A stretch of DNA of 64,000 nucleotides from an uncultured virus (IMG/VR IMGVR_UViG_3300032288_000917) (taxonomy: Duplodnaviria; Heunggongvirae; Uroviricota; Caudoviricetes). This document shows, one piece after another, positions 1 through 64,000 of the stretch. The notes under the pieces were generated by a model. The model saw nothing but the letters and a program-made list of their open reading frames with translations, searched no databases and was not told the DNA's origin. A program made the translations under genes and the position numbers. The stretch lies in IMG/VR virus record IMGVR_UViG_3300032288_000917. One strand, written 5' to 3'. Position 1 is the first letter of the stretch, and each line of letters opens with the position of its first letter.

Positions 1-9
1 ATCAGACGC

Positions 10-207
10 ATGGACAAAGTAATAACATTAACATCAGATGAATATTATGCATTAATATCATACTTTGATGAAACTACAATAAACATCTCAAGTATGATAA
101 AGAAAAAAGGTTTAAAGACTACAAGAGACTTTGAATCTGTAATACAAAAGCTTTATAAAACAGATGCAAGTCGAGAAAATCAGGCGCAAGACATTCATTA
201 TACGTGA
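10..207 (+). CDS. small hypothetical protein (65 aa)
   Basis: ATG-started ORF on the coding strand of the block, overlapping the start of the next gene; no motif recognised. Confidence 0.5.
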   Translation: MDKVITLTSDEYYALISYFDETTINISSMIKKKGLKTTRDFESVIQKLYKTDASRENQAQDIHYT

Positions 208-1021
208 AAGTGGGCGCAGTACTGACTTTATATCTCCAAGCTTCGGGCATGGTTGTTTGTATAACTGTACTTATTGTTATATGAAGAGGCATAAGCCCGA
301 AGGCTTGGATATTGCTACAAATCCAGAAAATATTCTTACAGAAATTGACTCTCATGCATGGTTTGCTGTGGTAGATAAACCCAATCAAACACATGAGAAG
401 TATGTAACTTATGACATATCATGTAATGAGGACTTTGCGCTGCATGCAAAGTTTCATGCTTGGGAAAAGATATTTGACTTTTTCAAGTATCATCCTATTG
501 CTATGGGTTCATTTGCTACAAAGTATGTTAATCCAATTTTATTGACTTATAACCCTGAGCGTAAAATCAGGATTAGATTTAGTTTAATGCCTCAAGACTA
601 TTCAGATAAACTAGAGCCTAACACTAGTAAAATCATAGATAGGATCAAGGCTATTGATGAATTTATTACAGCAGGATATGATGTACATATAAACTTTAGT
701 CCTGTAATAGTACAGCCTGATTGGATTGCACAGTATAGGCAACTGTTTGAGCTAGTAGAAGAGCATGTTACTCAAAAGCATATAGTAAAAGCTGAGGTAA
801 TATTCTTAACTCATAACAAGCACAAGCATGCATATAATGTAGCACATAACTTACCAGGTGAAGAATTGCTATGGAATCCTAGTATACAAGAGGGCAAAAT
901 CTCTCAGTATGGTGGGGAAAATATAAGGTATGAGCACAATCTAAAAGCAGGATTTATCTACCAATTTAAACAACTGCACAATGAGATTATACCTTGGAAT
1001 AAAATAAGATACATATTCTAA
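164..1021 (+). CDS. splB: spore photoproduct lyase-like radical SAM protein
   Basis: CxxxCxxC motif (CLYNCTYC, nt 254-277); DISCNED resembling the SPL H-donor Cys motif; ATK, RFSL, GYDVHINFSPVI and C-terminal GG..RY segments typical of SPL-family proteins. Confidence 0.8.
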   Translation: MQVEKIRRKTFIIRESGRSTDFISPSFGHGCLYNCTYCYMKRHKPEGLDIATNPENILTEIDSHAWFAVVDKPNQTHEKYVTYDISCNEDFALHAKFHAWEKIFDFFKYHPIAMGSFATKYVNPILLTYNPERKIRIRFSLMPQDYSDKLEPNTSKIIDRIKAIDEFITAGYDVHINFSPVIVQPDWIAQYRQLFELVEEHVTQKHIVKAEVIFLTHNKHKHAYNVAHNLPGEELLWNPSIQEGKISQYGGENIRYEHNLKAGFIYQFKQLHNEIIPWNKIRYIF

Positions 1022-1036
1022 ACACACACATCAGCT

Positions 1037-3355
1037 ATGAAAGAAGACATTCTACATTCATCCTTAAAAGAGATTCAAGTATTCGGTGATATTAAATCTC
1101 ATAAGGCTGAGATAGATGCAGAAGATATGGCTTGGATTTTACAAATCCTATCCACTAATCTTTATTCAGATCCTATCGGATCTCTTATTCGTGAGTATAG
1201 CTCTAATGCATGGGATGCTAATGTAGAAGCAAACAATAAAAGTAAGCCGATTGAGGTAGGTATTCAGACTACTAAAGATGGTGGAACTTATTGGTATGTT
1301 ACAGACTTAGGCCCTGGCTTATCTCCACAAAGAATTGATACAATATATCGTAAGTTCGGTAAATCAACTAAAAGGAATAGTAATGAAGCTATAGGTATGA
1401 TGGGCTTGGGTAAATTCTCTGGCCTTAGTTATACCAATGAGATATTCATTAGTACTCGTGTAGATGGTATTCAATATGAATACCTCATGCACAAGTCTGA
1501 TAACTTACCTCAGATTGATTTGCTTGTAACTAAGCTTACAGACTTACCTAATGGTACTACTATTAAAGTAAACATCAAAGACTGGCAAGACAAAGGTAAG
1601 TTCATATCTAAGACTCAAGAACAACTTGCTTTCTTTGAGAATGTATTCTTTAATATAGATGCTAGACCTAATCTAAACTCTGACTTTAAGCTTATACAAG
1701 GTACAAGCTTTACAAGTTCTTCTTTAGAAGATAGAGGTTTACGTCTTAAGATTGGTCCAGTATCTTATCCTATTGACTGGGATTTACTTAAGGACAAAAG
1801 CTTAAGAAGCTTAAATGCTGATAGACTAGCCTTAAACTTTAGCATAGGTGAATTAGCTATTACTCCTAACCGTGAGTCTGTACTGTACAACAAAAAGACT
1901 ATTGAGAACATTGAGAAAAGACTAGAAGAGTTTAAACTAGAGCTGATTGAGCTGTACAACAATAAGATTCAAGAGTTTGAAGATAATGAAATAGATAATT
2001 ATCTAGAAGCTATCAGAAATCCTAGTGTATTTATAGGTGGCTATGCTGTTAGAATACAGAATCTTCTTCTTAATGCTAATGTTAAAATCAAACCTCCATT
2101 ACTTAAGAATCTAGGTGTAGCTGTATATCCTGATAATTATCAAGAGCTTATGTATGGCTTTAAGAATAGCAGGTATATCAGTAATGGTAGAAAGACTGTA
2201 AGAGAATTTTCTAGTATAAACAGGCTAGATGATACTCGTACAAAAACTATCATTATCAAGAAAAATCAGCTAAACGTACTTACAACAAAGTATCTATGTG
2301 ATAGCACAGGTAAAAGTAACTGGTATACTATCTACAGGACTAAAAGAGTTAGATTGTTTGCTCCTGGAGAACTAAACAATAAGTATAACTATTACTCATT
2401 ACTTAAACTAAAGCATGTACCTAAAAGTAAATGGCGTGAGACTATTGTAAAGTTCCAGAAGTGGCAAGATGCATATGTAGAGAAGTATACTGTAGACTAT
2501 GATAAAGTTCAGCCTACTAAAGAATGGTTATTAGATAACAAAACAAGCAAGAGTAGCGCTAATAACAAAACATCTTTACGTAAATCATCAGGTAAACTTC
2601 TTGTAAAAGTAGCATCACAAAGCCAGCATAGTGTAAGTTCTGCTGTATTTAGAAATGAAGATTGGCCTCTTAATACTCTAGAGAAGAAGAGAAAGCTAAT
2701 GGTGTATGGTACAGAAGAAGACAAAGACAAGCTGCAAATGGTCTTTGCTATGTCTTTTATAGTACCTAACCTATTGCCAATAATTACTGCTAAAAGCAAT
2801 CATAAGTACTTTAAAGACTTGTCTCAGTTTGTAGAAATTAACACGTATCTTACTACCTATCAACGTAGTACTGCAAAGCTTGTAAGTATATACAGATTGT
2901 TCCAGACACATAAAGAGCATGAAAGCTTTTACTTTACTTCTAATCTGATTGAAAAATTAAGACCTAATCTCAGCAAACTTATTAAATCAGTATATGATGT
3001 GTATTATTTGTATAAACAACAAGTAAACCACAGGTTTACATATGTATTCAGAGATAATTGGGAAAAGTTTATTGAAGGATTTGAAAAGACTGCTGTAGAA
3101 AAAGGTTATTTGGATTATAAGCTAGAAGCAGTAGGTGTTAAATATATTAAGTATGCTAAAATGTATAACTTCTTAATACATGTAAAGGATAATAACAGTA
3201 GTACACTTAGGACTTATAGTAAAACTCAAACAGCTTTTGCAGTAGAACTTTGCAGATTCAAGAAGACAAGAATGGCGTTAGAATACTATCAAAACAAACA
3301 AGAAAATGGAACAATTGCAGACTCTAATACAGAGCAAGAAGAAAGTACAGATTAA
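1037..3355 (+). CDS. rIIA: rIIA-like protein with N-terminal GHKL (Hsp90-like) ATPase domain
   Basis: LYSDP..IREYSSNAWDA, DLGPGLS, STKR.SN..IGMMGLG and NGTTI GHKL motifs; TPNRES motif; located upstream of an rIIB-like gene. Confidence 0.8.
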   Translation: MKEDILHSSLKEIQVFGDIKSHKAEIDAEDMAWILQILSTNLYSDPIGSLIREYSSNAWDANVEANNKSKPIEVGIQTTKDGGTYWYVTDLGPGLSPQRIDTIYRKFGKSTKRNSNEAIGMMGLGKFSGLSYTNEIFISTRVDGIQYEYLMHKSDNLPQIDLLVTKLTDLPNGTTIKVNIKDWQDKGKFISKTQEQLAFFENVFFNIDARPNLNSDFKLIQGTSFTSSSLEDRGLRLKIGPVSYPIDWDLLKDKSLRSLNADRLALNFSIGELAITPNRESVLYNKKTIENIEKRLEEFKLELIELYNNKIQEFEDNEIDNYLEAIRNPSVFIGGYAVRIQNLLLNANVKIKPPLLKNLGVAVYPDNYQELMYGFKNSRYISNGRKTVREFSSINRLDDTRTKTIIIKKNQLNVLTTKYLCDSTGKSNWYTIYRTKRVRLFAPGELNNKYNYYSLLKLKHVPKSKWRETIVKFQKWQDAYVEKYTVDYDKVQPTKEWLLDNKTSKSSANNKTSLRKSSGKLLVKVASQSQHSVSSAVFRNEDWPLNTLEKKRKLMVYGTEEDKDKLQMVFAMSFIVPNLLPIITAKSNHKYFKDLSQFVEINTYLTTYQRSTAKLVSIYRLFQTHKEHESFYFTSNLIEKLRPNLSKLIKSVYDVYYLYKQQVNHRFTYVFRDNWEKFIEGFEKTAVEKGYLDYKLEAVGVKYIKYAKMYNFLIHVKDNNSSTLRTYSKTQTAFAVELCRFKKTRMALEYYQNKQENGTIADSNTEQEESTD

Positions 3356-3719
3356 CCTTAAATATGATCTTTTAGGCAATCAAATAGAGCTAGGAGATGT
3401 AGTATTATGGTGTTGTCATAGTACATTTGCTGTAGGAAAAATAGTATCTTTACCTGAGAATGGTATAAATGTAACTTGTCTTATAAAAGAAAGACCTCGT
3501 TGGAACAATCCAAAAGCAATTTATAGACATGTACAGAAATGTAGTCCTCACAGAGTACCAACTGCATTTGCTAAAGAGTATATTACTGAAGCTTTAAATA
3601 TGCATAATGCCATAAGATATATAAGATTTTATGGAAAAAAACATTCAGATGGAGGAGTAATATATCAAACAGTAATCAATCTAACCAAGTTAAACATACA
3701 CACTGATGAAAATCCTTAA
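3306..3719 (+). CDS. hypothetical protein (137 aa)
   Basis: ORF fills the gap between rIIA and rIIB; DLLGNQIELGDVV start is typical of small SH3/KOW-like phage proteins; true start uncertain. Confidence 0.6.
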   Translation: MEQLQTLIQSKKKVQINLKYDLLGNQIELGDVVLWCCHSTFAVGKIVSLPENGINVTCLIKERPRWNNPKAIYRHVQKCSPHRVPTAFAKEYITEALNMHNAIRYIRFYGKKHSDGGVIYQTVINLTKLNIHTDENP

Positions 3720-4959
3720 GATTGACTCTACAGTCACTGTTATTACTGATGATGGGCAGGTAATAACTAGCAGCAATTGCTCAGAAGAACTCTTTAAAGA
3801 GATTTATGCTTATGTACAAAAAGGTAATGTAGATGCTGTAAAGCAATTACTCGTACCTGAATTGTGCGCTGAAGAAAAAACTTTCCTTGTTAAGAAGACT
3901 ATGGTAGAAACTATCCATACAATGGCTAGTAAATACCCTAATCTTTTTACAGTACAAGGCTCTGCTTTGTACAGAAATGGTATTAACTTAAGTGTCCCAG
4001 AAGAACTGGCTTTATCTTATGTAGAGGCTTATCAGGATTATCTGGAAAATCCTGAAGAAGGCTATCCTATATCTAACTTTCAGGATAATGAAGACTTCAT
4101 TGCTCTTGACAGGTTCTGGATGTGGTGTAGCTTAAATCCTAATGCAGAAAGCCGTGAGGATCTATTTAGGTTCTTGAAACACCATGAGATGCAGATTACT
4201 AACCAAGGTATGTTCTTAGCATATCGTAGGGTAGTATCTAAGAATGCTCAGAACAAAGGTCTTGTAGGATTTGTATCAAGCAACTATGTTAAGGTAAAGG
4301 CTAACTGGAAGAAAAGTCCAAAGTCTTATTATGTGTATGAGAAAGACGGTATGCTTCAACTTGTACATATGGATAGTGTATCAGATATAGTGAGTGATGA
4401 TTACACCTATACATACAAAGGTACTCTTGAGCAGCTATATCTTGACTTACCTAACCTTATGCAAGAGCAGTTCACAGATGCCCATACTCATACTATGGAC
4501 TATCGTATTGGTGTAGAAGCTAGAATAGAAAGGTATCAAGGCAATCAGTCTAACCAAGTATCTTGTTCTAAAGGTTTGCATGTAGCAAGTAAAGCTTATG
4601 ATTATTCAGGCTTTGGTGATACAGCAATTCTTGTAGCAGTTAATCCTATGGATGTATTAGCTGTACCTCGTGGTGAGGATGGTAAATTGCGTACTTGTGC
4701 ATTTACTCCTGTTGCTGTATTGGAAGTAGATGAGGAGAATAATATCCTGCAAGATGAAAGTCTTGACTTCTCTGATCTATTGTTTACTCATTATGAAGAG
4801 CAAGTAGAGAACTTGCGTAACATGCTTGAGACTAATACAGCTTATGAGTTGAATGTTAACCACATTCTTAATGCACCAAGTCAACACATGCTTGACACTA
4901 TCTTAAGCAACTTAAAATCAGCAGAAGAAATTATTAACAACAGAACAAGCTACATTTAA
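3706..4959 (+). CDS. rIIB: rIIB-like protein
   Basis: FW...LNPN..SREDLFRFL, IT..GMFLAYR, DAHT, CSKGLHV and VNPMDV.AVP....KLRTC motifs characteristic of rIIB. Confidence 0.8.
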   Translation: MKILKIDSTVTVITDDGQVITSSNCSEELFKEIYAYVQKGNVDAVKQLLVPELCAEEKTFLVKKTMVETIHTMASKYPNLFTVQGSALYRNGINLSVPEELALSYVEAYQDYLENPEEGYPISNFQDNEDFIALDRFWMWCSLNPNAESREDLFRFLKHHEMQITNQGMFLAYRRVVSKNAQNKGLVGFVSSNYVKVKANWKKSPKSYYVYEKDGMLQLVHMDSVSDIVSDDYTYTYKGTLEQLYLDLPNLMQEQFTDAHTHTMDYRIGVEARIERYQGNQSNQVSCSKGLHVASKAYDYSGFGDTAILVAVNPMDVLAVPRGEDGKLRTCAFTPVAVLEVDEENNILQDESLDFSDLLFTHYEEQVENLRNMLETNTAYELNVNHILNAPSQHMLDTILSNLKSAEEIINNRTSYI

Positions 4960-4961
4960 TC

Positions 4962-5537
4962 ATGGAAATTAAAATCTATAGAGAGCCAGAAAATGAGCAT
5001 TTAATCTTAGATGAAAATGCATTAGCTGAGTATCACAGATTAACTGAAGAATTAGGTATTCCTGCAGTTAAACCTGAAAAAGTACCTAATGTATATCAAC
5101 CAATAAACTTAGCACAAGCTAGGATTCTTGGTGCATTATGTCCTATGTCTGTAAAGATTACAGCTTACACTAAATCAACTATTCCTGTTGAAGTATTGCA
5201 GAGTATCAAGTTTGCTCAAAACATGGAAATGTTTGATTGGATGGAAGTATGGTATGATGATAAAGCTCCAGATCCTATGATTATTGGTAAGTCTTACCAA
5301 AGTGAAGAGGATCGTGTTAAAGGTTATAACTGGAGAATGCATCATACTCTTGTAGCAAGATGGGGTGATTGTGCTTATGAGTTTCTTGAGTTACTTGAAT
5401 TAGGGCGTCAAAGGATTATACAAAATCTTACTAATGAAGCTAAAGAAATAAAGCAATTAGTAGATATGTTCTTGGCAGAACCTGAAGTTCATACAGAAAA
5501 GTTTATTCAAACTGGTACAACAATCTACAAAAAATAA
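4962..5537 (+). CDS. hypothetical protein (191 aa)
   Basis: long ORF tightly packed in the operon; no function recognised. Confidence 0.75.
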   Translation: MEIKIYREPENEHLILDENALAEYHRLTEELGIPAVKPEKVPNVYQPINLAQARILGALCPMSVKITAYTKSTIPVEVLQSIKFAQNMEMFDWMEVWYDDKAPDPMIIGKSYQSEEDRVKGYNWRMHHTLVARWGDCAYEFLELLELGRQRIIQNLTNEAKEIKQLVDMFLAEPEVHTEKFIQTGTTIYKK

Positions 5538-5538
5538 T

Positions 5539-6795
5539 ATGCTAGACAGCAAAAGGGATGAAATCCAAAATGCTGCGGTAGATACCTGGGTACAAGCGGG
5601 TAAAAAAGGTACTCTTAATCTGAGTACAGGTATTGGTAAGACATTCTGTTTTATCAAAGCCACTCGCTTGTTACCTAAAGGTTCCAAGATTCTATTCTTA
5701 GCAGAGACTACTCAACGTGAGATTGATTTAGAGAAAGACTTAGCCTTCTTCAAGAAGCTGTTTAAGTATGATCTAAAGAAGACTCATCAGTTGACTTTTC
5801 TTTGTTATCAGTCAGCTTATAAACTGGTTGATCAAGAATGGGATTTTGTATGTGCAGATGAGATTCACTCTTCTCTCACACCGCAATACGTACAATTCTA
5901 TAAGAATAATACGTATAAACATATTATGGGGCTGTCTGCAACTGTAGACAGGAATACAGCTTATCTTGATGAAGAGGGTAACCAACTGACTAAGGGGCTA
6001 TGGGTAGACCAGATTGCTCCTGTCTGCTTCAAGTATAACCTCAATCAAGCTGTAGAAGATGGGACTACTAAGAAACTCAGGATGTTTATTATTAATCATG
6101 GTCTAGACCTTGTAAATAAGAATGTACCTGCAGGAACTAAAGCTGCTCCATTCATGACTACAGAAAAAGAGAGTTATGATTACTGGGATAACCAGTTCAA
6201 AAAAGCTCTGTTCTTACCCGATGGTAACATGAAGACCTTTAAAATTAGGACTACCTCTGCAGCTAGGGCTAAAGTATTGTATACTTTACCTAGTAAAATC
6301 AGAGAAGTCTTAAAGCTTTTACAAGCTATTAAAGGTAAAACCCTAGTATTTGGTAATAGTATAGAAGCATTATCTCTGGTAACTCCTAATGTAATTAGTA
6401 ACAAGAACTCTGAAAAGGCAAATGCTCAGCTTAGGCAAGACTTTGACGCAGGGAAAGTTGATACTATAGCTTCATTCAAAATGCTAAAGCAGGGTGCTAA
6501 TCTCAAGGATTTGGACAATACCATTCTCATGTCCTATTATTCCAAAGAATTAGACATGATTCAAGCTATTGGCCGTCAAAGAGTTAACAATAAGACGGGT
6601 AATATCTTTATTTATGTCACTTCTGGAACTCAGGAGGTAAAATGGTATAGGAAAGCTATGGAGAATATTAACAATTATGAAGAGATCCACTGTAATTCCA
6701 CGGACGACTGTATTACAAAATACAGGGCAATCATTGAAGAAGAAACTCAAAAAAGCAAACCAGTTGGGAAAGCTTCAAAAGTTCAATCAGCTTAG
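5539..6795 (+). CDS. superfamily 2 (DExH) helicase
   Basis: Walker A STGIGKT, Walker B DEIH, motif III GLSAT, motif VI QAIGRQR. Confidence 0.9.
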   Translation: MLDSKRDEIQNAAVDTWVQAGKKGTLNLSTGIGKTFCFIKATRLLPKGSKILFLAETTQREIDLEKDLAFFKKLFKYDLKKTHQLTFLCYQSAYKLVDQEWDFVCADEIHSSLTPQYVQFYKNNTYKHIMGLSATVDRNTAYLDEEGNQLTKGLWVDQIAPVCFKYNLNQAVEDGTTKKLRMFIINHGLDLVNKNVPAGTKAAPFMTTEKESYDYWDNQFKKALFLPDGNMKTFKIRTTSAARAKVLYTLPSKIREVLKLLQAIKGKTLVFGNSIEALSLVTPNVISNKNSEKANAQLRQDFDAGKVDTIASFKMLKQGANLKDLDNTILMSYYSKELDMIQAIGRQRVNNKTGNIFIYVTSGTQEVKWYRKAMENINNYEEIHCNSTDDCITKYRAIIEEETQKSKPVGKASKVQSA

Positions 6796-6836
6796 TAAAA
6801 TGGAGTCTGAAGATAGGTTCTTGATGTACAAAAATC

Positions 6837-7049
6837 TTGGATATGTTTGAACTAGTTATTATCTTTACCTTGCTATACATATTGTGTAAACTACATAATG
6901 TGCATATCATCAAACACAAGTTTCAGGGCATTTATCTATATTACGAGGTCAAGAAATTTGACATGTGGTATAAGGAATTTAAACCTATTGTAAAGAAGAT
7001 AAGGCTTTGGGACTTAGACTCCAAAGATGAAGAACCACCAATCTTCTGA
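6837..7049 (+). CDS. small protein with N-terminal hydrophobic segment
   Basis: MFELVIIFTLLYILC hydrophobic stretch; ATG at 6843 is the likelier start. Confidence 0.55.
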   Translation: MDMFELVIIFTLLYILCKLHNVHIIKHKFQGIYLYYEVKKFDMWYKEFKPIVKKIRLWDLDSKDEEPPIF

Positions 7050-7209
7050 GACCTGTTTATATTGCTTTGGCGCAAAGGAGCTTACTAGAGATGGTAAGCT
7101 TCCTGTGCCTTGCCCCTTATGTCAAGGGGGTAAGCTATCTGAGAAGGAATTGAAGAAAGCCAATAAAAAGCTTAAAATGTACACTAGATTCTTGGAAGAT
7201 GATAATTAA
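7027..7209 (+). CDS. small zinc-finger protein
   Basis: CLYCFG...CPLCQGG pair (DnaJ-like CxxCxG) followed by a basic tail. Confidence 0.6.
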   Translation: MKNHQSSETCLYCFGAKELTRDGKLPVPCPLCQGGKLSEKELKKANKKLKMYTRFLEDDN

Positions 7210-7756
7210 CATAGACTTGGAAAGTCTGTGCACTTCAGACCTTAGCCCTAATGAGTATGCAATCTTGTATTGCATATATCAGGCTAAAAATCCAAAAGAT
7301 CATTTATGTATTCCTGATACTGACTATTATCAAATAGCCAGCTCAGGATATTTGAGAGAAAACCCTCATTCAGAATCTAACTTTCCTTACTCTCTTACAG
7401 GAGATGGGCTTGCACTCTTTGAAAGAACAGACAGTTTCTCTAGTTTTGCAGAAGAATACCGCAACTTATTTCCTAAAGGAGTAAAATCTGGTAATGGTAC
7501 TCCAATAAGGGGTGATAAACAAGGTGTAATAAAGAAGATGGAGTGGTTTCTTCGTATGTACCCCGAGTTTTCCAAAACTACTATTCTTAATGCTACTAAG
7601 GTTTACATTGATCAGATGAGACAGAAAGGCTATGTCTATATGACACAAGCTGATTATCTCATACAAAAAGACAATGGTTCAAAGCTAGCTGCATTATGTG
7701 AAGACTTTGACAATAAAACAGCACATATTGTAAAGTCAGGAGAACGTAGGATATGA
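7199..7756 (+). CDS. putative replication initiator / helicase-loader-like protein
   Basis: N-terminal LSPNEYAILY wHTH-like start; ATGA overlap with the dnaB start; function inferred from position. Confidence 0.45.
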   Translation: MIINIDLESLCTSDLSPNEYAILYCIYQAKNPKDHLCIPDTDYYQIASSGYLRENPHSESNFPYSLTGDGLALFERTDSFSSFAEEYRNLFPKGVKSGNGTPIRGDKQGVIKKMEWFLRMYPEFSKTTILNATKVYIDQMRQKGYVYMTQADYLIQKDNGSKLAALCEDFDNKTAHIVKSGERRI

Positions 7757-8898
7757 GGATATACCAGAAGGTAAAGCAAGAAATTAAGAAGAACAAGCAG
7801 CTGAGATTGGATGGAGGATACACCTGCATCCCGTTTGTTCTGTTGCCTAAACTGGGGCAAGTAGTACCAGGTATTGAGCAGGAAAAGTATTATCTTGTAA
7901 CTGCTAACAGTAAAGTAGGTAAGACTAAGCTTGCTGACTTTTTGTTTGTTTACAATCCTTATGAGTTTGTAACAAGCAAGCACAGTGATGTAAAGCTTAA
8001 GATATTCTACTTCTCATTAGAGGTAAGCAAAGAAGAGAAGCTTAGCCAATTCTACAGCTATCTGCTGTATAAGAATCACAACATTGTAATATCCCCAGAG
8101 AAACTTAAGTCACGCTTTGAGAACTATATTCTTGAAGATGATATAGAGAAAATCTTGGATACTTATGATGCTGAGATGGATAAATTTGAGTCTATGGTAA
8201 CTATTATAGACAATGTAAAAAATCCTTTCGGTATTTACAAACACATGAGGGATTATGCATATAGTAATGGCGTACATTATGATAAAGATGGTAATGTCAT
8301 TCCTGTAGAAGCATTGTTAAGTGATAACCCACAGACTAAAGAGAAGGCTAATCTTGCTATAGCTGACTATAAGGCTAATGATCCTAATGAATATGTGATT
8401 ATTGTAGTAGACCACTTGAGTCTGTTGCATACTGAGAAAGGCCAGGATTTATGGACTACCATCTTTAACTTTAGTAGTAAGTATTGTCTTGCTATGCGTG
8501 ATAGATGGAGATATATTCCTGTAGTTATTCAGCAGCAAGCTGCAGATCAAGAGAAGCAACAATTCACTTTCAGAGGTGATAGTATTATTGCAAAGCTTAG
8601 ACCAAGTCCTGACGGTCTAGCCGATTGTAAACTTACACAGCGTGATGTAAATGTAATGTTTGGTTTGTTTGCTCCTCATAGGTACAAGATTGAGAACTAT
8701 GAAGGATATGATATAGACAAACTGGGAGACAATTACAGAGAGTTCAATGTAATGTTAAATCGTAATGGTTCAGGATTTATCAATATAGACTTATACTTTA
8801 ATGGGGCTTCTAACTTCTTTAAAGAACTTCTTCCAGCTGAAAAAATGGAAGAAAAGCACTACAAATCAATCGCAGCAATCAACGCAACAGCTAAGTAG
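7753..8898 (+). CDS. dnaB: DnaB-like (SF4) replicative helicase
   Basis: Walker A ANSKVGKT, FSLE catalytic Glu, Walker B IVVDH, QQ motif, NRNG arginine finger. Confidence 0.85.
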   Translation: MRIYQKVKQEIKKNKQLRLDGGYTCIPFVLLPKLGQVVPGIEQEKYYLVTANSKVGKTKLADFLFVYNPYEFVTSKHSDVKLKIFYFSLEVSKEEKLSQFYSYLLYKNHNIVISPEKLKSRFENYILEDDIEKILDTYDAEMDKFESMVTIIDNVKNPFGIYKHMRDYAYSNGVHYDKDGNVIPVEALLSDNPQTKEKANLAIADYKANDPNEYVIIVVDHLSLLHTEKGQDLWTTIFNFSSKYCLAMRDRWRYIPVVIQQQAADQEKQQFTFRGDSIIAKLRPSPDGLADCKLTQRDVNVMFGLFAPHRYKIENYEGYDIDKLGDNYREFNVMLNRNGSGFINIDLYFNGASNFFKELLPAEKMEEKHYKSIAAINATAK

Positions 8899-9388
8899 CC
8901 TTAATCCTGAATTTACAGAAGAAGAAGTTACTCAAATGCTTGCAGACTTACGTAGAGACTTAGATGCTTATAAAAACAGCATAAATAAGTTTAAAGAAGA
9001 AGTAGAAGACATTACTGAAAGTTTCAAGAATAACATTAGTACTACTATAGACATGGTAGATACTTTTGAACCTACTGCTCCTGTCTTTATTACTCGTAAG
9101 ATGGACAGTATTCTTGACTTTATTAATTCTTGTGATCCTTTGACTAAGGATAGAGTACTAGATGCATTGAAGAGTTCTTCTGCAGATAAAGCTTTATTCC
9201 TGACTGCTGTAAAAGATGATGAAAAGACTTATGTAATTCTCATGAACATAACCAGTCTTCCTGAAGAAGAAGGATTAGCTTTGGCTTATTCTACTGATCT
9301 GGACACTCTGAGTTATTTTCTTGCAGAGCTGACTACTCTTAGCGAAGATGACGTAAAAAATGAATTTAAAGATGGCAAAGAAGAGTAA
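8801..9388 (+). CDS. acidic hypothetical protein with coiled-coil segment
   Basis: long ORF; true start probably downstream of 8801 because the annotated start overlaps dnaB by about 100 nt. Confidence 0.6.
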   Translation: MGLLTSLKNFFQLKKWKKSTTNQSQQSTQQLSSLNPEFTEEEVTQMLADLRRDLDAYKNSINKFKEEVEDITESFKNNISTTIDMVDTFEPTAPVFITRKMDSILDFINSCDPLTKDRVLDALKSSSADKALFLTAVKDDEKTYVILMNITSLPEEEGLALAYSTDLDTLSYFLAELTTLSEDDVKNEFKDGKEE

Positions 9389-9668
9389 ACTTGAACTACT
9401 GGACTGTGAACGAGTAAATGACCTGCTTATAGATGAATGTAACAGGATTAAAGAGTTACTTGTAAAGAAGAACACAGATTATAACAATTCCTTGTATGCT
9501 AAAGCTCCTTTATTTGAGATTGACCCAAGAGTAGGGTTGATGGCTAGAATAAATGATAAGCTTAACAGAATAAAGCAAGTAGGATTGACTGATGCTACTG
9601 AAGACAGTCTAGATGATCTTATAGGTTACCTTATCCATTTAAAGATTACTAACAACTTAAATAAATAA
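9360..9668 (+). CDS. DUF1599 / nucleotide-modification-associated domain 1-like protein
   Basis: KKNTDY.NS, RINDKLNR and EDSLDDLIGY motifs of this all-alpha NTP-PPase-related family. Confidence 0.7.
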   Translation: MNLKMAKKSKLELLDCERVNDLLIDECNRIKELLVKKNTDYNNSLYAKAPLFEIDPRVGLMARINDKLNRIKQVGLTDATEDSLDDLIGYLIHLKITNNLNK

Positions 9669-9670
9669 TC

Positions 9671-9940
9671 ATGATTACAATTAAAGACAAGTCACTGGGC
9701 AAGTACAGTGTGGTAGAAGACTTTCAAGGCCTTAAGGTTCTTGATGAAACCGGTAAATCTCTGGTAAAAGTAGGTGCATTTGAGGAAGCTCTGAGGTATA
9801 TTGCCTCTAGACTTATCCTAGACAATGATGCTACTTATACTTTATGCGAGTATACTCGTAAGAAGAAAGAAGTGTATGATGCTATTGTAGCAGCTCAAGA
9901 GGCTGATCAACAGGTAATTCCTTTTGAAGAAGTACAATAA
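9671..9940 (+). CDS. hypothetical protein (89 aa)
   Basis: ORF packed in the operon. Confidence 0.65.
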   Translation: MITIKDKSLGKYSVVEDFQGLKVLDETGKSLVKVGAFEEALRYIASRLILDNDATYTLCEYTRKKKEVYDAIVAAQEADQQVIPFEEVQ

Positions 9941-9957
9941 TCTTAAAATGTGTATAG

Positions 9958-10542
9958 ATGTCTGACAAAATTGTAAAACACGAACAAGACACAGCTGTAA
10001 TGCCCCGCAACGAGATGGAGCAATTACAGTTACTTATTGACTCTAAAGTCTTGCCTGCAAATGTCAAGACTATAGAACAGGCCTTTGCTATTGCTCAGTT
10101 TGGTAAGGACTTAGGCATGAAGCCTATGCAGGCTTTTCATCAAGTATATTCTATTCAAGGTCGTCTTGCTCTTAGTTCTAAAGGTTTGGGTGCTATGTTG
10201 TGGGCCAATGGCATCCAATATAAAACTTTACAGGACTTTGAGAAAGTTGACAAAGGAGACGGTAAGAGTGATTTTATTACTACGATTGAGTTTTATCGTG
10301 GTAAAGTCACAGATCGTGCTTCATTTTATTGGTCTGATGCAGTCCGTGCAGGATGGACTACAAAGGATAACTGGGTTAAAATACCCAAACATATGTTATA
10401 CGCAAGATGTCTTGCTCTAGGTGCTCAGCGTATTGCACCAGACAAGATCCTTGGTCTGTATACTGTAGAAGAAATGGTAGATGTAACCAATGCCCCTGGT
10501 GTATCTATCAATGATGAAGGGGAAGTAACAATTAATCAGTAA
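9958..10542 (+). CDS. RecT/Redbeta-like single-strand annealing protein
   Basis: G..LGMKPMQA...VY.IQGR, DA.RAG...KDNW...PKHML.AR and GLYT.EEM patterns seen in phage RecT-like annealing proteins. Confidence 0.65.
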   Translation: MSDKIVKHEQDTAVMPRNEMEQLQLLIDSKVLPANVKTIEQAFAIAQFGKDLGMKPMQAFHQVYSIQGRLALSSKGLGAMLWANGIQYKTLQDFEKVDKGDGKSDFITTIEFYRGKVTDRASFYWSDAVRAGWTTKDNWVKIPKHMLYARCLALGAQRIAPDKILGLYTVEEMVDVTNAPGVSINDEGEVTINQ

Positions 10543-10548
10543 GCTATC

Positions 10549-10743
10549 ATGGCACAGAAAGAAGTATCAATGGGTGCATTTATTGCAGCCCGCAAAGAAG
10601 GAAAGACTGTAAAAGAACTTTCAGATCAGTTTGGCATCTCAGCAGCTAGTTGCAAAAGCATTATCAAGCAATTAGATCTGCCTAAGCGTGCAACTAAACC
10701 TGGGTTCGTACTTGTGAATGACGTAAATCAAACTTCTATCTAA
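10549..10743 (+). CDS. small helix-turn-helix DNA-binding protein
   Basis: GKTVKELSDQFGISAASCKSII HTH pattern. Confidence 0.6.
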   Translation: MAQKEVSMGAFIAARKEGKTVKELSDQFGISAASCKSIIKQLDLPKRATKPGFVLVNDVNQTSI

Positions 10744-10745
10744 TT

Positions 10746-11291
10746 ATGGCATACGGTAGTAAAACAACCTCAGACGGCAAACAAATTTCAGCTGATGAGA
10801 CACGTACAAGTCCTGTAGTAGGCATTGTTAATGACTGCACCATTAAAGGTGTATTTGAACTAAATGATGATAAGTCTGTGGCTAGTATCACTTTTGTGCA
10901 GCCTAATGGTACAGAGATTACTCACAAAGAGTGGTCTAGTACTGACCCTGCAGGTATTGATGATACTAATCGTCGTATTAAGCATATCTGTACAAAGCTT
11001 GTAACAGAGGCAGAGTATAATGCTATGCCTGAAGCTACTAGCTTTGAAAGTTTCTTTACTAATGTAAACCAGGTTATTTCTGGTAAGACTGCTGGTAAGT
11101 TTAGAATGCTCTTTCATTACAATAACAAAGGCTATGTTACTGTACCAAGGTATCCTAACTTTATTGAGTCTATGACTACTAACCCTACCCGCATCACAGT
11201 CAGCAAGTATGTAGCTGATAGGCTTGTAAAGCCTACAGCTCCTAAGCCTGATCCAGAAATGGACATGTCTGCTGATGCACTTCCTTTCTAA
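10746..11291 (+). CDS. putative single-stranded DNA-binding protein
   Basis: acidic C-terminal tail ending DALPF, as in SSBs; located between the annealing protein and primase; followed by a strong terminator. Confidence 0.65.
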   Translation: MAYGSKTTSDGKQISADETRTSPVVGIVNDCTIKGVFELNDDKSVASITFVQPNGTEITHKEWSSTDPAGIDDTNRRIKHICTKLVTEAEYNAMPEATSFESFFTNVNQVISGKTAGKFRMLFHYNNKGYVTVPRYPNFIESMTTNPTRITVSKYVADRLVKPTAPKPDPEMDMSADALPF

Positions 11292-11317
11292 GTGTCTTTG
11301 TGTTTCTATTATTAGTT

Positions 11318-11350
11318 AGATTAGGGGCGGGTAAAACCGCCCCTTAATCT
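11318..11350 (+). terminator. intrinsic terminator-like hairpin
   Basis: agatta-ggggcgg / ccgcccc-t-taatct stem with gtaaaa loop, followed by a T-rich run, right after the SSB stop. Confidence 0.75.
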
Positions 11351-11357
11351 TTATACT

Positions 11358-12377
11358 ATGTACGGCAAACCAGTAAAAGAACTTACAATAGATGAGATTC
11401 TATCTAGAGTCTCAGAATGGGACTTATGGTCTTATTATATCCCTGGTGTACAGCTCAAGAAGAAATTCAAGAGTCCACTACGTAAGGATGAAGAGCCATC
11501 TGCTTCCTTGTTTGTAAACAGACAAAACTCTATACTCTTTAAAGACTTTGGTACAGGTCAAACAATGAATATCTGGTCTTTCCTGCAGGTTAGATACAAT
11601 GTTACCTTTAGAGAAGTTTTGTTACTGGTTAACAATGACTTCAATCTAAAACTAGGTAGTAAAACCCTGAAGATAAAGCCTTCTATGGAACTCTTTGGAG
11701 TAGTTACTAACCATGTAATAGAGCAAAAGGAACCTAGTACCATTAAAATAAAGAGTAGACCTTGGTCTTTAAAGGACAAAGAGTACTGGGGACAGTATGG
11801 ACTTACCGTATCATTCCTAGACTCTCATAATGTAAAACCTTTACAGAACTATTGGGTCAATGATTATTTAGTATACTGGCATTCAGACAGTAACCCTGCA
11901 TACAGCTATGAGTTTGGACGAAGTAAGAGGAAAGTGTACAGTCCTTTTGCTAAAAAGTTTAAGTTCCTTACTAACGCAGGAGATAAGACAATCCAAGGCC
12001 TAGATTATCTTCCTAAGACTGGAGAATGCTTAGTAATTACAAAGAGTTATAAAGACGTCCTTGTGTTACAAAGTCTTGGTTATCACTCAATTGCCCCACA
12101 AAGTGAGTCTATGACCATATCATCTGAGATGATAGATAATCTTAAAAGTAGGTTTAAGCACATATATCTGTTGTATGATAATGATGCTACAGGTAAAAAG
12201 TACAGTAAAAAACTTTGCGAGCAATATAGGCTTATGTCTATATTTGTTCCAGAGCCTATTAAAGATATATCAGACTATAGAAAAACATACGGTATAGTCA
12301 AAACAGTAGGTTTGCTAAAAGCCCTTCTAGATGAAGACAGAGAAAGAGAAGAAGTCACAAAAGGTAATTCGTTCTAG
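11358..12377 (+). CDS. dnaG: DnaG-type (TOPRIM) primase, crAss-like
   Basis: degenerate ZBD (SPLR.D..PS...FKDFGTG), ITKSYKDV, APQSE, YDND.TG and KDISDY TOPRIM motifs. Confidence 0.8.
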   Translation: MYGKPVKELTIDEILSRVSEWDLWSYYIPGVQLKKKFKSPLRKDEEPSASLFVNRQNSILFKDFGTGQTMNIWSFLQVRYNVTFREVLLLVNNDFNLKLGSKTLKIKPSMELFGVVTNHVIEQKEPSTIKIKSRPWSLKDKEYWGQYGLTVSFLDSHNVKPLQNYWVNDYLVYWHSDSNPAYSYEFGRSKRKVYSPFAKKFKFLTNAGDKTIQGLDYLPKTGECLVITKSYKDVLVLQSLGYHSIAPQSESMTISSEMIDNLKSRFKHIYLLYDNDATGKKYSKKLCEQYRLMSIFVPEPIKDISDYRKTYGIVKTVGLLKALLDEDREREEVTKGNSF

Positions 12378-12771
12378 GCCTAAGCCTAAGTCTCCTAACT
12401 CAGGAGCAAGGGCAAGAAGAAAAGGACATACGTATGAGCGTAATATTGTCAAGTTCTTTAAGGATCTAGGATTTGAGCAAGCCAAAACTAGTAGACTAGG
12501 AAGCAGATTGCTTGATGCTGCAAAGGTGGATATATGTGATATACCATTCAATGTACAATGCAAGGCAGTCGAAGCGCACATAGATTATTACAAATTGACT
12601 GAAGAAATTACAGCTGAGGTCAATAAACTTGTGCCTAAGAGAGCAGAGTATCCTGTAATAATCTTTCACAAAAAGAACAAGAAGACTAACATAGTAATGA
12701 CTATGGAAGAGTTTAAGAAGTTCTTTAACACAATGTGGAGTAACAAATTAATTTATGACCATTACGTTTAG
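12331..12771 (+). CDS. PD-(D/E)xK Holliday junction resolvase-like nuclease
   Basis: RRKGHTYER, VDI and VQCK pattern of Hjc-like phage resolvases. Confidence 0.7.
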   Translation: MKTEKEKKSQKVIRSRPKPKSPNSGARARRKGHTYERNIVKFFKDLGFEQAKTSRLGSRLLDAAKVDICDIPFNVQCKAVEAHIDYYKLTEEITAEVNKLVPKRAEYPVIIFHKKNKKTNIVMTMEEFKKFFNTMWSNKLIYDHYV

Positions 12772-13063
12772 TAGTCAGTACAAAAGAGAATGCTACGATG
12801 CATTCAGATATTCTCCATATATTAATAAAGTCATGGAGTCTCTGGATAGTGGTAATTCTCCTAATCTTAGGTCTTACATGGATGCATCTATTGATGATTT
12901 ACAGAATGAGATAAATCAGCCAATAGGTGATGGTGAGCATAGCATCCATAATAGCAGAGTACAACAACTTAGATTGATGTACTCTAGCTGGTATAAGTTA
13001 TTTGAATTATTGGAAAGTCAAGACACAACAGAATATGAACTACTTCCAAATACCAGCAATTAG
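12755..13063 (+). CDS. hypothetical protein (102 aa)
   Basis: ORF overlaps both neighbours in the operon. Confidence 0.6.
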   Translation: MTITFSSQYKRECYDAFRYSPYINKVMESLDSGNSPNLRSYMDASIDDLQNEINQPIGDGEHSIHNSRVQQLRLMYSSWYKLFELLESQDTTEYELLPNTSN

Positions 13064-14042
13064 TAATTCTTCACTCAGTACATTTAATTACGACCCTTCG
13101 TATTATTACAAGGTACATGTAACCAAGGAGCTTGTAGATAGAAAAGAAAGCTCTTCTCTTACCTTTGGTTCATTGGTACATTGCCTTATACTAGAGCCTG
13201 AAGAAATACCTAACAGGTATGTAGTATCCACGCTAAATCCAGAGGACAAACCTGCTGGTATGATGCTGGACTTTATTAATGCCCTTCTTCAATTTGATAT
13301 TGTAGATGATATTAGCATAGATGCAGCCTATGCAAAGTCAGGCTATAAGATCAGTAAAGAGAAGGTGCTTGAGTCATTTAATAAGTCTGCTAATCAACTC
13401 TACTACAATGAGATGTTTAACAGCAAAGGCAAAAGCCTTGTTTTAAAGAATGAGTTTGATCTTGCTACACAATGTGCAAACATTGCTATGCATAATCCTC
13501 AATGGCCTGAAATCTTAGGTGAGTATACTTGGATTACACACAAAGAACTTGAGATACTGTGGGAAGAAAATGGCCTGCAGTTTAAGTCAAAGCTAGACCA
13601 TCTTTATATAAGAAGGACTGGTGATACTTTGTTTGTCAAGTACTTTGACTATAAGACAGACAGCCAAAAACCTGTATATAAATACATAGAAACATTTGAG
13701 TATTGGAAGACCTACAGACAGATGGCTTTTTATGAGAAAGCTATTAGGCAGTGGGTCAAACAAGAATATGTAGATATTCCTCATGTACACATTGTAATGT
13801 ACCTTGTACCTATTGATGTGATAAGGTGTAAATCCCTTATCTATAACGTAGATAAAAGTTACATTGAGAAAGGTACTAAGGAAATAAACGAAGACCTCAA
13901 TAACTTGTTATGGCATATAGAGACAGGTAAGTGGGAATATCCAAGAGCTACATATAAGCAATTGGAAAGTTCTTCTAGCCTGACTTTGTTTGACAAGGAA
14001 TATTATCTACATTTAGGACTCAATAAGCTGAACATAGCATGA
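13035..14042 (+). CDS. RecE/ExoVIII-like (DUF3799-type) PD-(D/E)xK exonuclease
   Basis: ISNSSL, FGSLVHCLILEP, KSKLD, DYKT and Y.QMAFY motifs; ATG at 13035 preferred over 13002. Confidence 0.75.
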   Translation: MNYFQIPAISNSSLSTFNYDPSYYYKVHVTKELVDRKESSSLTFGSLVHCLILEPEEIPNRYVVSTLNPEDKPAGMMLDFINALLQFDIVDDISIDAAYAKSGYKISKEKVLESFNKSANQLYYNEMFNSKGKSLVLKNEFDLATQCANIAMHNPQWPEILGEYTWITHKELEILWEENGLQFKSKLDHLYIRRTGDTLFVKYFDYKTDSQKPVYKYIETFEYWKTYRQMAFYEKAIRQWVKQEYVDIPHVHIVMYLVPIDVIRCKSLIYNVDKSYIEKGTKEINEDLNNLLWHIETGKWEYPRATYKQLESSSSLTLFDKEYYLHLGLNKLNIA

Positions 14043-14434
14043 AAGAGTGTATAAAGAAAATAGAGGAGTTTCATAAAGCATTCAAGATTCATTCTGAGAG
14101 TGTTCCTACTATACCTGATACAGCTACAGTACAGCTCAGGTATAAACTGGCACTAGAAGAACTCCAAGAATTCATGGATGCATGTCAAGTTGAGGATTCA
14201 GTAAAGGTATTTGATGCACTTGTAGACCAATTATACATTCTTTTAGGTACTGCTCATGTCTTTGGCATGGCAGATGCATTGGAAGAAGGTTTTAAGGAAG
14301 TCCATAGGTCCAACATGACCAAGCTGGATGAGAATGGCAAGCCAGTATATCGTGAAGATGGGAAAGTAATTAAGTCACATCTTTATGAAAAGCCTGACCT
14401 TGCTACAGTTTTAGGCGAAATATATTCAGTATAG
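14039..14434 (+). CDS. MazG-like / PRA-PH family nucleoside triphosphate pyrophosphatase
   Basis: LEELQE, DALVD..Y, EVHRSNMTK and REDGKVIK motifs. Confidence 0.8.
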   Translation: MKECIKKIEEFHKAFKIHSESVPTIPDTATVQLRYKLALEELQEFMDACQVEDSVKVFDALVDQLYILLGTAHVFGMADALEEGFKEVHRSNMTKLDENGKPVYREDGKVIKSHLYEKPDLATVLGEIYSV

Positions 14435-14439
14435 TAAGT

Positions 14440-15015
14440 ATGAGGAAGACCAGGTTTGAACCAAAAGAAAGGAACAAAGCCTACATCTTTCTTCCTCCTA
14501 TGCTTGATATAGACCCTGTATTTATGCAATTGCATCTGTTGCTAAATGTATATTTATCTTCAGATGATCTCCCGGATGTAAAGAATTCCATATTCTTACA
14601 TTATGAGTATCAAGATTTAGAGGGGTCCTTTGCAAGATTAGAAAATAATCTTAAGAAGAACTTGCATTTCAGAGGTATGTATGAACCTGATAAGTACACT
14701 ACCATATTCTATTTTCATGTCCCCAAACACTGGTTTGATGATTATCTCCTGTTCTTAGATAGTAAGTACAGTAAGATTTCTGAGACATTGAAAAAGAAGA
14801 TTCTGAGATTCTACAATCTTGGTTCACACTCCCAAGTGTACAAAGTGCTTTACAGAGATATAGAAAGACGTAGAGAGCTAGAAGAAGAATTAGATGTAGA
14901 GCTACCAGCTGAAGCAGAGGTAGCAAGTGCATTAGACTTTAGACAAGAGAGCTACACAGAAGCACACAAAATAATCCACTTGAATAAATCCAATAAAGAA
15001 CTCTGGGAAATTTAA
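14440..15015 (+). CDS. hypothetical protein (191 aa)
   Basis: long ORF; no function recognised. Confidence 0.7.
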   Translation: MRKTRFEPKERNKAYIFLPPMLDIDPVFMQLHLLLNVYLSSDDLPDVKNSIFLHYEYQDLEGSFARLENNLKKNLHFRGMYEPDKYTTIFYFHVPKHWFDDYLLFLDSKYSKISETLKKKILRFYNLGSHSQVYKVLYRDIERRRELEEELDVELPAEAEVASALDFRQESYTEAHKIIHLNKSNKELWEI

Positions 15016-15023
15016 ATTAAGTA

Positions 15024-15554
15024 ATGCGGAATATCATAGTACCTGAAAGTGCCCTAGAAACTTCCGATAAATTTAAGCAATGGTTCTCTATGATGTACGC
15101 TGAGTTATTTGGCGACCCTTTAGTAATGAAGCTCCAAAGAACGGGCTTTCCTAAAGATCCAGAGAGAGCAACAGCATTGCTTGAGATGATGCTAAAACAT
15201 GTAAATTTGATATTGTTTGGCGATCCTAATTTACCGTACTTTAAGACAAAAACTAAAAGATTCTCTGGTAGAATATCTGATGTATTAGCTGTAACTGCTC
15301 ATCTTATCTTAGAGCAATACGCAATACAACTTGTAGAGCTAGGGAACCATCTTAGTGTAAACCATGCTACTGTTATTTACTACCGAAAGAAAGTAAATGA
15401 CAGGCTATGTGTAGACAAGAAGTTTGCATCTGCGTATATAAGAATCCTTCTTAGTATGCAAAGAGCAGGTCTTATTGACACAATAAAGATTTCTCATCCT
15501 GAGTTATCTAAGTTGTTGAAAGTACATGGTGGAGCACTTGCTGAACTAAAATAG
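15024..15554 (+). CDS. protein with DnaA C-terminal (domain IV)-like HTH
   Basis: LGNHLSVNHATVIYYRKKV resembles the DnaA domain IV DHTTV signature; no AAA+ domain. Confidence 0.6.
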   Translation: MRNIIVPESALETSDKFKQWFSMMYAELFGDPLVMKLQRTGFPKDPERATALLEMMLKHVNLILFGDPNLPYFKTKTKRFSGRISDVLAVTAHLILEQYAIQLVELGNHLSVNHATVIYYRKKVNDRLCVDKKFASAYIRILLSMQRAGLIDTIKISHPELSKLLKVHGGALAELK

Positions 15555-15562
15555 TGTGTGTG

Positions 15563-15599
15563 AAAAGAGAAGGAGGCCCGTAAGCCTCCTTTCTCTTTT
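15563..15599. terminator. bidirectional intrinsic terminator between convergent gene blocks
   Basis: aaaagagaaggaggc-ccgtaa-gcctcctttctctttt near-perfect inverted repeat with A/T tails on both sides, at the strand switch. Confidence 0.85.
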
Positions 15600-15636
15600 A
15601 TTAGTAGCCCTTCGTGAGCCCCTTTTTTTCAACTGA

Positions 15637-18600
15637 TTAAAACAAAGCTCGCTGCTTTATAAAATCTAGGTTGCTTCCAGGGTCTTGAAAATCATAAATT
15701 TTAGAAAGAATAGGAACAAGGTCATTTATATCTTTCTCTAGTTTATAATCTCCTTTTTCATAACGACCTGTCTTTCTCTCATATACCTCAGTAGGAGCAA
15801 AGATTAGCTGCTTCATAGCACCACTCATCTTTTCAAGTACTCCCATAGATACTGCAGGTGTACTAAGGATTCTTAAAGAAGCATTTACATCACCTATATA
15901 AAACCCTACATCATCACTAAACCTTCTAAGTTGTAGTTCTGCGTGTTGAGTTACAGGATCATCATCATCTAAACCACTTAATCCAAAGATTAAGATGTTA
16001 GTTGCAATGAATGTAGATATTTCTACTAAGGTCTTTTTTAAAGCTTCTTGTTCTTCAGGAGTACCAGTAGAGAAAGCTTCTAAAGATTTTTCTTTATAGC
16101 TCTGTATTACTTTATTTATAAATACTCTGTAATATCCTGCAGTCCATTCACCCTCTTCCATATCTACATAACCACGACCCCATCTTTTTCTTATGCTTGG
16201 GTATACGTATTTACGGAACATCATAATAAGCTTACCGTACCATCTTCTTTGAAGACTTGGAGAATCAAACCTATTGTAGACACCATGCATTTCTTTGTTC
16301 ATTTTATGCAGTTTTTGCATAAGATTGAACCTATCCTGCTCAGACCATTCTACACCAGGTTTTAATTTACCATTACCATCATAAGCATCCCAAAGGCTTA
16401 TTTTATCTCCTTTGTAGTTTACTTTAGTACCTTTTAACAAGGCAACCATAGCAGTATACTGAATTTGCTGCTCTGAACCTTTCATTAAAAAATACCCAGC
16501 ATCAGTAGTCATGAGTTTTCTTGCGTAACTACCTGTAATCTTACGACCATACATGTCAGTAAACTCACCTTGAATAGCATCATATACCTCAGCAAGAACA
16601 CCAAGCTTAGATTTAGGTACACCATTAGCTACATCTTGTAGTAAACCTGGAGCTTCAGAAGTATATGTAGCTAAAGCTTCAGCATAATCTTTTGCACTAT
16701 AGTATCTACTACCTACTGTTTGCAGTAAGTTTTGGAAGTTACCAATAGTCACGTTGTTAATAGCAGAAGTTATATTACCCATCAACTGCACAGCAGCTGT
16801 AAGAGCTCCTGCTTTTTTTGCTAGTTTATTTACAGTAATATTAGTACCAGGTATTTTATCTACTATTTCTTCTTCTCCATATACTACTTTATCAAGGAAC
16901 TCAAGCAGTTGGTTGTTTATTTTAGTAGCATCAGCTTCAGTCCATTCTGCTTTATCTATTACATCTTTTATACCACCTAAAGCTGTACGTTGTGTAATAC
17001 CAAGCTGGACATTACCTTTTACCAAGTCTGTAAGAATTGATACGTTAGGTAATACATTAGACATAGTATCATACGTATCAGCCATTTGTGAGAACTTAAG
17101 AACACTTTGCAGTAAGTCTTTACTCAGCTGACTATCCTCAATTAAAGAGGTGTAATAGATTGGTACATACTTCTTTCTTTCTCCTGAAGGAGTAAATACA
17201 CCAAACTCTCTATCATAAGTATCTACTTGTACAGCACGTTGCAAGTCAAGCTTAGCAGCTTTTAAAGGATCTTTAAGATAAGCTGCACGCCTATCATCAA
17301 AATCCTGTGGGATTATACCATGCTTAAGTTGCCTTGCAGGATGTAGCTTTTTATTTGCTGCATCATACTGCTCATACAATTCTTTGTAGTAAGGGTTTGA
17401 AGCTACAAGCTGGAAAAACTTTTCATTCCTATACTTAGCCATAGAGGGTCTTTTAAACTCTCCTGAGTATATAAGTATAGTCTTGCTGTTCTTAGAATAA
17501 ACTTGCTCAGGACTATAATAATCTGAAGTAGATGTACCATCTCCATATAAAGAGTTATCTACTTCTACAGTATTATCTTGAATCCAGCGCTCAAACTTAG
17601 CAGGAGATAGTGTCCTGCGTTTTTCTTCTAGTAAAGCTCTAGTATCAGCAAGCTCAGTGTTAGCTTTATACCAGTTAGCTACTGCTGCTGACCATTGCCT
17701 GTGTTCTTCAGTACCAAGTAAAGGTTTTCTATCACCGTATTTATTCTTAAGCTTCTCAAAGAATTCATCCTTATTCTTTTCAAATAAGTCTGTTCTAATA
17801 GGTGTATGGAAAGCAGCTCTTTTTATATACTTCCATTCACCTTTCTTTTGACCATTTTCTATAATAGGCTTACCATTTTTATCTAGCTCTGCAACAAACT
17901 CTTTGTGCTCTACATAATGATAGTAAGGTCTATTAAAATCATCCTGGTCACCCTCATTACCAGGAATTTGCTTATACAAAGAAAAAAGCTTGTCACGTCT
18001 ATCTATCTGAGCTAAACGTGCATTCTCTAATTCTCTTTTTAAAGTAGAAGCTACAAGACCTAATAAAGGATCTCTACTGTTTGCAACTGTACCAATAAGA
18101 CCTGTTACTACACTTACATCAGCATCTGCATATTTCAGAAGTTCTTCAAGACGCTCTTCAGATATAAGCATATCTTCTTTGCCTCTTTTACGAAGGTTCT
18201 CATTAACCCTATCAAGCTGAGGCTTAAGCCACTTTACTGTAAGAGTGTAAGACAGTTCTTGATAATCATTTATAATATCACGTCTTCTTTGAATAGCATT
18301 GAATAACCAGTCTCCGTGCTGACCAAAGACAGAACTTCCATCTTGTCTAAATACACTTTTATAAATGTCATCCAATACACTGTATGTAGCTACAAACTCT
18401 TTAAGTTCATTAAGAGTTTCAGCTACATCTTTTTTCTCCAGTTCACTAAGCTTGTCATAGTCTCCTGAGAGTAGCATATCTTTAATAGCGTTAATACGCT
18501 TTTCAGCATAAGCTACTTTACTATTGGCAGTACGTATAAGGTAAAGCATACCTTCATACTTATTACCTTGCTCAAGATTAAACAGGATAGTGTCAATCTC

Positions 18601-18858
18601 TTGTACAAGCTTTTGACCTAAAGGTTTTTCTTGATAAATCTTACGTTGCTTTTGTAAGACCTCTTTTACCTTATTGACTAAAGGCTTGGGTACAATAGGT
18701 ACTCCTTCTTTGTCTTGTTCTAAAAGTTTCTTAGCATCAGTAAGACTTGACGGAATGTCAAACTTATTCAGAATGTATGCCTTCATGGCTTGGTCTTCAC
18801 CAAGCGCATCAATCATTTCACGGTATATAGGGTGTGCTTTGTTAGGACAGAATTGCAT
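15637..18858 (-). CDS. large alpha-helical virion-associated (ejected cargo) protein
   Basis: 1073 aa; TAATG-coupled to the virion RNAP gene; position matches the large internal proteins of crAss-like phages; function inferred. Confidence 0.6.
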   Translation of the reverse strand: MQFCPNKAHPIYREMIDALGEDQAMKAYILNKFDIPSSLTDAKKLLEQDKEGVPIVPKPLVNKVKEVLQKQRKIYQEKPLGQKLVQEIDTILFNLEQGNKYEGMLYLIRTANSKVAYAEKRINAIKDMLLSGDYDKLSELEKKDVAETLNELKEFVATYSVLDDIYKSVFRQDGSSVFGQHGDWLFNAIQRRRDIINDYQELSYTLTVKWLKPQLDRVNENLRKRGKEDMLISEERLEELLKYADADVSVVTGLIGTVANSRDPLLGLVASTLKRELENARLAQIDRRDKLFSLYKQIPGNEGDQDDFNRPYYHYVEHKEFVAELDKNGKPIIENGQKKGEWKYIKRAAFHTPIRTDLFEKNKDEFFEKLKNKYGDRKPLLGTEEHRQWSAAVANWYKANTELADTRALLEEKRRTLSPAKFERWIQDNTVEVDNSLYGDGTSTSDYYSPEQVYSKNSKTILIYSGEFKRPSMAKYRNEKFFQLVASNPYYKELYEQYDAANKKLHPARQLKHGIIPQDFDDRRAAYLKDPLKAAKLDLQRAVQVDTYDREFGVFTPSGERKKYVPIYYTSLIEDSQLSKDLLQSVLKFSQMADTYDTMSNVLPNVSILTDLVKGNVQLGITQRTALGGIKDVIDKAEWTEADATKINNQLLEFLDKVVYGEEEIVDKIPGTNITVNKLAKKAGALTAAVQLMGNITSAINNVTIGNFQNLLQTVGSRYYSAKDYAEALATYTSEAPGLLQDVANGVPKSKLGVLAEVYDAIQGEFTDMYGRKITGSYARKLMTTDAGYFLMKGSEQQIQYTAMVALLKGTKVNYKGDKISLWDAYDGNGKLKPGVEWSEQDRFNLMQKLHKMNKEMHGVYNRFDSPSLQRRWYGKLIMMFRKYVYPSIRKRWGRGYVDMEEGEWTAGYYRVFINKVIQSYKEKSLEAFSTGTPEEQEALKKTLVEISTFIATNILIFGLSGLDDDDPVTQHAELQLRRFSDDVGFYIGDVNASLRILSTPAVSMGVLEKMSGAMKQLIFAPTEVYERKTGRYEKGDYKLEKDINDLVPILSKIYDFQDPGSNLDFIKQRALF

Positions 18859-21800
18859 TATGCTCCAGTGTTACATTTTTTAATAAACTCTTGTACTAAT
18901 TCTTCTTTTGTCATAAGCTTAACTTTAGACATAGCATCCATTAAAGGCATACCTTCTTGTATATATGCATCTCTAACAGCCTTCCGCATCTCATCTACAG
19001 CAGGTAAAGTATTAGCGTCTTGAGCATAACCAGCATCAGCAGCTGCAGCTTTCTTATTAGCTGATAACAAATCTAAAGGATTACCGCTAGAAACAGGTGC
19101 TTCTTTTTTAACAGGCTGGGCTTTAGTTGTAGAGATCTGATCTAAAGGATTGTTAGCCTGCTCCATTAAAGGCTCTGACTCACCATTTATATCTTGAGTT
19201 TTTTCTTTCTTGGGCAGTTTACTTTGAGCTACTTTCTCAGCTTCTTCTAGACCTATACCATAAGGTACTACTTTGTTGTACTTATCTCCAAGAGTTTCTT
19301 TAAGTACATAAGTAGCACGTATACCTACTTTAGAACCATCAGCTTCCCTAGTCTTTTCAGTAAACTCTACGCCTTCTTTAGTCTTCTTACTTACCTCTAC
19401 ACTCTTAAGTACATAGACACCTTTAGAATCTTTCATTCTAAATCCATCTAAGAACTTAATTCTAGTATAAGATTTACCACCTACTACTTCTGTAGTAAGA
19501 GCAAACATCTCATTAAGGTTAGTAAGATTAGAAATAAACTTAGCCAGGTTTTCTTCTTGTACTTTACCTTGCAGACTCTTCTTAACCTCTTCCCAAGATT
19601 TTACTTCACCTGTTTCAGGATCTACAGACTCTTCTTGGATAGCTGAAATTTCTGTTGCAGTATAACCTGCCTGCCATCCTTTGAACATATCAAAGGTAAT
19701 AGAGCCATCCTCATTTTTAGTTACAGGCATTTCAGGTTTAAATGCTCCTTCTTTATAGAAAAGTAAGTTACTATAATTCGCAGCATCTCGTACAGACAGT
19801 TCTACAAACTCATCAGTAAGTTCTTCTAAAGACTTACCAAACATTTCTTTGTACTCTTGTTCAGTAGCTTCTTTGTTAAGTAATTCTAACACTCCTTTGC
19901 TAGCCCTACTGTATGCTTTAAACATAGCAGCAGGCATAATATTAATGAAAGAATTATTCTTAAACTGCAGTGCATCTTTAGCTACAAGGTAATTAAAGAG
20001 CTTAATTACAAACTCTCTAGTATGTTCTGCAGCATAGAGATTCTCTAGGTCATTAGTAAGACGTGTCTCAAACTCTACATTACCTTTTGTAGAGTTATAG
20101 TTGATACCCATAAAACCATTGCTAGTTTGTGGTCTAAATCCTAGGCTATACAAAGCAGGGCTTTGACCTACAAACTCAGGGTACTTTTCAGAAAGTTCTT
20201 TGTACTCATCAAGTAACATAGCCTGACTATCTTCAAGCTTATACAGCAGTCTAGAAATATTGTCTGTGTTTAAGACTGTAGATTTTTGCTGTATACTGTA
20301 AGCTCTTAATACAGTAAATGCTAAAGCAGCTTTCTTTATAGCGTTCTTTTTAGTAGCTACATCTCCAAGTACACGCTCAATATTACGCCATCCTGCATTA
20401 GTCATTTTACGTAAAGCAGGTGTTTGACTTATGGCAATCTTACCTGTGTTAGCTCGTTTATCTGCTAATACCTCAAGATTAGCTTTAGTAAGCTTATGCT
20501 CTCTAAAGATCTTAAGAATATTAGGCATAATCTTATTCTCTTTGGCCTTTACAATCTGCCAAGAACCATTGACTTTTTCAAGCTTACCACCTAATTGTTT
20601 AAGAGTCTCTATAATAATTTCTTCTTCTTCAAATGTAGACCCTGTACCTTTAGTAATCTTAATTACACTACCAATCTTTGAAAAAGTCTTAGTGATAGGC
20701 TCAAGCCCACTGTACATAGTAAGAGCTTTGTAATTAGCCACAAGGTACTCTAACTGTGCTTGTTTATCATCAGCAGCTCTTTCTTTCAAAGCATTGAGTA
20801 ACTCTTCTGTAGTAAACTCATTACTGTCTAAATCTACAGTAGCATTAGGAGCTATCTCTTTAATCTTTTTCTTTATATCCTCTAGCAAAGAGTTATAATA
20901 CTTACTAGTATTAATATACTTTTCACCTAAAGGACGAATCTTATTCCTTTTATTAGCTACAAATTGTGTATACTTCTTTACATAATCTTGGTTGATTAAG
21001 TACAAAGCGTCACGTAAAGAATAACCTAACCCTACAAGGTTAGATACATTTGACAATGCGTCTATACTTAACCCAAGCTTATTTACAAACCCATACTTAG
21101 GGTTATCAGTCATTGCAGAGGTTAAAGTAGACAAGATGTCCATGACTCTTTTGCCATCTTGGGTTTGATAGCTAGTGTACCCTTCTGATGTAAAGCCATT
21201 TATTTTAGGAAGGTTCTCCAAAAAGAGCTCACCAATCTTTATATTAAACTCACGCAATCTACCAAATATCTGAGTAGCATTTACTGCAGCACCAATAGAC
21301 TCTTGACCTGCTCTGTTAGAATCTAAAGCCTGCATAAGAGCTGTAAGAGTACTTACATCATGCTTTACATCCATCTCATCATAAGACTCAAAGCCTTTAG
21401 CCTTAGCAATCTCATCAAGGATTGTTTCTACCTCATCAATAGTAGCAGGAGTAGAAGTAATCTTTCTTACAGCTGGATTAGAGTGTAAAACAATCTTAGC
21501 ATTAAGAATAGTATTATTCAGAGTACCAGGGTTAAGTTCCCCTTTTTCTTTAGTCTGCTGAGCATACTCTGCAGCATTAGAAGGTAATCCAAGTTCTTTT
21601 AATGCTCTTAATACAAGTTGCTTGTTAAGATCCCTAAGCTTCTGTTTAATAGCAGCTTTCTCGTTAATAAGTTCTTCCTTATTAACAATCATCTCTTCAC
21701 CTAAAGAAAGCTCTTCAATGATATTTCTAAGGATCTGTTTTAACTCAAGTTCTTTAGTATTAGCACCGTTCTTTTCAATGTCTTCTGTAATATACTCTTT

Positions 21801-24800
21801 TACAAGAAGGTCTACAAACTTATCGTTAGTGTAGTATTGTAAGAACTGATCAAACTCAGAGTCTTCTGTATTCCCATACACCATAAACTTAGGTTTACCA
21901 TTTACATATTTGACGTAATGGTCAGGCCTATGAATATAGAATGAGTCAATATCAAAGTCAGATCCTGTAAGCTTTACAATCTCATGAGGAAACACTGCAT
22001 TAGAACCAGTAAAGTTAGGCAGGATGTCTACAAGCTTTAAGCTCATTGCAGAGTGCTTATCTTGAGAAGGAATTCTCAATCCAAACATATATGCAATCTC
22101 TTCAGGTATAATATCACCAGCTTTAAGTCCAAACTGTTCTGCAAAGTGTGCAGACATTACAAACTCAGAGTACTTACCTATCTCTTTACCATTCTTATCA
22201 AGCCTTGGTTTGTTGTAAGCTAAGTCACGAGTCTTTAATCTACCAGCTTTATAATCAGCCATGTATTTCTCAGGGTTCTCGTCAAACATAGCTTTGTTGA
22301 CAATAACCTCTGTACCATCAGCTTTTTCATAAAACATAATCTGGTGTCCAAAGCCAGACTGTAAAGTAGTTTTATAGCCAGGAATCTTCTGACTGAATAC
22401 CTTATTGAAGTGTGCATTGTACATAGCCTCAAACTTTGCAGTAGTATGAGGCATATTTGCAAAGTCAAACACAGGGACACCACTTGAATCTACCTTAAAG
22501 AAGTCTAGTAACTGTCCAGTAGCTCCTGTTTTGATAAGACTTTCACGCATTATCTTAGCAAGGCGACCCATCTTAGGATTAGTCTTACCTTCTTGTAATG
22601 CAAAGATTATAGATTTAGCTGGGATGTAGCTACGAGTTACCTTCTGAGCTTGTGCAGAATCATATAAATCAAGCAGGTCTCCTACAGTCTTGATGTTATC
22701 ATAAAAAGGGTACTCTATCTTTTGAGCCCTGTCTTGTTCTACCTCAATGATATTTTGCATCTGGGTAGGATTACTAATCTGATCTTTATTTGATGGGTTC
22801 TCTTGTTGTAACCTACCAAACAAATTACTGATGCTACCTACTTGTCTTGTAGGATCAGGGACACTAAACATATCATTAGCATCCATTTCTACTACATTCT
22901 CAGTAAGCATCTTAGATGCAGAGGGAGGCATTAACAAGTCTATACCATGCTGCTCCATTTGTTGCAACATGTTAAACTTAACTTCCATTCCAGGACGTGC
23001 TACTCTTTCACCATTTATCTCAACAGATACTTCTTCTCTGCTAAGAGTTTGTACAGACAGTTTAAAGAACCTAACTCCATCATGGTATACTAACTTCATA
23101 GAGTTAGCCATGACATTCTCTTTCTTCAAGGTAGTCCAATCTTCAGGTGAGATAGGTTTACCTTCTATAATGTCATTATAGATTGCACGAGTCTTTTCAG
23201 TAAGTCTGCCTAAACCATACAAGTAATTCATAGCAGCTCTTGCAGAAATGTAACCTTGAGCATCTGCAATATCTACCTTACCTTTCTTGCGTATATCAGC
23301 AAGTTTCTTTTCTTTTTGTGCTTGTGTAAGAGTATCATCATTCTGAATAGAGTCAAGGACTTCTTTAAATTCAGCTTGATCCTCAGGGTTGTTCATATCT
23401 AAAACCCTGTTAGTAACAGTAAACTGTTTACTAGGATCTTCTATCTTACCACCTGCAGCTCTTTTACCTATGATTGCAAAGCGTGTTTCAGGCATCATTT
23501 CACTATACAATGAATCACCTGAAGCATTACGTGCTTTAGCACGCTTAAACCAATCAATAGGATTCTTAACTACTTGTGCAGCATCTCCTTTGATAAGTTG
23601 ATTATAACTTAATCTGTTTAGGTAGTTATTTAAAAAGACTTGAGCAATATTATCTCCAGCATATCCAGAAGTAAAAGGATTTTTCATCCTCTGGTCTGTC
23701 ATTGCTTTTAAAATCTTATTACGTGTTTCTGTAGTTTCAGAAAGCCACTTACCACCACTTATATAATCCCTACGTCCATACCTAGTATCTAGGAGTACGT
23801 TTATATAAATAGGTTTACCGTCTTTATACCCTTTCTTTACTACACCTAGCTTAGCAAGCTCATCAAGATGTGTATCAATTTGAGCTGTAAAGTACTTCTC
23901 AATCTGCTCTTTAAGTGCAGGAATATATTGATCAAACTCACCAGCTGAAGCTGCTTCTAACTCTTTAAGTAAATCAGAGTTTTCAAACTTAAGCAGGTTC
24001 TCAAAGTGCCAGAACTTAAAGCCTCTCAGCTTATTACGTTCACCTTCAACAGCACCCCAATTAAACCCTTCTATCTTATCTAAAGGATTAGAGCCTTGAC
24101 TCTTTACAACTTGAATCCTGTTAAACTCTCTTCTTACCTCTGCTACAATAGCATCTTTAAACTTATCAGTAATCTTACCTTGCTTGTCAATAGTATCTAC
24201 TACAGGTAAAGGTACCATATTAAGAGACTTTGAGTTCTCCATAATATCCAGAACAACAGGTCTTACTTCTACCTCATTGTTACCTACTATACCATCAAAT
24301 CTAGAGTCAAGGTAATGACTGTACTCAGCAAGTGCAAGTTCCCTAGCTTTATAATCTCCAAAGGTTGACCCTTCTTCTGACTCTTTGAAAGTATCAACTT
24401 CAAATTGTCCAAACTGGTTTATCTTCATGTACCTTACTCTTGCCCCATCTTCACGGAGCAGCTTAAGGTGAGCTTTGATTTTTTGGAAATTAGCGTTCTT
24501 AAGTAAGTAATGGTCTTTAAAATACTCGCTCTGGTAATCAAGAGGCAATAAGTCCATTCTATCCCTAGCTATAGCTAAGGTTATAATACTATCAGCAGTA
24601 GGCTTTTGTAAGCTGTAGATAGTCTTATTCTCAGCATTTAAGAATGAGTTAGGAGATAAAGTCTCATCAAATAACTCATTGTTCTTAGCAAGAACAAGGA
24701 TTCTACTTACCAATCCTACCTCTACTTCTTTCTCTTTACCATCCTTTTTAACCTGTTCAACATCACGTACAAAAGGATTCTTACCTGTAGAAATATGTTT

Positions 24801-27800
24801 TACAAGCTCATCAATTGTAGTTACTATATAAGGCTGGTCTTCTCTTAAACTATAACCAAAAGATTCTACATAGCTTTTTTGAATATCAGATATACCTGCG
24901 TAGTTAGGGTTATTTAGTACTAAGAACTTAAGGTAACCTTGTGATAAAGAAATACCTACAGATTTTAATGCTTCATCTAGATTAGTAACCCTGAACATAA
25001 CATCAGAGTTACTTAACTCTTTAGGAGTATTGATATTAATAGCATTACTAGCTTTAGTAAGTTTATCAACAATCTTAGCTTTAGCTGTAGCTATTTTCTC
25101 TTCAGGAGTTTTACCCCACTTTTGCCAGGCTTTTACATAAGCAGCATTCCAACTTTCAAACTGTTGTTGGTCAGCAGTCTTACGATTAGAAGAGTAAGAT
25201 CTTGCTATACCCAGATTAAAATCATACTCTGTAAATGTATGGTCATGTGAATGCAGATTAAACCCTTTAACCATTGCATGATATAAATCAAGGTTAGCAG
25301 GTTTAAGTTCTGACTCAGAGTAATTTCCATCTTTTAAGAATGACTCAAGAGGAAAGCCAATATCATTTAAAAACTTATCTATTACATACCTAGGCTCACT
25401 AGACACATTTCTGTAATGAATGAGCTTAGTCATTACTTCTTTGCTAGTCAAAGAATTCTGAGTAGCCTTGGCTATACCATTATATACACGTTTAGTGTCT
25501 ACTGCTATAGTCATAGTAACATCTTCAGGGAATACATCAGGTACTCCAAAGAAGTCATTAAGACTTGTAGTATATGTAGTAAGAGAAATATAAGCTCTAA
25601 GCTTCTTACTTAAGTTTTTAAAACCACCTAAGTTTTCTTGATTTAGATCCCTATTTCTTTCTTTAGATTCTGTATCACCTTTTTTAGATACCTCATCATT
25701 ACTTTCACCTTCATTCTCTTCTACTACCAAGTCTACATCAAAAGATTTAAGAGCAGCCTCTACTGCATTCTTAATCTCTGTTCTTGGAGACTTTGGAAAC
25801 CCAGGTTCATTTATATAAGACTCTGGGTTAAGAGCAAACTCAATAGAGTAAAATAAGTCTTTTGCTTTTTCATTAGTACTAGCATCAATATAATCAGATC
25901 TAGTATCTAAGTTAAAGTTATCATGGAATGCATTTATAGCTTCATCAATAAGCTTACTTGTAGGAACATTAGGCTTAAGCTTAGCAGCATTATATACATT
26001 ACTAATAACAGTACCAATAATTTGGTTACTTATATGCTCAGGTAAGAATGTAGGAATGACTACAGGATTACCTTTATCATCTAATACATTATTACCATTA
26101 ACATCTTTTTCAAAAGAAGATCCTGCAAATAATGATACTTGAGCAGGAAGGACAGTACCAGTAAACTGGTTACTAACCATCTGCTTGTTCTTAAAAGTAC
26201 CATTATCAATAGCTTCAAACAGACCATCAAATGCATCTGCTTGTTTACTCTTTACAAAAATATCTAAGACTTTGCTAAGCTTTTCCCAAAGAGTCTGAAG
26301 AATACCTGCTAAACCAGTCTTAGCTTTAGTCTCTTTAGCCATGCGATGAGCTTTATACTTATCTGCCATGTACTCTTCAAGCATAAGATTAAAAATCTCC
26401 TGCTCTGAAAACTTAGTACCTGGGTTCTTAGCATAGAACTCTTTGCTAAACTTAGCTGCCTCAGAAGTAATACTTATATTCTTCTTCTTAAGCTCATCAC
26501 GCATCTGCTGCTTTGCAGCATCTCTGTAAAATGCAATCTCCTGATCTGTAAGAAATGCACGGAATACTCCGTGAAAAGCCTCATGATATTCAGTACCTTC
26601 TGGAGAAAACCTAGATAATCTAATTAAATTATCCTTAAAGTCTCCGTATAGTACAGAGCCATTTGCTAATCTTTCTTCTAACGCATCAAGAACTGTAACA
26701 CCTATACTATCTCCAAATACACTACGTATATAAGCAAAAGCTTTAGTCAAGTCTCTAGCCCTAGCACGCACCTCTCCACTACTCTGAGCATCAGGATCTA
26801 GCTTAGTAGGATCAATCTTTACTTGTCCACGAGGATTAGCTTTCTTATTAGAAACAGGAGCTGCAGAAGGTTGAGTAGGTGTAGGTGCTTGTGTAGCAGG
26901 TTGAGCAGGAGTACTATAGTTTATTCTAAACGAAAGATTAGTCTTTACGTTAGGAGTAACAGTAGGATAAAAAGATTGTAACGCAGCATCTGTATTAAGA
27001 TCTGGTAGCTGTGTAGGAATTTGTGTTTTAAAATTCTTTACAGTAATAGCTGGTTCGTTCTTATCAGTACGAATAGCATCTACTGCAGGCTTACCTTGAA
27101 ACTGCTGTGGTCTTTTAGGATCTTGTAGACTTTCATTAAGCTTTGTAATAAACTCATTTGCAGTAGTTGTAGGAGTTATAGTTACATTAGCAAAGACAGA
27201 AGGTTCAGAACCAAACTTAAACTCTAATGTAAACTGCTTAAAGTCTTCACTAAAATATAAACCTACATCCCAACCACTTCTTAAAGAAAAGAATACTTCT
27301 GAATTAAGAAGAGTAGCCATCTCTTTAGGAGTAGCAGTCTTTTCTTCTTGGAAAGTTTTAAGAGTATTAAGAAGGTTGTCAATAGGATACTGAGAAGGCA
27401 CCAAAGGAACCCACTCATACTTTTTATTATCTCCTTTAATACTTACTGTACCATAAGGATGCTCTACCAAAGCTACATACCTTTGTAAAAGCCTAGTGTT
27501 ATGGATTTTACCCATAGCTTTTCTTTCAGCTAAAGCTTCAAGGGCAGCTTTATATTCTTCTTTAGTTTCTAAAGTAGCAGGGTCTACATGCATTTGCTGT
27601 AAACTCTTATCAGTATTAGTATCTACAATAAACAGATTATTATCAGCATCCCTATATACAGGCCTTTCAGAATCAAATTGCTCTAACATAGGAGCTTGAA
27701 GCATGTCAGGGGCAGCTTCAAAGAACCCTTTGTTTATTTGAGGGTTTATAAGCTGGATAAGTTCTTCAGTATTATATGTATTCTTACCTTGCAGTAATTG

Positions 27801-30800
27801 AGCATATACGTAATCAAAGAATTTCTTAGCTTCTTGATAAGCTTTTACAAACTCTTGGAAGTTAGCCTTAGTACCTTTACCCGTCTCTTCGTTTATCTCT
27901 ACACTAAAAAGAGTTTTCCACTCTTCGTAGCTCATAAGAGTAGGGTCTAATGGTATACCTTCTTCATTTACAAACTTACCATAGTAAGGTATATAAGCAA
28001 TGTCTTTTCCCTTATGCTGAATAGCCATAGTAAGAGGAGAACCACTAAATGCATATGGAGCATTCTCTACTTTTGTAATTTTTAAAGGGTCTGTATTAAG
28101 TCGTATATCAAGAGTAATCTCATCTAAAGCTGCAGGATCATTTATAAGAAGATCATCTAAAGCTTGTTGAGCTTTTAATCTAGCAGCTTTAACTTTTGCT
28201 TTACTCATCCCATCAAGGGGATCAGTAGAAGGAGTATCTACTTCACTATCTACAAACTGTTCACCTATAACAAAGGTATTTAGATACTCACGAATATCTT
28301 TAAAAGGACGCTTTACTTTCTTGTCTTCTTTTGTTTCAGCATCCTTAGCATTCTGACGTTTGATTAACTCTTGATGAATTGCTCTTACTTTATCAGAGCT
28401 TACAGTATAACCATTCTCTTCTGCCTTAGCTACAATAGCTTCTACATCTTGTGATGATTTAGCTTGAGCAAGCTCTTCTGCTAAAGTATTAGCAGTTACA
28501 TTTTCTCTTGAAGAAATTTCTTGTGCAACAGCTTGGTCAAGTTCTGCTAGTTCTTCTGCTCTATCATTAATAAGCATTTCAGATGCAATCTCTTCTCTAA
28601 AACCACGAAGATCTGCAATATCCATACTAGCCAAGTCCAGTTCTTTACCATTAAGATCTGTAACTATGTTCTTACGATTAACATCTTTTACAAAGACATC
28701 ATTAATTAACTCTGGAGGTAAGTTAGATTGTTTTTTTAAAGTACTTGCAGTTTGTTTGTTATTCTCTTCCTGCTCAGCATTTTCAAACATTGCTTGAAAA
28801 GCTTCATCTTCAGTCTGAAGAACTTCCAAAGCTTTTGCAGGATCCTGTAAAGCATTATAATACTTTACAAAGTCTCCTTTTCTTTCTGTAAGTTTATTTA
28901 AATCTGCAAACAGATTAACAAGTGCTGCACCTTCTACAGGACTCTCAGCCTCAAACTGTTTTAAAGCAGCTGTATAAGAATCTATTGCATTGCTCTTTAA
29001 CTCTTTGAGGTATTGCTCATATGTCTTTTCAAAAGGAACATTCTCAGGAGTAACAGTATCTGCAATAGTAAAGATGTTCTTATGCATCTGCAAAAGCTTA
29101 GAAGCCTTTGCATCTTTAAGATCAAGAATCTCTTGTTCTATATTCTTAGTACGTGCCTCTACATCTTTAATAGTAGAAGCTGCAAAGAAAAACCTATCTC
29201 TTATCTTTTGATTAGTAGTTCTTTGTTCAGGTGTACCACTAGAAATACCATAAAGAGTAGTAAGATTGTCATTAAGCTTCTGTAACTCTGCAGTCTTATT
29301 AACAATCTTATCAATATCTTCTGTAGTAGTACCAGGACCAAAATGCTTTTCTAACTCTGCAGGATCTATGTCTTTCATAGACTGCAAACGAGTTACAAAA
29401 TAATCTGTAGTACCTGCATCAATCTGAGCTTTGATATATCTATTTAATGCCTTGTCTGTTTCGTTCTTAGCACTAAATAAATCTCCTTTCTTGAGATACT
29501 CTTCTCCTTTATTTGCATCACGTACACTGCCTAAGTACTCTCCTATAAGCTTGTTACTTTGTGTAAAGTTAGGATCAGCATTAAGTGCATCTACAAGCTT
29601 CTTAGTATTCTCATTCTTAGCAAGCCTTTCTGCACGTACACCTTTTAATCCAAAAGGTCCACCCACAATACCTCCAATAAGAATAGATTCTAAACCTTCT
29701 CTGTCAGTAAGAGTACTTGAAATACCCTCTGCTGCACCTTCATAAAAAGCATCAGCCCAAGCATCTCTTGAAAACTGGTATTGATCTACAAACTCTCGTG
29801 ATGCTATGTTAGATGCATACTGTGCACCTTCTTGTAAAGACTCAGGTAAGAACCCTTCGACAAACTTTTTACCAAAGTTAAAATACGCAGCTCCTTTCTG
29901 AGCAGCTACTTTATCAAAGTATTCAGTAGTACCTTCTGCAAGAGTTCTAGTACCAATACTATTGTATTGTTTAATTGCAGCTTTCTTACCTGGATTGATA
30001 AACTTACCTAAAAGCAAAAGGTTTGTACCTCCTGTAATAGGCATGTTGATAAGGTAATTAGTATTACCTACATCAGTAGCTAATTGCTCAATCTGTTTAT
30101 CAGTAAGAGAAGCATACTGTGCATACTCAGGATTAAAGTCAGGATTAGAAGGATCTCCTAAAGCTCGTGCTTCATTATAAAAATCCAAAGCTTCTTTAAA
30201 ACTTTGGCGTGCTTCCATAGAAGATTCACCATGAGCAAGGACAGTACCTAAAGCCATCTCTTTAGTTAAATCCCATCTTCCTTTACTAGCTGCTGCTGCA
30301 CCTATACCTTCTGCAGTAGTACTTAATCTTCCTGCTGCAATAGTTTCATCTCCAATCTGAGCAAGCTGTGCAGCTTTACCCATTTTGAATAGACTGCTTA
30401 TACCATAACCTGCAGCTAAAGAACCTATAGTATAACCAGCACCTCCTAAGACTTTATCAAACCAAAAGTTTTGATACCCCATACTACCAAGAAGACTAGC
30501 GTTCTTCTCAGCCTCACTATAATAAAAAGGATTAGACTCTCGTACTGCCTCATTTATAGAGTCCATAGCTTGGCCAAACTCATTGTTCCAAACTTGATCA
30601 GCCTCTCCTGTAATAAGACCTTTTGATATCCCATAAACAAAACCTACTGTAGAATCAAGAGCACCTGTAAAAGCACTAATAGTCATATTAACTAGACCAT
30701 TACCAAGCTTATCTAAAGCAGTTTGTTCTTGAGCCCTTATTTCATTTAATTGTTGTAAGTTTTCAAATGTAAGGGGTTGCTTATCATATTGAGATTGTCC

Positions 30801-30917
30801 ATATCCTGTATATCCTACTTGTATAGGAGTTGAAATAGTAGGGCCAGTCTTTGCTACTACTATTTCAGGAACAGAAGGTGTATTATTAGGAAGTGTGGGA
30901 TTTAATGTATCAGCCAT
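18858..30917 (-). CDS. giant virion RNA polymerase (single-chain two-barrel, crAss-type) with zincin motif and large N-terminal extension
   Basis: catalytic loop TGSDFDIDS (DFDID at nt 21945-21959) preceded by LRIPSQ; KR, DAQGY and SASK motifs upstream; HEAFH zincin motif at nt 26571-26585; 4019 aa. Confidence 0.9.
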   Translation of the reverse strand: MADTLNPTLPNNTPSVPEIVVAKTGPTISTPIQVGYTGYGQSQYDKQPLTFENLQQLNEIRAQEQTALDKLGNGLVNMTISAFTGALDSTVGFVYGISKGLITGEADQVWNNEFGQAMDSINEAVRESNPFYYSEAEKNASLLGSMGYQNFWFDKVLGGAGYTIGSLAAGYGISSLFKMGKAAQLAQIGDETIAAGRLSTTAEGIGAAAASKGRWDLTKEMALGTVLAHGESSMEARQSFKEALDFYNEARALGDPSNPDFNPEYAQYASLTDKQIEQLATDVGNTNYLINMPITGGTNLLLLGKFINPGKKAAIKQYNSIGTRTLAEGTTEYFDKVAAQKGAAYFNFGKKFVEGFLPESLQEGAQYASNIASREFVDQYQFSRDAWADAFYEGAAEGISSTLTDREGLESILIGGIVGGPFGLKGVRAERLAKNENTKKLVDALNADPNFTQSNKLIGEYLGSVRDANKGEEYLKKGDLFSAKNETDKALNRYIKAQIDAGTTDYFVTRLQSMKDIDPAELEKHFGPGTTTEDIDKIVNKTAELQKLNDNLTTLYGISSGTPEQRTTNQKIRDRFFFAASTIKDVEARTKNIEQEILDLKDAKASKLLQMHKNIFTIADTVTPENVPFEKTYEQYLKELKSNAIDSYTAALKQFEAESPVEGAALVNLFADLNKLTERKGDFVKYYNALQDPAKALEVLQTEDEAFQAMFENAEQEENNKQTASTLKKQSNLPPELINDVFVKDVNRKNIVTDLNGKELDLASMDIADLRGFREEIASEMLINDRAEELAELDQAVAQEISSRENVTANTLAEELAQAKSSQDVEAIVAKAEENGYTVSSDKVRAIHQELIKRQNAKDAETKEDKKVKRPFKDIREYLNTFVIGEQFVDSEVDTPSTDPLDGMSKAKVKAARLKAQQALDDLLINDPAALDEITLDIRLNTDPLKITKVENAPYAFSGSPLTMAIQHKGKDIAYIPYYGKFVNEEGIPLDPTLMSYEEWKTLFSVEINEETGKGTKANFQEFVKAYQEAKKFFDYVYAQLLQGKNTYNTEELIQLINPQINKGFFEAAPDMLQAPMLEQFDSERPVYRDADNNLFIVDTNTDKSLQQMHVDPATLETKEEYKAALEALAERKAMGKIHNTRLLQRYVALVEHPYGTVSIKGDNKKYEWVPLVPSQYPIDNLLNTLKTFQEEKTATPKEMATLLNSEVFFSLRSGWDVGLYFSEDFKQFTLEFKFGSEPSVFANVTITPTTTANEFITKLNESLQDPKRPQQFQGKPAVDAIRTDKNEPAITVKNFKTQIPTQLPDLNTDAALQSFYPTVTPNVKTNLSFRINYSTPAQPATQAPTPTQPSAAPVSNKKANPRGQVKIDPTKLDPDAQSSGEVRARARDLTKAFAYIRSVFGDSIGVTVLDALEERLANGSVLYGDFKDNLIRLSRFSPEGTEYHEAFHGVFRAFLTDQEIAFYRDAAKQQMRDELKKKNISITSEAAKFSKEFYAKNPGTKFSEQEIFNLMLEEYMADKYKAHRMAKETKAKTGLAGILQTLWEKLSKVLDIFVKSKQADAFDGLFEAIDNGTFKNKQMVSNQFTGTVLPAQVSLFAGSSFEKDVNGNNVLDDKGNPVVIPTFLPEHISNQIIGTVISNVYNAAKLKPNVPTSKLIDEAINAFHDNFNLDTRSDYIDASTNEKAKDLFYSIEFALNPESYINEPGFPKSPRTEIKNAVEAALKSFDVDLVVEENEGESNDEVSKKGDTESKERNRDLNQENLGGFKNLSKKLRAYISLTTYTTSLNDFFGVPDVFPEDVTMTIAVDTKRVYNGIAKATQNSLTSKEVMTKLIHYRNVSSEPRYVIDKFLNDIGFPLESFLKDGNYSESELKPANLDLYHAMVKGFNLHSHDHTFTEYDFNLGIARSYSSNRKTADQQQFESWNAAYVKAWQKWGKTPEEKIATAKAKIVDKLTKASNAININTPKELSNSDVMFRVTNLDEALKSVGISLSQGYLKFLVLNNPNYAGISDIQKSYVESFGYSLREDQPYIVTTIDELVKHISTGKNPFVRDVEQVKKDGKEKEVEVGLVSRILVLAKNNELFDETLSPNSFLNAENKTIYSLQKPTADSIITLAIARDRMDLLPLDYQSEYFKDHYLLKNANFQKIKAHLKLLREDGARVRYMKINQFGQFEVDTFKESEEGSTFGDYKARELALAEYSHYLDSRFDGIVGNNEVEVRPVVLDIMENSKSLNMVPLPVVDTIDKQGKITDKFKDAIVAEVRREFNRIQVVKSQGSNPLDKIEGFNWGAVEGERNKLRGFKFWHFENLLKFENSDLLKELEAASAGEFDQYIPALKEQIEKYFTAQIDTHLDELAKLGVVKKGYKDGKPIYINVLLDTRYGRRDYISGGKWLSETTETRNKILKAMTDQRMKNPFTSGYAGDNIAQVFLNNYLNRLSYNQLIKGDAAQVVKNPIDWFKRAKARNASGDSLYSEMMPETRFAIIGKRAAGGKIEDPSKQFTVTNRVLDMNNPEDQAEFKEVLDSIQNDDTLTQAQKEKKLADIRKKGKVDIADAQGYISARAAMNYLYGLGRLTEKTRAIYNDIIEGKPISPEDWTTLKKENVMANSMKLVYHDGVRFFKLSVQTLSREEVSVEINGERVARPGMEVKFNMLQQMEQHGIDLLMPPSASKMLTENVVEMDANDMFSVPDPTRQVGSISNLFGRLQQENPSNKDQISNPTQMQNIIEVEQDRAQKIEYPFYDNIKTVGDLLDLYDSAQAQKVTRSYIPAKSIIFALQEGKTNPKMGRLAKIMRESLIKTGATGQLLDFFKVDSSGVPVFDFANMPHTTAKFEAMYNAHFNKVFSQKIPGYKTTLQSGFGHQIMFYEKADGTEVIVNKAMFDENPEKYMADYKAGRLKTRDLAYNKPRLDKNGKEIGKYSEFVMSAHFAEQFGLKAGDIIPEEIAYMFGLRIPSQDKHSAMSLKLVDILPNFTGSNAVFPHEIVKLTGSDFDIDSFYIHRPDHYVKYVNGKPKFMVYGNTEDSEFDQFLQYYTNDKFVDLLVKEYITEDIEKNGANTKELELKQILRNIIEELSLGEEMIVNKEELINEKAAIKQKLRDLNKQLVLRALKELGLPSNAAEYAQQTKEKGELNPGTLNNTILNAKIVLHSNPAVRKITSTPATIDEVETILDEIAKAKGFESYDEMDVKHDVSTLTALMQALDSNRAGQESIGAAVNATQIFGRLREFNIKIGELFLENLPKINGFTSEGYTSYQTQDGKRVMDILSTLTSAMTDNPKYGFVNKLGLSIDALSNVSNLVGLGYSLRDALYLINQDYVKKYTQFVANKRNKIRPLGEKYINTSKYYNSLLEDIKKKIKEIAPNATVDLDSNEFTTEELLNALKERAADDKQAQLEYLVANYKALTMYSGLEPITKTFSKIGSVIKITKGTGSTFEEEEIIIETLKQLGGKLEKVNGSWQIVKAKENKIMPNILKIFREHKLTKANLEVLADKRANTGKIAISQTPALRKMTNAGWRNIERVLGDVATKKNAIKKAALAFTVLRAYSIQQKSTVLNTDNISRLLYKLEDSQAMLLDEYKELSEKYPEFVGQSPALYSLGFRPQTSNGFMGINYNSTKGNVEFETRLTNDLENLYAAEHTREFVIKLFNYLVAKDALQFKNNSFINIMPAAMFKAYSRASKGVLELLNKEATEQEYKEMFGKSLEELTDEFVELSVRDAANYSNLLFYKEGAFKPEMPVTKNEDGSITFDMFKGWQAGYTATEISAIQEESVDPETGEVKSWEEVKKSLQGKVQEENLAKFISNLTNLNEMFALTTEVVGGKSYTRIKFLDGFRMKDSKGVYVLKSVEVSKKTKEGVEFTEKTREADGSKVGIRATYVLKETLGDKYNKVVPYGIGLEEAEKVAQSKLPKKEKTQDINGESEPLMEQANNPLDQISTTKAQPVKKEAPVSSGNPLDLLSANKKAAAADAGYAQDANTLPAVDEMRKAVRDAYIQEGMPLMDAMSKVKLMTKEELVQEFIKKCNTGA

Positions 30918-32962
30918 TAATCTAAAGTAAAATTATTCTGAGTTAACCAATTCACATATTCTTGTTCATATACAGACTTAGCGTCACTAGAGTTCAATAA
31001 AGTACCCTTCTTATTATCAGAAGTTACAGAGTACCTATTAATCTTTACTCCATAAACACCATCAGCAGAAATATTAGGAGAATACTCATATAAGAATGGT
31101 TTATTAACACCATTATCTGCTTCATATACTACTTGCTGTTGCGCTTTATTATTCTTAAAGGCTTGAGAAGCTCTTATACTGTGTGTGTATACTCTCTTAG
31201 TTGCAGCATCTTGCTCCATTACTATATCCTGAGGTACACCATTCTTATCAGGTATTTGCGCTAAGACAGCTCCAGGATTTAAGAATCCTCCAAAGCCAGT
31301 AAACACAGCTTTATCTAAAGCTTCTTGTGGTACACCATCTTCAAACCCTAACTTTTTCTCTGCTTGACGTTTAGTACCGCCTTCTTGTAAAGAGTAAGTT
31401 ACCCTATTAAATACATTAGTATTGAAAAGAGCTCTTTGTACAGACTCTGACATAGCAGGTTGTCTAGGAGTCATCATGTTACCTATTACAGCAGACCCAT
31501 TCTTAATACTTTGCTGTACAAAGTTAATTACATTACCTGCGTTAGCATCATAAGTAACTGAACCATCACCAGTTTGCTTAGTCTTTTGTGTCTTAGGGAA
31601 TTTAGTAGCAACTTCAGGAAACTCTTTTCTTAATTCTTCAGCTTGCTTATCAAATGCCTGCTGTTTAGTTTCAGTAGAAAATATCTTTCCCATGTCTTCT
31701 ACAGACTGATTTAATCTTTGTGTAGCTGCTCTACCAGAGTTAGAACTTGGAACACCTGTTGTAGCTAAAGTAGGATCAAATATAGCAGCTATACCTACTC
31801 CTATCATATCTCTTACAGGACTAAGTAAATAACCCCATCTTCTTAATCCAGTACCAGCTGCATTCTCTTGTCCTCCTTGAATACTACCATCTGGAGATAC
31901 ACCTACTGATTCAGGAGCACTAGCTGCAACTGCAGGTAATGTTTGAGCAGGTAACTGGAAGTCATACAAAGCTCTTTCTCTAGCTTCTCTTTCATTATCT
32001 CTAGCTCGCCAGTTTTCTTTATAATCTGCATTTATTGTACGCTTAGACTGTCTGTAAATATTTCCTGCGTTACGAGCAGCTCTTTTTACATCTCCATAGA
32101 AACTTTCTTCTAACCATTGGTCAGCATTCATTTGAACTTGACCTTGAGGTGTATCTATAATAACTCCTTCAGCAGGACTGTTTGCTAATGTTTGACGCCA
32201 GTTGTCTAGATCTCCAGAAACTGTATGCTTAAACTTGAGATAGTCGTTAACTTCTCTATCTTGCATTACCATTCTATAAGCCGCCCTTTCAATTTCATCT
32301 GCAGCTAAAGATGTATCGCCTGTTGTAAGATTAACAAAGTAACCAGTGTTACTATCATACTTTAACCCTGTCATTTGTTCAACAGTTTGAGGCTTCATCT
32401 CTTTAGCCACTTCCATTACCTTAGTCTCAATATCTACGTGAGGTTGAGAAGCCATAGTATTATAAGTAGACCATCCATAAGCAGTCTTCTCAATAGGTTT
32501 ATTCATACGAGATAGCTCATAATTACGAGCATTAAGAGCATCTTCTTCTGACATGCCTCCTTTCTCTCCCATCATATATCTCTTTACAGCTTCTGCTCGT
32601 TTAGCTTCAGCTGTAGAGAATTGATTATATCTTTCTTTAATAGCTCCTAACTCACCATAATTAGTCTCATATTGTACTTTACGGTTCAAAGCTTTAATCT
32701 CAGGAAGAGCACCTGCTAAATTACCCTTATACTTATCTACTAATGAATATACTTGTTGTTGTAATTCTCCTACTAACTCTTGCTTTCTTGGAGTATCTAA
32801 AGGAATACTATTGATCTTAAGAAAAGATTCATCTAATCCTGATAAAAGCTCATCAGCTTTATCTTGTCTCTGCTGTCTCTTTTCATACCCATACGCCAAT
32901 GCCTCAAAAGGCAAAGGCGCTATTTTCATTTCTAAGGGTTTAGTCCACGGTGATATAGCCAT
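30917..32962 (-). CDS. putative internal virion (ejection) protein
   Basis: 681 aa, helical, with a central hydrophobic/Gly segment; TAATG-coupled to the RNAP gene. Confidence 0.55.
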   Translation of the reverse strand: MAISPWTKPLEMKIAPLPFEALAYGYEKRQQRQDKADELLSGLDESFLKINSIPLDTPRKQELVGELQQQVYSLVDKYKGNLAGALPEIKALNRKVQYETNYGELGAIKERYNQFSTAEAKRAEAVKRYMMGEKGGMSEEDALNARNYELSRMNKPIEKTAYGWSTYNTMASQPHVDIETKVMEVAKEMKPQTVEQMTGLKYDSNTGYFVNLTTGDTSLAADEIERAAYRMVMQDREVNDYLKFKHTVSGDLDNWRQTLANSPAEGVIIDTPQGQVQMNADQWLEESFYGDVKRAARNAGNIYRQSKRTINADYKENWRARDNEREARERALYDFQLPAQTLPAVAASAPESVGVSPDGSIQGGQENAAGTGLRRWGYLLSPVRDMIGVGIAAIFDPTLATTGVPSSNSGRAATQRLNQSVEDMGKIFSTETKQQAFDKQAEELRKEFPEVATKFPKTQKTKQTGDGSVTYDANAGNVINFVQQSIKNGSAVIGNMMTPRQPAMSESVQRALFNTNVFNRVTYSLQEGGTKRQAEKKLGFEDGVPQEALDKAVFTGFGGFLNPGAVLAQIPDKNGVPQDIVMEQDAATKRVYTHSIRASQAFKNNKAQQQVVYEADNGVNKPFLYEYSPNISADGVYGVKINRYSVTSDNKKGTLLNSSDAKSVYEQEYVNWLTQNNFTLD

Positions 32963-32973
32963 CTTGTAATATA

Positions 32974-35826
32974 TTATCTATTTTGATTTTCAGGGTATGC
33001 CATTCTCAAAGCATCCATCATCTGCTTATTCTGCCAGAGTTGCCCAGAAGCTTGACCAATATTACCAATACCTGCTCCAATCATTTCAGCTTTCTTTTCT
33101 CTAGCCTGCTGTGCAAGATAATCACGATTCATACGCATCTGCATGTTAGACTGTTGAATAGTTTTATTAAGTTGGTTTATCTTAGCACGGCCTGCTTTAT
33201 TTCTATTCTCAAGAGCTTCTTCATACGCAGCTAAGTTTTGTTGATATGCATTAGTACCAGATTGTAAAGCAGCTAAAGCATTAGAGCCTCCAATCTGACG
33301 TGCATTATATTTATTAGCTGCATAAGCACCAAACATATCTCTACGTCCAGCTTCTCCAGTTAAATCTTCCCACTTTAAATCAGCAGGAGTTTCGTAACTA
33401 CCAGGCTTCCAAGCTTTCTCAAAGATACCACGACCTAAGTTATAAGCAGCAGGTAAGAATTGACCAGCCATTAAAAGGTTGTCCATTCTATTCTGTCTTC
33501 TAGCAGCTCTTTGCTCAGGAGTAAGTTGTGCATCAGTATCTCCAAACAACTCATCACCTGTGTACTCTCTTTGAGTACCCATTGCTGGTACTTGTTGTTC
33601 TGCACCAGGAGGAGTTGTTTCATACATTCTTTCTGCGCCTCCTACATTACCTAAATCAAAGTTATCTTGCATAAACCTTGGAGTAGCTAAAGAAGAAGCT
33701 AAGCCTGTAACTTGCTCATCAGATATACCTCTCATAGGAGCCATAGTCATAGTTTCAGCAGGAGTACGCATAGCTGCAGGTGCAGGTCTAGCAGTAACAG
33801 GTCTAGCAGGTCTAGCAGTTCTACCAGCTGTAGCTCCAGTATTTGTAGGAGCTGTGTAAGTAGGACGACTTGGAGCAGTATATCTACCTGCTGAAGTAGC
33901 ATTAGAAGGTGTAGGCTGAGTAGCAGGTCTAGAAGAACCTCTTTGTAAGAAAGGACTAGGTTGTATATTTCTTGTTATATTTTGAAAGAAAGGAGAAGGC
34001 TGAACACCTCTCATAATATCTTGTACACTTCTACTACCTGTTGTTCCAGGATTAGGAGTATAGTTAGGACCTGTACGATAAAAATCATTAGTACCTACAA
34101 AGTTAGCTACATTTTGTGCTAAGCCAGGACTCATAGTAACATTACTATTGTATGGTCTAGCAGCAGGTGCACTAGCAGCAGGTGCAGCAGTTGTATTACC
34201 TGGTCCAAATAAGTTTGCTAAGAAAGGACTCATAGGAGCATTTTGCATAGCTCTAGTTACTGCTCCATTTTGATACATAGGAACCATACCACCTCTAGCA
34301 TACATACGTTGAACTGCTCCACCATACTTTGCAGTAAACTTATCATATGCAGTCATAGCAGCTTGTTCTTCTGCTGCTTCTTTTTTCTGTCTATCAAAGG
34401 CAATATTATTTCTAATAGTATCTGCATAAAGCTTATCGTGATTCTTCATAGCTTTCTTATACTTATCTGCCATACGTTTAGTAATAACAAACATTCCTTC
34501 TTGTGCAGGTACTGTACCTCTTTCATCAATACCTTCTTCAGGATGAGGCACCATACCTCCTCCTTTATATTCAGTAACTATCTTACCATTTTTATCAGTA
34601 AGAAGCTCGCCTTTTTCTACATTAATCTGAGTAGGTTGACCAGTCATTCCACTCATAGCAAAAGTAGGCATATTACCTGTATCTATCTGAAGAAGGTTAG
34701 GCCCATTTATTGCACCTCCCATAGCCATACCCATGTTAGAATGATTCTGCATGCTTATTACATGAGATAAATCTCCTATTTTAGTAGTACCTCCCATACC
34801 ATAAGCATCTACCATACCGCCATACTCTTTCTTCTCAGCAGCACGAATCTTTCTTTCTTGCTTCAGCATTTCCTTAGTTGGCTTCTTTCCACTTCCTTTG
34901 TTAGCACGAATATTATCCCAAAGGCCACGCTTAGAGTAAGAACCATCTTTACGCTTAATCATACCTCCACGACCATAGTCTTCCATCATTGCATATCCAC
35001 CCATCTCATACATATCAGGAGTAGGCATACCCATAAGTTGATATACATCTACTACACCACCTTCTGCATAATGCTGTGCTTTGTATGAATTAATCTCATC
35101 TTGAGAAGCACCTGAAGCTTTCATTCTAGCTTCAAGTAAATCTACAGGAAGTTGTCCCCCATCTCCATATGAAGCAACCATTCCTCCATCTTCCCAAGTA
35201 GCTCTTGCGTAAGCACGGAAGTAAGGGTTATTCTTTAAGTTTTTAGCATGTCTTGCATAAAAAGCTTTCTTGCCATTTTTAGACTTACCTCTTTCTCCCA
35301 TGTTAGGGTCACCGAAGTATTTCTTTGTACCGTCAGGTCCAGTTACTACATGAGTCTTACCCTTACGGTCATTTGAGCGTCTTACTGTATAACCACCCTT
35401 GCCATACATTTCAACTTCTCCTCCCTGCTCATAACTATCAATATAATCTTGTGCTTCAGCAGGACTCATGTGAGACTCAAGTCTAGAGCGTAAAATACTT
35501 TCAGGAAGTTTACCACCCTCAGCATACATATCTACCATACCACCTTCTTCTTTCTTACGGGCTTTGGCCATCTTACGAAAAGTCTTGGCTAAAGCATAAC
35601 GCTTAGTACCAGGACGACAAGAAGGTCCACCAAAGTTAGAACCTGTACATACTCCTTCAGTACCACGTTTTTTAATAGAAGCAGTGGCTTTTTGTATCCA
35701 CCCACCTTTCTTATATTCATCTACCATGCCTCCCATAGCCATTTCAAATGCTTCTTGAGTAGGATATTGTTGATAGAACTCTTGTTCAGAGAGTCCAGTC
35801 ATTTCAAGTATTTCTTGTTTAGTCAT
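32974..35826 (-). CDS. modular cargo protein with about 17 xxxGG linker motifs, a Pro/Ala/Thr-rich region and a coiled-coil C-terminus
   Basis: 950 aa; repeated MAMGG/YKKGG/YAEGG-type motifs in residues 29-520; located between the muzzle and RNAP genes. Confidence 0.7.
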   Translation of the reverse strand: MTKQEILEMTGLSEQEFYQQYPTQEAFEMAMGGMVDEYKKGGWIQKATASIKKRGTEGVCTGSNFGGPSCRPGTKRYALAKTFRKMAKARKKEEGGMVDMYAEGGKLPESILRSRLESHMSPAEAQDYIDSYEQGGEVEMYGKGGYTVRRSNDRKGKTHVVTGPDGTKKYFGDPNMGERGKSKNGKKAFYARHAKNLKNNPYFRAYARATWEDGGMVASYGDGGQLPVDLLEARMKASGASQDEINSYKAQHYAEGGVVDVYQLMGMPTPDMYEMGGYAMMEDYGRGGMIKRKDGSYSKRGLWDNIRANKGSGKKPTKEMLKQERKIRAAEKKEYGGMVDAYGMGGTTKIGDLSHVISMQNHSNMGMAMGGAINGPNLLQIDTGNMPTFAMSGMTGQPTQINVEKGELLTDKNGKIVTEYKGGGMVPHPEEGIDERGTVPAQEGMFVITKRMADKYKKAMKNHDKLYADTIRNNIAFDRQKKEAAEEQAAMTAYDKFTAKYGGAVQRMYARGGMVPMYQNGAVTRAMQNAPMSPFLANLFGPGNTTAAPAASAPAARPYNSNVTMSPGLAQNVANFVGTNDFYRTGPNYTPNPGTTGSRSVQDIMRGVQPSPFFQNITRNIQPSPFLQRGSSRPATQPTPSNATSAGRYTAPSRPTYTAPTNTGATAGRTARPARPVTARPAPAAMRTPAETMTMAPMRGISDEQVTGLASSLATPRFMQDNFDLGNVGGAERMYETTPPGAEQQVPAMGTQREYTGDELFGDTDAQLTPEQRAARRQNRMDNLLMAGQFLPAAYNLGRGIFEKAWKPGSYETPADLKWEDLTGEAGRRDMFGAYAANKYNARQIGGSNALAALQSGTNAYQQNLAAYEEALENRNKAGRAKINQLNKTIQQSNMQMRMNRDYLAQQAREKKAEMIGAGIGNIGQASGQLWQNKQMMDALRMAYPENQNR

Positions 35827-35830
35827 GTTA

Positions 35831-38656
35831 TTAAAGATTATCTAGCCAACCGCCAGAAGATTGTTTGTTATATTGTTTTACTCCTGTTCTAGGATAGTCA
35901 GGTATCCAGTTGTATATTGGACCACCATCTGCTTTTTTATAAACAGGCTTCCTATAACCCATTTTAAGCAATTGCTCTTCACTATATACAGGAGGTACTT
36001 GTGGAGTATTACTCCATTCACCTTTAGTATCCATGTATTGAGTAGGTAATGGATTACTTTCAGGTACATTTACTTTCTGAGGCATAGCTTCTATATTATC
36101 AGAAGGTAAGCCTCGCATTGGCATCTGTACCATCAGATGGTACAGATGTAGCATATTAGGTATGTCAGGATTAAAGATTACTTTTTGTTTAGGTTCTGCG
36201 TACTGAGGATAAATCACCCACCTAGAAGAATTGTTTCTTATTTGATGAGCATCATCTATAAAATATATAGGTCTAATTTTATTTTTTTGTTCGTATTTTT
36301 GGCCTAATTTTTTTACATGTTGTTCTAATTCAGGTACTGAAATTATATCCCAATTATATTTTTTAGCATCTTTAATAAGCTCTGGATCATAATACTTTTT
36401 AAATAAACTTGAACTATCATTATAAGCTTTTAATCTTTTTTCATACTCTGCACGATTAGAAGTAATGAATGGTAGTACATCTCCTCCATCTGCAAAAGTA
36501 ATTCCTCGTTGATTAGTAGGTCCTACATACATTCCTGCATCAGATGCTCCAGGATTAACAGCATAAGGTATACCTACTCTTTTTTTATATTTACTTGTAA
36601 TACGTCCACCATTTCTAGCAAACATCATATCTGTAGCTCCTACATTAATATCTCCTACTCCTCCTAGGTTAGCATTGGTAAGACCTCCTCCTGTGTTACT
36701 ACCAGGATTTACAAACATGCTACCAAGAGATCCTAATTGACCTATAGTACCAAGAGCTTTAGAATTAAATTCACTTCCTGCAGTACCAAGCAATTCTCCA
36801 GCTCCTCCTACAATCTGTTGAGGATTACCACTAGCTATACCTGCAACTAAGTTACCAGCACTAGAAGTAAGTTGTCCAGTTTTATTAGCCCACTTGTCCG
36901 CACCTCTTTGTTTCTCTTGACTAGTGCCTATACCTTTACTTATTTGTTGTAACTGTCCTTTACCCATTCCATAAGCTGGGCCTAAGAATGAAGTACCTAC
37001 TACATCTGCTGCTCCTCCAAGTATTCCTTCAGATACAGCAGCTGCATTAGCCATACCTTTATTAGCATAGTTAAAGTTAACAAAGTTATTACCTGTAACT
37101 TGTTCTAATGGAGCAGCAAGAGTATTTGCAAATAACTTTCCTATATCTCCTACAGTAGAACCTAAACCATAACTAGGTACATAACCACCATAAGCCATAC
37201 GTGTAGTATCAGGTGCATGTAATCTCATAGGTCCTTTGTAAGGATTGTATCCTTGAAGTACAGGAGGAGATGAAGGACTGTAAGGATCCGTAGGTCCTGT
37301 TATTTTAATCTCAGGATATGGTACTTGAGTACCAGGAGATTGTGCACGTTGAGGTGTTATCCTTTGAGTAGTAGTACGAGTAGGAGTACCAGCTACCCAA
37401 GTAGGTGTAGTTTGTTTAGTCCATACGGTAGCACCATGTGCATACGCAGGAATCTCAGGAGTAGCATCTACAATCTTACCATCAGGTAAAGTAGACTTAG
37501 GAGTACCCATCTGATAATTAGTCAAAGTCCTATCAGGATAATCAGGATAATAAGATGGAGTAGTAGGAGTAGGAATCCTTTGGTCTTCTATTGTACTTCC
37601 ATTAGCATACTTCTCTAGCCAACCGCCTTGCTTATTACGTGCACCTACTCTTGGATAGTTAGGTGGGATCCAGTTATATACTGGACCTCCATCTTTTTTC
37701 ATCCCTGTCTGATACCCAGCTTTAGTATATAAAAAATTCTTTAAGAATGGATCTGTAATAAGTTGATTATTAACAGAGACTTGTTCACCAGTAGCAGGAT
37801 CTCCAGCATAATGAATTAAAGAACCAGGAGTAGTCTGTTTGTAGTATTGTCTAAACCCATCATTATCAGCTATAGACGACTCAAAAGTATTTGCGTAATT
37901 ATTATTATCTTGAAAAGTCTTTTGAGTAGATACAGAACTTATTCCTGTATTATAAATAGGACCTCCATCTTCTTTAATAGATACATTAGGACTATATAAA
38001 TCCCAATACTTATCTTTTACTTCTGCATATTCTTTTTCAAACTTAGGATCTTTAGCTAATAAAATCTTATTAACATAGTCAGAAGTTTCTTCAGGTAACT
38101 CTTTTAACCATTCTAATTTATTAGAATAAATATCAATACCTTTTTGTTTAGCCTTATTTAAAGTATTAATTACGTTTGTAGGTCCATAGTTATAGGCTGC
38201 TAAAGCTTTAGCTACTTTAACAGTATCTGACTCATTACTAGAATGATTGATCCAGTTTCTTCCCATAAGATCCCCCATCATCCATTTTTGAAACTTTACT
38301 GAATTTTCGGGAATAGTTACATCAATATCTTCTTTAAATTTCTTTTTATATTCTGCTAATGCTGCAGGCATTGCTTGTGCCATACCTAAAGCACCTTTAG
38401 AAGATTTAGTTAATCCTTGTACAACTAAAGGATTAAACATACCAGTTTCTTTACCAGTTTGCCTGTGATATATTCTATTCATATCTATCTCTTCTCCAGC
38501 TTTAGGAGAAGTAGATTTTACAGGCAAAGTAGGAGGATTAGGATTTTGACTATACCACTCCTGCCAATTAGAATAGCCTGGGGGTAAATTTTTAGGTAAA
38601 AACAAAGGCCTATGTGGGGTAGGCGATACTTGAGTAAGTTTACTTTTCTTAGCCAT
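35831..38656 (-). CDS. cargo protein with soluble lytic transglycosylase (SLT) domain and xxxGG linkers
   Basis: KET catalytic Glu, SSKGALGMAQAMP, ALAAYNYG and ETSDYVNKI SLT motifs (about nt 38050-38480); Gly-rich hydrophobic middle region. Confidence 0.8.
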   Translation of the reverse strand: MAKKSKLTQVSPTPHRPLFLPKNLPPGYSNWQEWYSQNPNPPTLPVKSTSPKAGEEIDMNRIYHRQTGKETGMFNPLVVQGLTKSSKGALGMAQAMPAALAEYKKKFKEDIDVTIPENSVKFQKWMMGDLMGRNWINHSSNESDTVKVAKALAAYNYGPTNVINTLNKAKQKGIDIYSNKLEWLKELPEETSDYVNKILLAKDPKFEKEYAEVKDKYWDLYSPNVSIKEDGGPIYNTGISSVSTQKTFQDNNNYANTFESSIADNDGFRQYYKQTTPGSLIHYAGDPATGEQVSVNNQLITDPFLKNFLYTKAGYQTGMKKDGGPVYNWIPPNYPRVGARNKQGGWLEKYANGSTIEDQRIPTPTTPSYYPDYPDRTLTNYQMGTPKSTLPDGKIVDATPEIPAYAHGATVWTKQTTPTWVAGTPTRTTTQRITPQRAQSPGTQVPYPEIKITGPTDPYSPSSPPVLQGYNPYKGPMRLHAPDTTRMAYGGYVPSYGLGSTVGDIGKLFANTLAAPLEQVTGNNFVNFNYANKGMANAAAVSEGILGGAADVVGTSFLGPAYGMGKGQLQQISKGIGTSQEKQRGADKWANKTGQLTSSAGNLVAGIASGNPQQIVGGAGELLGTAGSEFNSKALGTIGQLGSLGSMFVNPGSNTGGGLTNANLGGVGDINVGATDMMFARNGGRITSKYKKRVGIPYAVNPGASDAGMYVGPTNQRGITFADGGDVLPFITSNRAEYEKRLKAYNDSSSLFKKYYDPELIKDAKKYNWDIISVPELEQHVKKLGQKYEQKNKIRPIYFIDDAHQIRNNSSRWVIYPQYAEPKQKVIFNPDIPNMLHLYHLMVQMPMRGLPSDNIEAMPQKVNVPESNPLPTQYMDTKGEWSNTPQVPPVYSEEQLLKMGYRKPVYKKADGGPIYNWIPDYPRTGVKQYNKQSSGGWLDNL

Positions 38657-41600
38657 TACCTTGAGTTAGCTGAGTAAATTGCTTTTGCAGTGTGCACTAC
38701 AAACTTATTATTAGGCGTATTATTATAACGCAGTTCTACTACAAACCATTTATCTTTCATACGTCTAGTAATACTAGGACGTACAGCAGCTAGGTTAGCA
38801 GGATCAAATATATTATTAGTTACATCTATTACTCTATCAGAAGGAACTTTGATATTCCAGATAGTCTTATGTCTTCTTGATAATATACTCAAAGGAATCC
38901 AGTCAGTGTTTTGGTAATTATCAAATACACGCATGTCTTCAAAGAAGTTATAATAATCTATTGAAGCAAAAGGATCGTAAAGATGTGGGTTATTACTAGG
39001 TCTAACTAAGTTCTGACTATAAGCTTCAGCTACTACTTCAAGATTAGTAAAAGTCTTTTCAAGAGTAGGATTGTTGTTTACTACAAAACTTACAGTAGAA
39101 TAATTGACTACTTGGCTATTATAAAACCTTCCATAGTCACCATAGTTATGTATAAAGATACTATCAAAGCTACTTCCAATAGGCAGGTAAGGTGAGAATA
39201 TATTTACCTTATCATTTATGTAGACTTTAGGATAGTGTGTATACTCTCCTACAAACCCATCAAACAGATCATTATATACCAGAGTTACATAGTTGTCTGG
39301 GTCATTAGGAAGAGTAGGATCATCAGGGTTTAAGAAAGTCATGAAGAACTCATTATGTCTGAAGTCATAAGTACTATGAACTCCATGAGGTCTCCATACT
39401 ACACCTTGAATAGGATCATCAACCATCCTATAAGGATTGTCTCTAGTCTGTAGAAAACCATTAGTCCTATTGTACAAGAAACCATTATAACCTTTTATAT
39501 CAGTTAAAGGCTCTAGTGCTCCAGGTTTATATCTATATAACTTTCTTGCAAGAGTATCAAACCATACCATACTATAGTCTGAAGCATACATACTGAACTG
39601 ATGCTTAGTACCAGTCTTAGTAGATATATAATCATACCTTTCAAGGATACCTGAGCTACCAAGAACCAAGTCAGCATTGCCTCCTTGATCTGTAATAAGC
39701 TTTTGCTCTGCTACTTGTAATACTCCAAACGCTCTGTCTTGAATAAAGTAAAGCTTATCTTGGAATACTACAAGATTATTTAAAGGACCATATGCTGACT
39801 CTACATCTAAGAAAGAGCTAGGCTTGAATATACTCCAAGACTCAGTAAGTTCTCCATCAATCTTTTTCTCAGAACGCCATACTCTACAATCAAAGTCTAT
39901 AGGAACTTGAATTAAAGCAGGCTTTGGGAAGTACCTGTATACACTCTTATCTGTATGATTAAATACAGGATCTACTTCAAAGTTTTCTTGTAAATCTATG
40001 TGAGGACCACTCCATCCAGCACCAGTAGCATCAGGACCACCTTGAGGCCCAATACCTGAGATATTAGGTACACAAGCTTCATCAGCAGGATTCCTATTAC
40101 TAGATGTTCTTCTATAATCTACTGCTACACTAGTCTCTACTGGGAATAAAGCAAAGTGAAGACCAAACTCTAATGTATTAGGATAGTAAACAGCTTTAGC
40201 TAAATCAGTAAACTGCATGACATGGTCAAGTACAGTTACTTTAGTGTCTCCTCCAAATACTCTTAATGAGACAGGGCTAACTCTATTACTAATATCAATG
40301 AGGTTATTACAAGCAATATACTCACTGTTACTCCTAGCAAAAAAAGTTTGTCCTCCGAACGGACTAGCAACATCTTGTCTATAGTTTGCAAAGTAAATGT
40401 TTCTAGGTGTGTTTCCTGCAGTAGCTGCCCAACCATCTTTAGTATTACGATAGTAAGCTTCTGTTCCAGGATTTACAAAGTTAAAGTTAGATTGATATGT
40501 GGTAACATCAAGTTGAATAAAAAGAGAGTTGTTACCATGTGAATAAATATCAGGTGCAAACACAGGACCCCCAATACCTGTATTATTATTACCGTCTATA
40601 TTATTACCATCACGAGGAGAACAATTCTTAAGAATCCTGTTACCTACTGTAACACCTGCAGGAACAGACGCACCAGTATTCCATACAGTATTAAATCCTT
40701 CGTTAGGCCAGTTATTATAAATCTGTGTAGCTCTGTAAACTCTATAAGGATTTTGAGTATTTACAGTATCCTTAATACTATAAGGTATTGTAGCAGATTC
40801 TTTAATAGTGTAATTCTTAGAAAGATACCCGTAGTAATTTTGATTACTTTGTTGTCTTGGGCTCATCCAAGGAGCAGTAGAAGTATTAAACCAAGAAGCT
40901 CTTAACCATCCTTGGTTCATAGGAAAGTTTAATCCTGTTGGAGGTATATGAGGTACAATATCCTCAAGCACTCCTAATACATCTAGTCTATCTGTAGTAG
41001 AGCTACCTTCAAAAGATTTAAAGAGGAACTCTGGGCTACGTAATGTAAAAGAGTCATTCCATATCTCATTAGCATCAGCATCCTCTATACTACTTACATT
41101 CCAGAGGTAAGGATTACATGTGTATACTACTCCTGTATCTCCATAAGGAGCAGGGATACCATCACTCTTCCAAGTGAATTGTAAAGCACCTTGACCTAAG
41201 ATATGTTTAAAATCATTCCTTAAAGGAGTCCTTACAATCATAGCTTTTTTATACTGAGCAGGTATGCCAGTAAAGTTTTTGATTGTAAACTTAATGCCTA
41301 AAGGTTTACCAGTTAATGTTTGAGTTGGAGCATCATAAGATACAATAGCAGAGCTAAACTCAGAACCAACTGCAGTGTAATTAACTGTACTTCTATTTGA
41401 AGCAGGGTAGTTAGAACCTGCACTATCACCAGGCATATAAATATGCGGCATACGTATATCTGCAATCCAGTTTACGTATGTGGGATTATCTAGTTCATCA
41501 AAGAAGACTATACCAAACCTATACATCTCGTCACGCCTGTAACCTACAAGCATGTCATAAATAAAAGGAGAGTTGTAATCTGTGTAACTTAAGTTCTCAT

Positions 41601-44115
41601 ATTGATGATCTCCTAAGTTGATTACTTGATTTATAGTATTTACCTTACGGTAAGGAGCAGTACTTGAGTATTCAATAGTATCAAGTATCACATCTTGAGT
41701 TACAAACTCAAATCTAATGTTAGGGCCTTCTCCACCAAGAATATCTGAGTTAGGAAGGTATAAATAATTAGTAGATATATCAGGAGACTGATTAGCATAG
41801 CTTTGAATTGCATCATGCGTGTCAGGCACTTGATTAGTAGTACCATCATAGTAGTAATTACCACCAGAAGAATCTACTGAAAAGAATTGATTTGCAGCTT
41901 GACTATAAATATAGGTAATAGGATTATCCTTAGGGAACCTGTAAGCTCTAGAATCAAAAGGTACTTCTTGTGAAGCTGTACTTATATTACCTAAGAAAAG
42001 AGTTTGCTTTTTAGCAGCAAGTGTTTTAGCTCTTTTGATAAAAGTATTAAAAGCTGTAAACTCATCTACTGTAATAGGTACAACATCCTCTGCTCCTGTA
42101 ATTGTAGTTTCTACAAATCCTGATGCAGGAATAAATTCTTCTTTTATAATATTAACTATAGGTACAGATGTATCATCAAAGTAATATAGAGTAGCAAACT
42201 CTATAGTATCATATGTAGTATCAAGATTACTAACAGAGATTTTAATACTCTTATTAGCATCTTCTCTTACATTAGAACCTGCAGTACCAGGTGTAGTAGC
42301 CCCACTAACTTGGGGAAAGTACAGCTCGTTAGAAATACCTTCTGACTTTTCAATAATAGGAATAAGATTACTTGTCCTACTAAATCTAGTTTCAGAACCA
42401 TTTGTATTCTTAAGCCTATAAGCTACTTGATACACACCTACAAGTAACTCTCCTCCATTAAGCACTTCACTAAGGATAGGAATATCCATAGATAAAGAAG
42501 GCTGTAGATTTAATTGTTCTACAGTAAGAGATGCTACGTTAGGATCTGCTACATTTATTTGTCTAGGTACATTGTAATTGTCTGTCCAGTATATCTTCTG
42601 AATACTAGGACTTTCATACCTAGACTCTATCATACCAGGATTAGCGATAGGCCTGGATGTAGTAAAGTTAAGTTGGTTACTATATACTAAGGTAAGTTGA
42701 TAGTTTGCAGGATCTGCATAATCTCCTGCCTTATCATAACTAAACTTCCATATTTGTCCTGAGGTTGTAGGAGGAGTAGGACCACCCCAAGTAGTAGGAT
42801 CATCTGGATCAAATATACCATCTGTAGTAAACAGATATATATCATCTCTTAACGCAGTCCATCCTATAATAAATCCAAATGTAGCAGGAACGGCAGTAGT
42901 TTGCACACTTACCATACTTGCAAAATTCAGAACAGGTCCCTGTACTCTGAATCTATCTAAGTATAAAGTAGCACTATAAGCTCCAGGAGCTGCACCTTGT
43001 GCATTAGCTCTAATGTAAAAACCATTATAGTAATACCCAGAACCTGATGCAAGTAGATTTTTTAAGTTAGCTAAACCTGCAGGATTAAAAGAAAATGTAT
43101 ATGGCGCACCAATATAGTTTACATCATTTACACCTGCAGCAATAGTAAAGTCATCAAGTACAATAAGGTTATAGCCTACTGCAGGAATATTCTCTAAAGT
43201 AATACCATACGTAGCAGCTGCTACAGGATCTACAAATGGACCTAAGTCAAGATAAATTCTTAATCTTAATTCTGTATTAGCAGTTTTTGCAGAGTAAAAA
43301 CCAAAGTCAATTTGATAAGGACCTCCTGTAAAATAATCAAAAAGACTAGGAGAAGAACTGTTTATATTACTAATATAAAGAGGATCGCATGTCCATAATA
43401 CTTCAGAGTCTACAGCATTACCTGCCATAGTAGTCCTAAGGACAGTAGCTGATAGATTTACTAAAGTAGCTGTACTACTGTATACTCCAGTAGTCATCTG
43501 AGTAGTAAATGTAGTACTAGGAGTAAAGTCTGTAATATACCACTGAGGTGGTGGTACAAACCCTGCATTAGCATTATAGCTGTTACCATTAAATGTCTCA
43601 ATAGCAAACTCCTCATCAAAGACAGTATAAGGAAATAAGCTAAGACCTGCAGGTCCTCCTGGAAGACCAAATGAAGAAACAGCTATTGTATCACAATTGG
43701 GTAAGGTAATTGTAATCCTGTCTGTACCTGCTAAAGCACTTATATTAAAAGGTACAAAGAAAAGATCAGTATTTATAAAGTTTGTTACATCAGTAATTAA
43801 AGTAGATGCAGATGAAAATACAATACTTAAAGTAGGAGCAGGTACATTATTTACAGTAAGAATAAAATCATAAGTAGTACCTGGTGTAAGTACTGCATTT
43901 ATGTTAACTACATCAAATACTAAAGTTTGAATGCAAGGTCCTGGACTAAGTCCTGCAATATTCTTGTTACCTTTAATATTCTGACGTGCTGCAGCAGTAT
44001 TACCATCTTCTGTAGTAATACGAAAATTTACAGAATCAAGCACAGCTTCTTGAGGAAGCTTGCTAAATGCTAGATCCTTATTTACTAATCCACCTAAATC
44101 TTTAAACTCTTCCAT
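38656..44115 (-). CDS. tail stabilisation / muzzle (nozzle) protein, crAss-like
   Basis: 1819 aa; GLVNKD start, IYWTDNYN.PRQIN, YRRDEMYRFGIVF, FGGDT, YDYIST..G and RMKDKW segments; position after the ring genes. Confidence 0.75.
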   Translation of the reverse strand: MEEFKDLGGLVNKDLAFSKLPQEAVLDSVNFRITTEDGNTAAARQNIKGNKNIAGLSPGPCIQTLVFDVVNINAVLTPGTTYDFILTVNNVPAPTLSIVFSSASTLITDVTNFINTDLFFVPFNISALAGTDRITITLPNCDTIAVSSFGLPGGPAGLSLFPYTVFDEEFAIETFNGNSYNANAGFVPPPQWYITDFTPSTTFTTQMTTGVYSSTATLVNLSATVLRTTMAGNAVDSEVLWTCDPLYISNINSSSPSLFDYFTGGPYQIDFGFYSAKTANTELRLRIYLDLGPFVDPVAAATYGITLENIPAVGYNLIVLDDFTIAAGVNDVNYIGAPYTFSFNPAGLANLKNLLASGSGYYYNGFYIRANAQGAAPGAYSATLYLDRFRVQGPVLNFASMVSVQTTAVPATFGFIIGWTALRDDIYLFTTDGIFDPDDPTTWGGPTPPTTSGQIWKFSYDKAGDYADPANYQLTLVYSNQLNFTTSRPIANPGMIESRYESPSIQKIYWTDNYNVPRQINVADPNVASLTVEQLNLQPSLSMDIPILSEVLNGGELLVGVYQVAYRLKNTNGSETRFSRTSNLIPIIEKSEGISNELYFPQVSGATTPGTAGSNVREDANKSIKISVSNLDTTYDTIEFATLYYFDDTSVPIVNIIKEEFIPASGFVETTITGAEDVVPITVDEFTAFNTFIKRAKTLAAKKQTLFLGNISTASQEVPFDSRAYRFPKDNPITYIYSQAANQFFSVDSSGGNYYYDGTTNQVPDTHDAIQSYANQSPDISTNYLYLPNSDILGGEGPNIRFEFVTQDVILDTIEYSSTAPYRKVNTINQVINLGDHQYENLSYTDYNSPFIYDMLVGYRRDEMYRFGIVFFDELDNPTYVNWIADIRMPHIYMPGDSAGSNYPASNRSTVNYTAVGSEFSSAIVSYDAPTQTLTGKPLGIKFTIKNFTGIPAQYKKAMIVRTPLRNDFKHILGQGALQFTWKSDGIPAPYGDTGVVYTCNPYLWNVSSIEDADANEIWNDSFTLRSPEFLFKSFEGSSTTDRLDVLGVLEDIVPHIPPTGLNFPMNQGWLRASWFNTSTAPWMSPRQQSNQNYYGYLSKNYTIKESATIPYSIKDTVNTQNPYRVYRATQIYNNWPNEGFNTVWNTGASVPAGVTVGNRILKNCSPRDGNNIDGNNNTGIGGPVFAPDIYSHGNNSLFIQLDVTTYQSNFNFVNPGTEAYYRNTKDGWAATAGNTPRNIYFANYRQDVASPFGGQTFFARSNSEYIACNNLIDISNRVSPVSLRVFGGDTKVTVLDHVMQFTDLAKAVYYPNTLEFGLHFALFPVETSVAVDYRRTSSNRNPADEACVPNISGIGPQGGPDATGAGWSGPHIDLQENFEVDPVFNHTDKSVYRYFPKPALIQVPIDFDCRVWRSEKKIDGELTESWSIFKPSSFLDVESAYGPLNNLVVFQDKLYFIQDRAFGVLQVAEQKLITDQGGNADLVLGSSGILERYDYISTKTGTKHQFSMYASDYSMVWFDTLARKLYRYKPGALEPLTDIKGYNGFLYNRTNGFLQTRDNPYRMVDDPIQGVVWRPHGVHSTYDFRHNEFFMTFLNPDDPTLPNDPDNYVTLVYNDLFDGFVGEYTHYPKVYINDKVNIFSPYLPIGSSFDSIFIHNYGDYGRFYNSQVVNYSTVSFVVNNNPTLEKTFTNLEVVAEAYSQNLVRPSNNPHLYDPFASIDYYNFFEDMRVFDNYQNTDWIPLSILSRRHKTIWNIKVPSDRVIDVTNNIFDPANLAAVRPSITRRMKDKWFVVELRYNNTPNNKFVVHTAKAIYSANSR

Positions 44116-45011
44116 TAATATCTACCTCTATGTCCACGAGTATTCATACCACTAAAGGCTGTGCGGAAATCTTCCGTACGTACAATCATTTTAGTAAGCT
44201 GTCTTCTTAAGCTTTCCATTTGAGTTATATCAGGCATCTTAAGATGTGAGCTTGCAGAAGCTACATTCCATTTCCAGTCTTCTTCAGACTTAAGAAATAC
44301 TTTATCAGATAACATCTCTTGTCTCCATAAGATGTAATCCATTCTCATTTGTATATAAGAAGCTATAGCCCTTTTGTACTTCACATCATCTGGTACAAGA
44401 GGATAGCCCTCTTCATCTAAAGGAAAAGCCCAATAAGCCATACATACTTTACCTTCTTTAATATCAAAGGTTATGTAGTTATTGTTCAGACTAAATTGAG
44501 GAGGATTAGATACAATCCTAGTATTAAGAGGTAAAGCTTGAGGAGAAAAAGTATTTCCAAAGTTATCATAGAAATTCTCCGTAGGCATAGCATCTGTATC
44601 ATACCCACAGCATGAACCATCAAGTAAATGATGAAACATATTCTGGGTAGGTAATGCAAGAACTCCATCTACTGCTACTGCAATAAGCTTATGAAAATCA
44701 GCAGGAAGCTTTACTCTATAGTGGCCTAGATTAGTACTAGCTGTATAAGTAGTAAGATGTGTATGAGGAGTAGCAGGATGTACTTGTGAAGGAGGAGTTA
44801 TAGTACCTACATTAGTACTACCTAAATCATACATAGGATCTTCTTTATGTCCTATTACTTTAGGAATATACTGCAAAGGATGACCTATGAGTTCCATAGC
44901 TTCATATGTCCAATATGCAGCATCCCCATAATTGAACAAGTCATTATAGGCAGTATTCCTAAAGAAATTATTTATAGTCTCCTTACTGGAGGTGTATTTG
45001 GCTATCTGCAT
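44115..45011 (-). CDS. tail ring / tubular protein
   Basis: W.YEAMELIG, Y.VKLPADF and Y.AFPLDEEGYPLVPDD motifs; directly upstream of the muzzle gene. Confidence 0.65.
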   Translation of the reverse strand: MQIAKYTSSKETINNFFRNTAYNDLFNYGDAAYWTYEAMELIGHPLQYIPKVIGHKEDPMYDLGSTNVGTITPPSQVHPATPHTHLTTYTASTNLGHYRVKLPADFHKLIAVAVDGVLALPTQNMFHHLLDGSCCGYDTDAMPTENFYDNFGNTFSPQALPLNTRIVSNPPQFSLNNNYITFDIKEGKVCMAYWAFPLDEEGYPLVPDDVKYKRAIASYIQMRMDYILWRQEMLSDKVFLKSEEDWKWNVASASSHLKMPDITQMESLRRQLTKMIVRTEDFRTAFSGMNTRGHRGRY

Positions 45012-45520
45012 TATTCAAAATAGTCTATGTTAGTTGTCTTTATAATCTTGGCAAGTTCTCTCTTCCTTTCACGTAGAGGTTCAAACTTATAGTATGACTT
45101 GCCACTTGGACCTTTCTTACACAGCCAGTAAAATTTATATCTGCAGTTATCCCTGTCTTCATTCAGGTGCTTTATAATCTTGCCTGTCTTTTGATAGTGT
45201 CCCCAATCTACCTTTAAATTCTTATTTTCATTCAGAAACCCAATATCCATCTTCTTCTTCTGGATTCTAAACTCTCCTAATTTATAAGGTAGAGTTACAG
45301 ACTTAGATTTATATAGTATCTGCTGCATCATATATTCAAAGCATGCATCTACTACTTTCTTATATTGGTCAAAGTCTAATGCTAAATCCATAGGAGTAGC
45401 TCCAGAGTATTTACTACCCTGAGCTGGAAAGTCAAACTTCTTTAAGTATAAAATGTAAGCATCTCTTAGACTTCTGTCTACTTTATATTTACCCTTACCT
45501 CTTTTCGCAAGTCTGCTCAT
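45011..45520 (-). CDS. IHF/HU-like basic DNA-binding protein
   Basis: VTLPYKLGEFRIQK resembles the HU/IHF V.L.GFG.F motif; very basic; crAss-like tail modules carry an IHF-like gene. Confidence 0.6.
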   Translation of the reverse strand: MSRLAKRGKGKYKVDRSLRDAYILYLKKFDFPAQGSKYSGATPMDLALDFDQYKKVVDACFEYMMQQILYKSKSVTLPYKLGEFRIQKKKMDIGFLNENKNLKVDWGHYQKTGKIIKHLNEDRDNCRYKFYWLCKKGPSGKSYYKFEPLRERKRELAKIIKTTNIDYFE

Positions 45521-46212
45521 TGTCCTCCCTCTTGTGTTTTACTTTGAGTTTCCATACCTTGATTAGCACTGTTAGTTCTATCCTGTTGTACCTTCAAGCT
45601 AAGAGTAAGTTCTTCTACAACCATCTTGACACAAGGATCAACTAAGTGTGAAGACATAGGATAGTTACTATCCCAACTGAAACATACTCCTCCAGTACAA
45701 TCATCATAATTAGCTAAGTCATTAGGATTCTCAAATACTCCTGCTACACTAATTACTTCTGTATAAGGTGCATCTACTAAATAAATATAACCGTTAAAAA
45801 GTACAGCCAAAGGTCTTTTAAATCTAGTAGACCTAGCGTATGGTAATCTTGCATAGGGAATAAACTCATAAGCCATACCTCCCATTTCAGGTGGAGATAT
45901 AGCTGTAAGCAAGTCTTTATTCTTCCCTTCAATAGGTTTAGGAATAGTTTGTTGTGTCTTATAAACTCTGCAATCCAGATTAAAGTTAGGATCTAAAGAA
46001 GTATCTACAGATTCTAAAGGCATACATTTGATATGCTGTATGTTATTTTCAGACAGACTTTGCCCTTTATTAAATTGCTGCCTAAGTAATGCAGCACGAG
46101 CACCATCTATTAAAAATGCTACAAGCCTATCAGAGATCTTATCATCATCTGTAATAAGTCCTCCCCTTAGAATGCTTTTTACTGCGTAGATCAGTTCCCT
46201 CTGAGTTGCCAT
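45517..46212 (-). CDS. tail ring / adaptor protein
   Basis: T..ELIY, DD..ISDR, NGYIY, GVFENP and YPM motifs; synteny with the crAss-like tail module. Confidence 0.6.
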   Translation of the reverse strand: MATQRELIYAVKSILRGGLITDDDKISDRLVAFLIDGARAALLRQQFNKGQSLSENNIQHIKCMPLESVDTSLDPNFNLDCRVYKTQQTIPKPIEGKNKDLLTAISPPEMGGMAYEFIPYARLPYARSTRFKRPLAVLFNGYIYLVDAPYTEVISVAGVFENPNDLANYDDCTGGVCFSWDSNYPMSSHLVDPCVKMVVEELTLSLKVQQDRTNSANQGMETQSKTQEGGQ

Positions 46213-46366
46213 TTAATTTAAACTTTTTTACTTGCTTCCTTGCTTTGTTTTTTAATTGAGGGATTTGTGGAAGTTCTATTTGAATATTACCATCCTCATA
46301 GAGTTCATCCTCTTCTTCTGGGTCACCCTCTACCCATCCTTTAGTGTTTGGCTTCTTGTTTTTCAT
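46145..46366 (-). CDS. small hypothetical protein with acidic and basic patches
   Basis: ATG ORF bridging the phosphoesterase and ring genes, overlapping both. Confidence 0.45.
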   Translation of the reverse strand: MKNKKPNTKGWVEGDPEEEDELYEDGNIQIELPQIPQLKNKARKQVKKFKLNGNSEGTDLRSKKHSKGRTYYR

Positions 46367-47441
46367 GGATATTGACTTGAAAATAACCTTCTAGACCATA
46401 TTCCTTGTTCCATATGTAAGCCTGTGCTGCACGAAGATGGCTGTAGCCCATCATTTTATGCCAATCATCTGTAGGACAAATGCTAGGTAAGAACCTAGTC
46501 TTTACACCACAGTATTCGTTCAGCATCTCCTTATGAAAGTGACCAAGGTGAGCTTCCCTAAACTTTGTTTGAGCAAACATCTCAGGTTGTTCAGTAGCCA
46601 TTATAAGAGGTAAAGTAGCAGTCTTTTCTTTGTCCCCGTGCGTGAACATTAACATATTTACTCCATACTGATAATACTTTCTGTAATCTCCTGAGTTATT
46701 TACTTTGACATTATTATTAGAACGGAAAAATGCTCCAAGCACTTCTCCTATATAAAACATACGTTCCATGTCATGGTTACCAGGGACTATCATTACATCA
46801 ACTGGATACTTGTCACTAAGTACTTTAACTACTGCAGCAATAGTAGTCCAGTAATGTCTAAAAGATTCCTGCCAATCTACAGAATCTTCTTGTGGTGTTC
46901 CACCTGTAGTGGTCTTCCTCTTACCCTCTGAGTTTAACCCATCATTCCCAATGGGTAAGAGTATCTTATCCACTCCAAACTTTTCAGCTTTTTCAAGTAG
47001 AACAAAGACTGTATTTATAAAGTTTGTTACAGTAGTGTCTATATCTCCTTTACCAAAGTGTGCGTCAGGTAAACTTATTTCCAAACATACTTCACCTGGT
47101 TTAGAAGATTTAGATTTTACAGGAGTAGATAATGCCCCAAGCATAGTCAAGTCTTTAAGAAATCCTTCTTTAAACTTGTCCCACTTTTCTAACCAATCTA
47201 CTTCAAACTGTAAAGACTCTCGCCAAGAGCCATCATGTAACTGCCAAACTTTACCTTTTGTAAAAACTCCTTTGTAACCTTCAGGGGTTTCAACTTGTTG
47301 ACTTTCAGTAGAATTATCCTCAAGTCTTCTTTTAACCCCTCTGGCACGATCAAAGGAAACACCAAAATGCTGAGCTACATCCCGTGTAGAAGCATGAGGG
47401 TTTTCCCTTATATACTGCCTTATTTGGTCGTTTTGTATCAT
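46341..47441 (-). CDS. calcineurin-like metallophosphoesterase with N-terminal HTH
   Basis: DAHFG, GND, GNHD, HGD and GHFH metal-binding motifs; STRDVAQHFGVS HTH. Confidence 0.85.
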   Translation of the reverse strand: MIQNDQIRQYIRENPHASTRDVAQHFGVSFDRARGVKRRLEDNSTESQQVETPEGYKGVFTKGKVWQLHDGSWRESLQFEVDWLEKWDKFKEGFLKDLTMLGALSTPVKSKSSKPGEVCLEISLPDAHFGKGDIDTTVTNFINTVFVLLEKAEKFGVDKILLPIGNDGLNSEGKRKTTTGGTPQEDSVDWQESFRHYWTTIAAVVKVLSDKYPVDVMIVPGNHDMERMFYIGEVLGAFFRSNNNVKVNNSGDYRKYYQYGVNMLMFTHGDKEKTATLPLIMATEQPEMFAQTKFREAHLGHFHKEMLNEYCGVKTRFLPSICPTDDWHKMMGYSHLRAAQAYIWNKEYGLEGYFQVNIHEKQEAKH

Positions 47442-47454
47442 TAAAGTTTTTTTT

Positions 47455-47462
47455 CAAATATA
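47455..47462 (-). promoter_or_regulatory. Bacteroidota-type -7 promoter box
   Basis: TATATTTG (TAnnTTTG) on the minus strand, 13 nt upstream of the phosphoesterase ATG, in one of the few intergenic gaps. Confidence 0.5.
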
Positions 47463-47515
47463 AAAAGAATTTCGTATATTATAGCCCGTTCTGTAAATTA
47501 TTGTTTTTCAGGCTA

Positions 47516-47671
47516 TTAAAATTTCTTTCTATTTGAAACTTTTGAGAAGAAGTCCATAATAGCTACTCTTACACTATCAATAGTGACTTTAAGAGTCTCT
47601 AAGTAACTAAGGTTCAGGACTATCTTCAGGATTGTCCACACGAGTAGGATAGATATAATTGTCTTCATCAT
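47516..47671 (-). CDS. small membrane protein (51 aa), not in the ORF track
   Basis: hand translation MMKTIISILLVWTILKIVLNLSYLETLKVTIDSVRVAIMDFFSKVSNRKKF*; hydrophobic N-terminus and basic C-terminus; fills the gap after the lysis genes. Confidence 0.55.
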   Translation of the reverse strand: MMKTIISILLVWTILKIVLNLSYLETLKVTIDSVRVAIMDFFSKVSNRKKF

Positions 47672-47999
47672 AGCTTGAATACATTGACTTTTGGTTAAAT
47701 CTTCCCCTGACTATCTGTACTAGATTCTCGGCTGTCAGGAACCCCAGTCCAAGAAGCACTATTACACTGAATATTACCAGTAGTTCTACCTGTATGGTTT
47801 GTGTAGTATACAGATGATCTACAAAAGCTGTTACTAAAAGAATGAAGGCTATAAAGACGGTAAGCTTCCTTGCAGAAGCCTTACCTCTATACTCAAAGGA
47901 TTGTCTGAACCACTCCAAGATTATGAGAAATACAGAGTTGCTTCTGCCTGTCTCCTTGTTATCAGACCCTTGATTACTTTGCCCCCTGCTCTTACCCAT
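47607..47999 (-). CDS. holin-like membrane protein (2 TM)
   Basis: SARKLTVFIAFILLVTAFV and LLVIFSVIVLLGLGFL hydrophobic helices; directly downstream of the endolysin. Confidence 0.6.
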   Translation of the reverse strand: MGKSRGQSNQGSDNKETGRSNSVFLIILEWFRQSFEYRGKASARKLTVFIAFILLVTAFVDHLYTTQTIQVELLVIFSVIVLLGLGFLTAENLVQIVRGRFNQKSMYSSYDEDNYIYPTRVDNPEDSPEP

Positions 48000-48367
48000 C
48001 TCATAAATTGCTTTTCAATATCTGGATCATTAGGATTAGCATTAATTCTTTTGAGTAATGTAGAGTTCTTATAGTTTACAAGACCCACATTATACGCAAA
48101 GCTTACTAAAGCATCAAATTGATTCTGATTCACATGGTCCTTAGTCATAGCATCTACGCCACGTTCATAATGTACCATGTTTCTTCTTAAAAGTTCTTCG
48201 GCCCATTCTTCACTTATTGACCTGTCGGTAAGTTTTACTTTTACTCCATTTTCGTAATAAGTAGAACCATATCCTATAGTAGGCACTCCTGCGGGGCATA
48301 AGTATGGCTTAGCTCTGAATCCCTCAAAGCGCTTTATTAGATCCAGACCTTTTTGACTTATTTGCAT
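47921..48367 (-). CDS. endolysin, GH24 phage lysozyme
   Basis: IKRFEG...PY.CPAG.PTIGYG, NQNQFDALVSFAYNVG and GL..RR..E motifs. Confidence 0.95.
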   Translation of the reverse strand: MQISQKGLDLIKRFEGFRAKPYLCPAGVPTIGYGSTYYENGVKVKLTDRSISEEWAEELLRRNMVHYERGVDAMTKDHVNQNQFDALVSFAYNVGLVNYKNSTLLKRINANPNDPDIEKQFMRWVRAGGKVIKGLITRRQAEATLYFS

Positions 48368-48566
48368 AACATTTACATTTCTTTACTATCCATTTCTGAA
48401 TAGTATTACCAGTAAGAGTGTCTATAGCTACTACAACTGTAAAGAAATAAGCAGAACCTTGTAAAAAGGTTACTACGCTTATAGCTTCAAAAAACTTGGC
48501 TATACCAAGTAACATAAGACTAAGAATTGTACCCTGGACACTTTGAGTGTCAATTGCTGTAGACAT
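48324..48566 (-). CDS. small membrane protein, putative holin
   Basis: likely start MSTAIDTQ (ATG at 48566); two hydrophobic segments and a basic C-terminus; directly upstream of the endolysin. Confidence 0.55.
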   Translation of the reverse strand: MSTAIDTQSVQGTILSLMLLGIAKFFEAISVVTFLQGSAYFFTVVVAIDTLTGNTIQKWIVKKCKCYANKSKRSGSNKAL

Positions 48567-48595
48567 AGTGTGTTTAAGTGTTTTTAATGTTAGTT

Positions 48596-48910
48596 TCAAA
48601 TTATATCTTTTTTGATTGCCGCAGGGTCTGTGCAACATCCGCAGAGGTCACACAACTCAAACACTTCTTCTATGATATTTTCTATTTGTGATGCGCTAAG
48701 GCAAGGCTCAGTATCTAATAAAAGGTAAACTGTTTCATAGTACCTATTCAGTACATGTAACAATGCTTGTATATATCGAACATTCTTAAATGCTTTTACA
48801 GCATCAGACTTTAAAAACATCTCTTGTTTTAAAGCTTTATACGCCATATCAGCAGCACAACATTGTGCTCTTACTATAACATCTAAGAAATTCTCTTGAG
48901 TCCTTGCCAT
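48596..48910 (-). CDS. Cys-rich small tail-associated protein
   Basis: 104 aa with CC, C and CDLCGCC; TAATG-coupled to the tail spike gene. Confidence 0.6.
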   Translation of the reverse strand: MARTQENFLDVIVRAQCCAADMAYKALKQEMFLKSDAVKAFKNVRYIQALLHVLNRYYETVYLLLDTEPCLSASQIENIIEEVFELCDLCGCCTDPAAIKKDII

Positions 48911-51900
48911 TATTGATTGATTATTTTGCTAATAACTCTAATGAAAGATCCTTGACGCATTAAGACTAATTCATCATATACATCAAACTCTAGATAACCA
49001 CCAAGAGGAGTATTATTATAAGCAGTAATAGTATAAGTTGTAGCAGCAGAATCTCTGACAATACTAGGTACAGTAGTAGCAGGAGTTGTAACTGAAACTA
49101 AGTTAAACTGTACAGTAGTTCCAGGAGATGTTATAAATCTTACTGGAATATTGTCAGGCATATCTCTGATCTGATCAATTTGTACTGTAGCTGCAGCACC
49201 CCAACTTCCTAATAATACTGTATGTCCTATCGTATCAAAGAAATGCGGTATAGTTAAAATTCTAGTTGCAGGGTCATAAAACCTATCTGCTGCTGAAGGT
49301 GCTCCAAGATTCCAATTTTTAAATTGATATAAGAATCTTGATCCGCCAGTAGGAGTAGGAGGAGGAGTAGCAGAAGAATTATTTATAGATATTCTAACTA
49401 TTGGCCCTGCAACAGCAGGATCTATAATACTGTCTTGAATAGTAGTATAAGGATTAAATCTATAAGAGTTTGGCCACCAATTTGAATCAACATATCCTTG
49501 AGGATCATTACTATCTGAATAAGGAGTTACAATACCAGCGCCTGGTGGAGGAGCACCTGTAGAGTCATTAACACTATTAGAAGGATGTAATAAGTATCCT
49601 ATGTTAAGTTGATATAATGGACCTCCTTGTGAAACTTCTACTCTAAAAGTGTATTCATCAACAATACTCATTACTGTAGCAAAGCATAGAAACCCTATAA
49701 AATAAGGATAAGGCTCTGAAGCAGAAATAGTTTTATAAATACCATTTGGGTAAGGAATTCCTGTACTTTCATCCCCATCAGTAACAATACGCATAGTATT
49801 GAATCCTCTAAAGCCTAAAGTAAAAAGATTTCCAATTAATGCGTCAGTAAATAAATGAGGAGCTTGTGTAGTAACATCTAATGTATAAATAGCTCTTGTA
49901 TAAGTGGTAGTTCCAATAGTTACAGGAATTGGAGTACTACTAACTACTGCTATATTTCTAATTATATTAGCTTTAGATAATGTTAATCCTGGTAATACTT
50001 GTCTGTATATACTAGATTTAGTAACTCCTGAAATCTTTTGGTCTCTTATTGTAAATGACCTAAGATTGTCTGTAAAACGTAACTGCTTAGTTTCAGTAGT
50101 TGGTACCCAAGTTAAAGAATCTAAACCTGCATTTACACCTTCAAATAACATATACTGCAGTGTACCACTAGCATTAACAGTGACACTAGTAAGTCCTGCA
50201 CAAATGCTAGGACCATATACTATATCACCAGGAACAGAAGTACCTTTGAAATTACAGTATTGTATAAACCCTCCTGTTTGTATTATACATTGACTAATTA
50301 TGTTAGTAGCTGCTGTGTAATTATCACTAAATATTCCTATGAAACTATTTTGTCTTACTAAAATAGAATTTCTATTATTAACACTTTTAAGCGCAGATCC
50401 ATTCCATGTTAATGGAAAATCTTTACCGCTACCATCAAAAACATTCTTAGCAAAAGTTCCTATAAATCCTCCGTTAACTATACCTCCTGTAGCAGTTTGA
50501 TCATGATTAGCTGAAAAAGAAGTATAAGAAATAGTATTATTATAAAATGGATTGTGGAGTTTATTTTCTGAGAAAATAGAATTTGTAAATCTATTGTCTG
50601 CAATGTAAGCTCCTTGATATTCAGCTCCTGGAGCATTATACGCAAATCCTGGAAAAGCTGCATTTAAAGGAGTATGAGTTACATAATTTTCAAAGAAAGA
50701 GTAATCTAGAATATTATTAGTAAATGTAGTATTCATACCAGAAACAGTAGCAGCACTTACTGTTTTATTAATTCCTCTGAATACACTTCTAGATATAGTA
50801 TTGTTTTTAAAAGTAGTTATAGAAGTTCCTATAGAAGGATAATAGAATCTACATGTAATGACTTGATTAATTTGAGAAGGTACTGTAGGATCAGCAATTG
50901 TAAAGCTAGTTAGGCTAGGAGTAGTTGCTACTACATGTACTGTATTTAAAATATTAGCAGGACTAGTAGCAATAAATTGAATATAATCACCTACTGCTGC
51001 TCCTGTAGTACTGTTAGGACCAAATAATTCTACTAACACACTAGGTCCTGCTAGAGTAATATCACTAGAAGCATCACCTGCAGCAGTCCATGTTTTACAT
51101 CCAAAATTATAGATGATGGCATTATTAGGTAATTTAGTAAAATCTAGCTCATCTAATAAGCTTTCAATACCTGCACCAGCTGTGTTTGTATAAAAAATAT
51201 CACCAAGAACAGAATGATCTGTTATAGTGTTATTAAAGAAAGATGTAGAAGCAAAGTTATTTAGAACTGAGTGAGAGATAATATTATTATAGTATCTATA
51301 TGATGTAGAAGCTCCAACGCCATTAGATGTAATATTACTTACTACAGCATTATTTAAAGTATTTCCATAGAACTGCCCTTGGCTATTCATGTACATATGG
51401 AAAAACCTAGTACCTACTTTTAGAGTAAAGTCACTAGAAGGATTAAAATTAGTATCTACTTTATTATCCTTAAAATTTCTTACGTTTCCATAATTCATTA
51501 ACTGTCCTGTATTAATAAAAGTAGGACTACGTTGAATATCTGAAATACTTCTTTTACTAGTATCATCAGCTAGGTTAATCGTATTACCATTAATAGTAGA
51601 TACTCCCCAGCGGAATACTTTTCTAATAAACTCGTTACTTGTAGAAGAGCTTATTACTTTTAATGTATTATTTTTATTATCCCACCTTTCACGAATAGCA
51701 GGATAACCACTATTAGCTAAATTGACTATATCAATGTAGCAACCTTGAATTTCTGTAATATAATGAGTAGTATTGTCACGAGGTACCCAATCCCAACTTA
51801 CAAGTGCATCAGCAGGTTCTGCATTAGCAACTAAAGGCCCTCCTGAAACATTTGTAAATACTTGATTATAACTAGCTACAGGTGCACTTGCAGCATAACT

Positions 51901-52644
51901 AGTACCAGGCATAAACCATTGCGTAGTAAGAGGATTAGGCACTCTTGCAATGTAAATACCATTAGGATCTACTGTATTGTTTGAAATTGCTCTTACAATA
52001 ATTCCTGTATTGTGTGGATATGCAGCAAAAGCAACAGGGTTAGCAAAGTTAGCATAGTACGCAGGACTACATTCTGCTTGATATATACTTCCTACTGTAC
52101 CATTACCTTCTCCATCTCCAATATCTACAATCCAATAACTTGCACCAGGTGTAAGGTTATTCCCTGCAGCTAAAGCTTGAAATGAAGTAAAATGAGTTTT
52201 AACTAAACCTGCTGTAACAATTTCTACAGTAGCATAGTTACCACCATTATCTGTAACTGTAACTCCAGTAAGACCTGAGCCTTGGAAGTTTACCGTATTA
52301 AAAGGTCCTCCTGCTACTGCTACTCCATCATCTTCTAGGTTTATACCTGATAAAGTAACTCCTGTAAGAGGTACCCAATATCCATCAAAGTCTGCAAGTA
52401 CAGGAGGAGACAGAGGTACATTACTTGTAATTACAGCAAACCAGTCTGATGTAGCTGTAGGATAATCTAATTGAAAACCTACTGTAGCTTGACTAGGATT
52501 ACCTGAAGAAGGTCCATTACCTCCATCTATTACAGTCTCTGCAAAAGCTACATAAATATAGGCAGAAGCTCCTGCAGGACCAGGAATAGGAGTAGCTACA
52601 TTATATATAGGAGAATCTCCGCAGCAATTATTTAAGTTGCTCAT
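48910..52644 (-). CDS. tail spike / fibre with probable beta-helix
   Basis: 1244 aa; Asn-rich FxNNxI repeats (FKDNKV, FYGNTL, YYNNII, FFNNTI, FKNNTI, FTNNIL); GPAGASAY..AFA N-terminal segment. Confidence 0.7.
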   Translation of the reverse strand: MSNLNNCCGDSPIYNVATPIPGPAGASAYIYVAFAETVIDGGNGPSSGNPSQATVGFQLDYPTATSDWFAVITSNVPLSPPVLADFDGYWVPLTGVTLSGINLEDDGVAVAGGPFNTVNFQGSGLTGVTVTDNGGNYATVEIVTAGLVKTHFTSFQALAAGNNLTPGASYWIVDIGDGEGNGTVGSIYQAECSPAYYANFANPVAFAAYPHNTGIIVRAISNNTVDPNGIYIARVPNPLTTQWFMPGTSYAASAPVASYNQVFTNVSGGPLVANAEPADALVSWDWVPRDNTTHYITEIQGCYIDIVNLANSGYPAIRERWDNKNNTLKVISSSTSNEFIRKVFRWGVSTINGNTINLADDTSKRSISDIQRSPTFINTGQLMNYGNVRNFKDNKVDTNFNPSSDFTLKVGTRFFHMYMNSQGQFYGNTLNNAVVSNITSNGVGASTSYRYYNNIISHSVLNNFASTSFFNNTITDHSVLGDIFYTNTAGAGIESLLDELDFTKLPNNAIIYNFGCKTWTAAGDASSDITLAGPSVLVELFGPNSTTGAAVGDYIQFIATSPANILNTVHVVATTPSLTSFTIADPTVPSQINQVITCRFYYPSIGTSITTFKNNTISRSVFRGINKTVSAATVSGMNTTFTNNILDYSFFENYVTHTPLNAAFPGFAYNAPGAEYQGAYIADNRFTNSIFSENKLHNPFYNNTISYTSFSANHDQTATGGIVNGGFIGTFAKNVFDGSGKDFPLTWNGSALKSVNNRNSILVRQNSFIGIFSDNYTAATNIISQCIIQTGGFIQYCNFKGTSVPGDIVYGPSICAGLTSVTVNASGTLQYMLFEGVNAGLDSLTWVPTTETKQLRFTDNLRSFTIRDQKISGVTKSSIYRQVLPGLTLSKANIIRNIAVVSSTPIPVTIGTTTYTRAIYTLDVTTQAPHLFTDALIGNLFTLGFRGFNTMRIVTDGDESTGIPYPNGIYKTISASEPYPYFIGFLCFATVMSIVDEYTFRVEVSQGGPLYQLNIGYLLHPSNSVNDSTGAPPPGAGIVTPYSDSNDPQGYVDSNWWPNSYRFNPYTTIQDSIIDPAVAGPIVRISINNSSATPPPTPTGGSRFLYQFKNWNLGAPSAADRFYDPATRILTIPHFFDTIGHTVLLGSWGAAATVQIDQIRDMPDNIPVRFITSPGTTVQFNLVSVTTPATTVPSIVRDSAATTYTITAYNNTPLGGYLEFDVYDELVLMRQGSFIRVISKIINQ

Positions 52645-53285
52645 TAGCAGTTAAGGCAGTTTTTAGTGTTACAAATCCATTGAGCTTTGGCAAGATTCTT
52701 CTTAGCCATTTCTATTTTGCCGCATGCTGCAGCATATTCAGCAGACTTAAGAAAAGCTTCTGCTTCAAGAGCACTACTAAGTTTTTCATTCTTACAATCT
52801 GTACAATCAGACTGAGAAGCAAGATGAAACATTTTATCAATGCAGCATCTTGTCTGGCAAGTAAGAAGGAAGTTTTGTGTCACACTATTAGTAAATAATG
52901 TGACGCCTGGATTAAGATAATCTCCAGATACTGTATAATATACTACATATATACCATCAGCAAATGCAGAGCCTACAGTAGGACTATTTAATGTGATGCC
53001 TCCAACTTGATTAGTAAACTCAAGTTCTTCTAGACCTGTAGGATCAGGCCAGTTAGGAGGAGAATTAAAACTATATGTAATTCCAGCAGGGTTAGTAATT
53101 TGTACTAATACCTGATCTGTAGCATCACTAGGTTGAGGATTAGGGCCTCCTGGTGCATTTGCCCATCCACCTGTGTTAAGTACAGGATCATATTCTCCAG
53201 TAGTTTCAGTTAACTTAAGAACTTTACAATTACTTGTTTGACACAAGTGAATTCCTAATACTAGGGGGCTAGGAGGATTTGGCAT
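52644..53285 (-). CDS. Cys-rich structural protein (tail hub/adaptor-like)
   Basis: 213 aa; TG.Y....NTGGW and DGIY.V.Y segments; multiple Cys clusters; structural module context. Confidence 0.55.
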   Translation of the reverse strand: MPNPPSPLVLGIHLCQTSNCKVLKLTETTGEYDPVLNTGGWANAPGGPNPQPSDATDQVLVQITNPAGITYSFNSPPNWPDPTGLEELEFTNQVGGITLNSPTVGSAFADGIYVVYYTVSGDYLNPGVTLFTNSVTQNFLLTCQTRCCIDKMFHLASQSDCTDCKNEKLSSALEAEAFLKSAEYAAACGKIEMAKKNLAKAQWICNTKNCLNC

Positions 53286-53316
53286 TTATTAGAGTTTATT
53301 AGTTATACTTTTTAAG

Positions 53317-53344
53317 AAAAGGGGTGAGGAAATCCCCACCCCTC
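53317..53344 (-). terminator. intrinsic terminator after the capsid gene block
   Basis: aggggtg-a-gga / tcc-c-cacccct stem; U-tract on the minus strand (aaaa at 53317-53320). Confidence 0.7.
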
Positions 53345-53386
53345 TCTTTCAAACAATCAATTACAAAAAATTAGAACACCAAAAGA

Positions 53387-54766
53387 TTAAGCAAAAGTTA
53401 CGTTTGCAAAGCTACCTACTTTAGGCTGAGCCATAAATGCGTTAAGAGCATCAGCAATATCAGTACCTGCACCACTGTTTTGACCTGAACCATTAGTACT
53501 AAAGATCTTAATCAGCTGACGCATCTTAGGACTAGTAGTAACAGTCTGATAATTCTGAGAACCAAAGCCAATCTCAATGCAGTTGTAAAGGTTAGCAGCA
53601 CCTCCAGGAGTAGAAGTAACTACTAAATCTCCACATGCCACACCATTGATAGTCAAAGCAGCAGTACCAGTAGTAGCAGAAGCTTGGAAAAACTCATTAG
53701 CCAAGGGCAGAGGAACAGTCATGCGATTGAGTGCTCCTTCAAATCCTTTGCTGAATGATTCTTCTTCAAGTACCAAACGGCCATCTCCAACACCATACAA
53801 GGGGTTTTGAGTCTTGTAAAGTTGAGTAGCACCAAAGCCACTCATTTGAAGAGTAAAGCTTACACGCTTAAACTTGAAGAAATCACGACGGAAAGGAAGA
53901 GCCTTACCAACAAATCTTACTCCATAAGCTGCACCAGGAGTACCAATGTATCCAGCATCTGCTACAGGAAGAACTCCATTAGAAGGACCTGCATAAGGTT
54001 GGTCAAGAATCCAACCATTAGTAATAGTAGGATGAGCCTCTTTTACAGTATACACAGGTATACCCACACCTACTGCAGAACCAGCAATACCTAAACGAAT
54101 CAAACTACCTGCACCAAAACCTACGTTAGTAATAGCAGCATTAGCTACAATTACAGGTGAACCGTGAGTTACTGCTACAGTAGCAGCTCCTGTAAAAATA
54201 GCAGCAGTTCCATTATTTACCATAACTGCAGTAAGAGCAGAACCATCAGTAAGGTACTTCTTCATCTGAAGTTGTACAATCTGCTTAGCAAGATCAAGTT
54301 GAGTATTAACTACGTTGTTAGTAACATAGATAACATTCTTCTTCTTTTGCTCAGACCACTGCATGTCATCCTGATTCTCAATTACAGTTAATTGGAAGTC
54401 AAGACCAGCAGAAATATCTAAAGATCCAGCAGGAACAGTAAGAGTAGGATTATAACCAATATGATAAACTTGCTCTTGTCCTTGTGAACCAGCAGTAGCT
54501 GCATAAGACATTACTCCATTGTAAGGAATCTTAGCAGACCAAGTTAAAGTACCATTGTTATTTTCTACAATTTGGATATACTGTGAAGTATTATAAGTAG
54601 GAGCAGATGTCCCATCTACTACACCGCCTTGATCATTTACTACTACAATTTCACCATCAGTGATATAACCAGCAGCATTAGGATTCAAGACTTGGGTTGC
54701 TGTACGAGCTTTGCCTACAGCACCTACAAAAGTTTCTTGTAGGTTTTGAACACTAAGTACACTCAT
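53387..54766 (-). CDS. putative auxiliary capsid / decoration protein
   Basis: 459 aa, beta-rich, codon usage similar to the capsid gene, last gene before the terminator; G.G..V..EE..S.G..G...R motif. Confidence 0.55.
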   Translation of the reverse strand: MSVLSVQNLQETFVGAVGKARTATQVLNPNAAGYITDGEIVVVNDQGGVVDGTSAPTYNTSQYIQIVENNNGTLTWSAKIPYNGVMSYAATAGSQGQEQVYHIGYNPTLTVPAGSLDISAGLDFQLTVIENQDDMQWSEQKKKNVIYVTNNVVNTQLDLAKQIVQLQMKKYLTDGSALTAVMVNNGTAAIFTGAATVAVTHGSPVIVANAAITNVGFGAGSLIRLGIAGSAVGVGIPVYTVKEAHPTITNGWILDQPYAGPSNGVLPVADAGYIGTPGAAYGVRFVGKALPFRRDFFKFKRVSFTLQMSGFGATQLYKTQNPLYGVGDGRLVLEEESFSKGFEGALNRMTVPLPLANEFFQASATTGTAALTINGVACGDLVVTSTPGGAANLYNCIEIGFGSQNYQTVTTSPKMRQLIKIFSTNGSGQNSGAGTDIADALNAFMAQPKVGSFANVTFA

Positions 54767-54799
54767 TTTATTTAGTTTTAAAGGTTAATTAAAAAGGAA

Positions 54800-55252
54800 T
54801 TAAAGGATAATAAATTTAATTTTTACGGTAGGAATTCCTGTTAAGACTACTCCATTTACCAGTGTTATAACAAAAGATCCTGTAGAAGGCACAACACTTG
54901 CAATATAAACTGCACCTGTTCCTACATTAGCATCTGTAATTACAGCTAAAACAGTACTATTTGCAGTACAATAAGAATTTGTTACTGTGATAGTTTGTTT
55001 AAGAGCAGCTGTAACAGTTAACGTAGTACTAGTAATAGTACCACTAATAGCATTTAGTGTAGCTGTAGCAGCGTTAGCTGCAAATGCTGAAGTAGTAACT
55101 GCATTTGCAGTAGTATTAACATCTGAACGCTGATTAACCCATTCAATAATAGGATTAATATCAGACGCACGTCCCTGTTGGTTATTACCAATAGGTCTTT
55201 TGCCTTGGGCTACACGCCCAGAATAAATTTTGATTTTATTTAAGAGTGGCAT
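54800..55252 (-). CDS. small Thr/Ala/Val-rich structural protein (head fibre/decoration-like)
   Basis: 150 aa; TLNAISGTIT and ITVTNS.CTANS.V patterns; within the capsid block. Confidence 0.5.
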   Translation of the reverse strand: MPLLNKIKIYSGRVAQGKRPIGNNQQGRASDINPIIEWVNQRSDVNTTANAVTTSAFAANAATATLNAISGTITSTTLTVTAALKQTITVTNSYCTANSTVLAVITDANVGTGAVYIASVVPSTGSFVITLVNGVVLTGIPTVKIKFIIL

Positions 55253-55255
55253 GGT

Positions 55256-55963
55256 TTAAATTGTTTTAATCAGTTTATCAAGTTGTTCTAATTGAAGCCT
55301 TGGATCATTCATAGTTCTAAGAGCTAACTCTACTGCTATTTCTATAATCTTAGTGGCAGCTTTAGATTCTAGTTCACAATCTACATTAGGAACTGGAACA
55401 GAGTATTGCGTACCGTAAGTAATCTTAGCAGGCTCTCTTAGATAATCTAAAAAGTAAAAGTTTATAACACTGCCTGGAAAACTGATTAATTCAAATCTGT
55501 TACTATCCGAAACAAGTCTTATAATTTCTTCCTTCCAAGGTTTCTTAAAAGGGTTATTAACTACTTTATTATATTCATCCCTAGTCATTGGAATAACTGG
55601 AACTCTTGCTGTAACACTTGCCCCACACTCTGTGTAAGTTATACTTGCTTCTTCAAGCAAGGCTAATCTGTACAATTGGCTTGGACTAACATTAGGAAGA
55701 TCTACATATCTTCCATTTGGTTTGTTAGTAGCAGCAACTGGTAAAGGAGCAACTGAATATACTGTAGTTATGTTCTTCAGATAATCCAGCCACTCCTGTG
55801 ATTTTTCCAGTCCCTGTTCAGTAAGTATTTTAATGAACTGATATTGTGCGTTGTTTAGATAAAGATCAACCTCTTCTGGTGTGACTTCAGGCGCAGAGAA
55901 ATTACTTTGCTTGTCATACCAATGAAGGAACTGTTGATGCATATCTGCAACGGGTAGTATCAT
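55256..55963 (-). CDS. head-tail connector / ring protein
   Basis: MH..F...YDK, EEVDLYLN.AQ, YLREP and I.EIAVELA motifs; two genes downstream of the major capsid gene, as in crAss-like phages. Confidence 0.65.
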   Translation of the reverse strand: MILPVADMHQQFLHWYDKQSNFSAPEVTPEEVDLYLNNAQYQFIKILTEQGLEKSQEWLDYLKNITTVYSVAPLPVAATNKPNGRYVDLPNVSPSQLYRLALLEEASITYTECGASVTARVPVIPMTRDEYNKVVNNPFKKPWKEEIIRLVSDSNRFELISFPGSVINFYFLDYLREPAKITYGTQYSVPVPNVDCELESKAATKIIEIAVELALRTMNDPRLQLEQLDKLIKTI

Positions 55964-56847
55964 TTCGTAGCATTAAGTTTAGCGATTAAACCAATCTTTG
56001 TTTCTTGAAAATCATCAGCACGAAGATTTGTAATGACTTGCATTTTACTAATGCCAATCTCTACGCCTCCTGTGATAAAGAACTTTCCACCTTTACGAGA
56101 AATAATGTTTTTGCTCAAAAGGTCTTCAAGAAGAACATAATCTTTAAAGTAAGGATTATCAAACGTGTCTAGGAATTCTTGAGGATCATTTTCTACGATA
56201 TTACCTAAAGTCTGCTCAATAAGATCAGGTTTAGTAATAGCGTCTACCTTAGAAGCACCCTCATTGAATACTTTAAGATAGTTAATCTTATCCTGCAAGC
56301 TCATTCCGCTGAACTTGACATAAGCCTTAGTCTTAGTATTGATCTTTTCAGAATCAAACTTAGCTTCTTGCTCAACCGAAGAAAGAAGAACATCAGCTAT
56401 AGAGTTTACAGCTAAATCTTCTTTGCCCTTAGCTACACGCTTAGAGGCTGAGAGAATCTTAAACCAAAGTTTATGCTTTACGTTATTGTCACAATCAAGT
56501 GTCAAACCATCCTTGGGAATCTTGATAGCATTCTTTTTGTCTGCCCAAAACTTAAGGTTGTAAGGTGACAAGGCACCAGCTTGAAGAAACATCTCTTTTT
56601 CAAAAGCTTCACGTTCTTCTTCACTTAGCCCTGTAATTACAACATCAGGATTTGAAGCACTTCTCGCAGCTACAATCCAGATTTGAGCACCACTAAAAAT
56701 AGTGTTACCATCATGGTTAGGGTTAATGGTGTGAAGCCAAGACTTTCTGCAAGGCTTCACTGACCATTTACCGTTTATATTAGCGAGAGGATTTGACACT
56801 TTGACTTGTTCTTTTACTTTACTTTCAACTGCACTTTTCTCCATCAC
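55960..56847 (-). CDS. conserved crAss-like protein downstream of the major capsid gene
   Basis: 295 aa; TGLSEEE...FE and FW motifs; synteny. Confidence 0.6.
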   Translation of the reverse strand: MMEKSAVESKVKEQVKVSNPLANINGKWSVKPCRKSWLHTINPNHDGNTIFSGAQIWIVAARSASNPDVVITGLSEEEREAFEKEMFLQAGALSPYNLKFWADKKNAIKIPKDGLTLDCDNNVKHKLWFKILSASKRVAKGKEDLAVNSIADVLLSSVEQEAKFDSEKINTKTKAYVKFSGMSLQDKINYLKVFNEGASKVDAITKPDLIEQTLGNIVENDPQEFLDTFDNPYFKDYVLLEDLLSKNIISRKGGKFFITGGVEIGISKMQVITNLRADDFQETKIGLIAKLNATK

Positions 56848-56885
56848 TTTAAAGTTTATAGTTTATAACGAACTACTAGAACGTA

Positions 56886-58334
56886 TTAATAAGTTACATC
56901 CATGATAAGTTCAGCAGCACTCAAGGGGTTTTTCAACATAATACCTTGAGTAGTCTGGCAGTACATTTCATAGCCATCTACAGGAGATGCGCCCATACCA
57001 CCATTCTGCGGACCAAAAGGAGTAGTAGAACCAGGTACATACCACTTCACTTCAGCACGACCTTTAGGAGCAACTTTCTGAATGTTAGGCTCACCATTAG
57101 TAGTACCAATATTGAAGATAGTCATACGATAGTTTTCAGTGTATCCACCATCTGGTGCTTCCATACGGTGCAATACTGGATCATCATACTGAGGCATGTG
57201 GGCTACAGTAATCTTGATACCCTGTGGTCCCATGAATTGCTTGTACTGGCCTCCAAGTCCTTTGTTCTGACCTGAGCCTTTGATACGCTCAGTATCACCA
57301 AGAGGAATAAGGATACCAATCTTATCTTCTACAAGCTTATGGAACATAATCATTCCTCTTTCACCTGTAAGAATCAAGAACTCACGCTCATCTTCAGGTA
57401 AAATGTTGATAGACAAGTTGGTCATAACTTCCAACAGGTAATCCAAAGTCAAGGTGTTGTAGTAGAACTTATAGGTCGGAGAGATTTGCTCACGCAGACC
57501 AGCACCTTGCTTAATGGGGAAACCATTAGGAGCCTTCTGAGTAAAGGTACCATCAGTATTCTGGTTTAAAGTAGAATACATAAGTTGGTTAGCCTTCTCT
57601 TTCTGCCACTGGAAGTTGAACTCCATCTCTTGCCATTTGGTCCATACAGTCACAGACTTACCCTCAGAACCAGTCATCTTGATAAGTAAAGGACGATCCT
57701 GCATGTTACCAGGTACTACATACTTCTTTGACAAGGTAGAGAACTGGTTACGCATCTCAAACATTGAGCTGAACTGAGTCTCACCATACTGGTCATTCAA
57801 AGTATTAGTAACTGAGTTATACAGTTTAGCTACTTTGCGACCTGCACGAAGCAATTCAGTAGGTACAAAGTACCCAGAATCTGAACGCATGTGACGTACA
57901 GTGAAGACCCAATTAGTACCATCAGGACGACCGTCATCCTCAATACGTACACCGTGGTCTACATCATCAAAAGAAACATAATCAGAAGCTACGAAGAACT
58001 TCTCATTAAGTGTAATTTCAAAGGTAGTTTTACCAATACCAGGAGTAGCTGTGTTAGTACCAGCTGAAAATCCTACGATTGGAATAGCACGACGGCTATC
58101 ACCTTTGAGCATCCACTTGTACTCTCCATCATGGTCAAAGAGTTTAGTAGGATACTTAGAAAGGAAAGAATCCAGACCGATGTAACCCATACGGTTGAAT
58201 ACCTCCGTTACAATGTCAGAAGCCAGCTGTACATCATTTTGATAAATGGCGTATAGGTGGTTCTCAGTGGTAAGTCCTGCCCACGATTTGGCATAACTTA
58301 CCTGCAAAGAATTAAGTTTTTGTGTTGCGCTCAT
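56886..58334 (-). CDS. major capsid protein (crAss-like, HK97 fold)
   Basis: 482 aa; W.GLTTENHL, Y.WML.G, MRNQFS..K, GAGLREQI, TGERG..FH and DGY motifs; follows an acidic scaffold-like gene. Confidence 0.9.
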   Translation of the reverse strand: MSATQKLNSLQVSYAKSWAGLTTENHLYAIYQNDVQLASDIVTEVFNRMGYIGLDSFLSKYPTKLFDHDGEYKWMLKGDSRRAIPIVGFSAGTNTATPGIGKTTFEITLNEKFFVASDYVSFDDVDHGVRIEDDGRPDGTNWVFTVRHMRSDSGYFVPTELLRAGRKVAKLYNSVTNTLNDQYGETQFSSMFEMRNQFSTLSKKYVVPGNMQDRPLLIKMTGSEGKSVTVWTKWQEMEFNFQWQKEKANQLMYSTLNQNTDGTFTQKAPNGFPIKQGAGLREQISPTYKFYYNTLTLDYLLEVMTNLSINILPEDEREFLILTGERGMIMFHKLVEDKIGILIPLGDTERIKGSGQNKGLGGQYKQFMGPQGIKITVAHMPQYDDPVLHRMEAPDGGYTENYRMTIFNIGTTNGEPNIQKVAPKGRAEVKWYVPGSTTPFGPQNGGMGASPVDGYEMYCQTTQGIMLKNPLSAAELIMDVTY

Positions 58335-58352
58335 TTTAAAATTAGAATTAGA

Positions 58353-59426
58353 TTAGAATTTATACTGTTTTTTAGACTGATCTATAGCTTTACGCACGAC
58401 GCTAATATCAATCTTCTTATTTTTATTACTTTCATCAGGGTAACTGTTAACTACAGTCTTAGTCTTTTGAGCAGCTTTTGTGTAAGCCTTCCTTTCAACT
58501 GCATCCAGTTTACCCTCTAATTGAAGCACGAATTGAGCTACTGCCAATTGCATGTCTTTAGTAGCCATCTTACGCTCAAGTTCAGTCTTACCTTCCCTGT
58601 CTCTTCTAGTAATTGCAGAAAACAGTCTTTCTTTGTCAGTCTTCTGTAATTGGATACCAGGGATAAAACTTTCAGCTGACTCTATGTCTTTCTTAAGCTG
58701 ATCCATCTGCTGCTCATATTGTCTTTGAGCAAGCATCTGTTGCTGTTGTGCCTCAGCAGCAAGTTGTTGTTGGTAAGAACTCTCATACTTTTTAAGCTTC
58801 TTAAGTGCAACTTTAGCTTCTTTTTCAAGTAGCAAGCCATCCTTATAAGACTCAAGCTTTTCTTTAATCTCGTCTTGGTCGTGGTCTTGTAAAGCCAACC
58901 ATTGGCCTACAAGTTCCTCTTGCAAAGTTTCATCTTCTTTAAGCTCATCATCTGTGAGATTAGCGTAAGACTCTTCACGAGCTTTTGAGTTAATAAGTTC
59001 TGACAAAGGAATACCTTTCATGTATCCATCTGCCAAGTACTTAATCTCATCAGGTAAAGTTTCAAGTGCTTCTTTTTTTACCTTTTCAAAGAACTTCTCT
59101 TTAAAATACTCTTCAGAAGATTGAAAGTCTTTCTCATCATAGTCAAAGATGCCCAAGTCATGGGCCCACTTTGCAATCTCTTTGAGAGAGTCTTGATCTT
59201 CTTCAGTATTTTCAGAACTACTAGAAGGCTCAGATTCCTCTTCCTCTTCTTGTGCTTGCCCAGTATTGAATTGATCAATACCTTCTACTTCTTCTAAGGC
59301 AGCTTCTTCAAGCTCCTCTTTTTGCTCTGACTCTACTTTAGTTTCAAAGTGAGTCAAATCTTCCACTTCAGGAATGGTGATCTTGTCAAGTACTGACAAA
59401 TCAAGTTTGGTTTCCTCTATTTTCAT
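58353..59426 (-). CDS. putative capsid scaffolding protein
   Basis: 357 aa; very acidic N-terminus and coiled-coil body; directly upstream of the major capsid gene. Confidence 0.7.
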   Translation of the reverse strand: MKIEETKLDLSVLDKITIPEVEDLTHFETKVESEQKEELEEAALEEVEGIDQFNTGQAQEEEEESEPSSSSENTEEDQDSLKEIAKWAHDLGIFDYDEKDFQSSEEYFKEKFFEKVKKEALETLPDEIKYLADGYMKGIPLSELINSKAREESYANLTDDELKEDETLQEELVGQWLALQDHDQDEIKEKLESYKDGLLLEKEAKVALKKLKKYESSYQQQLAAEAQQQQMLAQRQYEQQMDQLKKDIESAESFIPGIQLQKTDKERLFSAITRRDREGKTELERKMATKDMQLAVAQFVLQLEGKLDAVERKAYTKAAQKTKTVVNSYPDESNKNKKIDISVVRKAIDQSKKQYKF

Positions 59427-59470
59427 GTTTATGTCTTATCTTCTTTACAACTACACGTATAAACAAGATA

Positions 59471-59502
59471 CAAAGTTAATTTAAGTCAAATCTATTAAAC
59501 AA
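59471..59502 (-). promoter_or_regulatory. Bacteroidota-type promoter for the capsid operon
   Basis: minus strand: TAACTTTG (59478-59471) with TTG 21 nt upstream, plus a second box TAGATTTG (59494-59487); 45 nt upstream of the scaffold ATG. Confidence 0.6.
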
Positions 59503-59540
59503 TAGATAGACTAAAATTTTGTATCTCTCCTATAGCATTT

Positions 59541-59687
59541 TTATTTCCTACCCTGTCTACTATACTTCTTTCGATAGTTTTTAGAGCTCTTTAGAGTGCT
59601 ATTTTTCTTCTTACTGTGTACTCCAGGACGTCTAACTTTAGCCCTTTTCTGGTATTTAGACGAGCCACTTTTAATTTGTTTAGCCAT
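59541..59687 (-). CDS. very basic 48-aa protein, not in the ORF track
   Basis: hand translation MAKQIKSGSSKYQKRAKVRRPGVHSKKKNSTLKSSKNYRKKYSRQGRK*; ATG 7 nt after the lipoprotein stop. Confidence 0.75.
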   Translation of the reverse strand: MAKQIKSGSSKYQKRAKVRRPGVHSKKKNSTLKSSKNYRKKYSRQGRK

Positions 59688-59693
59688 AGTTAT

Positions 59694-60272
59694 TTATTGA
59701 CAAATCATTACACCTGTGTAAACTTTAACAGGCGTACTATAATAATAGTAAAGTATTCTATTTATTTTATCATTTATGGTATATGCTACCTGCATATCAT
59801 AAACACTACTAGCCTTCATCATGCAGCTAGTACCATAACGCATGTAGAATAAGTTAGTAAGGCAGTCTGCTGAATATGGGCAGTCCCTTGGGGTTACCAC
59901 AATCCTGTAAGGGCTTACTTCTAAATCAGCTGTACTAGCAGGTCTAACTTGATTTTCCCATCTCATTACTAACCATCCGCACCAAGAAGTATCCCAAGTT
60001 ACTTTCCAATCAGTAGCAGGCATATCTATCTTTTGGTACTCAGGTAAAGGAGGAGGTGTATTACCATTTCCATTTCCATTACCTCCTCTTTTTTCTACTG
60101 CATTTAATTCTACAGCTTTAGGATCTACATATGCTACATCTGTACCATCTGTAGGCATAGTATCTTGCCCACCACTAGCTTTAATAGTTTGAGGTTGGCT
60201 AACAGCAGGTTCTGATTCTTTCTTACAAGCTACTACAGCAAGTAAGAAAACTAAGTAGATAAGTTTTTTCAT
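59694..60272 (-). CDS. lipoprotein (signal peptidase II substrate)
   Basis: MKKLIYLVFLLAVVA-C lipobox (Cys16 at nt 60225-60227) followed by KKESE. Confidence 0.8.
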   Translation of the reverse strand: MKKLIYLVFLLAVVACKKESEPAVSQPQTIKASGGQDTMPTDGTDVAYVDPKAVELNAVEKRGGNGNGNGNTPPPLPEYQKIDMPATDWKVTWDTSWCGWLVMRWENQVRPASTADLEVSPYRIVVTPRDCPYSADCLTNLFYMRYGTSCMMKASSVYDMQVAYTINDKINRILYYYYSTPVKVYTGVMICQ

Positions 60273-60274
60273 GG

Positions 60275-60583
60275 TTACAAGTTTAATTGTTGTATGACAT
60301 AATCAAATACAATCTGGTCATCAGCACCCCACTGGTTAACTAAATCTTCAGTAAGGTCTATTGTTCCAGCCTGTATTGGTATTTTGCTAATTGTGTACAT
60401 CTGTACTCCATTATCATCAAGTACAGGTAATCCTGTGTCATAATAAAAACCAAGATGTACTGTATAATCACATAAATGATACTCTACATATCCAGGTGTA
60501 TCCTGAAAGTTATAACCGTTGAACAAGTCAACTCGTAGCAACTGTGTGCTATTTACCTGACGTTCGTTTTTATCTAGCTGCAT
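60275..60583 (-). CDS. small fibre-associated protein (chaperone-like)
   Basis: likely start MQLDKN through a TGATG overlap at 60583; C-terminal WGADD..VFDYV.QQLNL. Confidence 0.55.
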   Translation of the reverse strand: MQLDKNERQVNSTQLLRVDLFNGYNFQDTPGYVEYHLCDYTVHLGFYYDTGLPVLDDNGVQMYTISKIPIQAGTIDLTEDLVNQWGADDQIVFDYVIQQLNL

Positions 60584-61812
60584 CAGTATATCTCCATTAC
60601 TAAACATAAACCATTTGCACCATTACCCCCTGCTCCTGATGGGGTACCAGTAAGTGAAGCTCTACCTCCACCACCCCCTGCTCCATATAATCCACCATTA
60701 CCAGCAGCAGTAGGTGTAGCAGCAGACCCCCCTGCACCACCTGTTCCAAGACCCTTGCCTGAAGTGAGGGTACTACTAAAGAATAAGAAGTTAGACTGAT
60801 TATCTGCTCCGTTTGGTGATGCTCCGGAGGTTGGTCCGTTGATGGTTAATCCGTTAGCTAGTACAGCTCCACCATTACCTCCTGCCGTTGAGTTGGTGTT
60901 ACCGCTGTTAATACCACCACCGCCACCACCGCCTGGTGCTCCGAATTGGCCGCTAAATCCAGCAGAACCAACAGTGCCATTTCCAGATTGACCTTGACCA
61001 CTTGTTGCTCCAGTTATAGCATAGGGGCCACTACTTGGAGTGCAGTTTGCAGCATTACCTCCAGTCACACTAGAACCAGAAGTACCAGTACCAGCACCCC
61101 CACCAGTACCCCCCTTCGCAATAACAAGGCCACCGAAGCTCGTGTCACCTCCGGTGTTACCAGAGTTTCCGTTAGTGAGAACCGTTGCCACTCCAACACC
61201 TCCCGTACCTCCCGTGCCGATCGTTACCGCTACACTAGAAGCTAGGTCGCTTGCTGCTACCTGCCTCCATACAACAGCACCTCCACCACCTCCACCACCG
61301 CCAAAGCGGTTTGTAGCACCTCCATCACAACGACCAGAACCTCCCCCACCACCAGCACCTACGCAGCAGATTAACACACGTTTTAATCCCGTTGGCTTAG
61401 TCCACGTTCCGTTAGCTGTAAATTCAGTAATAATAACAGACTCTTGTAAAGATTGCTTGTTGATTGTCCAACCAGCTTCTCTACTCCACATAAGAGAATC
61501 TCCAACTTGAAGAAGAGCTTTAGTAAGTTGGTATTTAGTTCCAGCTACATCTTTTTGTATAGTAACTGTAGCAGCAACCGTATCATTATTAAATACAGTG
61601 ATGAGTACAACTTGCCTATTGGTAGATCCAAGAGGCGAAGCAACTATAATTGCAGGTGTAGTACCGTTTGTAGTATTTTGATCACTAGCTTGAGGTAAAG
61701 TCATACCAGCAGATGTAATATCTTGGTATGATGTAGTCCACCTTAACTGATTAGTAGTTACAGGGGCAGCCAGTACAATCTCTAATTGTTGGTTTGTATT
61801 AGTTAAATACAT
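60583..61812 (-). CDS. glycine-rich fibre protein with N-terminal adaptor domain
   Basis: FTANGTWTKP.G.......VGAGGGGGSG start of a Gly-rich domain; many GxGG repeats; ends GANGLCLVMEIY. Confidence 0.75.
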   Translation of the reverse strand: MYLTNTNQQLEIVLAAPVTTNQLRWTTSYQDITSAGMTLPQASDQNTTNGTTPAIIVASPLGSTNRQVVLITVFNNDTVAATVTIQKDVAGTKYQLTKALLQVGDSLMWSREAGWTINKQSLQESVIITEFTANGTWTKPTGLKRVLICCVGAGGGGGSGRCDGGATNRFGGGGGGGGAVVWRQVAASDLASSVAVTIGTGGTGGVGVATVLTNGNSGNTGGDTSFGGLVIAKGGTGGGAGTGTSGSSVTGGNAANCTPSSGPYAITGATSGQGQSGNGTVGSAGFSGQFGAPGGGGGGGINSGNTNSTAGGNGGAVLANGLTINGPTSGASPNGADNQSNFLFFSSTLTSGKGLGTGGAGGSAATPTAAGNGGLYGAGGGGGRASLTGTPSGAGGNGANGLCLVMEIY

Positions 61813-61813
61813 A

Positions 61814-62119
61814 TCAGTATGCAGCTATATAAGCCATTATTTTTTTCTGGTCAAATCCACCTGTACTAAATGCAGCAAAGTCTGCAGCAGATAAGTATCC
61901 ACTTTGTAATGAAGTAGCCTGTGGCATGCTAATAGTAGGAGTAGCGCCTCCACTACTTGCAAGTGGAGCAGCAGCTGTAACAGCAGTAACACCAGCAGCT
62001 GGAACTTGACTTGCTACATATGCAACTACAGCAGACTGACTTGGTGCTACCATGTTACTATTTAATGCCATAGTACCATCGGTACTAATTGGTATTGCTT
62101 TAGTATATCCTTGTGCCAT
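61814..62119 (-). CDS. short fibre segment protein
   Basis: STDGTMA.NS...PSQSAV..YV, VTAVTA.APLASSGGATP.IS and GYLSAADF fibre-shaft motifs. Confidence 0.65.
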   Translation of the reverse strand: MAQGYTKAIPISTDGTMALNSNMVAPSQSAVVAYVASQVPAAGVTAVTAAAPLASSGGATPTISMPQATSLQSGYLSAADFAAFSTGGFDQKKIMAYIAAY

Positions 62120-63396
62120 TATCTTATCTCTTTGAATTTCATTGTAAAGTATAAGTCTGTAGCCCCACCTAATCCCTCTGCAGCTATACTAAGTGTGCCA
62201 AAATCTCTTTGGTTTCCTAGGGCATCAAGTGTGATTGGGTATTTTGAAGCTATAGCTGTACTTGAAGAGCCACTTCTACCGCCACCTCCTGATGGAGCAT
62301 AACCACTGTCTATAATTATTTGAGGTGATACGCCAAATGTACCAGTATAATCAAATTGATAACCAGAATAAAGAGCATTTACATCATTCCATGCTGGACT
62401 AACCAAAGAAGCACCAATACCAAGATACCACTGAGCTGCTCTATTACCAGTATTGATAACCTCTATATCAACAAGCGAAAACTTAGACCTGTTTGCATAA
62501 CCTCCAAATGTAGATTTTGGCTGTATGGACATTACATGCTGATATATATTTACACCAGCAACTATTGGTGTAGACGCAGTAAAAGTGTAACCAAATCTTT
62601 CTGCATCTTCAATTCCACCTTCACTAGACACAGAACAACAGATGAAGTGCATCCTGTCATTCAGGTTTGTAGCCAAAGCAGTCATACCCACCCTTACAGG
62701 AAGATTAGCTGTTGCAATGTAAGGAGCAATTAGAGTAGAGTTGTTATTCAAAAACTCATGAGCATATACAATTTGACCATCTATATCAAAGCCAAATCTT
62801 ACCCTACCTACATACAGCGCCTGAAAATCTATTACCAAAATCTGAGTTTTAGTTAAATCAAGTGTTGCTTGACTTGGACCACTACCGTCTAGTTTGTCAA
62901 TGTTCCAGTTTGCTTGCTGAATAATTTGACTACCAGCTGTAGTAGATGAATATATGGTAAATGCCATTCCAGCAAACCCACCGTCATACTGAAACTCAAA
63001 ACCATTTGTTCCGTCAGATAAACCTACCGATCTTAACGTATCGTTGTTTATAGAACCAGCAGGGAACATATTAAAGGTAATGAATACAAGCTGAGACCTT
63101 CCTGGTTGATAAGGAATGTACTCATAACTCTGCATGTATATAAAATCACCGATATTACCATTATTATTAAATATAATTTCAGCAAGTCTATCTGCAGGTT
63201 GATGATCTGCATAACATCTAGCAGGATCACTTGAATACTCCTCAAAAACAAGAGGACTTAAATCATATGTAAATTGGTTATTGAATATATTCAACGGGTT
63301 ACTAACCCTCAATCTACTAAACGCATCAAGGTTTGCAGAATCCTTAATGGTTATGGAGTTATCAAGTATGGTATATCCTGTGTATCCTTGTGCCAT
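62119..63396 (-). CDS. putative lectin-like (ConA-type) virion protein
   Basis: 425 aa, beta-rich; DAFSRLRVSNP, YQPGRS, WNIDKLDG.GPS and VG.VRFGF segments; fold is an inference. Confidence 0.55.
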   Translation of the reverse strand: MAQGYTGYTILDNSITIKDSANLDAFSRLRVSNPLNIFNNQFTYDLSPLVFEEYSSDPARCYADHQPADRLAEIIFNNNGNIGDFIYMQSYEYIPYQPGRSQLVFITFNMFPAGSINNDTLRSVGLSDGTNGFEFQYDGGFAGMAFTIYSSTTAGSQIIQQANWNIDKLDGSGPSQATLDLTKTQILVIDFQALYVGRVRFGFDIDGQIVYAHEFLNNNSTLIAPYIATANLPVRVGMTALATNLNDRMHFICCSVSSEGGIEDAERFGYTFTASTPIVAGVNIYQHVMSIQPKSTFGGYANRSKFSLVDIEVINTGNRAAQWYLGIGASLVSPAWNDVNALYSGYQFDYTGTFGVSPQIIIDSGYAPSGGGGRSGSSSTAIASKYPITLDALGNQRDFGTLSIAAEGLGGATDLYFTMKFKEIR

Positions 63397-63755
63397 TATA
63401 CCGTGTAAATTTCAGATCCAAACAATTGAAAAGCTATACCACTGGCAGATGAACTTTGTACATATACCTCATCAGTCTGCTCAAGTGTTATACCAAATGT
63501 AGCAGCAAATGTATCAGTCTGTGCTATTGTCACATCAAGATACAAGTATTGATATGTAGTTGATGGTGCTCCACCAGCCTTTACAATAGCCACACTAAAC
63601 TTCTCGTTTGAGCCAAGAGAATTGCATACAGTTAATGTACTGCACACAGCTTCTGTCCTTGTGAATCCACCTCCACTAGGAACAGTGTATAGTAAGTCCC
63701 AACCACCAGTGCCCTCTATCTGACCCAATACTTTGTATTCTACTTTATTTGGCAT
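63396..63755 (-). CDS. small beta-sandwich adaptor-like structural protein
   Basis: YKVLGQ, LYTVPS, STLTVCN and FGSEI motifs; resembles the N-terminal domain of the 409-aa fibre. Confidence 0.6.
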   Translation of the reverse strand: MPNKVEYKVLGQIEGTGGWDLLYTVPSGGGFTRTEAVCSTLTVCNSLGSNEKFSVAIVKAGGAPSTTYQYLYLDVTIAQTDTFAATFGITLEQTDEVYVQSSSASGIAFQLFGSEIYTV

Positions 63756-63756
63756 A

Positions 63757-63999
63757 TTATCCTCCCATTAGTAAGAATGGTGAAACTACTGTACTTATTT
63801 CAAAATTAGGTGATGTACCATCTACTATAACATCACCTGTTCTACCTGTAATAGCTACCCCACTTGCAGGACTAGTATTATTTATTGTAATAGATCCTGC
63901 TGCATTAGTTATACTAATATCAGTACCTGCAGTTATAGTAGACAAGGTATAACCTGTACCATTACCTATAAGCACTTGACCATTTGTTGGAGTTGTGCT
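63757..63999 (-). CDS. C-terminal fragment of a fibre protein (continues beyond the window)
   Basis: frame is open to the window edge: STTPTNGQVLIGNGTGYTLSTITAG..ISITNAAGSITI...SPFLLMGG*. Confidence 0.7.
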   Translation of the reverse strand, partial: STTPTNGQVLIGNGTGYTLSTITAGTDISITNAAGSITINNTSPASGVAITGRTGDVIVDGTSPNFEISTVVSPFLLMGG

Positions 64000-64000
64000 A

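Follow-up and report, generated by a model that had tools for sequence, protein, structure and literature searches.

Genomic context of the 950-aa protein

The window analyzed here (i.e., the whole 64-kb stretch of DNA) contains 47 open reading frames (ORFs) and represents part of the genome; the portal gene lies outside it. The window encodes the crAss major capsid protein, ring proteins, and the muzzle protein (38656..44115, minus strand; PF25731 crAss_MUZ, E = 2e-134), the gene for which we used as the synteny anchor. Counting from the muzzle gene, the first cargo position is occupied by a gene encoding a 941-aa protein with an SLT domain (35831..38656, minus strand; PF01464 SLT, E = 3.6e-9; endolysin PHROGs). 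The second gene is the ORF under study (32974..35826 including the stop codon, minus strand), which encodes a protein of 950 aa in this crAss-like phage. The cargo proteins of crAss001, gp45 and gp46, are products of the genes that follow its muzzle gene, as described in the available text of PMC10172136. On the basis of this synteny, by which it is placed in the particle, the 950-aa protein is probably virion cargo. A neighboring fused virion polyprotein (4019 aa) carries an HExxH motif. A giant polymerase protein is also likely to be cargo judging from its DFDID motif, as are, judging from their positions, the 681-aa and 1073-aa proteins whose genes adjoin that of the 950-aa protein.

The 950-aa protein had no match to Pfam or PHROG families, and the whole protein returned only chance-level rows when Pfam was searched at E ≤ 10. 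Neither tblastn nor megablast found a match among 50,697 phage records. Its homologues comprise 698 near-length proteins and 5377 shorter ones.

Module organization and predicted structure

The protein was resolved into small modules separated by Gly-Gly joints, all coordinates below being on the minus strand. It begins with an acidic module of three short helices (N module; residues 1 to 28; 35743..35826; pLDDT, about 88 to 95), which is also N-terminal in 51 of 120 homologues. Joint pair 1 (MAMGG-MVDE-YKKGG; residues 29 to 42; 35701..35742), in which pLDDT is below 50 from residue 37, leads to the basic bead B1 (residues 43 to 92; 35551..35700). This bead contains two Cys residues and two predicted helices (pLDDT, 76 to 85 at residues 60 to 90); of 240 proteins, 77 contain it, and in 43 of these GG immediately precedes it. 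Joint pair 2 (residues 93 to 105; 35512..35550; pLDDT, <50 at residues 92 to 106) separates B1 from the acidic two-helix bead A1 (residues 106 to 132; 35431..35511; pLDDT, about 87). Joint pair 3 (residues 133 to 145; 35392..35430; pLDDT, <50 at residues 135 to 143) is followed by the basic bead B2 (residues 146 to 211; 35194..35391), which is predicted to form three strands and then three helices. Beyond joint pair 4 (residues 212 to 224; 35155..35193; pLDDT, <50 at residues 215 to 225) lies a second acidic two-helix bead related to A1 (A2; residues 225 to 253; 35068..35154; pLDDT, 84 to 91).

The X segment (residues 254 to 288; 34963..35067; pLDDT, <50 at residues 256 to 289) is rich in Met and Tyr, holds joint pair 5, and is conserved in close relatives. 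It precedes the basic bead B3 (residues 289 to 333; 34828..34962; pLDDT, 59 to 79), which was detected in 180 of 240 proteins; 167 of its 176 copies are preceded by GG at a distance of 0 to 1 residue. Joint pair 6 (residues 334 to 346; 34789..34827; pLDDT, <50 at residues 335 to 395) leads into M4 and M5 (residues 347 to 499; 34330..34788), a disordered stretch and then a beta-plus-long-helix domain (pLDDT, 89 to 96 at residues 400 to 500); M5 occurs in 47 of 240 proteins. Joint pair 7 (residues 500 to 513; 34288..34329) takes the form KYGGA[IV]xRM[YFM]AxGG in most near-length homologues. The remainder consists of a disordered P/A/T/R-rich spacer (residues 514 to 700; 33727..34287; net charge, +13; pLDDT, about 30), matched by only 5 to 14 of 119 homologues, and a C-terminal region (residues 701 to 950; 32977..33726) whose long-helix domain (residues 791 to 945; pLDDT, 85 to 94) was found in 48 homologues.

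In the AlphaFold2 model of the whole protein, the beads are folded (pLDDT, 74 to 96 overall and 59 to 79 along B3) and the joints are disordered (pLDDT, <50). When B2 was modeled alone, the same three strands and three helices were obtained, again with disordered flanks. The initial annotation had pictured a beads-on-a-string protein, and the predicted structure agrees with this architecture. The GG motifs do not appear in the model as turns of one repeat fold; because AlphaFold2 folds each module and leaves the joints disordered, beads on a string are indicated rather than a single repeat fold.

Structural searches gave few leads. With the full model, Foldseek and VIA-align returned common helical-hairpin matches to residues 813 to 902 and weak rows for uncharacterized crAss-like proteins only. 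For the B2 model, no relative among solved structures was found (best Z, 3.2; no Foldseek match at E ≤ 0.001). A sequence search of PDB chains gave a single chance match (E = 0.51). Leader-peptide-binding domains and the SSV1 A100 scaffold were considered for B2 and set aside, their Z scores of 2.5 to 3.0 being too weak to use. A DUF5754-like (PF19058) assignment of B2 had no support from sequence, as ten short B2/B1/B3 proteins and the 950-aa protein had no Pfam match at E ≤ 10; the likeness to a DUF5754-like mini-domain (TM, 0.59 to 0.62) is a lead at the structure level alone.

The Gly-Gly joint motif

The interval singled out by the initial annotation (34261..35742) corresponds to residues 29 to 522 of the ORF, where it reported GG-ending pentapeptides arranged mostly as tandem pairs. 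All seven pairs quoted are present as written, and the excess of GG holds statistically. GG occurs at residues 32, 41, 66, 95, 104, 135, 144, 214, 223, 256, 276, 287, 336, 345, 370, 422/423, 502, and 512. Residues 1 to 520 contain 19 overlapping GG dipeptides, compared with 9.4 expected from composition, and at least 19 were reached in 8 of 10,000 shuffles. The tandem arrangement (i.e., GG-x-Y-x-x-GG) occurs seven times, a number that none of 10,000 shuffles attained (maximum, 5). None of the other ORFs among the 47 in the window has the paired motif, barring one chance-like match in a glycine-rich protein. The alternation of basic and acidic modules is also real: net charges are +13 (B1), −2 (A1), +13 (B2), −1 (A2), −5 (X), and +11 (B3), and those of the joints range from −2 to −4. 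The resemblance noted between the two acidic modules reflects a relationship, in that profile HMMs of A1 and A2 converge on the same stretches of several homologues and, in one relative, the place of A2 is taken in the alignment by a module of the A1 type.

The joint consensus is [Y/M/F/W]-x-x-G-G, usually followed by [Y/M]-[I/V], and it closes each mini-domain; a second, nine-residue copy (M-V-D/E-x-Y-x-x-G-G) often follows. Across the family (240 proteins; 3180 GG sites), 63% of the sites have Y, M, F, or W at position −3, and positions +1/+2 are Y/M and then I/V. GG pairs with spacers of 5 to 9 residues number 587 in these 240 proteins; 20 shuffles averaged 90 such pairs and never exceeded 105. 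At the DNA level, the joints form repeats of up to 46 to 49 nt at 71 to 76% identity, with 14 nt exact.

Cassette shuffling at the joints

Forty-five distinct module orders were counted among 120 homologous proteins. B2 is free in position, occurring in proteins of 120 to 2409 aa, and is always matched across all 72 residues that include both flanking GG dipeptides. Of 175 copies, 171 are preceded by GG and all 175 are followed by x-x-GG. The flanks of A1 are similarly constant (GG directly before in 83 of 84 copies; x-x-GG after in 82 of 84). The B2 family has 290 representatives at 50% clustering, and the 150 listed are 62 to 94% identical to the query. An alignment of 61 B2 sequences has 34 invariant columns, with invariant His, Asp, and Arg residues, among them His27, Asp41, and His61 in alignment numbering. 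Thirty B2-bearing proteins included six with a crAss_CARG1 domain, three with YkuD, and one each with CHAP, Amidase_2 with LysM, and ART-PolyVal; in a separate sample of homologues sharing the beads of the 950-aa protein, 3 of 20 carried CARG1.

Relatives with >80% identity in the flanking regions are distinguished by the presence or absence of entire cassettes, the breakpoints falling in register at Y-x-x-GG joints. This placement of the breakpoints identifies the joints as crossover points, as the initial annotation had supposed. Its suggestion that the modules might be found in other orders and numbers, and in short proteins, with conserved joints was likewise borne out.

Comparison with known virion proteins

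Polyvalent proteins are multidomain proteins that are delivered with the DNA and draw on a shared domain pool in many orders (Iyer et al. 2017; available text of PMC5512222). Their release by proteolysis was proposed there and is unproven, and the same text describes no conserved Gly-Gly joint, the words "linker" and "glycine" not occurring in it. The family described here resembles them in drawing on a pool of domains, as its many module orders and the range of B2-bearing proteins indicate. In contrast, the 950-aa protein itself lacks the named polyvalent domains in Pfam (MPTase, ART, lysozyme, ParB, and the like), and its units are much smaller (27 to 70 aa). The B2-bearing relatives do carry ART-PolyVal, lysozyme-type, CHAP, YkuD, and LysM domains.

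Ejection proteins, such as T7 gp14 to gp16, P22 gp7, gp16, and gp20, and those of N4, are internal proteins that exit via the tail before the DNA through a narrow channel, and they have long-helix domains. They are not known to be made of shuffled mini-cassettes or to have a conserved joint peptide.

Among the closest characterized counterparts is crAss001 gp45 (PF25725 crAss_CARG1), which is carried in the particle and encoded just after the muzzle gene (Bayfield et al. 2023; available text of PMC10172136). Like the 950-aa protein, gp45 has an excess of GG (21 versus 13.3 expected), and its joints, of the aromatic-x-x-GG or aromatic-GG type, are located at residues 209, 263, 332, 427, 562, and 821. 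A few such joints also occur in g070 and g069 of Cellulophaga phage phi14:2. For gp45, neither joints nor cassettes are described in the available text of PMC10172136, in which "cleav" and "proteoly" do not occur. The two differ in that the gp45 gene is the first after the muzzle gene and the gene studied here is the second, and the 950-aa protein lacks both a Pfam-detectable CARG1 domain (E ≤ 10) and the glycine-zipper-like N-terminal stretch of gp45. Its C-terminal region shows a weak likeness to residues 622 to 750 of gp45 (hhalign E = 0.006 over 111 columns; probability, 6%) and to residues 245 to 362 of phi14:2 g069 (hmmsearch E = 1e-4), with six control proteins giving E values of 0.3 to 0.5 over at most 15 columns. 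The possibility that M5 is a hidden CARG1 domain was not supported (hhalign E of about 0.02 over 30 columns with gp45 and 15 columns with the CARG1 alignment), though the two patches are collinear and make it a lead. crAss001 gp46 shares the gene position of the 950-aa protein, second after the muzzle gene, and shows no sequence likeness to it (hhalign E = 0.5 over 13 columns); it has one GGG site and zero joints.

Possible roles of the joints

We consider the chances about even that the 950-aa protein is a cargo (ejection) protein built like polyvalent proteins, in which uncut joints act as hinges and insulators and double as recombination seams. A conserved N-terminal module and the C-terminal long-helix domain would provide a frame around a variable chain of mini-domains (B1, A1, B2, A2, B3, and M5). 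The joints would remain uncut in the particle, allowing any bead to fold beside any other, and might let the chain be packed and then passed through the portal and tail one bead at a time. In the DNA, they act as seams for the acquisition, loss, and exchange of entire cassettes between phages. The strongly basic beads may come into play once delivered, most probably by attaching to a polyanion (e.g., DNA or the cell envelope); to judge from their charge, they might condense DNA, as originally proposed. Proteins of one to three beads, which occur on contigs of 6 to 56 kb, retain their GG flanks though they have nothing to be released from, an observation in favor of uncut joints. A plain hinge needs neither conserved bulky residues at positions −3, +1, and +2 nor a conserved nine-residue spacer. 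Because the flanks and the spacer are conserved beyond the needs of a hinge, recognition by some partner (i.e., a protease or a docking site) is pointed to.

Cleavage at the joints was the main functional proposal of the initial annotation. Adenovirus core precursors and African swine fever virus (ASFV) pp220/pp62 are cut after G-G, as are the substrates of adenain, ASFV pS273R, ubiquitin-like proteases, and C39 peptidases. In the adenovirus and ASFV precursors, G-G borders small basic units inside the virion, as in the 950-aa protein. By analogy, a virion-borne or host protease would cut after G-G, freeing B1, B2, B3, and other beads in the capsid or after ejection, and the nine-residue spacers would be discarded as spacer peptides; we regard this as unlikely. 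The joints are indeed exposed linkers of predicted disorder, G-G is nearly invariant at bead borders, the surrounding positions are conserved like a recognition site, and beads also occur as short separate ORFs. However, no evidence for cutting was found. The adenovirus-type consensus, (M/I/L)xGG, differs from the sites here, in that 0 of the 18 GG sites of the 950-aa protein have M, I, or L at P4, and P4 across the 240 family proteins is mostly A (28%), E (14%), K (12%), or G (12%). Pfam searches of the 47 ORFs in the window revealed no clan CE protease and no GG-specific, cysteine, JAB-type, or other peptidase; MPTase-PolyVal (PF18818) had no match in a near-identical record (G001, a 54-kb fragment), and no recognized processing peptidase was present in any of 30 B2-bearing proteins. 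In addition, P1′ is often occupied by a bulky residue, such as Y or W, and N termini of this kind would be destabilizing under the bacterial N-end rule.

Other phage proteins bear on cleavage from both sides. Metallopeptidase domains were proposed to process polyvalent proteins (available text of PMC5512222), and cleavage was proposed for fused crAss RNA polymerase polyproteins (available text of bioRxiv 10.1101/2020.03.07.982082). The HExxH motif of the adjoining 4019-aa virion polyprotein is compatible with such activity; however, this fusion, for which the literature expects cleavage, has only 9 GG compared with 13.2 expected and just one aromatic-x-x-GG. In crAss001 gp45, three GG dipeptides (residues 427, 434, and 447) lie within a continuously resolved stretch (residues 425 to 552), and one chain was modeled across the tail and capsid (available text of PMC10172136), which favors uncut joints. 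We also applied peptide-mass fingerprinting to the MALDI peak lists of 13 crAss001 gel bands (Shkoporov et al. 2018). This recovered gp50/47, gp49, gp44, gp20, gp26, gp22, gp25, gp23, gp32, gp36, and gp29, and the portal protein, which is similar to gp45 in size and copy number, was among the proteins recovered. gp46 was matched weakly (z = 1.9; 4 peaks; band 6), and neither gp45 nor gp46 is among the proteins named as detected in the text of that study. The jointed gp45 matched no band (z ≤ 0.3), as cleavage would predict, but no band of 15 to 35 kDa or <15 kDa was excised from this gel, so its absence says nothing on cutting. Several indirect points speak against cutting. There is a small chance, in our estimate, that the [Y/M/F/W]-x-x-G-G joints are nonetheless sites at which some virion-borne or host protease unzips the cargo into tiny effectors on packaging or entry. 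B2, with 66 residues and 62 to 94% identity across hundreds of otherwise diverged phage proteins, might then be one such effector, although we hold this improbable too. If so, crAss-like cargo proteins would be a cassette-programmable polyprotein delivery system in phages.

Another unlikely alternative is that the joints are short linear motifs that dock on a repeated site in the procapsid, portal, or tail lumen (e.g., by strand addition to a sheet), so that a cargo protein with more joints would be better packaged and held. The conservation of hydrophobic residues around G-G and of the nine-residue spacer exceeds hinge needs and could be explained by docking, as could the confinement of the paired motif in the window to a cargo-position protein. 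Of the two particle-bound segments resolved for crAss001 gp45, one begins at residue 214, 4 residues past a joint, and the other at residue 425, 2 residues ahead of a different joint, according to the available text of PMC10172136, but a joint peptide forms neither of these segments. The motif is lacking in the giant polymerase protein and in the 681-aa and 1073-aa neighbors of the 950-aa protein, which are likely cargo too; the joint is therefore not a general packaging signal. It is very unlikely that the joints are pure recombination scars, functionless in the protein and kept as cassettes are copied with their flanks: cassette indels do break at the joints and the joints are repeated in the DNA, but neutral scars would have decayed, whereas G-G is kept in 171 to 175 of 175 B2 copies from proteins clustered at <50% identity, and joint DNA is only 61 to 79% identical over 24 to 49 nt, so that the peptide rather than the DNA is conserved.

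Implications

We found no description of GG-jointed cassettes in Crassvirales cargo, and no paper linking Crassvirales, cargo protein, and Gly-Gly, in the published text available. Crassvirales are among the most abundant phages of the gut and water. The locus suggests a simple construction rule for their internal cargo proteins: small cassettes that fold on their own and end in a common Gly-Gly joint pass between phages as units. If this rule is correct, it would explain why these genes resist annotation and would allow cargo genes to be divided into their component units, of which B2, B1, and B3 would be the first to study biochemically.

Genomic context and motif content of the 950-aa protein

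The stretch of paired Gly-Gly motifs reported in the initial annotation lies entirely within a single ORF (32974 to 35826, minus strand; 950 aa; hereafter, the target). Pfam matches to the Crassvirus major capsid protein (56886 to 58334) and to tail ring proteins 1, 2, and 3/4 place the window in a crAss-like phage. Downstream of the muzzle protein gene (38656 to 44115; Pfam E = 2e-134) are five ORFs encoding, in order, a 941-aa protein, the target, and proteins of 681, 4019, and 1073 aa. According to the structural report on Bacteroides phage crAss001 (PMC10172136), the muzzle gene there is followed by gp45 and gp46 (cargo proteins C1 and C2) and then by RNA-polymerase-associated giants, all of which were detected in virions. 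Because the position of the target after the muzzle gene matches this order, we infer from synteny that it is a cargo protein.

The 941-aa protein, the first after the muzzle gene (35831 to 38656, minus strand), carries an SLT transglycosylase domain (Pfam) and a repeat dialect of its own, i.e., three D-G-G-P-[IV]-Y-N stretches, two of which are followed by W-I-P...Y-P-R-x-G, and two G-G-W-L motifs, one forming the extreme C terminus; it lacks tandem pairs of the target type. In the replication-side block, a 285-aa protein (164 to 1021, plus strand) matches spore photoproduct lyase and radical SAM (PF20903; E = 1.4e-21).

Residues 1 to 520 of the target contain 19 overlapping GG dipeptides (9.4 expected from composition), and at least 19 were reached in just 8 of 10,000 shuffles. 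All seven tandem pairs quoted in the initial annotation were recovered, a number attained in none of 10,000 shuffles (maximum, 5), and the only other match to the paired motif among the window's 47 ORFs lies in a glycine-rich protein. The proposed alternation of basic with acidic or neutral modules (i.e., beads) also holds, with net charges of +13 (B1), +13 (B2), and +11 (B3) versus -2 (A1) and -1 (A2); the Gly-Gly peptides between beads (i.e., joints) are acidic (-2 to -4).

Predicted structure

AlphaFold2 was run on the whole target with 40 aligned homologues (mean pLDDT, 59; pTM, 0.30). Local pLDDT values were 88 to 95 for the N module (residues 1 to 30), 76 to 85 for B1 (60 to 90), about 87 for A1 (110 to 133), 74 to 95 for B2 (145 to 214), 84 to 91 for A2 (228 to 253), 59 to 79 for B3 (300 to 334), 89 to 96 for M5 (400 to 500), and 85 to 94 for C-terminal helices (820 to 945). 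They fell below 50 at every joint (residues 37 to 57, 92 to 106, 135 to 143, 215 to 225, 256 to 289, 335 to 395, 423 to 434, and 505 to 767). The predicted architecture is that of beads on a string, as had been claimed, and modeling B2 alone from 61 sequences reproduced its three-stranded, three-helix fold between disordered flanks. In these models the GG motifs do not form turns of one repeat fold, an outcome that the initial annotation had named as refuting its reading.

M5 (34330 to 34713, minus strand) is predicted to be a beta-plus-long-helix domain and occupies the position of the portal-binding CARG1 domain in gp45-like relatives; two short collinear patches resemble CARG1, but the profile comparison gives an E of only about 0.02.

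Mobile cassettes with conserved joints

The protein search yielded 698 near-length homologues (E ≤ 0.001) among 7992 scored candidates, and 5377 shorter proteins were matched with target residues 29 to 345 as the query. BLAST coverage across 119 near-length homologues was uneven (B2, ~110; B3, ~104; C-terminal domain, ~29; P/A/T-rich middle, 5 to 14). Profile HMMs made from the modules of the target and run over 120 proteins revealed 45 distinct orders, among them N-B3-B2 (23 proteins), B3-A1-B2 (20), B2-B3 (9), and B1-B3-B2 (5); the order of the target itself had no second case among the 120.

The flanks of the modules are almost invariant in 240 proteins. Of 175 full-length B2 copies, 171 have GG immediately before the bead and all 175 have x-x-GG after it; the corresponding counts for A1 are 83 and 82 of 84. 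GG lies within one residue upstream of B3 in 167 of 176 copies and immediately before B1 in just 43 of 77. Of the 3180 GG sites in this set, 29% have Y at position -3, 20% have M, 8% have F, and 6% have W; the residues prominent at +1 are Y (18%) and M (16%), and those at +2 are I (18%) and V (16%). GG pairs with spacers of 5 to 9 residues number 587, versus a shuffle mean of 90 (maximum, 105; 20 shuffles), and the seven-residue spacers (n = 227) have the consensus M(44%)-V(55%)-D/E/P-x-Y(72%)-x-x. Thus, the modules are mobile cassettes with conserved joints, in line with the expectation that they would recur in other orders and numbers with their linkers retained.

Beads were also found, as anticipated, in short separate proteins on long contigs, with one to three beads each and the GG flanks kept: B2 alone (126 aa; 17-kb contig), A1 and B1 (140 aa; 6-kb contig), B3 and B2 (191 aa; 6-kb contig), B2 and B3 (212 aa; 17-kb contig), and B3 and B1 (221 aa; 11-kb contig). 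Several short bead proteins (P0129, P0219, and P0124) share a C-terminal tail after the last G-G, i.e., G-G-[DN]-F-G-[FY]-[LI]-P-[ND]-F-F, a possible docking or sorting signal at the terminus.

When the first 560 residues of the target were aligned with five close relatives, whole cassettes were present or absent between flanks whose identity still exceeded 80%. In one relative, the missing segment starts at the Y-E-Q-G-G joint, spans B2, and ends immediately before Y-G-D-G-G. A1 and B2 are absent from a second, B2 and A2 from another, and one has about 200 additional residues between two joints. In a syntenic orthologue from another IMG/VR locus (L001; 855 aa), the A1/B2 slot is filled by a different module. 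The joints are repeated at the DNA level (61 to 79% identity over 24 to 49 nt, with one exact 14-mer). These joint-bounded indels and repeats support the earlier remark that the joints are crossover points, i.e., seams of cassette exchange. Conservation is much stronger in the peptide than in the DNA, so selection also acts on the joints at the peptide level.

Conservation of bead B2

An exhaustive phmmer search of 1.84 billion cluster representatives with GG-B2-GG (72 aa) retrieved 290 proteins at E ≤ 0.001 (274 at E ≤ 1e-10), in which B2 occupies arbitrary positions in host proteins of 120 to 2409 aa. The best 150 of the 290 are 62 to 94% identical to the query across essentially all 72 residues, although the host proteins cluster below 50% identity, which is unusual for a phage module. 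Across 61 aligned sequences of B2 (35194 to 35391, minus strand), 34 columns never vary; they comprise, among others, two His, one Asp, several Arg and Lys, and an R-K-G-K-T-H stretch. Conservation this high hints that B2 has a precise ligand or a catalytic function. The B2 model matched no solved fold (best Z, 3.2). Models in the ESM Atlas for viral clusters of about 100 to 116 aa (1090 members in one of them) resemble B2 (TM, 0.59 to 0.62), and some of these clusters are labeled DUF5754. The likeness is a lead only, because no sequence match in Pfam backs it.

Are the joints cut?

Conserved bulky residues around G-G and a conserved nine-residue spacer look like more than a hinge and resemble a motif read by a partner, as would suit docking of the joints inside the procapsid or a protease recognizing them, two readings that we regard as equally unlikely. 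The initial annotation had read the linkers as protease sites; nothing that we found shows cutting, and several indirect points stand against it. The adenovirus protease consensus is (M/I/L)-x-G-G, and 0 of 18 GG sites of the target fit it; family-wide (3180 sites, 240 proteins), A, E, K, and G prevail at P4. Pfam searches of all 47 ORFs in the 64-kb window revealed neither a peptidase of a G-G-cutting family nor another processing peptidase, and a near-identical 54-kb fragment (G001), which carries an identical copy of the target gene, has no MPTase-PolyVal match. GG flanks are retained in one- to three-bead proteins although nothing there needs release.

The 4019-aa ORF (18858 to 30917, minus strand) contains HEAFH (HExxH) at residue 1445 and DFDID at residue 2987, the catalytic motif of the RNA polymerase that crAss virions carry. 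It has no Pfam or PHROG match at the thresholds used and appears to fuse into one protein the polymerase-associated giants encoded separately in crAss001. GG is underrepresented in it (9 versus 13.2 expected), with one aromatic-x-x-GG; thus, if a virion protease exists, the joints would not be its general site. Cleavage of proteins of this kind was expected by Drobysheva et al. (bioRxiv 10.1101/2020.03.07.982082).

The crAss001 structure likewise argues against cutting. Residues 425 to 552 of gp45, which include GG at 427, 434, and 447, were built as one compact domain, and the authors placed one gp45 chain across tail and capsid (PMC10172136); the resolved stretch shows no more than that these three sites are uncut.

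Peptide-mass fingerprinting of MALDI peak lists from 13 crAss001 virion gel bands (Shkoporov et al. 2018 supplement, PMC6235969) against 37 crAss001 proteins, with shuffled controls, recovered expected proteins (gp49, 43 peaks, z = 15; gp32, 32 peaks, z = 16; gp26, gp22, gp25, gp23, and gp36, z = 10 to 14; the portal gp20, 7 peaks, z = 3.8). At 91 kDa and up to 12 copies, gp45 might be expected beside the portal, and it appeared in 0 of 13 bands (z ≤ 0.3), in a data set where MALDI mixtures suppress peptides and the 15- to 35-kDa and <15-kDa regions were not excised; gp46 was weak (4 peaks, z = 1.9). Neither is among the proteins named in the text of that study. The two highest bands (1 and 2), which lie higher than the giant polymerase proteins, match the 238-aa gp34 and the muzzle protein gp44, which would suggest an SDS-resistant assembly.

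Relationship to known systems

Bead-sharing proteins carry crAss_CARG1, the gp45 portal-binding domain (3 of 20 and 6 of 30), as well as YkuD, CHAP, Amidase_2 with LysM, DUF5872, DUF3597, DUF7210, a weak lysozyme match, and, in one protein, ART-PolyVal. This mix fits the pattern of the multidomain polyvalent proteins delivered with phage or plasmid DNA, as described by Iyer et al. 2017 (PMC5512222); linkers and glycine go unmentioned in that article.

The C-terminal helical domain of the target is weakly like residues 622 to 750 of crAss001 gp45 (hhalign E = 0.006; 111 columns) and residues 245 to 362 of g069 of Cellulophaga phage phi14:2 (hmmsearch E = 1e-4; BLASTP E = 0.012); six control proteins gave E of 0.3 to 0.5, and gp46 gave E = 0.5. 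Joints of the target's type occur in gp45 (residues 209, 263, 332, 427, 562, and 821; 21 GG versus 13.3 expected), but none is present in gp46. In phi14:2, g070 (17807 to 19588 of its genome, L002), the first gene product after the muzzle, was detected in virions by MS/MS. With two H-E-x-x-H motifs and a small number of G-G joints, this protein of a cultured relative is a candidate for a metallopeptidase carried in the virion.

Proposed role of the cassette chain

We propose, at about even confidence, that the target is an ejected cargo protein built as a chain of cassettes with uncut joints. It would be packaged into virions and be ejected either before the DNA or along with it, its N-terminal half forming a chain of self-folding cassettes of 3 to 8 kDa each. 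The joints would remain uncut and insulate neighboring beads, so that any bead order folds, and would lend flexibility for packing and for passage through portal and tail, where larger cargo must partly unfold, as argued by Bayfield et al. (PMC10172136). They would also mark the seams where recombination swaps cassettes, and the conserved hydrophobic residues around G-G suggest that they are additionally read by a partner. Given net charges of +11 to +13, the basic beads likely bind a polyanion; because sister proteins carry cell-wall enzymes, the envelope is as open a target as DNA. Crassvirus cargo proteins and polyvalent proteins were already known. As far as our searches go, the cassette grammar with its conserved Gly-Gly joint has no published description.
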